Below are positions 1-38,084 of a stretch of DNA of 38,084 nucleotides, in pieces. The stretch comes from Candidatus Dadabacteria bacterium. GTDB taxonomy: Bacteria > Desulfobacterota_D > UBA1144 > Nemesobacterales > UBA2774. Each line of letters begins with the position of its first letter. Positions within the stretch are counted from its first letter, which is position 1. The position numbers were made by a program, and so were the translations under genes. Under the pieces are notes generated by a model, which was given only the letters and a program-made list of their open reading frames with translations, was not told the DNA's origin and searched no databases. The DNA lies in contig JBFWTW010000001.1 in the NCBI GenBank assembly GCA_050247635.1, positions 1 through 38,084 on the forward strand, written 5' to 3'.

Positions 1-56
1 TCGCCGCACGCCGTGAACGCTGCCGCCAATAACAAAAGAAAGAGAATATATTTCAT
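1..56 (-). CDS. nosL: NosL-like copper lipoprotein, N-terminal fragment running off the window edge
   Basis: This is not in the ORF track. The reverse complement of 1..56 reads ATG AAA TAT ATT CTC TTT ... = MKYILFLLLLAAAFTACG, a lipoprotein signal with lipobox FTAC. Its ATG overlaps the nosY stop (ATGA). The position after nosDFY fits nosL. Confidence 0.6.
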   Translation of the reverse strand, partial: MKYILFLLLLAAAFTACG

Positions 57-892
57 GGTTCTTCCCTCCTGAATACGCTGAATGACGCGAGCGCCAGACC
101 GAATGGCGCTATCGTCCAGAGAGCCATTATCGACATCAGCAAAAGCACCATCCCCTCCCTTCCGAACGTCCTTACGGCGTAGACGCCGACCGGGCCGAGT
201 ATCTCGTACCGGGGGCTGAGCGCCAGCACCGACGCTATCTTGAACACCTCGGCGGGGTTTAGGAGCGCCATGACGAAGACCTGCCTTATGCCGAGCTCCA
301 TCGCCGCCGCCGTACCCATGACGCCGAGGTCGCCCAGTATGATGAAGACGAGCCAGAGAAAGACGGCTATGCCCGTCGCCCGGGACGCCTTCCTCGAATA
401 CACAGACACAAGCAGCCCGACGCTCAATAGCGACGCCGCGAGAAGAGCCGAGAGTAGGGCAGTCATCAGGAATCCCGATGCATCCCCGCCCCCGCCGCGG
501 AGGGCCGCGCCTACCCCCGCGAGCCCGAATCCGAGCGAAATAGAGAGACATATGGGGATGAATATCCCGACGAACTTTCCGGCGAATACCTCGGCCTTCG
601 TTACAGGGTGCGAGAGGAGGTATTGGAGCGTTCCGTTTTCCCTCTCGCCGGATATCGCGCCCGAGCCCGTGATGAGGGATACGAGTGGCACGAACAGAAG
701 GACGAGGTTAATCAGGCTCGCGGCCGTCCTGCCGTAGCCCGCCCCTTCCGTGAGCGCTCCCTTTTCGGGGGCGATCGTGAGAATGAGAACTGCCAGCGCG
801 GAAAAGGATATCGTGTAGAGGACGAACCACTTGTTCTTTACGGATTCCCGCGCTTCCCTGCCCGCGAGCATGAGAACATTTCTAGCTTCCAT
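53..892 (-). CDS. nosY: ABC-2 type permease NosY
   Basis: It is a polytopic membrane protein directly after the nosF ATPase. I place the start at the internal ATG (MEARNVLML...), which has AAGGAG 9 nt upstream. The longer track ORF adds an Arg/Ser-rich extension lying inside nosF. Confidence 0.8.
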   Translation of the reverse strand: MEARNVLMLAGREARESVKNKWFVLYTISFSALAVLILTIAPEKGALTEGAGYGRTAASLINLVLLFVPLVSLITGSGAISGERENGTLQYLLSHPVTKAEVFAGKFVGIFIPICLSISLGFGLAGVGAALRGGGGDASGFLMTALLSALLAASLLSVGLLVSVYSRKASRATGIAVFLWLVFIILGDLGVMGTAAAMELGIRQVFVMALLNPAEVFKIASVLALSPRYEILGPVGVYAVRTFGREGMVLLLMSIMALWTIAPFGLALASFSVFRREEP

Positions 893-1781
893 TTCCGCCA
901 GCTCCTTCCAGTATGCTCTCCATCGTGGGCTCCTCGACGCCGAACCCGAGCACAGGGACGCCCTTTTCCGCCAGCACCGTGACGGGGACGGCCGCGCCGC
1001 CCTCCTCGGCATCTATCACGAGGCCGCTTCCGTTCCGGGAACGGACCGCTATGCCGGCCCGTGCGAGCGCCTCCTCGGCGCGCGTCATATCACCTTCGGG
1101 AACCCTCACGCTGACTTTCGTACCTGCTCCGGAAACACGCCTCAGGTTTTCGGGCTCGCCGTCGAAGACTATTTTACCGTTCCTCATGACGACAGCCCTG
1201 TCGGCCAGATAATCCACTTCGCCCAATCTGTGAGAGGAAAATATTACGGTGTTCCCCTCTTCTTTGTATTCCTTTATGAGGCGAAGGAAGTCAGTCCTTC
1301 CGCCCGCGTCGAGGTTTGACGTAGGCTCGTCGAGGAGGAGGTAGCGTGGGCTCGACAAAAGCGCCACCGCGAAGGAGAGCCTCTGCCTCATGCCGCCCGA
1401 AAGCTCGGAGGCGAATTTTTGAGCATGGCTCGAGAGGCCGGCTTTTTCGAGGACTGCTTCGCACTCATCCGGCCCGGCGCGCCTTATGCGGCCGAAGAAG
1501 CGGACGACTTCGATCGCCCGCATGTCGTAGAATACGGGCTCCTGGGGCAAGTAGCCGATGAGCGCCTTGGCCTGTTTCGATCCGCCCCTGACGCTGAGCC
1601 CGTTTATGGTTATATCGCCGGTGAAGTCGAGGAGGCCGAGCACGCATTTTAAAAGAGTGCTCTTTCCCGCCCCATTCATCCCGAGGAGCGAAACAGCTTC
1701 GCCTTCGCGGGCCGTAAGGCTCACGGAATCGACTGCTGTCAGCTTCCCGAAGCGCTTCGTGACGTTCATTATATCTATCAA
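882..1781 (-). CDS. nosF: ABC transporter ATP-binding protein NosF
   Basis: Walker A is GMNGAGKST, the signature is LSGGMRQRL and Walker B is LLLDEP. The start is probably TTG at 1781, which has GGAGG 6 nt upstream and forms a TTGA overlap with the nosD stop. An ATG at 1769 is the alternative. The 423-aa track ORF is a shadow extension through nosD. Confidence 0.85.
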   Translation of the reverse strand: MIDIMNVTKRFGKLTAVDSVSLTAREGEAVSLLGMNGAGKSTLLKCVLGLLDFTGDITINGLSVRGGSKQAKALIGYLPQEPVFYDMRAIEVVRFFGRIRRAGPDECEAVLEKAGLSSHAQKFASELSGGMRQRLSFAVALLSSPRYLLLDEPTSNLDAGGRTDFLRLIKEYKEEGNTVIFSSHRLGEVDYLADRAVVMRNGKIVFDGEPENLRRVSGAGTKVSVRVPEGDMTRAEEALARAGIAVRSRNGSGLVIDAEEGGAAVPVTVLAEKGVPVLGFGVEEPTMESILEGAGGNGS

Positions 1782-3202
1782 TGCTTGCCTCCATGCCCGC
1801 CGAGCGCCGTGTACCCGAAGAAGACGAGCGGCAGGATGGCCATCGACGCCGAAGCCAGGAGAAGCCCGCGCGGCGTCTCTGAGCGCCCTTCGGGCTCTAT
1901 GACGACCCCGGGGCGTACGAGCGGGTGCTCGTCCGTGAGCTTCGGCACAGGCTTTATGACCGGGAAGGCCTTCGAGGCGAGCTCGAGCGCCTTCGACGCC
2001 GGGCTGTAGGCGAATATGCGGAGCGACGGGTTCTTGTCTACTAGGCTCTCGAACAGGCTCTCGGCCTTGTACGGGATCTCGCCCACGCCGTCGCCGTCCT
2101 CGTCGTAGCCGACGTAATCGCTCCAGAAATTGCCGCGCCCGTCCCTCGACCACACGTTGCCGGAAAGGACCCCGCCGCCCCTCACCTCGACCTGCTCGTC
2201 GTTCCCGGTGAAGTTGTTCGCGACGAAAGCGTTTCGCCGGATCGACGGCATGACCGAGACGCCGATGTCGTTGTAGGCGATGACGTTCCCGTTTATATCG
2301 TTCCAGGCGTCGATGAGGTAGGGCGAGTTATCGAGGAATATTCCTATGCGGTTGTCCGCGATGACGTTGTCCCTCGCGACGACGCTGTCGAGGTCCTTGA
2401 AGCCGACGCCGTATCCAGTGCCGGTGCCCCGGTTGCCCGTGAATTTATTCCTGAAAAATTTTATGTCCACGCTGTACATCAAAAACCCGCCGACGGAGTT
2501 GTTCTTGAACTCGTTGTCCTCGAACCGGTTATGGTTACTCGACATGTAGTGAAGCCCGTAGCGGCCTCCCTCGACGATGTTGCCCTTTAGAAGCGTGTCG
2601 CTCGACCACCATATGACGACGTCCCTTACGTGGGAGACGTGATTGTCGAGGATCTTCGTGCCCGAGCTGTACCAGAGCCTTATGCCGTCTCCCCTCTTCG
2701 GGAGAGGCGCGTCCTTGCCCGTTACGACGTTACGGCTTACGACCGTGCCCTTCGAGCCCTTGATGTATATGCCGAAGAGTACGTCGTCGAGCCTGTTGTC
2801 GTTTACGGTGGCGCCAGGCGCGTTCTCGACGAGTACGCCTGCGTCCTCGGCCGAAAGATGAGAGCCCGACCCGGTTATCCGAAACCCCTGGAAGATCGTG
2901 CCCTCGCCGTTTATCGTGACGACTGTGCCCGTGCCCCCGCCGTCGATTACCGGGCGGCCTTGGCCTGTGATTGTAAGGGGCTTGTCCACGACTACGTGTT
3001 CATTGTAGACCCCGGGCCCTTCGACAATAATTTCGCCGCCGGGCGAGGCCGAGGCTATGGCCTCGGAGATTGACCTCAGCGGCCCGCCGGGAGAGACCCT
3101 CACAGTTTTACCCGCTGCGGATTCAGTAGTGCCTGCCTGCGGCGCTATGAGCGCCAGCAGGCAGAATAAGAGAATGGAGGATATGGTCGGCCGTAACGTC
3201 AT
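1778..3202 (-). CDS. nosD: Periplasmic parallel beta-helix protein NosD
   Basis: It has a signal peptide followed by repeated N/G/V-rich beta-helix turns (NRLDDVLFGIYI, NVVTGKD, NIVEGGRYGLHYM, NEFKNNSVGGFLMYS, NVIADNRIGIFLDNS). It sits upstream of nosFY. Confidence 0.85.
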   Translation of the reverse strand: MTLRPTISSILLFCLLALIAPQAGTTESAAGKTVRVSPGGPLRSISEAIASASPGGEIIVEGPGVYNEHVVVDKPLTITGQGRPVIDGGGTGTVVTINGEGTIFQGFRITGSGSHLSAEDAGVLVENAPGATVNDNRLDDVLFGIYIKGSKGTVVSRNVVTGKDAPLPKRGDGIRLWYSSGTKILDNHVSHVRDVVIWWSSDTLLKGNIVEGGRYGLHYMSSNHNRFEDNEFKNNSVGGFLMYSVDIKFFRNKFTGNRGTGTGYGVGFKDLDSVVARDNVIADNRIGIFLDNSPYLIDAWNDINGNVIAYNDIGVSVMPSIRRNAFVANNFTGNDEQVEVRGGGVLSGNVWSRDGRGNFWSDYVGYDEDGDGVGEIPYKAESLFESLVDKNPSLRIFAYSPASKALELASKAFPVIKPVPKLTDEHPLVRPGVVIEPEGRSETPRGLLLASASMAILPLVFFGYTALGGHGGKH

Positions 3203-3214
3203 TTCGGGGCTACC

Positions 3215-3868
3215 TCACCCACCCCCGGATTTAAGGATGAGCGGCTTGTAGGCGCGCCTGTGGAGATAGATGCCGACGAGCATCAGCACGGATGCCGCTA
3301 TGGACATGTATAGCCCCATCTCCCACGACGCTGTGGTTACGAACTGCCCGATCTTGCCGTCCCCAAGGAGCGGCGGAACGAACGGTTTTATGGAATTCGA
3401 AAGAGGGGCCCTTTTGTCGAGATTCATACCGAAATTCCGCATCCAGAAGTAAAGGTCCCCGAGAAAGAACGCCGGGTACAGGATGGCGGGAATGCACAGG
3501 ATCAGCGCCAGCGGACTGTGCACGTACACGGCCGCGAGCAAAAGAAGCGCGATGCCTATGACAATGAACACACTCAGCGTGCGTTCGAGCACTGCAGCAT
3601 CACCCATGGGCTTCATGCCTATGTAGTGGTTGAGCCCGTCGATTTCCTGTATGTCCCCCGTGAGCCTGTTTACGTACATGGACGCTTCGAGGCCGCCGGG
3701 ATACTGGGGTGCGAACAGCGTGATCTTCCAGTAGGGAAAGAATACCGATGCGAGAAGGAGCATGGCCGCCCCCGCGAGAACGAGCGAGGGCAGGAGAAAT
3801 CTCTTCTTCTCCTTTTGCCAGAGCTCTGGCGGGATTCGCGGTCCGAGTATGAGTTCGTTTTCCTTCAT
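3215..3868 (-). CDS. nosB: Four-TM membrane protein, NosB-like (clade II nos accessory)
   Basis: About four hydrophobic helices are visible. It lies between nosZ and nosD, where clade II loci carry nosB. The assignment rests on context and topology, not on a recognised motif. Confidence 0.5.
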   Translation of the reverse strand: MKENELILGPRIPPELWQKEKKRFLLPSLVLAGAAMLLLASVFFPYWKITLFAPQYPGGLEASMYVNRLTGDIQEIDGLNHYIGMKPMGDAAVLERTLSVFIVIGIALLLLAAVYVHSPLALILCIPAILYPAFFLGDLYFWMRNFGMNLDKRAPLSNSIKPFVPPLLGDGKIGQFVTTASWEMGLYMSIAASVLMLVGIYLHRRAYKPLILKSGGG

Positions 3869-4341
3869 TTTACAATCTCCTCTGTGGTGTAAAGCTTTCG
3901 GTTCTCCGTTGCGGCCGGCTTGTTCCGCGGGCCTTCGATGCTGTGGAGAACGCTTTTTGCATTGAGACCGGCTGTCGCCGACCCCGTATAATAAATTTTT
4001 GCCGTGCTGTAGAGCCTGTAGGCCCTTTCGTACTTTTCTTCCTCCATCGAGCTGTCGGCGGCTGCGGTGAAATCATCTCCCCGGTCGAGGTAAGATTCCG
4101 CCTGTGATATCAGGCCGCTCACGATCTCGTTTCTCCTGTCGGCGTGCACGAGCCCGGAGGAGACCCCGGCGGCAACTTCCCTGGCCTCGGCGGACTCCGA
4201 CTTCATGACAGAGGCATTATTCCTCCAGAAGTCGGCCTCGTCGGCCCCTGCCTGCAAAGCCCCCGCCGCATAGATTGCCGCGAGTGCGAAAATCAGACAG
4301 GCAAGACGGATAGTTCCGGATTTTGTGTTCGAAAGACTCAT
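3865..4341 (-). CDS. Exported hypothetical protein inside the nos operon
   Basis: The signal peptide reads MSLSNTKSGTIRLACLIFALAAIYAAGALQA. I chose the ATG at 4341 because GGAGG lies 8 nt upstream; the track start at 4356 overlaps that SD. The stop overlaps the nosB-like start (ATGA). I recognised no metal-binding motif. Confidence 0.6.
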   Translation of the reverse strand: MSLSNTKSGTIRLACLIFALAAIYAAGALQAGADEADFWRNNASVMKSESAEAREVAAGVSSGLVHADRRNEIVSGLISQAESYLDRGDDFTAAADSSMEEEKYERAYRLYSTAKIYYTGSATAGLNAKSVLHSIEGPRNKPAATENRKLYTTEEIVK

Positions 4342-4375
4342 TTGAGCCGCCTCCATCGAGCGCTCTGCATGATAA

Positions 4376-4422
4376 CGGCGCCCCTCCCCGAACCGCCATG
4401 GGAAGATGCCCGGGAAGGGCGC
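4376..4422 (-). other. GC-rich intercistronic stem-loop 3' of nosZ
   Basis: On the minus-strand RNA, GGCGCCCUUCCC (4422..4411) pairs with GGGAGGGGCGCC (4387..4376). That gives 12 bp including one G-U, with a loop of about 23 nt. It begins 17 nt after the nosZ stop and has no U-run. Confidence 0.5.
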
Positions 4423-4438
4423 CTCTTACAGCCCGTAC

Positions 4439-6487
4439 TTACGATCCCGGCCCGGGCTTGACCAGGAGATAACCCATCATTTCGAGGTGGAGCGCAGAGC
4501 AGAACTCCGTGCAGTAGAACGGGAACACGCCCGGCTTGTCCGCGACGAATTCCACCTTGGTGCTCTCGCCCGGCTCGAGGCTGAGGTTGATGTTGTAGCC
4601 GTCGATTGCGAAACCGTGCGTCGCGTCCCTCGCGCGCTCGACGTTCGTGATGTACATCGTCACCTTGTCGCCCTGGTTCACGGTTATGTGCTCGGGGTTG
4701 AAGTGGCTTCTGATAGCCGACATAGAGACCCGCACCGTGTTGCCGTCGATCTCGATCTTTTCGTTTCCGACGGTTGTGGCCTCGGGATCGACGCTCATGG
4801 TAGCCGGGTCAAACCCGACTTCGGGATACACGAGCCACGGCTTCAGTTTGTCGGCCTTTATCATCTGCACGTAGTGCGGCTCGCCGACGCCTATCGGCAT
4901 GTCGTAGAGGAGCTCCATCTTGTCCCCGGATATGTCGATAAGCTGGAAGTTCTGCGGGTGTAGCGGCCCTACAGGCAGGAACCTGTCTATCGACCACTTG
5001 TTGAGCGCGACGCAGTACTTCCCGTCGGGGCTGACCGTATCGCCCTCGGCGCAAACGGCGTGGCCTATGTTGTACTGGACAGGTATCTTCTCGACGAGCG
5101 TCCACGGATCGGGGCCGTTATAGATCGGCGGACCGAGCCTCCACTTGGCGAGCGTGCTCTCGATGAAAACGCTCGTGTAGGCGTTGCCATCGCTATCGAA
5201 CTGAGTGTGGAGCGGGCCGAGGCCAATCTCGACCTGCGCCTCGACGACGTCGTCGAAAGCCAGCACCGGCACGCCGAATTCGTCCTTTTCGGGGGCGCCC
5301 TTCTTTATGGCGTCCATGAGCTTGTTAAACGAATAGACTGTGGCGTGCGTGTCCAGCTTGCCGGATGCGATGATGAAGTTGCCGTCCGGAGTCACGTCTA
5401 CTCCGTGCGGGCTCTTGGGCACGTCTACGAAGTAGAGAATCCCCTCTTCTATGGCCGTATCGAGAGGTATGATGTGCGCGCCGTTAAGCTCCTTCGTCTT
5501 ACCGGCCTTGAAGACTTCCTCGGCCTTCTTCCAGTTGATGATGTGGAGATAGTCGGCCTCTCTCTGCGATATTCCGGCCTCGAACGGCGGATTACCTTCG
5601 TTGATGCCGCCCGTAGCCATTTCGGCGTTGATGGAATTACAGAATATCCATCCGTCGCTCACCTTCTTCCCGGCGTCGCAGAGGTCCTGCCAGTAAGGCG
5701 GGAGCTCTATCGAGAAGGACGCCGATTCGTCGATGCGTCCCTTCTCCCTGTCGAACTTGTAGAGGGTGGCGAGCCCCTTGTACTTTTCCTTGTATTCGTC
5801 GAGAGACGCAAATTCGTAAAACGGCAACGGGGTCGCGTACTGCGTCGTCTCTATGACGTATTCCGAGTTCGGCGTGACGAAGGTGGCGCCGTGGTCGGAT
5901 ATGGTGTTCGGGTTCTTGACTATCTGCTTGGTCTCGAAGTCCCTCAAGTCGATGACCGCAACCCTGGCGTTCGCCTTGTCGTTTATGAAGAGGAACTGAC
6001 CGTCGTAGTCGCCGTTCGTCTCCGTTAAAGCCGGGTGGTGGGTATCGGCCCAGTTGAGCGTCCTGTCTTCGCCGATCGGCATGTCGCCGCTCGTCAGTAT
6101 CTCGTGGGTCTCCGCCGAACCGGTCGCCCATCCCTGCCAGGGCTCGGGCGTGAATACTGCAATAGTCTTAAGGAGCCTCATCGACGGAACGCCGATTACG
6201 AAAACCTGCCCCGAGTGCCCGCCCGACGCGAAGAGAACGTAATCGTCGAACTTGCCCGACGGTATGTACGTTTTGAGGGCGGCTTCTACGTCCTTTTCCG
6301 ATAGCCCCCTCTCTTCGGCGATCTTCTTGACGCTGTCGGGGACTCCGGCGGCCAGCTGCGCCGGCTTGCCCTCGTTTTCCCCGCCTTCATTGTTGCATCC
6401 GGCCATAAAAACCGCGAATGCTAGTATGGGCAGAAAAAACAAGCCCAGATATCTCACATACCTTTTACATCCTGTATATCCACTCAT
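4439..6487 (-). CDS. nosZ: Nitrous-oxide reductase NosZ, Sec/lipoprotein (clade II-like) type
   Basis: CuZ histidine motifs present: DTHHP, SDHG, DYLHI, KSPHG, GPLHT and NIGHA. The CuA site is FYCTEFCSALHLEMMG with an upstream HGF. The N-terminus has no twin-arginine motif and carries the lipobox-like FMAGC. GAGGAGG lies 8 nt before the ATG. Confidence 0.95.
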   Translation of the reverse strand: MSGYTGCKRYVRYLGLFFLPILAFAVFMAGCNNEGGENEGKPAQLAAGVPDSVKKIAEERGLSEKDVEAALKTYIPSGKFDDYVLFASGGHSGQVFVIGVPSMRLLKTIAVFTPEPWQGWATGSAETHEILTSGDMPIGEDRTLNWADTHHPALTETNGDYDGQFLFINDKANARVAVIDLRDFETKQIVKNPNTISDHGATFVTPNSEYVIETTQYATPLPFYEFASLDEYKEKYKGLATLYKFDREKGRIDESASFSIELPPYWQDLCDAGKKVSDGWIFCNSINAEMATGGINEGNPPFEAGISQREADYLHIINWKKAEEVFKAGKTKELNGAHIIPLDTAIEEGILYFVDVPKSPHGVDVTPDGNFIIASGKLDTHATVYSFNKLMDAIKKGAPEKDEFGVPVLAFDDVVEAQVEIGLGPLHTQFDSDGNAYTSVFIESTLAKWRLGPPIYNGPDPWTLVEKIPVQYNIGHAVCAEGDTVSPDGKYCVALNKWSIDRFLPVGPLHPQNFQLIDISGDKMELLYDMPIGVGEPHYVQMIKADKLKPWLVYPEVGFDPATMSVDPEATTVGNEKIEIDGNTVRVSMSAIRSHFNPEHITVNQGDKVTMYITNVERARDATHGFAIDGYNINLSLEPGESTKVEFVADKPGVFPFYCTEFCSALHLEMMGYLLVKPGPGS

Positions 6488-6535
6488 CTTGATAACCTCC
6501 TCATATGGGAATTCCCTGGGGATTTCCCTTTATCG

Positions 6536-6928
6536 TCATTTTTTCGCCGCATCCTCGGACTCCAAATACTCGATCAGGGCGTCTATTTCTTCGTCGGTAA
6601 GGCCCAGATTCGGCATCGGCACCATATAAACACCGAGTAGCTCCTTTGCTATCGGGTCGGTCATTACCATCGTATCGGGGGACTTGAGCCACTTCTTCAG
6701 CCATTCCTCTTCCCGTCTTTCGGTTACTCCGGCAAGGTCGGGGCCGGCGAGCTTGCCGCCGCCTATCGTATGACAGGCCGCGCACGTTTTCTGTTGAAAG
6801 AGCTGCTTGCCCTTTTCGGCTTCCGACTGCCCTAGCGTAACGGGCGCCAGCATGAAGAAAACCGTGAGGGCGACGAGAACCGCCGTCAGGGCTTTTAACG
6901 GCGTGGGGATGATGTTTGAGTCTGACAT
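6536..6928 (-). CDS. Monoheme c-type cytochrome (NosC-like electron donor)
   Basis: It has a signal/anchor helix, a single CAACH heme motif followed by TIGGGKLAGPDL, and a distal Met region (VPMPN). AAGGAGG lies 6 nt before the ATG. It sits directly upstream of nosZ. Confidence 0.8.
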   Translation of the reverse strand: MSDSNIIPTPLKALTAVLVALTVFFMLAPVTLGQSEAEKGKQLFQQKTCAACHTIGGGKLAGPDLAGVTERREEEWLKKWLKSPDTMVMTDPIAKELLGVYMVPMPNLGLTDEEIDALIEYLESEDAAKK

Positions 6929-7041
6929 TTACTACCTCCTTTGCACAAATAGTTATGAAATCCTTATGCCACTCTTAACCTGCCGTAATCATTGACCGGC
7001 CGAAACCGGCCGATGTCGAGTGTCTTAAAACAGTACACAAC

Positions 7042-7076
7042 GTGAGTGGGCGCTCACTCATTGAGTGGGCACTCAA
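7042..7076. promoter_or_regulatory. Two tandem 16-bp palindromes, a candidate operator for the nos operon
   Basis: GTGAGTGGGCGCTCAC lies at 7042..7057 and TTGAGTGGGCACTCAA at 7061..7076. The second has perfect 7-bp arms (TTGAGTG/CACTCAA) around GG. Their centres are 19 bp apart, and they lie about 115-150 nt upstream of the cytochrome c start. Confidence 0.55.
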
Positions 7077-7219
7077 TAATACACGGCGAACAGCCGGGGA
7101 GACAAGTGTTATCCGGAATTTTCGAGAAGCCGGGCTTGATGTGCGTGACAATACACGCTTTGACGCCGCACGAAGCGTGGTTTGGTTAAAATGACTTGGA
7201 AAAAGTTATTTAAGACGGA

Positions 7220-8467
7220 TCAGCCGAAGAGGCGCTTAACTTTTTCGATGGTATCGACGGCGCGGTCGATCTCTTCTGTGGAGTTATAGAGATAAAAGCT
7301 CATCCGTGCGGCGTGCTCCATCCCTAGCCTGTCCATGAGCGGCTGGGCGCAGTGGTGCCCGGACCGTATCGCTATGCCCTCTTCGTCGAGCATCCCGGCG
7401 ACGTCGTGGGGGTGAACGCGCTTTACGTTAAAGGACACGACCCCTACCCTCTCGCCTTCGGACGGGCCGTAAAGCTCGACCCAATCGTGCGCTGAGAGCC
7501 TTTGCAAGGCATGCTTCAATAAAACTTCTTCGTGTGCGGCTATGGCGTCCAGGCCTATCGTGCTCAGGTAATCGACTGCCGCGCCCAGGGCGACTCCGCC
7601 GCCTATGTCGGGCGTACCGGCCTCGAACTTCCACGGGAGCTCGTTCCACGTCGAGCGCTCGGGCGTGACCTTCTCTATCATGTCGCCGCCGAAGAGGAAG
7701 GGATCCATACGTTCGAGGAGCTCCCCCCTGCCGTAGAGAAAGCCTGTACCGGTCGGCGCCAGCATCTTGTGCCCCGAAGCTGCCAGAAAGTCGCAGCCGA
7801 TGTCCTGGACGTCGAGCCTTATGTGGGGGGCCGACTGCGCCGCGTCGATGAGGACGAGCGCGCCGTACTCTTTAGCCTTACGGGTGAGCTCCTTTACGGG
7901 GTTTACGGTCCCCAGGACGTTCGACGCGTGGACCAGTGAGACGAGCTTCGTCCTTTCGGACAAGAGCCTGTCGAATTCGGCGATGTCGAGCCTGCCCTCG
8001 GGGTCTACGCCCACGATGTTGAGTGTAATGCCTAGCCTCTCACGGAGCATCTGCCACGGGACGAAGTTCGAATGGTGCTCCATTATCGTGATGAGCACCT
8101 CGTCCCCCGGTTTGAGATTGCCCAGCCCCCAGCCGTATGCGACGAGGTTTATGGATTCCGTAGCGTTACGCGTGAAGACTATAGTGTGCCAGTCGGTCGC
8201 GCCGACGAATCCTGCCACTTTCCTGTGGGCGGCTTCGTACATGAGCGTGGCCTCGTAGCTGAGCGTGTGGACGCCGCGGTGGATGTTCGAATTGTGGGCC
8301 TGATAGTAATCGATGAGGCTGTTCAGGACCTCGCGGGGCTTTTGAGTGGTGGCGGCGTTGTCGAGATAGACGAGCGGCTTTCCGTTTATCTTCCGCTCGA
8401 ACACAGGGAAGTCTTCCCTTAACTTTATCGGGTCGAGCCTCTTTCCTATTCTCGGTATGCTTTCCAT
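7220..8467 (-). CDS. sufS: Cysteine desulfurase, SufS type
   Basis: It shows class V aminotransferase features: HSNFVPWQ, ASGHKM (PLP lysine) and the C-terminal RSGHHCAQPLM active-site Cys loop typical of SufS. Confidence 0.9.
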   Translation of the reverse strand: MESIPRIGKRLDPIKLREDFPVFERKINGKPLVYLDNAATTQKPREVLNSLIDYYQAHNSNIHRGVHTLSYEATLMYEAAHRKVAGFVGATDWHTIVFTRNATESINLVAYGWGLGNLKPGDEVLITIMEHHSNFVPWQMLRERLGITLNIVGVDPEGRLDIAEFDRLLSERTKLVSLVHASNVLGTVNPVKELTRKAKEYGALVLIDAAQSAPHIRLDVQDIGCDFLAASGHKMLAPTGTGFLYGRGELLERMDPFLFGGDMIEKVTPERSTWNELPWKFEAGTPDIGGGVALGAAVDYLSTIGLDAIAAHEEVLLKHALQRLSAHDWVELYGPSEGERVGVVSFNVKRVHPHDVAGMLDEEGIAIRSGHHCAQPLMDRLGMEHAARMSFYLYNSTEEIDRAVDTIEKVKRLFG

Positions 8468-8471
8468 GGCT

Positions 8472-8864
8472 TTACTCGGAAGGGGCGGTCTTGTCGCGCT
8501 CGTTCTGAACGAGGGCCTTCTTCAACACTTTCAGCCCGAGTAGCGCGCACTTGAACCTAGTCGGTGAGACCGTGAGGCCCAGGGATTCGAGGACTTCCTC
8601 GTCCTTGAGGCTCATGATCTCGGAAACGTCCATCCCCGTAACCTTCTCGGTCAGTATGGATGCCGAGGCCTGGCTTATCGCGCAGCCCTTGCCGCTGAAC
8701 ATCACCGCCGCAATCTTGCCGTCCCGGAGTTTTACGTCGAGGCGGACGAGGTCGCCGCACGAAGGCACGCCCTCTTCGTAAGAGACGTCGGCGTCTTCGA
8801 GTGTGCCGTAATTCCTCGGATTTTTGAAGTGGTCGAGTATGAGCTCGTAGTGCTCGGATTCCAT
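8472..8864 (-). CDS. sufU: SufU/IscU-like sulfur acceptor or scaffold
   Basis: Matching segments are ILDHFKNPRNYG, PSCGD and GKGCAISQASAS, plus a conserved C-terminal Cys (RFKCALLG). It is adjacent to sufS. Confidence 0.85.
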   Translation of the reverse strand: MESEHYELILDHFKNPRNYGTLEDADVSYEEGVPSCGDLVRLDVKLRDGKIAAVMFSGKGCAISQASASILTEKVTGMDVSEIMSLKDEEVLESLGLTVSPTRFKCALLGLKVLKKALVQNERDKTAPSE

Positions 8865-8904
8865 TTCGTGTAAGTGTCCTTGGCGTGCGCGGCCTCTGGT
8901 TGGT

Positions 8905-8913
8905 ATTATACCA
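8905..8913 (-). promoter_or_regulatory. Extended -10 promoter element (TGGTATAAT) upstream of sufU
   Basis: The minus strand reads TGGTATAAT about 41 nt upstream of the sufU ATG. It sits in the loop of a 7-bp inverted repeat (CTCTGGT/ACCAGAG). I found no good -35 element. Confidence 0.35.
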
Positions 8914-8969
8914 GAGCTGCCTTAGCCGACCACGCCCCGGGGATGAACGAGCCGGATGCGGAGCGCCGC

Positions 8970-9560
8970 TTACGATACGACCGTGCTAATCTGGATGTTG
9001 TCTTCCCTGAGAGCCTTTTCGAGCTCGCCGAAGTTGCAGTTCACCACCCAGAAGTAGTATAGCTTCCGGTCCTCGGGGGCGACGCTGAACGAAATGACCT
9101 TGTCCGAGTTCTGCTGTATGGCGTGGAGTATGTCGAACATGTTCGTCTCGTCCAACATACGCACTTCGAGCCTGACGGGTTTTTCGTGAAAGCCCATCAT
9201 CTTGAGCAGCGCGTCGAGAAGGTCGGTTACCGTAAGGATGCCGACGAGCTCGCTCCGGCTGTTGACTACCGGCAGGGCGTTGAACTTGCCCGAGCGTATT
9301 ATCTCTGCCGCGCCTTCTATGGAGGTATAGTCGATTATCGTCACGGGGTTCGCCGCCATTATCTCCTTAACTTTGGGGTTCCCGCCCGCGGCGAGCGCCG
9401 TTCTCAAATTCCTGTCCGTAACTATTCCGACCAGATTTCCATCCTCGACCACCGGGCACTGCCGGAAGTTGAGACTCCTCATGAGATCGAGAGTTGCCGC
9501 GGCGTCGTCTGTGGGCGATACGGTTTTCGGGTCCGGGGTCATGAAATCCTTGACAAGCAT
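8970..9560 (-). CDS. CBS-domain pair protein (AcuB-like) with a C-terminal regulatory domain
   Basis: Two CBS repeats are visible: VKDFMTPDPKTVSP...VVEDGNLVGIVTDRNL and IMAANPVTI...LPVVNSRSELVGILTVTDL. Confidence 0.75.
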   Translation of the reverse strand: MLVKDFMTPDPKTVSPTDDAAATLDLMRSLNFRQCPVVEDGNLVGIVTDRNLRTALAAGGNPKVKEIMAANPVTIIDYTSIEGAAEIIRSGKFNALPVVNSRSELVGILTVTDLLDALLKMMGFHEKPVRLEVRMLDETNMFDILHAIQQNSDKVISFSVAPEDRKLYYFWVVNCNFGELEKALREDNIQISTVVS

Positions 9561-9739
9561 TCGTTGCCTCCTGTCTCGTTCTGCTTAAGCCAGCCATATC
9601 ATAACAGGATAACGGGCCGTGCATAAGGCTTTGACGTAAATAATCATACCCTTTATTAGAACACATTCCAGAAGGCGGCGGGGCTTCCTTGACAACCCGG
9701 CGGCGCTTCGGTTTTCTTTAGATTCAGGCCGACAATACA

Positions 9740-11269
9740 ATGACGAAAAAATACGGAAAGGTGTACCTCGTAGGCGGCGGCCCCGGAGACCCGGGGCTCA
9801 TCACGGTCAAGGGAAAAGAGATCCTCGGAAAGGCCGACACTGTCGTCCATGATTTCCTCGTAAACCTCGAGCTTTTGTCGTACACGAAGCCGGGCGCAGA
9901 GCTCATATGCGTCGGGAAGAAGGCCGGGCACACAGTCATGCCGCAGGATGAGATCAACTCACTCCTCGTCGAAAAGGCTCGCGGCGGGAGGACCGTCGCG
10001 AGGCTAAAGGGCGGCGACCCTTTCATCTTCGGGCGCGGGGGCGAGGAAGCCGAAGTGCTCGCCGCCGAGGGGATAGAGTTCGAGATCGTTCCGGGCGTGA
10101 CGTCGGCCGCGGCCGTGCCCGCGTACGCGGGGATACCGCTCACCCACAGGAAGATAGCCTCTTCGTTCGCCGTCGTCACCGGGCACGAGAACCCGGCCAA
10201 GGGCGAATCCGGCATCGAATGGGACCTGGTCGCGCGCATGGGGACTGTGGTGTTCCTTATGGGCGTCACGAACCTGGCCGCGAACATGAAGAAGCTAATG
10301 GAGTTCGGCATGAGCCCCGACACCCCGGCGGCGGTGATCGCGCGCGGGACCTATCCGTCACAGGCAAGCGTCACGGGGACAGTAGCAGACATAGCCGAAA
10401 AGGCGGCCGCGAGGGAGGACTTATCATCCCCAGCCATAGTCGTCACGGGTGAGGTCGTAAGGTTCTCGGACGTGATTTCCTGGTACGAGAAGAAGCCGCT
10501 TTTCGGGAAGAGAATAGTAGTCACCCGCCCGAGGGAGCAGGCCCGTCCGCTGTCGGCGCTCTTCGAAGAGATGGGGGCCGAGGTCATCGAGTTCCCCGCT
10601 ATTGAGATCGCGCCTCTTGCGAGCTACAAGGTCCTCGACAAGGCAATGAAGGCGCTCGGATCTTACGACTGGATAATTTTCACGAGCGTAAACGGCGTCG
10701 GGGGATTCTTCGAAAGGCTCAGGCATCTCGGCCTCGACGTAAGGGAGATGCACGGCCCGAAGGTCGCGGCGATAGGCGAGGTAACGGCAGAGGAGCTCGG
10801 CGCTCACGGGATTAACGTCGATATGATGCCCGCCGACTACAGGGCCGAGGGGCTGATAGAGCTCTTCCGCGAAATGGACCTCAAGGACAAGCGCATACTC
10901 ATACCGAGGGCGAAGGAGGCGCGCGAGATACTGCCCGAGAGCCTTCGCGAGATGGGGGCGCACGTAGACGTCGCGCCGGTTTACCAGACGAAGAAGGCGG
11001 GGAAGACGAAAACCGCCGCTCTTAAGAAAGAGATATCCGAAGGTCGCATAGACATCATCACGTTCACGAGCTCGTCTACTGTGAGGAACTTCCTCGAAAC
11101 CGTCGATGAGATACCAATTTCGGACGGTAAGCCCGTTTTCGCATGCATAGGCCCGGTTACGGCAAAGACACTTACCGATTTGGGTTACAAGGCCGCCGTC
11201 GTGCCGGCCGAGTACACTGCTGCCGGACTTGCAGAAGCAGTAGCCGATTACTTTAAAGACCTTAAGTAA
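9740..11269 (+). CDS. cobA: Bifunctional uroporphyrinogen-III C-methyltransferase / uroporphyrinogen-III synthase (CobA/HemD fusion)
   Basis: The N-terminal half carries the SUMT motifs VYLVGGGPGDPGLIT, VVHD, LKGGDPFIFGRGGEE and VPGVTS. The C-terminal half (from KRIVVTRP) resembles HemD. Confidence 0.9.
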   Translation: MTKKYGKVYLVGGGPGDPGLITVKGKEILGKADTVVHDFLVNLELLSYTKPGAELICVGKKAGHTVMPQDEINSLLVEKARGGRTVARLKGGDPFIFGRGGEEAEVLAAEGIEFEIVPGVTSAAAVPAYAGIPLTHRKIASSFAVVTGHENPAKGESGIEWDLVARMGTVVFLMGVTNLAANMKKLMEFGMSPDTPAAVIARGTYPSQASVTGTVADIAEKAAAREDLSSPAIVVTGEVVRFSDVISWYEKKPLFGKRIVVTRPREQARPLSALFEEMGAEVIEFPAIEIAPLASYKVLDKAMKALGSYDWIIFTSVNGVGGFFERLRHLGLDVREMHGPKVAAIGEVTAEELGAHGINVDMMPADYRAEGLIELFREMDLKDKRILIPRAKEAREILPESLREMGAHVDVAPVYQTKKAGKTKTAALKKEISEGRIDIITFTSSSTVRNFLETVDEIPISDGKPVFACIGPVTAKTLTDLGYKAAVVPAEYTAAGLAEAVADYFKDLK

Positions 11270-11406
11270 GTTCTGTAAACGTGACCGGACACCTGCGAAA
11301 CTTCTTCATAGAAGGCCCCCTTGTGTAAAGCCGCTTCTGACATCCTCTCCAAACAGCTTCCGGTTTGTATTGCAATCCTTTAGCATCATGTAATATATTT
11401 CCCACT

Positions 11407-12129
11407 ATGCCCAGAATTCCTCTACCCTCGCAGGGAATCGAAGAAGATAAGGCCGTGATAAGCGGCGCCGATTACAGGCACATGGTCAAGGCGCTACGGC
11501 TCGGAGTTGGCGACGAGGTCACGCTCTTCGGCGAAGACTCTCGTGAGTACACCGGGGTGATATCTTCAGTCGGGAGCCGCGAGCTGGTTGTCGATATAAC
11601 CGGTAGCCGCCTGATCGCGGCCGACCCCGTGATCGACATAACGATACTCCAGGGCCTCCCCAAGGGGGAGAAGATGGACTATATCGTGGAGAAGGCGACC
11701 GAGCTCGGGGCGACGAGGATAGTGCCCGTCGTAACGGAGAGGTCCCAGGTGAGAAAAACCGGGAAGCATCAGAGATGGGAGAGGATAGCTCTCGAGGCGT
11801 CGAAACAGTGCGGACGGACGAAACCTACCCTTATAGAAAATACTTTAGAGTTCAAAGAGGCGCTATTATATAAGGATGAGAGCGACTTGGCTATCATACT
11901 TCACACCGAATCGAGCCTATCCATAAAAGAATTTATAAGGAATACTTTACAAGGTGCCAAGAATATTATAGTATTGATAGGACCGGAAGGTGGATTTTCG
12001 CAAAACGAAGTCCTCCTTGCTATTGAAATGGGTTTTACATCCCTGGGTCTGGGTCCCAGGATTCTAAGGACAGAGACCGCTAGCCTGGCGGTTCTCTCCA
12101 TAATCCAATTTCAACATGGAGACTTGTGA
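11407..12129 (+). CDS. rsmE: 16S rRNA (uracil1498-N3)-methyltransferase RsmE
   Basis: Matching motifs are ILQGLPKGEKMDYIVEKATELG, RWERIALEASKQCGR, GPEGGFS and LGPRILRTETA. The start is uncertain: ATG at 11407 versus the track TTG at 11365. Confidence 0.8.
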   Translation: MPRIPLPSQGIEEDKAVISGADYRHMVKALRLGVGDEVTLFGEDSREYTGVISSVGSRELVVDITGSRLIAADPVIDITILQGLPKGEKMDYIVEKATELGATRIVPVVTERSQVRKTGKHQRWERIALEASKQCGRTKPTLIENTLEFKEALLYKDESDLAIILHTESSLSIKEFIRNTLQGAKNIIVLIGPEGGFSQNEVLLAIEMGFTSLGLGPRILRTETASLAVLSIIQFQHGDL

Positions 12130-13572
12130 TCACAATCGCAGTCTCCGTGTAATTTCTACAAGCTCTTCCTTCATCGAATCCCTCAACCTGTGGTATCTGC
12201 TTTCGTCTATTTTTCCGGCTTCGAAGTCGTCGTCGAGTGCCGCTATGTCGCGTATAAGCTGGCTCCGTTTATCTAGGAGCTCTTTTCTCTCGCGCTCTCC
12301 GGATTCTTTTTCCTTCGCCGCGCCTCCCTTGCCCATCGAGGAATAGAGTATCCCGAGGCCCACCAGAAGGAGGATGAGCCCGAGTGCTGCCCATTTTATG
12401 TAACCGTCGAGGTAAGCAGCGATGCCGCCGGTCCCCTTGAACTTTATCATTATCTTGTCGCCGGGCTTAAGGTCCTTGCCCTGCCATTTGAAGTAATTCA
12501 CTTTTTCCATCTGTACAGGCTCGGGATCGGCGGTGAGCCCCGTGACATCGACGCCGTTCTTAGTTTCCGGCACGAGCAGCAGGAAGCTGTCGGTCGGATA
12601 GATAATATTCTTTTCTATCGTTACCGCACCCGAATCGGTGGGCATGCTGTAGGCGAAGATCACCCTTTTCTCGCCGGGCATCACGCTCTCGGTATCCGAA
12701 AAGCCGTGCTCAGTCGTTACGACGGACTCGGGGTCGAGGCCGTGCATGATGGTGACGTTAGCTGCATGCGGAGGGAGGTCGAACCGGAGGGTTTCTTTCT
12801 TGCCTTCGGCTATGTCGGCATTGCCCACGAAGATTTTGTCCCCCGGGTTATTGAATATCATTATATCGCCCACGTTGACGCCGTTTTCAGAGATCTCGAC
12901 AACGGTGTGCGCTTCCTTAACCGTTATGCCGGGATCGTCCAGAGTAGGCTCGTAAACGGGGAGATCGAGAGTCTTTACATTCTCGTCCGGGAGAAAGACC
13001 ATCTTGTCGGTCGCATATTCGGCGCCGTTAAAGGCGAGTGTCAGGGAGTAGCTCCTGTCCCAGGCGAGCTTGTCGAACTTGAACGTGCCGTCGGCTGAGG
13101 TTTCCGCCTCCTCGTCCCCGGTTTCCCTGTCACCCATGAAGGCTTTAAGCGAAACGGTTACTCCCGGCACGGGAACCTCCGTCGTTTTATTAACGACCTT
13201 ACCGGTTATCGTGCCGCCTTCGGGATTCACCTTCCCGGCCTTTGCCTTCATCAGGTACTCGGCTATCGCCCTGGCTTCCATCGGATGAACGTCCTGAGGC
13301 GGAGGCATGGGGGGATATCCCTCGTTTATGGGCATCTTCCCTTCCTTGCTGTAAATCTCCTGCGGGTCTGTTATCCAGCGGACAATATCCTGGGGGGAAT
13401 AACGCTGGCCGACGCCTTTAAGGTCGGGGCCGACGAAGCGCCCCCTGCCTATGGTGTGGCACCTGACGCATCCGTTTTCTATGAATAGCTTGCCGCCGAG
13501 CTCCTGCATGTCGTGCGGGTTCTGGGCAATGGAGTCGCGGGCCGGAACGGCGAGCATCAAAAGCGCCGTCAT
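12130..13572 (-). CDS. Exported cytochrome c domain + Ig-like (CarboxypepD_reg-like) beta domains + C-terminal TM + CcmI-like cytoplasmic helix
   Basis: The heme motif is CVRCHTIGRGRFVGPDLKGV, paralogous in pattern to the nos cytochrome c. GKVVNKTTEVPVPGVTVSL resembles a carboxypeptidase-regulatory fold. The TM segment is WAALGLILLLVGLGILY. The tail reads LDDDFEAGKIDESRYHRLR. The 5' end is unresolved (see findings); 13572 is the first ATG downstream of the overlap. Confidence 0.65.
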   Translation of the reverse strand: MTALLMLAVPARDSIAQNPHDMQELGGKLFIENGCVRCHTIGRGRFVGPDLKGVGQRYSPQDIVRWITDPQEIYSKEGKMPINEGYPPMPPPQDVHPMEARAIAEYLMKAKAGKVNPEGGTITGKVVNKTTEVPVPGVTVSLKAFMGDRETGDEEAETSADGTFKFDKLAWDRSYSLTLAFNGAEYATDKMVFLPDENVKTLDLPVYEPTLDDPGITVKEAHTVVEISENGVNVGDIMIFNNPGDKIFVGNADIAEGKKETLRFDLPPHAANVTIMHGLDPESVVTTEHGFSDTESVMPGEKRVIFAYSMPTDSGAVTIEKNIIYPTDSFLLLVPETKNGVDVTGLTADPEPVQMEKVNYFKWQGKDLKPGDKIMIKFKGTGGIAAYLDGYIKWAALGLILLLVGLGILYSSMGKGGAAKEKESGERERKELLDKRSQLIRDIAALDDDFEAGKIDESRYHRLRDSMKEELVEITRRLRL

Positions 13573-13600
13573 TACCGCCGCGAGGAATAAAACGCGATTA

Positions 13601-14158
13601 TTAAACCGATTTAGCCTTTTTATCTTCTGGGCCTCCTTTAAGGCTGGCGCCGCAGCGGGCGCAAAAAAGATCGTCCGGGCCGCAGGTGCTGCCGCATTCG
13701 GGGCACGCGGCCGTTTCAGGCGAGCCCCACGCGCTTTCGCGCGCACGGATTATTTCCTTTTCTATCTCCTCGTCCTCGTAATCGTTAAGGACGACTTTTT
13801 TTCTCTTCGATTTTATTTCGTTTTCGAGCTCGTCGGCGAATGCGGCGTCCCAGTTCCTGCCGGTGGCCTCGTCTATTTCCTTGAGCACCGCGGCGGCCTC
13901 GGCGCGGTACTTCCGGCTTAGGTCTTTATAATCCGCGGTCGAGAGCTTCCCGAGCCCGTGGTCGAACTCGATATCGGCCAGCGCCGAAAGGAGCGTGTCC
14001 TTACGGACGTGGAGCGTCCGCAGCCGCTCGGCCCTGGGGTCGGGCCGGAGCGCGTCGTCTTCCAGAGAGCTGTCTTTCCCGCGTCTGAAGAACGGTAGCG
14101 ATATAAATATTGCGGCGAGTAGAGCTATCGCCAGTGGCAGTATAAGCTGCAATTCCAT
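13601..14158 (-). CDS. N-terminal TM + CcmI-like helix + C-terminal zinc-ribbon protein
   Basis: The TM segment is LILPLAIALLAAIFISLPFF, followed by RRGK. LADIEFDHGLGKLSTADYKDL resembles the cytoplasmic segment after TM1 of CcmI/CycH. The zinc ribbon is CPECG-x10-CARCG. Confidence 0.65.
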   Translation of the reverse strand: MELQLILPLAIALLAAIFISLPFFRRGKDSSLEDDALRPDPRAERLRTLHVRKDTLLSALADIEFDHGLGKLSTADYKDLSRKYRAEAAAVLKEIDEATGRNWDAAFADELENEIKSKRKKVVLNDYEDEEIEKEIIRARESAWGSPETAACPECGSTCGPDDLFCARCGASLKGGPEDKKAKSV

Positions 14159-14191
14159 CTCGTTTCCGAATCGGCGCTCAAGCCGGGGAGA

Positions 14192-16198
14192 TTATACTTT
14201 GAGCGCGCTGTCCTTTTCGCCGAGCGTATACCGAACGAAAACCTCTTCCCTGCTCTTCCGCCCGTCGGGGAGCATGGTAATGATCGCCCCCAGGACGAGA
14301 ACCACTCCGCCGGCCCATATCCAACTTACGAGCGGGTTCAATATGATCCGAAGGGTGGCGCCCCCGTCGTCGGTGAAGCTCATGAGAATTATATACAGGT
14401 CGTCGGTAAGCGTCGACCTCAGGGCGACTTCAGTCTCCTGATTTATTTCCCTGTTACCTTCGTATTTGTAGATGTTCTTTTCGGGCGACATAATGCCTAT
14501 ATCTTTTCCGCCCTTAAACGCCGTGAGCGTCGCGACCGTCGCGTTCTTGGCGTTGGTCGTATACTGGTTGATTCCGTTGAATGTGAACGTGTAGTCGTTA
14601 AGGGTCACGGACTCTCCCTTGGACAGGGTGACCTGTTTTTCCGTAACGAATACGGACGACGAAGTGATTCCGATAACGATTAGCACTACGCCGATGTGGA
14701 CAATGTAGCCGCCGTACCTGCGCTTGTTCTTCGACACGAGCCGCCCGAATGCAACAAGCGGGTTTTCGCCCCTCTTCGATCGAACGCGAATGCCTCGGAA
14801 GAACTCGGTGAACACCGTTACCACCACAAAAGCGCAGAGCGAGTACGCAAGGAGCGCATAGGTATCGTGGATGCCGAGCGCGAAAAGAAGAACGCCGGTA
14901 ACTATTGCAACCACCGTCGGAACGAAGAAGTTCTTGAACAGGTTTTCCTTAGACGCCTTCCGCCACGAAATGAGCGGCCCCACCCCCATCAGAAGCACGA
15001 GGACGAGGGCTATCGGCGTATTCACTTTGTTAAAGTACGGAGGCCCGACGAGTATCTTCTCGCCCGTTATCGCCTCTGACAATATCGGGAAAATCGTCCC
15101 CAGGAATACCGCGAACGCGGCCCCCAGGAAGAGGAGGTTGTTGAATATAAATGCGCTCTCGCGGGAGAGTATGGAATCGAAATTATTCTCCGATTCGAGG
15201 TCCTTCATCCTGTAGAGGAACATCGAGAAGGAAAAGAGAAGTATGAAGGCTATGAACCCGAGGAACATCGGGCCGATGTCTGACTGCGCGAATGAGTGGA
15301 CGGACGATATGACGCCGCTACGCGTGATGAATGTGCCGAAAATAGACAGGAAGAATGTCAGTATGATGAGGGACATGTTCCACTTCTTGAGCATGCCCTT
15401 TCTTTCCTGGATCATGACCGAGTGAACGAACGCCGTCGCCGCGAGCCACGGCATGAAGGCCGCGTTTTCGACAGGATCCCACGCCCAGTAGCCGCCCCAT
15501 CCGAGCTCGAGATAAGCCCACCTCGCGCCGAGTATGAGGCCGATGCTAAGGAACGTCCACGCAAAGAGCGTCCACTTCCGGGAATACCTTATCCATTCGT
15601 CGCCTAGCTTTCCGCTAAGAAGAGCGCCCATGGCGAACGCGAACGGCACGGCGACGCCGACGTAGCCGAGGTAGAGCGTTACGGGGTGAATCGCCATGTA
15701 TGCGTTCTGGAGTATGGGGTTCAGCCCCCTGCCCTCGAGCGGCGCCACGGCGAGCTTTTCGAAGGGGCTTTCCACGAATGCCACGATGAATGTAAAGAAT
15801 ATTGCTATCGCGCCGAGAGTCGCTATGACGTAGGGCATCAGCTCTCGCGACTTGCCTTTTGTCGACATCACGACCAGCGCCATATAAATGGAAAGTACGA
15901 AAGCCCACAGAAGGAGCGAGCCTGCCTGCCCCGCCCAGAGCGAAGTCATCCTGAAGATCACTGGAAGGTCGGTGCTCGTGTTCATCGCGACGTACTTAAT
16001 GCTGAAGTCGAGATTTACGAGTGAATGCAGAAGAGCGAGTATCGCTATCAGAAGAAGGAAGAATATCGCCAGCGCTGCGTTACGGGCGCTGTCCACGAAA
16101 TCGCGCCTGCCGGATTTCGCGCCGTATACCGACGCGAATACGATGTAGATCGACAGGACAAAGGCTACCAGTACAGATATGTATCCGGTCTCGGCCAT
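14192..16198 (-). CDS. ccmF: Cytochrome c-type biogenesis protein CcmF (heme lyase component)
   Basis: It is a large polytopic protein with the WWD motif WGGYWAWDPVENAAFMPW and flanking conserved His residues. Its start overlaps the ccmE stop (TAATG). Confidence 0.9.
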   Translation of the reverse strand: MAETGYISVLVAFVLSIYIVFASVYGAKSGRRDFVDSARNAALAIFFLLLIAILALLHSLVNLDFSIKYVAMNTSTDLPVIFRMTSLWAGQAGSLLLWAFVLSIYMALVVMSTKGKSRELMPYVIATLGAIAIFFTFIVAFVESPFEKLAVAPLEGRGLNPILQNAYMAIHPVTLYLGYVGVAVPFAFAMGALLSGKLGDEWIRYSRKWTLFAWTFLSIGLILGARWAYLELGWGGYWAWDPVENAAFMPWLAATAFVHSVMIQERKGMLKKWNMSLIILTFFLSIFGTFITRSGVISSVHSFAQSDIGPMFLGFIAFILLFSFSMFLYRMKDLESENNFDSILSRESAFIFNNLLFLGAAFAVFLGTIFPILSEAITGEKILVGPPYFNKVNTPIALVLVLLMGVGPLISWRKASKENLFKNFFVPTVVAIVTGVLLFALGIHDTYALLAYSLCAFVVVTVFTEFFRGIRVRSKRGENPLVAFGRLVSKNKRRYGGYIVHIGVVLIVIGITSSSVFVTEKQVTLSKGESVTLNDYTFTFNGINQYTTNAKNATVATLTAFKGGKDIGIMSPEKNIYKYEGNREINQETEVALRSTLTDDLYIILMSFTDDGGATLRIILNPLVSWIWAGGVVLVLGAIITMLPDGRKSREEVFVRYTLGEKDSALKV

Positions 16199-16629
16199 TA
16201 GTATGAGGTCCCCTGGGGCGCGCCCTGGTCGTTATAGAGAACGTCGGTCGATTCGTATTTCGTCGGGCACTTGGCCAGAAGAATGTCTGCCTGGAAAACG
16301 CCCGATTCGGAATACACGCCCTCGACCACCGCTTCTACGTCATCCTTGAAAACGTCGGGGACTATGCCGTTGTAATTGACGTCCACGGCCCCTGCCCCGT
16401 CCGAGATGCTGAACGCGAGGGCGCCGTCGGCGCCGTGCTTTATAGTGCCCGGGATTACGTTGCCGGATACGCGCACCCTTTCTCCGTAAACGTCCGGCAC
16501 CCTGGCGTGGAGCTCTTCTACTGTGAGGTAGTAGACCATCGTCTCCCTCACACCGCCGTATACGAGATAGGCGACCGCGAAGGCTATCGCGCCTATCGCT
16601 ATAATGAACTTCATCTTTCCTTTAAGCAT
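16198..16629 (-). CDS. ccmE: Heme chaperone CcmE, Cys (CxxxY) variant
   Basis: It has an N-terminal anchor and an OB-fold-like body (RVRVSGNVIPGTI, VVEGVY). The heme-binding position reads LAKCPTKYE instead of the canonical LAKHDENY. Confidence 0.85.
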   Translation of the reverse strand: MLKGKMKFIIAIGAIAFAVAYLVYGGVRETMVYYLTVEELHARVPDVYGERVRVSGNVIPGTIKHGADGALAFSISDGAGAVDVNYNGIVPDVFKDDVEAVVEGVYSESGVFQADILLAKCPTKYESTDVLYNDQGAPQGTSY

Positions 16630-16669
16630 TTACACCCACCTCTCACACGATTGGACAGGTGCGCGCTCC

Positions 16670-17329
16670 CTACGCGCCGGTCCTTATTGATTCGAGCTCT
16701 CGCTTGAGGCTCCTTTGTTTCGTAAACAAATGATAAATATATATAATCAGGGCTATCCAGACAACTGCACTTCCCCAAAAAAGATAATCTATCCTGAGCG
16801 GACGCGATTCCAGAACAACGTCGTCTATCCATACCTTGCCGTGCCCCTCGACGCCCAAAGCGAGCGTGATTTTCTCGGGCTCGGGGCCCGTGTCGAGGTA
16901 AAGGTCCGTTTCGGCCGGCACCCAGTCGCTTGTCCCCGAGGGCGGTATGCGCGGGCCGCGTGAGACGACGTCCTCGCCGTTTGCGTATTGTGCGTGGAGC
17001 TCCAGATACGCAATCCCCCTTTCCTCGCCCGTGCCGGTCAGCCCTTCGGTTTTCAGCCTGGCTTTATATACGATTCTAGAGTGGTTTAAATCTGACGGGT
17101 CCGGGGTGAAGAGCGTGAGCGTCACCGGCTTGTCGGTGTCTACGAGTATGGAGCCGTCGCTGCCTGTGAAAGACGCCCCGGCGTCGTATTCGACGGCCTC
17201 GCCGTCGACCACGTCTTCCGTGCTTGAAGTTGGAAAGATAGTGACCGAATTTTCCTTTTCCGACGAGCTGAAGCAGCCCGAAAGCACCCAGGCGAAAGAC
17301 AGAAATAGGCCAAGCGTTACGTATCTCAT
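16670..17329 (-). CDS. Lipoprotein with a beta-rich exported domain fused to a CcmD-like C-terminal TM segment
   Basis: The lipobox is VLSGC. The C-terminus, DYLFWGSAVVWIALIIYIYHLFTKQRSLKRELESI, matches my recollection of the CcmD pattern (aromatic/small residues, W, TM, then basic RxL..EL). The gene sits where ccmD is expected, between ccmC and ccmE. Confidence 0.6.
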   Translation of the reverse strand: MRYVTLGLFLSFAWVLSGCFSSSEKENSVTIFPTSSTEDVVDGEAVEYDAGASFTGSDGSILVDTDKPVTLTLFTPDPSDLNHSRIVYKARLKTEGLTGTGEERGIAYLELHAQYANGEDVVSRGPRIPPSGTSDWVPAETDLYLDTGPEPEKITLALGVEGHGKVWIDDVVLESRPLRIDYLFWGSAVVWIALIIYIYHLFTKQRSLKRELESIRTGA

Positions 17330-17485
17330 AATGGGCTTCTTGATTGGCGAAATTATAGAATACCCGCAGGTTTACAAATCTACAATTAGTTAATAGAACC
17401 AATTTAATGTAGTGCCTGGGGGGACTTTTTTTCGTGATAGCGAAATGGGGGAAAGCTTGTGATTGAGACGGTACGGCGACGGCTT

Positions 17486-18208
17486 TTAAGCCCGGCCCGT
17501 CTCGTCATCGGCCGGGGTTTTGTTTCCGGAAGGCTCGTCGTCTTCCTCATCCTGCTCCGAAGAATCCTCATCCGGAACAGGTGTATTTCCCCCTGTTGAA
17601 GGCGCAACCGCCGCTTTTCGAGGCAGTATCATGAGCTGCACGACGAGGCCGAACACCCCGAGGGCGAACCATATCATCGCCATCCTGTATAGCTGGTCCT
17701 CTTCGAGATTCCCCAAAAAGCCCGGGTCGAGCGGGTAGAAGTTCCTGTACAGGATGTACGCCCCGCCCGTGACGGCAGCGAACGAGCCGCCGAACGCCGT
17801 CGCGATTATCAGCATCGGCTTCTGGAAGACGGCCGCTAGCGCGCCCGAGATTATGGCCGCGCCGTAGAGGACGGCCGGGATGACATCCATGTTCATAAGG
17901 CTGAAGACGTACATCGCGATCGTAAAGCCTAGTATTGCCCCCAGAAAAAAGACGCCGATTACGTAGAGGTAGTAGAAAAGACACGCGCCGAGGACGCCGC
18001 CCGCGAGGCCAGCGATTATAGAGACAGGCTCGCTCCCCCCGGAGAGCTCGTAGCCGAGGCTGCCGAAGAATACCGCCGCCGCGACGAACCCCGCGACGCC
18101 CAGAATGAAACGGAAGATTCTATAGCCGAAGAAGCATTCGACGAGGCCGGCCGCTACCGCAATCGCTGCGTAGTAGAAAAGGATGTCAGCGTTTCCGCCG
18201 GTCGGCAT
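17486..18208 (-). CDS. Polytopic Gly/Ala-rich membrane protein (DUF4203/TMEM198-like) with an acidic C-terminal tail
   Basis: It has about 6-7 TM segments rich in G/A/F/Y. The tail reads PDEDSSEQDEEDDEPSG. The family guess is from memory of the pattern only. Confidence 0.5.
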   Translation of the reverse strand: MPTGGNADILFYYAAIAVAAGLVECFFGYRIFRFILGVAGFVAAAVFFGSLGYELSGGSEPVSIIAGLAGGVLGACLFYYLYVIGVFFLGAILGFTIAMYVFSLMNMDVIPAVLYGAAIISGALAAVFQKPMLIIATAFGGSFAAVTGGAYILYRNFYPLDPGFLGNLEEDQLYRMAMIWFALGVFGLVVQLMILPRKAAVAPSTGGNTPVPDEDSSEQDEEDDEPSGNKTPADDETGRA

Positions 18209-18306
18209 ATTGGTTTTTCTCCGTTGGGCCGCGTCGCCGCGTTTTGTGATTCGGGTCCTGTCTTACGTGGGCGGATGGCACATGGCCGAACGAAGCGCGC
18301 AGGGAA

Positions 18307-18966
18307 TCAGCTTTCTCTCGTTCGGAGGCGCGCCAGCACGTCGCCCAATTTTTCGAGATCCATTCTTTCGAGCAGGAGCACTATGAAAAGGAGCGAGCAC
18401 GCTACCAGGTTCACGAGAAGCGCGTGCATCATCTCGGGCTCTATGCCGCCCCCTCCCGGCCCGAAGACGACCGGGGATATACCGCGCATGACCCGCACCG
18501 ACAGATACACAAGCGGGAGGTCGATGAAGGCGATTATGCCGAATACAGCAGCGAACTTCGCCCTACGCGTGTTTGTCCCCGCAGACGAGCGGAGTATGAG
18601 GTATACGATGTAGAGGATCCAGAGTATGAACGTCGTCGTGAGCTGAGGGTCCCACGTCCACCACGTGCCCCAGATCGGCTTTGCCCAGATGGCCCCTGTG
18701 AGTATCGTTATCGTGAGGAACAGCACCCCGATTTCGGCCGAGCAATAGGCGAGTATGTCCCACCCGCGCGTCTGCTTCCACAGGTACATGATGCTCGCAA
18801 CGAAGACGATTATGAACGCGACCGTCGCAACCCACACTGTCCCCATGTGGAAGTAAAAGAGCCTCTGCACGTGGCCCATAAGCGGCTCGGTCGGTGCGTA
18901 AACAAGCGCCATCCAGGTGGCGACGGCGAGGAGAATGAACGTTACTATCGTAAGGGCGCGTCTCAT
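18307..18966 (-). CDS. ccmC: Heme exporter/handling protein CcmC
   Basis: The WWD motif is WAKPIWGTWWTWDPQLT in a roughly 6-TM protein. It is adjacent to ccmB. Confidence 0.9.
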   Translation of the reverse strand: MRRALTIVTFILLAVATWMALVYAPTEPLMGHVQRLFYFHMGTVWVATVAFIIVFVASIMYLWKQTRGWDILAYCSAEIGVLFLTITILTGAIWAKPIWGTWWTWDPQLTTTFILWILYIVYLILRSSAGTNTRRAKFAAVFGIIAFIDLPLVYLSVRVMRGISPVVFGPGGGGIEPEMMHALLVNLVACSLLFIVLLLERMDLEKLGDVLARLRTRES

Positions 18967-18969
18967 TTT

Positions 18970-19644
18970 TCAGGATTCCTCTATGACGTATTCGAACACA
19001 ACCGCGCACGCGGCAACAAAGATTATATCGAATGCGATCAGGAGTTGTAAAGCGGAATAGCCGTCGGAGAGAGGCTTTCCTTCGAGGACGAGGGACGAGA
19101 GCTTAACAGCGCTTACGATGAGCGGGATGATTATCGGGAAGAGAAGAATCGGGAGGAGGACTTCCCTTAGCCGCGTGTTCACGGCCATTGCGGAGAAGAG
19201 CGTCCCGACGGCGACGTAGCCGAGAGAGCCGAGCAGGACAACCGGGATAAGCGGCAGGACGGTCGCGATGAAATCGAGGTTGAAGAATATGACGAACATC
19301 GGGACTATTATCATCCCGACGATGAATACGAATATCGTCCCGCTAATTAGCTTGCCTATATATATGAAGCTCCTGTCGGTCGGCGTAAGCAGGAGGCCGA
19401 GAACAGCGTTGCCTTCCTTTTCCAGCGCGAACGAGCGCGAGAGGCCGAGGACCCCGGCGAAGGTGAACGTTATCCACAGCATCGCGGGGGCCGCGAGCTT
19501 TATAAGGCCAGTCGAGAATGCGAAGGCGAAGCTGAATATGACGACCACGAGGATTGAGAAGGTGAGCATGGACGTAAAGAGCTCCTTCGTCCTCATCTCG
19601 GTTATCAGGTCCTTCTTTACAATCGCCCAGATTTTATCCAGCAT
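18970..19644 (-). CDS. ccmB: Heme exporter permease CcmB
   Basis: It is a six-TM ABC-2-like permease starting KDLITEMRTKE, lying 3 nt upstream of ccmC. Confidence 0.8.
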   Translation of the reverse strand: MLDKIWAIVKKDLITEMRTKELFTSMLTFSILVVVIFSFAFAFSTGLIKLAAPAMLWITFTFAGVLGLSRSFALEKEGNAVLGLLLTPTDRSFIYIGKLISGTIFVFIVGMIIVPMFVIFFNLDFIATVLPLIPVVLLGSLGYVAVGTLFSAMAVNTRLREVLLPILLFPIIIPLIVSAVKLSSLVLEGKPLSDGYSALQLLIAFDIIFVAACAVVFEYVIEES

Positions 19645-19971
19645 AAAATTCCTTTTTAACCCTTTGCGTCACCCATTCGAACGCTTTACGTCACAAGTGA
19701 CATTTTCTAACACCTAAATCCGCTCTTAGTAGAGCAGAATACAGCAACAATAACCATATTAATACAATATTATCAGCATATTATAACATATATCTAATGT
19801 CGGATATCATTATAATTTCCAGCTTTTTAGCCACTGATTCCCTCAAAGATCTGAAGTCAATAATACTTAAATTTTCGATTCAAGCTGTGTTCTATTTATG
19901 GTTTATATATATCTGCCGCTATTAATATTTTTCTCCTGATAATATTTAAAGTGACCGGCATCAATCGCATC
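19645..19971. other. AT-rich non-coding island between ccmA and ccmB
   Basis: This 327-nt stretch is visibly far more AT-rich than its flanks and has no ORF of 60 aa or more. The minus strand carries an extended -10 (TGTTATAAT, 19780..19788). GTCACAAGTGAC at 19690..19701 is a perfect 12-bp palindrome. Further GTCAC/GTGAC copies occur near 19668 and 19951. Confidence 0.7.
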
Positions 19972-20703
19972 CTACACATTTTCGACGCTTTCTATATACA
20001 GCTCCTTGAAACGCTCGCCGTCGAGGTCTCCAGAGGCCCCATGGTAGACCAGCTTACCCCCGGCTATGATGCCGACCTTGTCGCTCATCCCGAGCCCCTC
20101 GTCTATGTTGTGGGTCGTCATGAGTATCGTCCTGCTGCGCGATTTGAGCGCCGCCAGCATCTCGCCGAACACCTTCGCGCCGTGCTGGTCGAGCCCGGTG
20201 TAGGGCTCGTCGAGGAGTAGGATCGACGGCTCGTGCACAGTCGCCCTTGCGACGGCGAGCCGCTGCTTCATGCCCCGGCTGAAGTTCCGGACGATGTCGT
20301 GCATGCGTTTTCCGAGCCCGACGGCCGTGACGACCTCCTTCGCCCGGGCGTCGAGGTCCGTGACGCCGTAGAGCGCGCCGAAGAATTTTATGTTTTCGAG
20401 CGCCGAGAGGTTCTCGTAAAGATAGGGATCGTGCGAGATGACCCCCGTGATCCGCCTTATCTCGTCGGCCTCCTTCCCGGAATCGTGCCCGGCAACCGTG
20501 AGCGAGCCCGTAGAAGGCTTCGTCAAAGTCGAAAGGAGCTTGATGAAGGTCGTCTTCCCCGCGCCGTTAGGGCCGAAGAGGGTGAAGAACTCCCCCTTCC
20601 CTATCGCGAGGTCTATACCCCTGAGCGCGTCGAACGTGCCGAAGGATTTCGTGAGCCCCCGGGCCTCGATGTAGGCGGCTTCGTTGGTTAGCGGCTGAGC
20701 CAT
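19972..20703 (-). CDS. ccmA: ABC transporter ATP-binding protein, CcmA by context
   Basis: Walker A is GPNGAGKTT, the signature is FSRGMKQRL and Walker B is LLLDEP. It is the first gene of the ccm gene string. Confidence 0.7.
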   Translation of the reverse strand: MAQPLTNEAAYIEARGLTKSFGTFDALRGIDLAIGKGEFFTLFGPNGAGKTTFIKLLSTLTKPSTGSLTVAGHDSGKEADEIRRITGVISHDPYLYENLSALENIKFFGALYGVTDLDARAKEVVTAVGLGKRMHDIVRNFSRGMKQRLAVARATVHEPSILLLDEPYTGLDQHGAKVFGEMLAALKSRSRTILMTTHNIDEGLGMSDKVGIIAGGKLVYHGASGDLDGERFKELYIESVENV

Positions 20704-20804
20704 GAGCGGAAAGAAAGCTACATTATATAAGGGAATGTTTCAATTTGGCATCAGTATAGCCCGGGGCGGATTTTGCGCGTGGAATGTCCGGGAGGAGCCG
20801 CGCT

Positions 20805-21836
20805 TCAGAATTTGAGGAGCTCGTCGGTGCCCCCCAGGAGCTTCACCCAATCGGCGAGCTTCGCCATGCCCTCGTCGAGCGGTACGGACGGCTCGTAGCC
20901 GAGCTGGCGGCGGGCCTTCTCAATCGAATAGCTCCTGCTGCCTGCCAGGGCCGCGACGGCGAAGCGCGTCAGAACCGGCGGCTTCTTCGACCCCATGAGC
21001 TTGAACAGGGCCTCCATAACGGCGGCGACCGAGTATGCGAACTTGTACGGGATAGAAAAGCCCGGCTTCCATTCTATGCCCGCCGCGCGGAGCTGCTTCG
21101 TCAAAAACTCCATGTAGCCGATCTTTACGCCGTCGTTTATGAAGTAGATGTTGCCCGAGGAATCCTGGCTTTGTGCGGCGAGGATCATGGCCCGCGCGAG
21201 GTTGTTAACGTGGCACGGCGTCACGGTTCGCTTGCCGCTGCCCATGGGATGGAGTATCCCCTTTTTAGCCGCCACCGCGACGCGCGGGAGTATAACGGTA
21301 TCGCCCGCGCCCCAGACGTTTGACGGCCTTATGACCGCCGTCTCGATGCCCGACGTGCCGTTATAGGCTATCACTAGCCTTTCGGCCTCGGCCTTGGAGG
21401 CATTGTAGCTGTCGTTGTACTTATCCCTGTAGGGGTACGTCTCGTCTATATCGACGAGGTCGTGAACGCTCCAGAAGTCTGACTGCCATACGACCGTCGA
21501 GGAGCTCATGTGGACGAACCGTTTTACGCCGGAGCCGGCGGCCGCCGAGAGGAGCGTCTTCGTCGCTTCGACGTTGTACTTGAAGAAGTCTTCCCTGGGA
21601 CCCCAGTCAGAGACCATGGCGGCCACGTGGAATACGACGTCAGCGCCATTGGGCAGCCTCTTTAAGCTATCAGGATTGCCGAGGTCGCCGTGAACCAGCC
21701 TTACGCCGAGCTCCTTTAGCATCTCGACGTTGCTCGTGTCGCGGACGAGGCATGTGACGTCGTGCCCGCGCGAGACAAGCTCCTCGACGAGCCTTCCGCC
21801 GATAAACCCCGTCCCTCCGGTTACTGCGGCTTTCAT
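20805..21836 (-). CDS. NAD-dependent epimerase/dehydratase (extended SDR, 3-beta-HSD-like)
   Basis: The Rossmann motif is VTGGTGFIGGRLV and the catalytic YxxxK is YNASK. Confidence 0.8.
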   Translation of the reverse strand: MKAAVTGGTGFIGGRLVEELVSRGHDVTCLVRDTSNVEMLKELGVRLVHGDLGNPDSLKRLPNGADVVFHVAAMVSDWGPREDFFKYNVEATKTLLSAAAGSGVKRFVHMSSSTVVWQSDFWSVHDLVDIDETYPYRDKYNDSYNASKAEAERLVIAYNGTSGIETAVIRPSNVWGAGDTVILPRVAVAAKKGILHPMGSGKRTVTPCHVNNLARAMILAAQSQDSSGNIYFINDGVKIGYMEFLTKQLRAAGIEWKPGFSIPYKFAYSVAAVMEALFKLMGSKKPPVLTRFAVAALAGSRSYSIEKARRQLGYEPSVPLDEGMAKLADWVKLLGGTDELLKF

Positions 21837-21941
21837 CGTGGCTATCCTCCGGGCAGCCCGAGACCGGGCGGCTTAGGAATTAATATACTCCGAAAGCCAG
21901 GCGAAACCAAAAGAGAAGTGTTTAAAATTATTCACCGGACG

Positions 21942-21989
21942 AAAAAAAAAGCCGCGCCCGCGCGTTTCTCAACGTACGGACACGGCTTT
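21942..21989 (-). terminator. Intrinsic terminator after the small ORF
   Basis: The minus-strand RNA reads AAAGCCGUG ... CGCGGCUUUUUUUUU. A 9-bp outer stem includes one G-U, an inner CGCG/CGCG mini-hairpin is present, and a run of nine U follows. Confidence 0.5.
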
Positions 21990-22011
21990 AGAGGTATGGT
22001 GTTGGTTGGTA

Positions 22012-22245
22012 TCAGTATTGGTTTCTATATTGATTATCCGTAAGCCAGTTCTCCATCCATTCCTTCGTTTTCTCGGCAAGTTCCCTGCTCGAAGCGGCTG
22101 ATACACGCGTGTCGTTCAGGAAAACGCCCCAGTAAGTGACCGGCGCGTGAACCGACTCCATGTGCGCTTCTTTGTCGAATCCATAAACCTCGGGTGAACA
22201 ATCGCAGGACGGCTTGATCGTGCACGGTGCTACTCGTATATCCAT
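22012..22245 (-). CDS. Small hypothetical protein (77 aa)
   Basis: The start is placed at the internal ATG (MDIRVAPCTIKPSCDCSPEVYGF...), which is preceded by GAGGTG with 5-nt spacing. A terminator follows. I recognised no family. Confidence 0.45.
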   Translation of the reverse strand: MDIRVAPCTIKPSCDCSPEVYGFDKEAHMESVHAPVTYWGVFLNDTRVSAASSRELAEKTKEWMENWLTDNQYRNQY

Positions 22246-22471
22246 GTCTTCACCTCGCTGTTTGAATTTTTGCCAATCAACTCTATGCAAAACACTTGCA
22301 ATTATCATGCCAATATTGAATCTAATCATGAGTTACATGATTTCAAGGCTTTACATCAAAAGCCCCCGATCTTACCGTTCGCGATTTACCGCAAGTGCAC
22401 AAAAAACGGCACATATGTGCAACAATATCCACCACATACGAACCGCCAAAATGAAGGGACGGTTCAGAATG

Positions 22472-22500
22472 TTGACAAGGGGGGTTTTATAGTAGAAAAT
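22472..22500 (+). promoter_or_regulatory. Candidate sigma-70 promoter for pdaD
   Basis: TTGACA lies at 22472..22477, followed by a 17-nt spacer and GAAAAT at 22495..22500. Confidence 0.3.
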
Positions 22501-22543
22501 TCTGCTTTTATTTCAGGAACTACGCTTAAATTTTACGGAGGGA

Positions 22544-23098
22544 ATGTCATTGCTTCTACCTAAACAGGCTTTTATCACGAAGGGCGTTGGAAAACATAAG
22601 GAAAAGCTCACGAGCTTCGAGATGGCTTTGAGAAACGCTAAAATTGCAGAATTCAATTTGGTGAGGGTATCCAGCATATTCCCCCCGCATTGTACGCTCG
22701 TGCCGCGCTCCAAGGGGCTCAAGAACCTCTTCCCGGGGCAGATCGTGCACGTCGTTATCAGCGAAAACGCAACCAACGAGCCCAACAGGCTCATCGCCGC
22801 GGCGACCGGCATCGCCCTGCCGAAAGACACCACCCGCCACGGCTACATATCCGAGCATCACAGCTACGGGCAGAATGACACGATAGCCGGCGAATACGCC
22901 GAAGACCTCGCGGCATACATGCTTGCGACGACCCTCGGCGCCGCGTTCGACCCGGACAAGAGCTACGACGAGCAGAAGGACACCTGGGAGATCAGCGGTC
23001 ACATCGTCAAGACGACGAACACGACCCAGACGGCCGTAGGCGACAAGAGCGGCCTCTGGACGACCGTCATCTCGGCAGTCGTTTTCTGCGAGTTCTGA
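22544..23098 (+). CDS. pdaD: Pyruvoyl-dependent arginine decarboxylase (PdaD/AaxB family)
   Basis: Matching segments are GVGKHKEKLTSFEMALRNAKIAEFNLVRVSSIFPP, which contains the Ser-Ser self-cleavage site, and HGYISEHH. The in-frame TTG at 22550 has better spacing to GGAGGG (7 nt) than the ATG at 22544. Confidence 0.8.
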   Translation: MSLLLPKQAFITKGVGKHKEKLTSFEMALRNAKIAEFNLVRVSSIFPPHCTLVPRSKGLKNLFPGQIVHVVISENATNEPNRLIAAATGIALPKDTTRHGYISEHHSYGQNDTIAGEYAEDLAAYMLATTLGAAFDPDKSYDEQKDTWEISGHIVKTTNTTQTAVGDKSGLWTTVISAVVFCEF

Positions 23099-23194
23099 GA
23101 AAGGCCGGAAAGGGCAGAAGTTCCCGATACAACCGGTGAGTGAAATTATCGCCTGAGGGCGGAGCTTCATTCGACTAGCCCCGGAAGCGGAAGA

Positions 23195-24427
23195 CTACTC
23201 TTCGCCCGATTTGAGCGTATACCGCGCTTCGGGCTCCTCTTCGGAAATGCCCTGGCTTTCCCTTAGGGCTTCTATTTTCCTGAGCGGCCTTTCGACCATG
23301 TTTGTACGGGTGCCCCGGAGGCTGTCGTACTCGCTCTGGACGTCGGCGATCTTCTTCCCGAGCTTCTCGTAGCACTCGACGTAGGCCCGCCACTGCTTCC
23401 CGAATTCGTTGTAGAGCGAAAGTATGTCGCCGGTGGTGCGCTTGAGGTTGAAGTTATCAACCGACTGTCTTATGACGGCGAGGACGGCGTAGAGCGTGAT
23501 CGGCGAGCAGAGTATCACCTTCGACCGGAGAGCGTCGTCCAGTATGAGCGCGTCGTGCTCCTGAACGAACGAGTATATCTGCTCGTTCGGTATGAAGACG
23601 ATGACGTAGTCTATAGTGTTGTCCTCGGGGTTGATGTACTCGCGGCGCGTTACCTCGCGGACGCGCATCCGGACGTCCTTTATAAACTGCGACCTCAGCG
23701 CGGACTTTTCCGAGGCGGATTCGGCCTCGAGGAATTTCACGTAATTGTCGAGCGGGAACTTCACGTCCATGTTCACCTTCAGGCCGTCTGGGAGTATGAA
23801 CGTGTAGTCCGGGATCGAAGAAGACGCGGCGAGCATCTTCTGCTTGTGGTAGTTGACCCCTTCCTTAAATCCGATAAAAGCGAGTATGTCCTCGGCCATT
23901 CGCTCGCCCCACTGGCCCCGGCGCTTGGTGTTGGCCAGCGCCTCGCGAAGCTGGCTCGTCGTTGCCTGTAGCTCCGCAGTCCTTTCGGCCGCAATCCTGA
24001 GCTGGCTAGTTAGCTCGCCGTACTTTTGCTCCCTGTCCTTTTCGAGGGCTATGATACTCGTCTGCGTTTTTTCGAGCTCCTGCCTTATCACGGCGAGCGT
24101 CTGATCTATCATCCCCTTCTTGTTTTCGAGATCCTTTCCGCCGAGCTCCGCCTGCTTCGAGAGGGACTCGCCGGCGAGCCTCATGAACTGCTCGGAATTA
24201 CGCATGAGCGCATCTTGCGAAAGCGCCCCGAACGAATCGCGGATACCGTCGATGATGCGGTCTAGCTCTTCGAGCTTTTTGACCTCGGACTCCTGGAAAA
24301 TCTCCTCGGCTATCTTCCTCGCCCTCCCCTTCGCGGCCAGGTTTATTATCACGACCGCGAGCGCCCCGAGGACGAGGCCCGCGCCGAATACCACGAAGTT
24401 ATGGGGTGTGAGATAAGCTTCTATCAT
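23195..24427 (-). CDS. rmuC: DNA recombination protein RmuC
   Basis: It has an N-terminal TM, a long coiled coil and a C-terminal nuclease-like core (DYTFILPDGLKVNMDVKFP, YVIVFIPNEQIY). Confidence 0.8.
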   Translation of the reverse strand: MIEAYLTPHNFVVFGAGLVLGALAVVIINLAAKGRARKIAEEIFQESEVKKLEELDRIIDGIRDSFGALSQDALMRNSEQFMRLAGESLSKQAELGGKDLENKKGMIDQTLAVIRQELEKTQTSIIALEKDREQKYGELTSQLRIAAERTAELQATTSQLREALANTKRRGQWGERMAEDILAFIGFKEGVNYHKQKMLAASSSIPDYTFILPDGLKVNMDVKFPLDNYVKFLEAESASEKSALRSQFIKDVRMRVREVTRREYINPEDNTIDYVIVFIPNEQIYSFVQEHDALILDDALRSKVILCSPITLYAVLAVIRQSVDNFNLKRTTGDILSLYNEFGKQWRAYVECYEKLGKKIADVQSEYDSLRGTRTNMVERPLRKIEALRESQGISEEEPEARYTLKSGEE

Positions 24428-24496
24428 CGTCTTCTCTTAATGGACTCTATCAAATTATATTAACAGGCAGATAAGTTCGTGTGCGCAGGGCTACGC

Positions 24497-26152
24497 TCAT
24501 CCGCCCAGCATTTCGTGCGCGGCGTCGAGCGTTTTCTGTGTGATGTTGATGCCGCCTATCATACGGGCGAGCTCCCGGACCCGTTCGTCCCGTCCGAGCG
24601 CGTGTATCACGACCTTCGTCTTCCCGCCCTCGACGGACTTCGTGACGGCGAGGTGCGAGTCAGCGAACTTGGCGACCTGCGGGAGGTGCGTGATGCATAT
24701 CACCTGCGTCCGGCCAGAGAGCGCGTGAATCTTCTTGCCGACCGTCTCTGCCACAGCTCCCCCGACGCCCGAGTCGGCCTCGTCGAATATCACGACAGAG
24801 CCGTCGCTCGCGTTCGAGGCGGCCTCGCGAAGGACGAGCATTATGCGCGACAGCTCTCCCCCCGACGCCACTTTCACGAGCGGCTTTAACTCTTCGTCCG
24901 GGTTTGCTGAGAACATGAAAGCGGCAGAGTCGACGCCGTCTTCGGAGACCGGTTTTTCCGTAAACGACATGGAGAAGCGGGCGCTCTTTATGCCGACCTC
25001 CTTCAGCTCCTTCTCAACCGTCTTAACGAGCTTCGAGGCCGCATCCTTACGCTTCGCCGAGAGGGCCCGCGCCTGTGAGTCGAGCTCCTTTTTCACGGAA
25101 GCCGATTCGGCCCTGAGCCGCGAGAGCTCTTCTTCGAAATTGGCCGTCCGCCCGAGCTCGGCCCCGAGCTCGCGCCGTTTCTTGAGTATTTCCTCTATCG
25201 TATCGCCGTACTTTCTTTTGAGTGTGCCGATTTCCTGTAGCCTGTCCTCGACGACCTCGAGCCGACCCTCTGGGAATTCGAGACTTGAGACATAATCCCG
25301 GAGATTGGCGGCGGAGTCTTCGAGCTGTATTATCGCGTTTTCTACGGCTTCCGCAGGGGCCGAAAGGGACGGGTCTATACGCGAGGCGTCGCCGAGGTCC
25401 GTCGAGATTCTGGTGAGCGCGCCGAGTATCGAGCCCTCGCTCTCGTATATTTTGCTGTAGGCCCCCTCGGCCGCCGACAGAAGCCGTTCGGAATTCAAGA
25501 GCCTTTTCTTTTCGTCTTCGAGCTCGTCGTCCTCGCCTTCCTGGAGCAGGGCGTCGTCTATCTCGGCGCACTGGAACCGGAGGAAGTCTTCACGCTGCGC
25601 GAGGGTCTTTTCGCCTTCGGAGAGTTTTGTGATCTCGGATTCGAGCGAGCGGTACTTCCGGAAGAGCTCCTTCACGCCCGCCGCGGGCTCGCCGAGGCCG
25701 CCGGCCTCGTCCACGACCCTGAGATGATTCTCTTCCCTGAGGAGCGCCTGGTGCTCGTGCTGGCCGAATATGTCAACGAGCCCCGAGGCCGCGTCCTCGA
25801 CCATACGGAGCGTCGCTATGCCGCCGTTAACGAACGAGCGGGGCCTGCCCTTCCGGGGGATGACGCGCTTTACGAGAAGCTCGCCCCCGGATACGTCAAC
25901 GCCGGCGGCTTCCAGCGCCGCGGACATCCCGCTATCCGGCTCGATCTCGAAAAGGGCTTCGAGGTGAGCCTCGTCCTTCCCGGTCTTTATATCCTCGACC
26001 GAGGCCTTCCCGCCGAGGATAATGCCGAGCGCGTCTATGATGACGGACTTACCCGCCCCCGTTTCCCCGGTGATGATGTTGAGACCGGGGCCGAACGAGA
26101 CGGATATGTCGTCGATGATGGTAAAGTTCTTGAGCGTGAGTCCGAGCAGCAT
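24497..26152 (-). CDS. recN: DNA repair protein RecN
   Basis: Matching segments are LKNFTIIDDISVSFGPGLNIITGETGAGKSVIIDAL, a coiled-coil middle, ASGGELSRIML and VIFDEADSGVGG. Confidence 0.92.
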   Translation of the reverse strand: MLLGLTLKNFTIIDDISVSFGPGLNIITGETGAGKSVIIDALGIILGGKASVEDIKTGKDEAHLEALFEIEPDSGMSAALEAAGVDVSGGELLVKRVIPRKGRPRSFVNGGIATLRMVEDAASGLVDIFGQHEHQALLREENHLRVVDEAGGLGEPAAGVKELFRKYRSLESEITKLSEGEKTLAQREDFLRFQCAEIDDALLQEGEDDELEDEKKRLLNSERLLSAAEGAYSKIYESEGSILGALTRISTDLGDASRIDPSLSAPAEAVENAIIQLEDSAANLRDYVSSLEFPEGRLEVVEDRLQEIGTLKRKYGDTIEEILKKRRELGAELGRTANFEEELSRLRAESASVKKELDSQARALSAKRKDAASKLVKTVEKELKEVGIKSARFSMSFTEKPVSEDGVDSAAFMFSANPDEELKPLVKVASGGELSRIMLVLREAASNASDGSVVIFDEADSGVGGAVAETVGKKIHALSGRTQVICITHLPQVAKFADSHLAVTKSVEGGKTKVVIHALGRDERVRELARMIGGINITQKTLDAAHEMLGG

Positions 26153-26157
26153 TCGCT

Positions 26158-27498
26158 CTACTCGATAAAGCTTTTAAGAATCGCCCCCACGTCCGAGCCT
26201 TCGAGCTTTTCGAGCGCGCGCTTTTCGATCTGCCTGATGCGCTCCCTCGTGAGCCTGAAGTGCTTGCCTATCTCGTCGAGAGTGAACGTCGCCTCGAACC
26301 CTATCCCGAACCTCATCTTGAGTATCTGCTCCTCCCTCGGCGTGAGCGTCGAGAGGGCGTCCTTGATCTTCGTCGTGAGGGTCGCCTTGGCGACGGCGTA
26401 ATCCGGGGAGCCGGTTACGTCGTCGGGGATGAAATCGAGGAGCGTCGATTTTTCGCCGTCGAGAACGGGCGAGTCGAGCTGGACGACTTCTTTCGTGGCC
26501 TCGAGCACCCGCTTTACACCCTCGACCGAAATTCCGGTCTTCCGAGATATCTCTTCGGGGAGGGGTTTTCTGCCCATTTCCTTGTTCATGGCCGAGCTCA
26601 CCCTGTGCACCTTCGTCGCCTGCTCGAGGACGTAAACGGGGACGCGGATCGTCCTCGTCTGGTCGAGAAGCGAGCGTGAGATAGCCTGGTGAATCCACCA
26701 TGAAGCGTACGTGGAGAACTTGTAACCTTTGGTATGATCGAATCTTTCGACGGCGCGCATGAGGCCGACGTTGCCTTCCTGGATGAGATCAGGAAGCGGG
26801 AGCCCGCGGCTCATGTAGCGCTTCGCGATGCTGACCACGAGCCTGAGGTTGGCCTTTATGAACCTCTCCTTAAAACGCCTTGCGCGAAGGAGATAGGCCT
26901 TTGAAAGCGTCGTCGAGCGTTTTATGCTCTTCTTCGCCGTGTCGCCGTCCAGCTTGCGGACACGAATGCGGAGATTCTTGGCGGCCTTCGGGTCTCTCCC
27001 GGCCTTGACGCCCTCGCCGTTCCGGACGCTTCTGCCGAGAGTCTTTTCGATCTTCTTCTGGAAGAGCGCGTCGAGCACGGTCTTTACCTCGGCCGCCCTC
27101 GCCTCGCAGCGTTTTATCTTGGCCGAGACCTCTATCTCTTCCTTAGGAGTAAGGAGAGGCTCCATGCCCATCTCCTTGAAATAAACCTGAAGGAGCCTGA
27201 ATTCCTCGTCGGGGGTGAACTGCTTTCCGCCGCTCTCTTCGCCCGAATCTTCTTCTTCGGATTCTTCGGCTTTCATTTCCATCTCGGCCTCGGATATGTC
27301 TGCCAGCACTTTCTCGTCGAGCTCGAGCATAAATTCTTCCTGCTGTGAAGAGTCCGCTTCTTCTGAGTACTCTTCGAACGCCGCCGATTCCTCGAACTTT
27401 TCGGCACCCTTTTCCTTCTTCTTGGAAATTGAGCCGACCCTCGATTTCGGGAGATCGGATACAGTAAGGGTTTTACTCTTCAATCTTGCCTGTCGCAT
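26158..27498 (-). CDS. rpoD: Sigma-70 family primary-like sigma factor (RpoD/SigA type)
   Basis: Region 2 reads DLIQEGNVGLMRAVERFDHTKGYKFSTYASWWIHQAISR and region 4.2 reads TLDEIGKHFRLTRERIRQIEKRALEKL. It has an acidic N-terminus. I cannot decide from the sequence alone whether it is the housekeeping copy. Confidence 0.75.
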   Translation of the reverse strand: MRQARLKSKTLTVSDLPKSRVGSISKKKEKGAEKFEESAAFEEYSEEADSSQQEEFMLELDEKVLADISEAEMEMKAEESEEEDSGEESGGKQFTPDEEFRLLQVYFKEMGMEPLLTPKEEIEVSAKIKRCEARAAEVKTVLDALFQKKIEKTLGRSVRNGEGVKAGRDPKAAKNLRIRVRKLDGDTAKKSIKRSTTLSKAYLLRARRFKERFIKANLRLVVSIAKRYMSRGLPLPDLIQEGNVGLMRAVERFDHTKGYKFSTYASWWIHQAISRSLLDQTRTIRVPVYVLEQATKVHRVSSAMNKEMGRKPLPEEISRKTGISVEGVKRVLEATKEVVQLDSPVLDGEKSTLLDFIPDDVTGSPDYAVAKATLTTKIKDALSTLTPREEQILKMRFGIGFEATFTLDEIGKHFRLTRERIRQIEKRALEKLEGSDVGAILKSFIE

Positions 27499-27527
27499 CT
27501 TGCCATCCTCCTCTATTAAGATGGGTA

Positions 27528-28820
27528 CTACTCTCTGACCTGACCTTCGCCGAATACAATGAACTTGGTCGTAGTCAGTTCCTCAAGGCCCATTGGTCCG
27601 AATGCGTGCAGGCGGGATGTGCTGATTCCTATCTCGGCGCCTAGACCGAGCTCATACCCGTCCGCAAAACGCGTGGAGGCATTCACCATGACGGCGGAAG
27701 AATTGACGCCGTCAACGAACGCACGCGCGTTGGCATAATCCTGGGTGATTATCGATTCGGTGTGCATTGAGCCGTATTTTTCGATGTGAGCTATGGCTTC
27801 TTCGAGGCCGGAGACGACTTTAACGCTAAGGATGAGGTCGAGGTACTCTTCGTACCAGTCGGCCTCTGTCGCTTCCTTAACCCCGGGTACTATTGCTTTC
27901 GTTGCTGCGCATCCCCTTAACTCAACCCCCGCCGCTTCGTATGCACGGGCCATTCGCGGAAGAAAACCCGGCGCGATCTTTTCGTGTACAAGGAGGGTTT
28001 CGAGGGCGTTACACACGCCCGGGCGGGAGACCTTGGCGTTAAGGCATATGCTTTCCGCCATGTCGTTGTCTGCGCTCTCGTCTACGAATATATGGCAGAC
28101 GCCTTTATAGTGCTTGAGCACCGGGATCCTGGAATTTTCCGCAACGAATCTTATGAGCCCCTCGCCTCCCCTGGGAATAACGAGGTCGATGTATTCTTCG
28201 CGCCTGAGCATTTCCAAAACAGCGTCGCGGTCCGTTACGGGGATGATCTGTACGGAGTCCTCGGGGATGCCGGCCTCGCGGGCCGCCCGGCGGAGAACCT
28301 CGCCGATCGCGACGTTCGTTCGGATAGTTTCGGAGCCGCCGCGCAGTATGACGGCGTTGCCCGATTTTACGCAGAGCCCGGCGGCGTCGGCGGTGACGTT
28401 CGGCCTCGATTCGTAGATTATCGCTATTACCCCGAGAGGAATGCGCATACGGCCTACCTGGAGCCCGTTCGGGCGGCGCCACATGCGGACGACCTCGCCG
28501 ACAGGATCTGGAAGAGCCGCGACCTCACGAAGTCCGAGGGCTATCTTTTCGATGCGCGCTTCGTCGAGCCTTAGCCTGTCCGTCATTGCGCCGGAGAGCC
28601 GTTTGGCATCGGCGTCGGCCAGGTCCTTGGCATTTTCTTCTAATATATACGGGGCGTTATCCACGAGCCCTTGTGCCATTCCAAGAAGGGCGGCGTTCCG
28701 GGCTTTGGTGCCCGTTCTTGCGAGCTTTTGCGAAGCGTTTTTGGCCTTTTCGGCGATTTCTCTCAGGAGGTTCGATATTCGGGTATCTTTGGATTTATTT
28801 TTCGTAGTAATCTCAGACAT
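27528..28820 (-). CDS. proA: Gamma-glutamyl phosphate reductase ProA
   Basis: It is full-length with aldehyde dehydrogenase-like motifs: [28 protein letters not shown] (catalytic Cys) and NASTRFADG. Confidence 0.92.
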
Positions 28821-28854
28821 TTAGTTGGTCTATGGTCCTAACACTGGTATTTAA

Positions 28855-28884
28855 ATGATAATACAACCGGCGAAGCAAAGTCAA
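28855..28884 (-). promoter_or_regulatory. Candidate sigma-70 promoter for proA
   Basis: The minus strand reads TTGACT (28884..28879), an 18-nt spacer, then TATCAT (28860..28855). This lies about 35 nt upstream of the ATG. Confidence 0.35.
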
Positions 28885-28995
28885 GGGTAATTTTTACGCT
28901 CTTGCACTGTAAACACGGGCTGAAAAGCTATTGAAAATAGAATAACCGGGCCGGCGGAAAAGGCTACTCCCCTCCAGAGATTTTTTCGAAATAAT

Positions 28996-29931
28996 CTAGA
29001 GAGCTTTTTTAAAATAATCTATAGTGCGCGCGAGGCCCTCGTCGAGCCCCAGGGTCGGCACCCAGCCGAGCTTCTCAGTGGCCAGCGTGATATCGGGTTT
29101 TCTTCGCTTGGGGTCGTCACCGGGGAGATCGCAGGAGACGATCTTCGACCGGGAGCCCGTGAGTGCTATTACTTTCTCGGCGAGATGCCGTATCGTGACC
29201 TCGTCCGGGTTGCCTGCGTTTACGGGCCCCGTGAACCCCTTCTCGGTCGCCATCATCCTGACCATCGCCTCGACAGTGTCGTCTACGTAGCAAAATGAGC
29301 GCGTCTGCGAGCCGTCGCCGTAGATGGTGACGTCTTCGCCCCGGAGCGCCTGCACTATGATGTTGCTGACGACCCTGCCGTCGTCGGCCAGCATGCGCGG
29401 GCCATAGGTGTTGAATATCCTGAGGACCTTTATGTCCATACCGTGTTGGCGGTAGTAGTCGAAAAAGAGCGTCTCCGCGCAGCGCTTGCCCTCGTCGTAA
29501 CACGCCCGCGGGCCGATGGGGTTGACGTTGCCCCAGTACCATTCGGGCTGGGGGTGGACCGTCGGATCGCCGTAGACCTCGCTCGTCGAGGCCTGGAAGA
29601 TCTTTACCCGAAGACGCTTGGCGAGCCCGAGCATGTTTATCGAGCCCGAGACGTTGACCTTGGTCGTCTGGACCGGGTCGTATTGGTAATGGACGGGCGA
29701 CGCAGGGCAGGCGAGGTTGTATATCTCGTCCACCTCGACGAAAAGCGGGAAGCAGATATCGTGGCGTATGACCTCGAACGCGGGGTTCGGCAGAAGGTGC
29801 TTGATATTGTCCTTTCTGCCCGTGAAGAAATTATCGACGCAGATGACCTCGTCGCCGTCCGCGAGGAGCCTGTCGCAGAGGTGGGAGCCGATAAATCCGG
29901 CCCCTCCCGTCACAAGTATCCTTTTGCCCAT
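28996..29931 (-). CDS. UDP-glucuronate decarboxylase (UDP-xylose synthase)
   Basis: Matching segments are [50 protein letters not shown] and YDEGKR, typical of the UXS subfamily of SDRs. Confidence 0.85.
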
Positions 29932-29973
29932 TAGTTTCTATTCCCGAACCGAGGGTTCCCGAATATTTCGGAC

Positions 29974-30573
29974 TCAGCCCTTGAGCACGTTCTTCGCCCT
30001 GAGATAGGATATAACGATTTCGGCGCCGTCGTCGAGGCTGGTTTCCGCAGTCTTTATCGTTATCTCGGGGTTGAGCGGGGCTTCGTAGGGATCGTCGATG
30101 CCGGTAAAGCCCTTTATGACGCCCTCGCGAGCCTTCTTGTAAAGCCCTTTTACGTCCCTCTCCTCGCAGACTTCGAGCGGTGCGTCGACATAAACTTCGA
30201 TGAATTCGCCGTCATCGACGAGATCCCTTACGGCGTCCCTGTCGCGCCTGTACGGGGAGACGAATGCCGAGAGGACTACCATGCCGGCGTTTACGAAGAG
30301 CTTCGACACCTCGCCGATGCGGCGGATGTTCTCGGCCCTGTCCTCTTCGGAAAAGCCGAGGTCCTTGCAAAGCCCCATCCTTACGTTATCGCCGTCGAGG
30401 ATGAACGTCCTCGCGCCTGTGGAAATGAGCTTCTTTTCGATTTCGTTCGCCAGTGTCGATTTGCCCGAGCTAGGAAGGCCCGTGAACCAGAGTATGACAG
30501 AGCCGTGGCCGTTCAGGTTACGCCTGTCTTCCTTCGTTATTTCATGATCGTGGGGAATTATAAATCTTTCCAT
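29974..30573 (-). CDS. cysC: Adenylylsulfate (APS) kinase
   Basis: Matching segments are VILWFTGLPSSGKSTLA, LDGDNVR, SAFVSPYRRDR and FTGIDDPYEAP. Confidence 0.9.
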   Translation of the reverse strand: MERFIIPHDHEITKEDRRNLNGHGSVILWFTGLPSSGKSTLANEIEKKLISTGARTFILDGDNVRMGLCKDLGFSEEDRAENIRRIGEVSKLFVNAGMVVLSAFVSPYRRDRDAVRDLVDDGEFIEVYVDAPLEVCEERDVKGLYKKAREGVIKGFTGIDDPYEAPLNPEITIKTAETSLDDGAEIVISYLRAKNVLKG

Positions 30574-30787
30574 TAAAATAAAAACCTCCTTGGCTATAGC
30601 TGAAATCCCCCTGTGGGCGGATTTTGGCTTATGAGTTTATGTGATATTTCGGAAAGGTCAAAGAGAGGGAAATGCGCCTCTTGCCGCCCAGAACATCAGG
30701 CGAACCGAGCCCGTACGGCGGCTTCGGACGGAACCTTTCCGTAGAACACATGAATTCCCGGTATCCGAAGCCCCGCTACACCCGCGA

Positions 30788-30967
30788 TTAAAAAAGCGTG
30801 TATATAAACGGAGCTACGGCGGAGCTCTGTGCGAAAACTATCAGTAATCCGAACAGAAGCAGGATCAGAAGCATGGGGGTAATCCACCACCATTTGTTCT
30901 GTATGAAGAACTGAAGCAGCTCCCCTGCAATACCCATTCTGTTCGTAAGGCCTTTCAAAAAGGACAT
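30788..30967 (-). CDS. DUF5989 / SxtK-like small membrane protein
   Basis: This 59-aa ORF starts at the internal ATG. MSFLKGL...NKWWWITPMLLILLLFGLLIVFAQSSAVAPFIYTLF matches my recollection of the family, especially the APFIYTLF end, that accompanies carbamoyltransferases. Confidence 0.65.
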   Translation of the reverse strand: MSFLKGLTNRMGIAGELLQFFIQNKWWWITPMLLILLLFGLLIVFAQSSAVAPFIYTLF

Positions 30968-31075
30968 ATTTTCATCCCCGTGTGAGATTTTGTAACAGTA
31001 TACATGTAAATGAAAAAAGGGCATAGATTTTTCTGAGGGGGCGTCTCGGACGCGCCGGTCCCCCATTATTACAAC

Positions 31076-31098
31076 CCCTCTCCGGCAGCGGGAGAGGG
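31076..31098. repeat. GC-rich palindromic hairpin element
   Basis: CCCTCTCC at 31076..31083 pairs with GGAGAGGG at 31091..31098, an 8-bp stem with a 7-nt loop. Another GC hairpin (GGGGGCGTC..GACG..CCCCC) lies at about 31037..31064. Confidence 0.45.
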
Positions 31099-31100
31099 AA

Positions 31101-31124
31101 CCAAAAAGCCCGGGCTTATCCGGG
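31101..31124 (-). terminator. Short intrinsic terminator-like hairpin after the carbamoyltransferase gene
   Basis: The minus-strand RNA reads CCCGG-AUAAGC-CCGGG followed by CUUUUUGG, starting 8 nt after the stop codon. The stem is only 5 bp. Confidence 0.35.
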
Positions 31125-31131
31125 AAAGCGT

Positions 31132-32931
31132 TTACAGATCGTTGTCCTGGGCGTCCTTCTTCTCGACGAGATAATTCCCGAGGACGAGGGCGTCCATGCC
31201 GCTCTTGCTGAACGAGTTGTATGCCTCCGCAGGGGTGTTCACTATAGGCTCGCCCTTAAGGTTGAAGGACGTATTCAGCACGACGGGCGTACCCGTCGCG
31301 TCGCCGACGACTTCTATCAGCCTGTAGTACTTCGGGTTGAGCTCTTTCCTTACAGTCTGGAGCCTGCCGGTGCCGTCCACGTGCGTTATCGCCGGGAGCT
31401 TGTCGCGCTTGTCCTCGTGGACATTCGTCACGTAGAGCATGAAGCGGGCCGGATAGTGCTTTTCGGGGTGTTCGAGGTCGAAGTACTCGTGCGCCTTTTC
31501 CTCGAGGACGGAGGGCGCGAACGGGCGGAACGGCTCCCTGAACTTGATCTTCACGTTTACGATGTCCTTCATATCGTGCCTTCCGGGGTTGGCGAGGATG
31601 CTGCGGTTCCCGAGCGCGCGGGGGCCCCACTCGAAACGTCCCTGGTGCCAGCCGACGACCTTGCCGTCCGCAAGGAGAGACGCTACGCGCTCGATGAGCT
31701 TTTCGTCGTCCTCGATGCGCTCGTAGGGGATGTTGTTTTCTTTGAGGAATTCTTCGGTGTCTGCCGCGGAATGCTCCTGCCCCCAGTAGGCGTGCTCCAT
31801 GACGAACTTCCGCGGGTTTCCGAGGAGGGTGTGGTAACCATAGAGCGCTGCGCCTATGGCCGCGCCGCCGTCGCCCGCCGCGGGCTGGATATATATCTGC
31901 TCGAAAGGCGTCTGGGCGAGAATCTTCCTGTTGGCGACGCTGTTGAGCGCGACGCCCCCCGCCATGCAGAGATTTTTGAGACCTGTTTCTTTATAGGCGT
32001 AATTGGCCATCTTGACCATTATCTCTTCGACCACCACCTGTATGCTGGCGGCGATGTCGGCGTAGTACTGGTTCTGCTTGCCGACCTCTTCGAAGTTGGC
32101 GGGCTTTTCGCCGAAGTAGGACGGGTATCCGCTGCCCGGGGTGAAGAAGTGCGCCTTCGGGTCGCGCGGAGTGCCGAAGAGCTTTTCGAATTTTTTGTTA
32201 AACGTCTTTTCCGAGGAATAGTGGAATGAGAAGTAATCCATGTCGAGCTCGAACCCGCCGTCGTCGTCCACCCGAATGAGCTCGTAGACCTTGTCCACGT
32301 AGAGCGGCCTTCCGAAGGGGGCCATGCCCATGACTTTATATTCGCCCTCGTTCACCTCGAACCCGAGAAACGCCGTGAACGCGCTGTAGAGGAGGCCGAG
32401 AGAGTGCGGGAATCTTATTTCCTTAATCAGCTTGAGGTCCGTCCCCTTGCCGACGCCGAGCGCGGCCGTCGTCCATTCGCCGACGCCGTCCACGGTGAGA
32501 ATAGCGGCCTCTTCGTAGGGCGAGCAGAAGAACGCGCTCGCCGCATGGGAGAGGTGATGCTCGCTGAAGAGAATCTTCTCGGGCGGGATGCCGAGCTTCC
32601 CCAGGAGGAGATGCTTTACCCAGAGCTTGTCGCCGAGCCACGTGACCATAGCCTCGCGAAAGAGCTTCATCGAGCGGGGGAACGTCTGCATCGTGCACAG
32701 AAGAAGCCTCTCGAACTTCACGAACGGCTTTTCGAAGAACATGACGTAGTCTATGTCTTCGGCTTCGATGCCGCCCGTCTCGAGGCAGAACTCTATCGCC
32801 ATTTCCGGGAATTCGAAGTCGTGTTTTATGCGCGTGAAGCGCTCTTCTTCGGCAGCCGCGACGAGGACGCCGTCTTTCAAAAGGGCTGCAGCAGCGTCAT
32901 GAAAGTAACAGGATATACCTAATATGTTCAT
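31132..32931 (-). CDS. Carbamoyltransferase, NodU/CmcH family
   Basis: Matching segments are MNILGISCYFHDAAAALLKDG..EEERFTRIKHD, HHLSHAASAF and GGVALNS, plus the C-terminal YrdC-like part HVDGTGRLQTV and LNTSFN. Confidence 0.9.
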   Translation of the reverse strand: MNILGISCYFHDAAAALLKDGVLVAAAEEERFTRIKHDFEFPEMAIEFCLETGGIEAEDIDYVMFFEKPFVKFERLLLCTMQTFPRSMKLFREAMVTWLGDKLWVKHLLLGKLGIPPEKILFSEHHLSHAASAFFCSPYEEAAILTVDGVGEWTTAALGVGKGTDLKLIKEIRFPHSLGLLYSAFTAFLGFEVNEGEYKVMGMAPFGRPLYVDKVYELIRVDDDGGFELDMDYFSFHYSSEKTFNKKFEKLFGTPRDPKAHFFTPGSGYPSYFGEKPANFEEVGKQNQYYADIAASIQVVVEEIMVKMANYAYKETGLKNLCMAGGVALNSVANRKILAQTPFEQIYIQPAAGDGGAAIGAALYGYHTLLGNPRKFVMEHAYWGQEHSAADTEEFLKENNIPYERIEDDEKLIERVASLLADGKVVGWHQGRFEWGPRALGNRSILANPGRHDMKDIVNVKIKFREPFRPFAPSVLEEKAHEYFDLEHPEKHYPARFMLYVTNVHEDKRDKLPAITHVDGTGRLQTVRKELNPKYYRLIEVVGDATGTPVVLNTSFNLKGEPIVNTPAEAYNSFSKSGMDALVLGNYLVEKKDAQDNDL

Positions 32932-32982
32932 ATATATTCCGGCCTCCGGGAATAAATACCGGGCATGGGCCCGGCGCGGGCG

Positions 32983-33258
32983 TCAGAACTGTTTCTGCGC
33001 CCTCTCTAGGGGTGTCGTGCCTTCCTTCTCCTCTTTTAAGTGCCAGCCGTGGCGTTCCTTCTTCTTCATCTGAAGCGGGTCTGTAAACGCCCTTACGGCC
33101 ATGGCGAACGGGAGGAGCGGGACGAGATAAAACAGCGTGAGAATGACCCTTGCGTTAAAGTCGCCTATCTTGCGGGCGATTTTCTTCCACCAGTTCCAGG
33201 CCCTCCGAAACGGGCCCCCGGTGGAGTTGTCCTTTTTATCCTTTTTATTCTGAGCCAT
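32983..33258 (-). CDS. Small basic membrane protein, first gene of the carbamoyltransferase unit
   Basis: One hydrophobic hairpin (RVILTLFYLVPLLPFAMAV) is flanked by Lys-rich ends. The ATG at 33258 has AAGGAG 5 nt upstream. It may be SxtJ-like, but I cannot confirm that. Confidence 0.5.
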   Translation of the reverse strand: MAQNKKDKKDNSTGGPFRRAWNWWKKIARKIGDFNARVILTLFYLVPLLPFAMAVRAFTDPLQMKKKERHGWHLKEEKEGTTPLERAQKQF

Positions 33259-33452
33259 CACATCTCCTTATAAGACATACGGGAAAAATATACGTGGCTT
33301 TACGGCTTAAAAGTGTGCCCGTCAGGTTTCTTTTCGAAGGGAAAAGAATACAGTCCTTTTGTTGCGTTTAAAAGCAAATTGTGATTCCGGTCAGATAAAA
33401 ATTTGATTCCGGAGCGTATCATGCAGCCCGGAAGCGGAAAACGGGGATTCTA

Positions 33453-35459
33453 TTATCCGTCGGCTCCGCCCGAGGTCTCTATCCTGTAGTTGAGCTCGAT
33501 TATCTTCCATCCGGCGTCCTTCCAGGCGAGCTTCCAGTTGATGTTGCCCTTCGAGCTCTTGAGCGCGCCAGTGCGCGCGTCTTTGTAGGTCACGAAGAAG
33601 TCGCCCCTCACGAAACCGAAATCGTTTTGAACGAGCGCCCTTTTGACCTTGACGTCGTAATTCAGGATATCGATCGAGTTGAAGCTGGAATCGTACTTCT
33701 TCATTACGGTTGCGAGATCGACCCCGTTCTCGACGGCGCCCGACGAAAAGAGGGTCTTCAGCCTCGGGAGATCCTTTCCCCTGTAAGCGTTTATGTATTC
33801 CGTCACAAAGCCGTAAAGCGTGCTCTTGTCCGGGGTGGTTTCGGGCCGGCGCACGACATTGTTGCCGTGCGCTATCGCTGTAGTCGAAGGCCCTGGATCG
33901 AAAACGTCGGCCGCCGCTTCCTTAACCTGCGGCCTGACAGGCTCGGCCTGCCTGGCCACCGTCGTTATCTCCTTTGCAGGCGCGGATTTTGCGGGCTCGG
34001 TCTTCACCAGTGCGCTTTCGGCGGCTTTCGCCATTACAGGCGGGGGCTCGCCGGATACAACCAGCCTGTCCCCGATCTTTATATTGTTCTCACTGAGGTT
34101 GTTAAGCCTCTTGATTTTGTCGGTGGTAGTGTCGAACTTCCTAGCAATAGTCCAGAGCGACTCGCCGCTCGATACGGTGTAGTACTTTCCGTCTTCGAGC
34201 TCGGGCTTGGCCGCCTCGGCCGGCTCTTCCGCTGCCTTCTTTTCAGGCTCGGGGACGGCCGCTGCTACCTCCGCCGGCTTTTCAGGCTCCGTCTTGTGCG
34301 GAATAGGCGTTGCCTCCGTGGCGTCCGTAGCCTCGGCGACCTTCACTTGCTCCACTTCCTCGGCCGTATCCGCTTTGGCCGGCTCTTCCGCCGCTTCGGG
34401 CGTATCTTCCACGGCAGCTACCTCGGCCTTGTTTTCAGGCTCGGTCCTGTGCGGAATAGGCGTAACCTCGGGGGCGTCGGTGGCCTCGGCGATCTCCATT
34501 CCCCCGACTACATCGGCAGATATTTTCGATTCGGGGAGGTTCACGATCGGAACCATCGCTTCGCCCTCCGCGGGATTTTCGGCCCCAGGCGCGGCGGCCA
34601 CTATCTCGCCCTCCGTCTCGGGCTCGTTCCCGGCGATCTTTTCACCAGCCTCTACGGGCGCTGTTTCCGGAAGGTTCTTTTCGGAAGCCGCAAGCGGCGC
34701 TCTTTTGTCTATGGTTTCGGCGGGGGGAGGCACATCGTAGTCCGCGGACTCCTCGATATTCACAGCCTGTTCGAGCTTTTCGGTACGCTCGGCCAGGGTA
34801 TCGCCCCTGTAAACGGGGTTCGGAAGGGCGGGGTGTTCGATAACCCTCGCCATCTGTTCTTTTTCTTCCTGTGATTTGAAAATGAGCCCCGAGCCGGCAG
34901 CGTAAACCAGGGCAATTAGTATGACGACGAGAATAGGCGCGCCTATGTAAACGTTCTTCTGAAGGTCGAACGTTGGGACGACAACCGGCACGGGCGGCAG
35001 GAACTTCCTGTCGTACGCGTCGCGCTTTTCGCGGTTGCCGACGACGCCGTAGGCTTCGTTGATGAGCTTGGCCCTTTCGGAAGCGTCGGAGCCGGCGAGG
35101 TCGGGATGGTTCGACTTCATGAGCTCGATCCAGTTCCGCCTGATCTCTTCCTCGCTCGCTTCGCGGTCAACGCCCAGGGTCTTGTAATAGTCCGGCGCTT
35201 CGGACTGGTAATTGGGAATAGTGTAGTTGATGACGAGCCGCGCCTGCTCGATTATGAAGTCGGTGCTGACCTTCCTTTTAGCGGCGATTTTCCTTAGAAG
35301 CTTGAAATTCGGGGAACGGTCGCCAGCGGCTATGTCGCGGAGGACGTGGAAATAAAACACCCTGTCCCTCGAAAAACGCTCCGCAATTAACCTTATGTCT
35401 TTGCCGTCAACAAGCTCGGATACTATCCGCTCGTATCTCCATTTATCCAGTGTTATCAA
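33453..35459 (-). CDS. Membrane-anchored J-domain protein with repeat-rich linker, LysM and NTF2-like domains
   Basis: The J domain reads DYYKTLGV...NHPD...AYGVVGNREKRDAYD (residues about 90-152). The TM is APILVVILIALVYAAGSGLIF. A Pro/Glu/Ala-rich linker contains a tandem repeat. The LysM domain reads YYTVSSGESLWTIARKF...IKIGDRLVV. The C-terminal roughly 120 aa look SnoaL/NTF2-like (WKLAWKDAGWKII). Confidence 0.8.
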   Translation of the reverse strand: MITLDKWRYERIVSELVDGKDIRLIAERFSRDRVFYFHVLRDIAAGDRSPNFKLLRKIAAKRKVSTDFIIEQARLVINYTIPNYQSEAPDYYKTLGVDREASEEEIRRNWIELMKSNHPDLAGSDASERAKLINEAYGVVGNREKRDAYDRKFLPPVPVVVPTFDLQKNVYIGAPILVVILIALVYAAGSGLIFKSQEEKEQMARVIEHPALPNPVYRGDTLAERTEKLEQAVNIEESADYDVPPPAETIDKRAPLAASEKNLPETAPVEAGEKIAGNEPETEGEIVAAAPGAENPAEGEAMVPIVNLPESKISADVVGGMEIAEATDAPEVTPIPHRTEPENKAEVAAVEDTPEAAEEPAKADTAEEVEQVKVAEATDATEATPIPHKTEPEKPAEVAAAVPEPEKKAAEEPAEAAKPELEDGKYYTVSSGESLWTIARKFDTTTDKIKRLNNLSENNIKIGDRLVVSGEPPPVMAKAAESALVKTEPAKSAPAKEITTVARQAEPVRPQVKEAAADVFDPGPSTTAIAHGNNVVRRPETTPDKSTLYGFVTEYINAYRGKDLPRLKTLFSSGAVENGVDLATVMKKYDSSFNSIDILNYDVKVKRALVQNDFGFVRGDFFVTYKDARTGALKSSKGNINWKLAWKDAGWKIIELNYRIETSGGADG
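34200..34490 (-). repeat. Tandem in-frame duplication (153 nt = 51 aa) inside the J-domain protein gene
   Basis: AEATDAPEVTPIPHRTEPENKAEVAAV and AEATDATEATPIPHKTEPEKPAEVAAA are the two copies. At DNA level, TTTTCAGGCTC[C/G]GTC[T/C]TGTGCGGAATAGGCGT recurs at 34279 and 34432. Confidence 0.85.
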
Positions 35460-35745
35460 GGTCTTTCCGCCTGAAAGGTGGTCTCATCATCTTCCATAAA
35501 GAGACTAAAAGCCATAAAAAATCAGCGGCATTTCGAACAGGAAGCGCGGCTTAAATCCCCTCCTTCGTACACTCGAATCCCGAATAGCGCGCCGCCTCTA
35601 ATGATTTTACCCTAAATCTCGCTATTTATTCAAGTATTTAGGTTAAATCGCATATACTCCGATTTTGCGCCGCAGCCGGCCTTAATATTTGACAAAACGT
35701 AATTTGCGGAAAGAATAAATGGCAAAAAAACGCCGGAGGCATAAA

Positions 35746-36162
35746 TTGGAACGCACGTTATCAATAATAAAACCAGACGGAGTCGAAAAGAATGTAATTG
35801 GCGAGATCATCTCCAGGTTCGAGAAGAACGGGCTCAAGATAGCAGCCCTCAAGATGGTGCACCTTTCGAAAAAGGAGGCCGAGGGGTTCTACATAGTCCA
35901 CAAGGAAAGGCCGTTCTACGGCTCGCTTACGGAATTCATGTCGAGGGGGCCGGTCGTGCTGATGGTCCTCGAGGGTGAGAACGCCATAGCGAAGAACAGG
36001 GAGATCATGGGCGCGACGAACCCCGAGCAGGCCGAGGCCGGCACCATAAGGAAGGACTTCGCCACCAACATCGAGGAGAACACGGTGCACGGCTCGGACT
36101 CGCCCGAATCTGCCGCGTTCGAGATCGGATACTTCTTCAACGCTTTCGAGCTAGTAGGATAG
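35746..36162 (+). CDS. ndk: Nucleoside diphosphate kinase
   Basis: Matching segments are [29 protein letters not shown] and NTVHGSDS (active-site His). The TTG at 35746 has GGAGG 6 nt upstream and gives the canonical [12 protein letters not shown]-terminus. The track ATG at 35719 would add MAKKRRRHK. Confidence 0.9.
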
Positions 36163-36191
36163 CCGGAAGCATTCACCCAAAAGAACCTTCT

Positions 36192-36232
36192 CTCCCTCCG
36201 GCCGGGAGCATTGAGCCGGAGGGGGATTTAAC
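36192..36232 (+). terminator. Stem-loop after ndk
   Basis: CCCTCCGGC at 36194..36202 pairs with GCCGGAGGG at 36215..36223, with a 12-nt loop. AUUUAACUU follows. Confidence 0.5.
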
Positions 36233-36296
36233 TTCCCTTCAGACAAACCTCTTAAATAATATTAATTTAATCATATAAAAATGGTATCATGGCTGC

Positions 36297-36734
36297 ATGC
36301 GTACTACCGGCAAGAAGGTCCTGGCAGCCCTGCTTTTATTCCTTGCGCTCGCTTCCTGCGACGGCGGGGGGAATAAAGGCACGAATGAAGACAGCTGCAA
36401 TCGGTTCTTCATGCCATTCACCCCGATACCTGAATGTGTAACGGATTACCTGCTCGAAAACTGGACCGCATGTACATGCGCAGGTGAAGAGTCGGAGTTC
36501 GATTTACTCCTTCAGAGCGTCGAGGTGGACGGATTTAACGGCTACCTCTCGGGGAGCGGCATAAATTGGGAGCTGCTATCCTGTACGTCGATATCGTTTA
36601 CCGGGGAAGCAAGCGGAGTTCTGGAGAATATGACCGTGCCCGACGTGAGGACCCTCAAATTTACGATTACTCTGGAGGGTTCCGAGCCGGAGCAGGCCTC
36701 ATGTTGCTGCACCATTGCGCTGGTCGTCGATTGA
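36297..36734 (+). CDS. Cys-rich lipoprotein, unknown function
   Basis: The lipobox is LASC. The mature part has nine further Cys residues, including CTCAG and a C-terminal CCC. GC content is visibly lower than in neighbouring genes. Confidence 0.6.
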   Translation: MRTTGKKVLAALLLFLALASCDGGGNKGTNEDSCNRFFMPFTPIPECVTDYLLENWTACTCAGEESEFDLLLQSVEVDGFNGYLSGSGINWELLSCTSISFTGEASGVLENMTVPDVRTLKFTITLEGSEPEQASCCCTIALVVD

Positions 36735-36778
36735 GTCGTGAAGGTCGAGACCAACAAAGCGGTCGCGTACTACGCTCC

Positions 36779-36823
36779 CTCGCAATGACTCCCCTTTTGT
36801 CATTGCGAGCTAAGCGAAGCAAT
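36779..36823. repeat. REP-like double-hairpin element between convergent genes
   Basis: CTCGCAATGAC at 36779..36789 pairs with GTCATTGCGAG at 36799..36809, an 11-bp stem with a 9-nt loop. This overlaps a second ATTGC..GCAAT hairpin. The core GTCATTGCGAGC-AAGCGAAGCAATC resembles a dispersed palindromic repeat I recall from many uncultured-bacteria genomes. Confidence 0.55.
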
Positions 36824-36866
36824 CTTGTCTTCCGTTGTCCGTTCACTATGACAGCGGAGACAAGTT

Positions 36867-37556
36867 TCAGCTTTCACGGAGAGCATCTCCGTTGATTACT
36901 GCCCCAAGCACGTCTCCAAAATTCCTCGCATAGCTCCTTGCCACGTCCTCCACGTTTAGCTTCTTCCGGAGAATATCGTTCATCGAAGTTACTGTCACGT
37001 CTGTAATACCGCATGGGACGATGAGGGAGAAATACGAAAGGTCGGTGTTCACGTTGAGCGCCGAGCCGTGCATTGTCACGCCACCCCTTACGGCGACGCC
37101 TATAGACGCTATCTTCCTCCCAGCCGTCCATACGCCGGGGTAGCCTTCCCTGCGCGCGCCTTCCACGCCGTAATCCCCGAGCGTGCGAATGATCGCCTCT
37201 TCGAGCGCGCGGACGTAGGCCCTGGCCCCGAGGCCGAAATCCCGGAGCCTTATTATGGGGTACGAGACCAGCTGGCCCGGGCCGTGGAAGGTGACGTCCC
37301 CTCCCCTCCATGTCTTGTGTATCTCGACGCCGCGCCGCTTTATCTCGTCCTCGGGCAGGAGGAAATTCCCGCCCTTTCCGAACCGGCCGTCTGTGAGGAC
37401 AGGCGGGTGCTCGAGGAGAATAAGCGAGCCCGGGGAGCCGGCCCGCCTTACCGCTTCGGCCCTTTCGTTCTGGAGCGTAAGCCCGTCGGCGTAGGGCACG
37501 GTGCCGCGCCATTCGCAGGATATGACATGTCCTATATCGGAGTCCACGGTATTCAT
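36867..37556 (-). CDS. lipB: Octanoyltransferase LipB
   Basis: Matching segments are LLEHPPVLT.GR, RGGDVTFHGPGQLVSYPI, KIASIGV (catalytic Lys region) and PCGI. Confidence 0.88.
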   Translation of the reverse strand: MNTVDSDIGHVISCEWRGTVPYADGLTLQNERAEAVRRAGSPGSLILLEHPPVLTDGRFGKGGNFLLPEDEIKRRGVEIHKTWRGGDVTFHGPGQLVSYPIIRLRDFGLGARAYVRALEEAIIRTLGDYGVEGARREGYPGVWTAGRKIASIGVAVRGGVTMHGSALNVNTDLSYFSLIVPCGITDVTVTSMNDILRKKLNVEDVARSYARNFGDVLGAVINGDALRES

Positions 37557-37653
37557 TGTATATCATCACGGCGGGCTTTCCAGCCGCCTTGCGCCCCGCC
37601 CGGCGGTCGAATATACTCAAGACATCTTTTCCCCTTCCCGGAAGCCCTGAACC

Positions 37654-38084
37654 ATGAAGAAAAAGACCGCAGCAAAAGCAGGATACGCCGAATTCTCACA
37701 GGCTCTCGCCTCGGGGAAGCTCGCGCCCATAATCGTATTCACGGGCGACCAGACTTATCTCGCGGAAAAGGCCGTGGCGGAGCTCAGGAAAGGGCTCCTC
37801 GGGGAAAGCGGCGACATGGGCTTCACGCTCGCCTACGGCGAGAGCGCATCCGGGAAGGAGATCGCCGACAACGCCAGCACGTACCCGATGTTCTCGGGGA
37901 AAAAGCTGATAGTCGTAAGGAACGCCGAGAAGCTCCCGGCGAAGGAGACGGCCGCGCTCGAAGGCTACTTCGCCGCGCCCTCGCCGTCTACGTGCCTCGT
38001 CCTCGACTACACGGGCGGGAAGAAGCCCAAGCTGCCGAAGGCCGACATAGGGCAGTACGACTTCTCGACGGAAAAGGGCGGGAC
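37654..38084 (+). CDS. holA: DNA polymerase III delta subunit (HolA), N-terminal part running off the window
   Basis: This is not in the ORF track because it has no stop within the window. It reads MKKKTAAKAGYAEFSQALASGKLAPIIVFTGDQTYLAEKAV...YPMFSGKKLIVVRNAEKL, which fits the HolA N-domain pattern. Confidence 0.6.
   Translation, partial: MKKKTAAKAGYAEFSQALASGKLAPIIVFTGDQTYLAEKAVAELRKGLLGESGDMGFTLAYGESASGKEIADNASTYPMFSGKKLIVVRNAEKLPAKETAALEGYFAAPSPSTCLVLDYTGGKKPKLPKADIGQYDFSTEKGG

Follow-up and report, generated by a model that had tools for sequence, protein, structure and literature searches.

The window, a 38,084-nt stretch of DNA, carries on its minus strand a run of genes in the order ccmA, a 327-nt AT-rich gap, ccmB, ccmC, p4, p5, ccmE, ccmF, p8, and p9. 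These ten elements were all recovered with the identities and positions assigned to them in the earlier note. The run represents a ccm operon from a Dadabacteria-type bacterium and encodes the cysteine-CcmE form of System I, i.e., System I*. The first gene, ccmA (19972..20703), encodes the ATPase of the ABC complex that handles heme (PF00005, ABC_tran, 3e-29; TIGR01189 1e-36, under the model cut-off), and its placement is identical in locus L001 and in the Dadabacteria-type loci. It is followed by ccmB (18970..19644; PF03379 1.7e-30) and ccmC (18307..18966; PF01578 3.7e-31; TIGR01191 1e-31), the latter with the WWD motif WGTWWTWDP. The cysteine-type ccmE (16198..16629; PF03100 3e-27) harbors the CxxxY motif within LLAKCPTKYE (C121-P-T-K-Y125, nt 16255–16269), and all 80 recovered loci with a CcmE alignment show C-x3-[YF]. 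The heme lyase gene ccmF (14192..16198; PF16327, CcmF_C, 2e-72; PF01578 3e-37) retains a WWD motif and residues H171, H259, H301, and H501, all invariant relative to proteobacterial, Desulfovibrio, and Bacillus CcmF. CcmH, CcmG/TlpA, CcdA, and TPR-type CcmI were not found across the whole 38-kb window, and in none of the 28 Dadabacteria-type loci did CcmH or CcmG turn up in the 10 kb flanking the CcmE match on each side.

A CxxxY CcmE occurring without CcmH and CcmG had been put forward as an undescribed variant, but this arrangement is already published as System I*, the Ccm variant described for Desulfovibrio and archaea (Allen 2006; Goddard 2010; summarised in PMC3601427 and PMC9084895). 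When transferred to E. coli, the Desulfovibrio system is reported to be functional without CcmH or CcmG and with CcmI dispensable (review PMC3601427). The present operon shares with System I* the presence of CcmA, CcmB, CcmC, CcmD, CcmE, and CcmF, as well as the lack of both CcmH and CcmG in the cluster. The System I* of Desulfovibrionales has the order ccmE-F-A-B-C-D, includes a TM+TPR CcmI, and is missing p8 and p9. In contrast, the order here is ccmA-B-C-(p4)-D-E-F-p8-p9, and the TPR protein is missing. The known part of the locus is System I*; the new part is the p8/p9 pair.

The product of p4 (17486..18208) is a polytopic membrane protein of the TM7S3/TM198-like type (formerly DUF4203; PF13886 1e-19) with an acidic tail. 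The gene is an insertion between ccmC and ccmD that 15/28 Dadabacteria-type loci carry and all other loci lack. The product of p5 (16670..17329) is a CcmD with an extra periplasmic domain. Its C-terminal 33-residue TM segment (aa 181–213, nt 16691–16789) matches the alternative CcmD family TIGR04391 with 27.9 bits (cut-off 24), and the gene lies between ccmC and ccmE like that of CcmD. Unlike the CcmD of other lineages, which has 42–71 aa and occupies the equivalent position, p5 adds a signal/lipoprotein peptide (N-terminal lipobox LSGC) and a CBM-like periplasmic beta jelly roll of ~150 residues (aa 28–177, nt 16799–17248; AlphaFold2 pLDDT 78 for the p5 model), and Foldseek searches with the structure returned CBM16/22/29-type modules (E 1e-5 to 1e-6). 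This long form is found in 18/28 Dadabacteria-type loci. Three additions are largely confined to Dadabacteria-type genomes: p4, the long p5, and the N-terminal cytochrome c domain found in p9.

The protein encoded by p8 (13601..14158) consists of an N-out TM helix (nt 14087–14149), a cytoplasmic CcmI-N-like helix (nt 13859–14026) reading DIEFDHGLGKLSTADY, and a C4 zinc ribbon (nt 13640–13714; Zn_ribbon matches ~6e-4). Its family comprises 14,408 representatives at E ≤ 1e-3, in which the zinc ribbon is optional and missing in many lineages. The p9 protein (12130..~13623) begins with a signal peptide, followed by a class I cytochrome c domain (nt 13243–13503; Cytochrom_C 1.5e-7; CVRCH at nt 13456–13470), a CarboxypepD_reg beta-sandwich (nt 12961–13212; Pfam, 1.9e-8), two further beta-sandwiches (nt 12439–12924), a TM helix (nt 12334–12423), and a cytoplasmic helical hairpin (nt 12136–12303) whose CcmI-like motif lies in a helix reading LDDDFEAGKIDESRY. 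The AlphaFold2 model has a pLDDT of 80.4. The listed p9 ORF starts at GTG 13746 and overlaps p8 by 146 nt; the probable start is ATA 13623. The portion previously described as Ig-like is indeed periplasmic but is made up of three beta-sandwich domains. p9 has 175 full-length homologues. Its conserved core consists of the beta-sandwich domains, the TM helix, and the cytoplasmic helix, not the cytochrome domain, and homologues lacking that domain are present in other phyla. Besides the p9 CxxCH heme motif, no conserved periplasmic cysteine pair is present in p8 or p9. No Pfam or NCBIfam model and no literature were found for either family.

Linkage of p8 and p9 to ccmF is tight and phylogenetically wide. 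One or both genes are present in 58 of the 67 evaluable cysteine-type ccmE loci, including 28/28 Dadabacteria-type, 4/4 Bacilli, and 25/25 others, as well as a Chloroflexi locus. The 25 others are labelled Desulfobacterales and relatives, Actinomycetota, Acidobacteriota, Fidelibacterota, Krumholzibacteriia, Neomarinimicrobiota, and others; the loci are mostly from MAGs, for which taxon assignments may be erroneous. All 53 p8 genes (in 80 loci) start 8–253 nt downstream of ccmF (42) or ccmH (11), and none of the p8 matches among 16,650 ORF segments lay away from these genes. The p9 genes (n = 50) follow p8 in 35 cases and ccmF in 10, and in two haloarchaea ccmF is followed by a p9-like gene. 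Many loci have a single gene of the pair. Both genes are missing from HxxxY and other control loci. The protein P0225 is a fusion of p8 to p9, while P0281 is a fusion of CcmH (PF03918 1.9e-16) to p8. Conserved linkage to ccm genes, which the earlier note had proposed as a test for all four extra genes, is thus strong for p8 and p9, spanning at least six named phyla and reinforced by the fusions, whereas p4 and the long p5 were observed solely in Dadabacteria-type loci. The pair is absent from Desulfovibrionales (0/8), where the TM+TPR CcmI is present in its place, which makes the distribution of p8/p9 complementary to that of TPR-type CcmI.

The two proteins have a cytoplasmic helix of the same kind. 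Among 1846 ORF segments, an HMM of the N-terminal part of p8 matches the C-terminal part of p9 (E 2e-4) and p9-type proteins of other lineages (2e-6 to 5e-3), bearing out the earlier proposal of a common CcmI-like helix and indicating that the D-x3-G-K-[IL]-x4-Y helix is shared beyond chance. The module also resembles TM1 and the cytoplasmic loop of CcmI, with similarity below threshold. TIGR03142, the CcmI N-terminal model, matches 7/17 family members (best E 1.6e-4; 12–22 bits against a cut-off of 29.3) and is the sole recurring match besides zinc-ribbon and coiled-coil families. The alignment register is constant, covering the TM helix, the proline that ends it, and the cytoplasmic helix. 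In profile–profile comparison, support is weak, with hhalign probabilities of 10–27% for the family versus CcmI. CcmI/CycH of Proteobacteria combines the TIGR03142 N-terminal domain with TPR and Ig-like periplasmic domains. Like p8 and p9, it has an N-out TM helix with a terminal proline, followed by a cytoplasmic helix with a motif of the L-x-E-[LI]-D-x-[DE]-x3-[GN]-x-[LI] type, and its gene is found downstream of ccmF or ccmH. Fusion of CcmI to CcmH is likewise possible; a CcmH-CcmI fusion occurs in E. coli and is mirrored by the CcmH-p8 fusion P0281. In contrast to CcmI, p8 has a single TM helix instead of two and lacks a periplasmic domain, and p9 has beta-sandwich domains in place of TPR repeats.

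The top Foldseek matches of p9 are Ost1/ribophorin I structures (PDB 6ezn_A, 6c26_1, 6s7o_E, and 8pn9_E; E 2e-10 to 1e-7). Both proteins place beta-sandwich domains outside the membrane, followed by a single TM helix and cytosolic helices, and p9, like Ost1, a subunit of the eukaryotic oligosaccharyltransferase, accompanies a polytopic enzyme for the modification of unfolded, Sec-translocated chains. However, the TM-score is only ~0.25, sequence identity is 7–12%, and p9 has no Pfam Ribophorin_I match by sequence. The likeness is best taken as an architectural analogy rather than demonstrated homology, by which the p9 fold would plausibly suit an apocytochrome-handling role.

p8 and p9 constitute an unnamed gene pair located immediately after ccmF in many bacterial phyla and are candidates for the apocytochrome-handling subunits missing from System I*. 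Heme would be loaded onto Cys121 of CcmE by CcmAB, CcmC, and CcmD (p5) and passed by CcmF to the CxxCH sites of apocytochromes. p8 and p9, each with one TM helix and a conserved cytoplasmic helical module, would act as accessory subunits at the CcmF step, their modules probably docking onto each other and onto CcmF (in systems with CcmH, onto CcmF-CcmH). In place of the TPR domain of CcmI, p9 would use its periplasmic beta-sandwich ectodomain to retain unfolded apocytochrome, or else CcmE, at the lyase. This reading, a System I* operon whose p8/p9 pair provides CcmF-step accessory subunits with a CcmI-like module and a substitute for the TPR domain, is given a probability of roughly 0.7. Within it, the docking of the modules to CcmF, the binding of apocytochrome to p9, and any role of the cytochrome c domain are inferred. 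The pair may merely enhance the reaction, since the Desulfovibrio System I* is reported to work in E. coli without CcmH or CcmG and with CcmI dispensable (PMC3601427).

The earlier note suggested that p8 and p9 could take over the missing apocytochrome-handling functions; in the reading assessed here they would, with p4 and p5, substitute for the thiol handling of the missing CcmG and CcmH. The lack of both proteins from the window and the 28 Dadabacteria-type neighborhoods would fit such a role, as would the periplasmic redox cofactor of p9. However, p8/p9 coexist with CcmH in 15/58 loci, CcmG accompanies them in each of the four Bacilli loci and in several more, and the P0281 fusion joins p8 to CcmH itself. 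The only conserved periplasmic cysteines of p9 form its heme motif, in a domain missing in most other lineages, and the cysteines of p8 lie in the cytoplasmic zinc ribbon, which many lineages lack. System I* is, moreover, reported to be functional without CcmG or CcmH (PMC3601427). The co-occurrence with CcmH, the fusion, and the absence of a thiol motif argue against replacement of CcmG/CcmH, making this proposal very improbable and a CcmI role for the pair the more likely one. Equally improbable is that p9 serves as a membrane-anchored respiratory cytochrome c, e.g., a donor to the neighboring clade II NosZ, co-transcribed with its maturation machinery, with p8 as a private assembly or anchoring partner having no general role in heme attachment. 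A nos cluster does lie 6 kb from the ccm operon, as it also does in L001, and includes a cytochrome c gene outside the operon (6536..6928, minus strand; CAACHTIGGGKLAGPDL) that is matched (8e-17) by an HMM built on the cytochrome c domain of p9. The CxxCHTIGxGxxxGPDL pattern claimed for both is seen, and by sequence the nos-linked protein is a close paralogue of the p9 domain. Against this, the conserved core of p9 excludes that domain, homologues devoid of any heme motif hold the position behind ccmF or p8 in L002–L006 as well as in Desulfobacterales-type, Bacilli, and Chloroflexi loci, and at least 12 loci have p8 but not p9.

Somewhat less remote, though still unlikely, is a purely scaffolding or regulatory function in which a SHOCT-like oligomerisation helix unrelated to CcmI stabilises, localises, or regulates CcmF (e.g., by using the zinc ribbon to link it to a cytoplasmic partner) with no apocytochrome contact. 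Sub-threshold SHOCT matches to the same p8/p9 helix and the weak profile–profile support for CcmI homology are consistent with it, as is the recurrence of the cytoplasmic zinc ribbon, which p8 has in common with a CcmH-like protein encoded 5′ of ccmF in L002, L052, and L053. Conservation of the large p9 ectodomain, with a fold resembling peptide-handling modules, the distribution complementary to TPR-type CcmI, and the parallel between the CcmH-p8 and CcmH-CcmI fusions favor accessory subunits with a CcmI-like role instead.

The non-coding gap between ccmA and ccmB (19645..19971, no strand assigned) has no Rfam match and may be an internal promoter or have a regulatory role. GC content is 0.37 in the 500 nt enclosing it versus ~0.57 in neighboring sequence. 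In high-GC subclade relatives, the gap spans 220–330 nt with a GC content of 0.27–0.42, and its sequence conservation is limited to near relatives. A putative promoter-like site (ATGCCA-18-TATAAT; 20722..20751, minus strand) lies 5′ of ccmA, a consensus match only, with 10/12 positions matching in a consensus scan.

Going by its sequence, the minus-strand ccm locus of the window is a System I* operon, a kind already known, in which CcmE is of the cysteine type (CxxxY). ORF listing and profile scans bear out the entire gene string read in the earlier note, and CcmA, CcmB, CcmC, CcmD, CcmE, and CcmF are all present by Pfam and NCBIfam matches. The operon opens with ccmA (19972–20703; ABC_tran, 3e-29) and a 327-nt gap (19645–19971; GC of 0.37 in the 500-nt stretch containing it), followed by ccmB (18970–19644; PF03379, 1.7e-30) and ccmC (18307–18966; PF01578, 3.7e-31, with a WWD motif). 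Two extra genes come next: p4 (17486–18208) encodes a TM7S3/TM198 protein (formerly DUF4203; PF13886, 1e-19) and p5 (16670–17329) a protein with the lipobox LSGC, the last 33 residues of which score above the cut-off of the alternative CcmD model TIGR04391. CcmE (16198–16629) has the motif LLAKCPTKYE (C121 to Y125), harboring Cys in place of the His of [HC]xxxY, while the proteobacterial controls read KHDENY. CcmF (14192–16198) has the WWD motif and keeps the four heme-ligand histidines, H171, H259, H301, and H501, which are invariant when compared with proteobacterial, Desulfovibrio, and Bacillus CcmF. The last two genes are p8 (13601–14158), coding for a TM helix, the helix DIEFDHGLGKLSTADY, and a C4 zinc ribbon, and p9 (12130 to about 13623), coding for a class I cytochrome c domain, a CarboxypepD_reg domain, more beta domains, a TM helix, and the helix LDDDFEAGKIDESRY. 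No CcmH, CcmG/TlpA, CcdA, or TPR-type CcmI is encoded within the whole 38-kb window, and no CcmH or CcmG is seen in the 10 kb to the left or right of the CcmE match at the 28 Dadabacteria-type loci surveyed below.

CcmE of one of these loci, L011, is 100% identical to that of the window, and in a relative with about 50% protein identity (L001) the whole operon and its flanks are kept, including nosZ, nifSU, cobA-hemD, and rsmE. Homologs of p8, p9, and p5 are labeled Dadabacteria or Thermodesulfobacteriota; the class Candidatus Dadabacteria is assigned to the phylum Thermodesulfobacteriota in NCBI. The flanks of the operon (9740–11269, plus strand, and 4439–9560, minus strand) carry a cobA/hemD fusion (tetrapyrrole methylase and uroporphyrinogen-III synthase), nifS/nifU, a CBS-domain gene, and a nosZ-nosD-ABC cluster that includes a cytochrome c of its own; L001 has the same neighborhood.

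A variant System I without ccmG and ccmH, which had been put forward as undescribed, is a known kind because System I* has already been described (PMC3601427, PMC9084895). In E. coli, the Desulfovibrio operon yields holocytochrome c with neither CcmH nor CcmG; roughly one third of the bacteria whose CcmE is of the cysteine type do encode CcmH, so that its absence is not obligatory, and CcmI improves the reaction without being strictly necessary (reviewed in PMC3601427). Archaeal System I* has been characterized in PMC9084895, where a possible non-orthologous replacement of CcmD, CcmH, and CcmI was raised. What is new here is a widespread, previously undescribed ccmF-linked accessory gene pair, p8/p9, together with clade-specific decorations. 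A literature search found no description of a zinc-ribbon or hypothetical protein adjoining ccmF.

The distribution of the pair was surveyed in 80 loci from species-representative genomes, retrieved with an alignment of cysteine-type CcmE as the query, and all ORF segments of all loci were searched with HMMs built in this analysis. CcmE carries C-x3-[YF] in 80 of 80 loci. Loci with ccmF and at least 700 nt of downstream sequence were considered evaluable (67 loci), and p8 and/or p9 are found in 58 of these: all 28 Dadabacteria-type loci, all four Bacilli loci (Cytobacillus, Bacillus fonticola, Radiobacillus, and Virgibacillus), 25 of 25 loci of other labels (Desulfobacterales and relatives, Actinomycetota, Acidobacteriota, Fidelibacterota, Krumholzibacteriia, Neomarinimicrobiota, and others), one of two Chloroflexi loci (the contig of the negative one stops 976 nt past ccmF), and none of eight Desulfovibrionales loci. 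Co-occurrence with CxxxY-type ccmE, a check put forward in the earlier note, is observed for p8/p9; of the four extra genes, this pair is widespread, while p4 and the long form of p5 are seen in Dadabacteria-type loci only.

Each of the 53 p8 genes starts 8–253 nt downstream of ccmF (42 cases) or ccmH (11 cases), on the same strand, and no p8 match occurs at any other site among 16,650 ORF segments. Of the p9 genes (n = 50), 35 come after p8, 10 after ccmF, and one after ccmH, and four lie at contig ends. Both are absent from the control loci, comprising proteobacterial HxxxY clusters and a Deinococcus ccmF locus. The pair stands directly after ccmF in nearly all sampled cysteine-type ccm operons outside Desulfovibrionales, and is sometimes fused to CcmH. 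On an annotated plasmid of Cytobacillus firmus, p8 and p9 are both labeled “hypothetical protein” and lie between ccmH and ccmA; the p8 and p9 entries of C. firmus plasmid p1 are WP_263600176.1 and WP_263600177.1. Cultured Bacilli carrying the pair are Cytobacillus firmus, Bacillus fonticola, and Virgibacillus oceani, in which deletion and heterologous-expression tests may be practical.

A search of 1.84 billion representative proteins with a p8 alignment profile gives 14,408 matches at E ≤ 1e-3 and 3,582 at E ≤ 1e-10. The best 150 are mostly full-length (about 110–270 aa), with a minority of unrelated zinc-ribbon repeat proteins. Proteins of the latter type (P0200, P0206, P0212, and similar database entries; 700–1300 aa) stand among the top matches, and each matches the zinc-ribbon part of the profile 9–19 times; they are not p8 relatives, and they inflate the count of the p8 family.

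The Desulfovibrionales clusters have the order ccmE-F-A-B-C-D followed by a 203-aa protein composed of a TM helix and TPR repeats, which fits the System I* “CcmI” mentioned in PMC3601427. Since these clusters lack p8/p9 but encode the TM-plus-TPR protein, p8/p9 and TPR-type CcmI are complementary in distribution.

The earlier note had proposed that p8 and p9 could replace the missing CcmG, CcmH, and CcmI functions. As far as CcmH and CcmG are concerned, this is unlikely: CcmH is encoded in the same cluster at 15 of the 58 p8/p9 loci, and CcmG at all four Bacilli loci and several others. The Pfam model of the CxxC-containing CcmH domain (PF03918) has no match in p4, p5, p8, or p9. The only conserved periplasmic cysteines of p9 are those of the CxxCH heme motif, and the cysteines of p8 form the cytoplasmic zinc ribbon, which is missing in the Bacilli loci and several other loci. 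Two fusions bear on the relationships of the pair. In the database protein P0281, a genuine CcmH domain (PF03918, 1.9e-16) precedes a TM helix and an entire p8 that is 33% identical to the one in the window (E 7e-24), an arrangement that is also that of the E. coli CcmH-CcmI fusion, and P0225 unites p8 and the p9 core in one chain (30% identity, E 1e-28).

A further CcmH-like protein of 131–155 aa is encoded upstream of ccmF in L002 (7015–7464), L052, and L053. Its N-terminal part is a cytoplasmic zinc ribbon, from which a TM helix leads to a CcmH-like domain in the periplasm (CSCGQC...DCDC) that matches PF03918 at 8e-5, below the cut-off. Its clusters also carry a normal CcmH and p8. Thus, cytoplasmic zinc ribbons recur on System I* accessory proteins.

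The TM helix and CcmI-like cytoplasmic helix attributed to both p8 and p9 in the earlier note hold up as a common module, because an HMM of the p8 TM-plus-helix part matches the C-terminal part of p9 (E 2e-4 among 1846 ORF segments) as well as p9-type proteins from other lineages (2e-6 to 5e-3 in the same set). The N-terminus of proteobacterial CcmI is similar, with an N-out TM helix ending in proline followed by a cytoplasmic helix with a related motif, e.g., LYREQLNELDTDLQSGTL; a two-TM CcmI N-terminal domain with a cytoplasmic region is described in PMC3884852. TIGR03142, the model of the CcmI N-terminal domain, matches seven p8 family members out of 17, as well as one p9-type protein at its C-terminus, in the same register throughout (model positions 4–70), but all matches fall below the cut-off (12–22 bits versus 29.3; best E 1.6e-4). 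The window p8 itself has no match to this model at E ≤ 10. The hhalign probability for p8 versus CcmI is 26.7% over 59 columns with a larger p8 set and 10.5% over 23 columns with smaller alignments. CcmI has two TM helices flanking a cytoplasmic loop, whereas p8 has one TM helix and p9 has a signal peptide and one TM helix. No TPR domain is matched in p8 or p9 by models that do match the Desulfovibrio CcmI control. The SHOCT model (PF09851) has no match above the gathering threshold in p9 homologs or P0225; below threshold it matches one of 47 p9 homologs (0.016) and P0225 (0.0023, 18 bits versus 27). Because the TIGR03142 matches are sub-threshold, the hhalign probabilities (10–27%) are low, and the helix also has sub-threshold SHOCT matches, and with neither a second TM helix nor a TPR domain, p8 and p9 are not assigned to the CcmI family. 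The reading of p8 as an anti-sigma-type regulator was also rejected, since p8 lacks a sensor domain in the periplasm and has the reverse topology.

Two ccm clusters from unrelated lineages have genes for small SHOCT-domain proteins a short way upstream, at 7233–7388 of L006 (the Cytobacillus plasmid) and at 508–714 and 5575–5943 of L002. Their presence may be a coincidence or may be related to the SHOCT-like helix of p8/p9.

A CcmI-like role is the best-supported reading for p8/p9, given their position, the fusion to CcmH, and a distribution complementary to that of TPR-type CcmI. Their linkage, fusions, and domain architecture lead us to infer that p8 and p9 could together form a two-part functional counterpart of CcmI, free of TPR repeats and docked on CcmF. 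In its full form, to which we give a probability of roughly one in three, this hypothesis holds that p8/p9 are an unrecognized, widespread subunit pair of the System I* heme lyase, in which the TM-plus-helix modules would clamp CcmF and an Ost1-like ectodomain would chaperone the apocytochrome. The Dadabacteria-type ectodomain, with its tethered cytochrome c, might in addition feed electrons to the heme-transfer site or sense its redox state. The pair is a concrete candidate for the question of non-orthologous replacement of CcmH and CcmI posed in PMC9084895.

The ectodomain is described by an AlphaFold2 model of p9 built with 47 homologs (pLDDT 80.4). The model predicts a cytochrome c domain at residues about 20–110, three beta-sandwiches (120–378), a TM helix (384–413), and a cytoplasmic helical hairpin (424–451 and 457–479) whose turn carries the G-K-I motif. 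The first domain is a class I cytochrome c (PF00034, 33.1 bits versus 21.3), and CVRCH and GKMP are invariant or nearly so in the 47 homologs. The nos-linked cytochrome c (6536–6928), previously noted to resemble this heme domain, is its paralog. In Foldseek searches against the PDB, the best matches of p9 are the Ost1/ribophorin I subunits of oligosaccharyltransferase (E 2e-10 to 1e-7, with low TM-scores of about 0.25), followed by M1 aminopeptidase N-terminal domains. Ost1/ribophorin I likewise combines beta-sandwich domains with a single TM helix and helices in the cytosol. A link by sequence was rejected, as Pfam and PDB sequence searches with the p9 family return cytochrome c and transthyretin-like matches only and none to Ribophorin_I (PF04597); the likeness appears to go no further than an analogous architecture.

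The cytochrome c domain of p9 occurs in Dadabacteria-type loci and three others (L059, L064, and L072), and p9 is devoid of any heme motif in most other lineages. The cytoplasmic hairpin is absent in these three loci and in the Dadabacteria-type L034 and L036, where the TM helix is the last element of p9.

The start codon of p9 is probably an ATA (13623), located 8 nt past a perfect AAGGAGG (13621–13638, minus strand), with the equivalent site in L011–L014. The signal-peptide region of p9 in L013 and L014 contains no ATG, GTG, or TTG, and the more distant relatives L001, L016, L017, L025, and L027 have ATG at the equivalent codon. The database protein P0027 (480 aa, identical to this part of the window) is 17 residues shorter than the ATA-started p9 and fits a start at ATG 13572, which would leave the signal peptide without its positively charged n-region.

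The decorations p5 and p4 are narrower in distribution. Residues 181–213 of p5 match TIGR04391 with 27.9 bits (cut-off 24), p5 occupies the position of CcmD between ccmC and ccmE, and the short CcmD ORFs of other loci match the p5 C-terminus. A structural model (pLDDT 78) predicts that the CcmD TM helix is preceded by a signal helix and a beta jelly roll similar to CBM16/22/29 modules. A natural fusion of this kind, with a periplasmic domain at the N-terminal end of CcmD, implies an N-out, C-in topology and is relevant to the disputed topology of CcmD. The long p5 is found in 18 of the 28 Dadabacteria-type loci, with a CcmD of 42–71 aa at the same position elsewhere. Similarly, p4 (PF13886, 71.5 bits versus a gathering threshold of 29.2) occurs in 15 of these 28 loci and in no other surveyed locus.

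The AT-rich gap between ccmA and ccmB was dropped as a feature of interest. An Rfam scan of 11000–22600 finds nothing in the gap, its sole match being a chance-level PrrB/RsmZ inside ccmB; a terminator scan finds none, promoter-like sites reach consensus level only, and an alignment across 10 relatives contains no conserved element. In the high-GC Dadabacteria subclade, the gap is kept in length (220–330 nt) and low GC (0.27–0.42), not in sequence, and in the low-GC relatives L021, L022, and L032, it measures 840–870 nt.

Plasmids of two haloarchaea, Halobacterium noricense (L094, 11231–12457) and Halorussus halophilus (L095, 6887–8077), encode a “carboxypeptidase regulatory-like” protein directly after ccmF, which aligns with the p9 core profile at an hhalign probability of 92.7% over 199 columns. 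In place of the cytoplasmic helix, it carries a PGF-CTERM-like tail. As only two genera are involved, this p9-like gene is regarded as a lead and not as a result. CcmE of both clusters ends in ...LSVRAHEG and has no CxxxY. While archaea are stated to lack CcmD (PMC9084895), the annotation of L094 includes a “CcmD family protein” of 39 aa.
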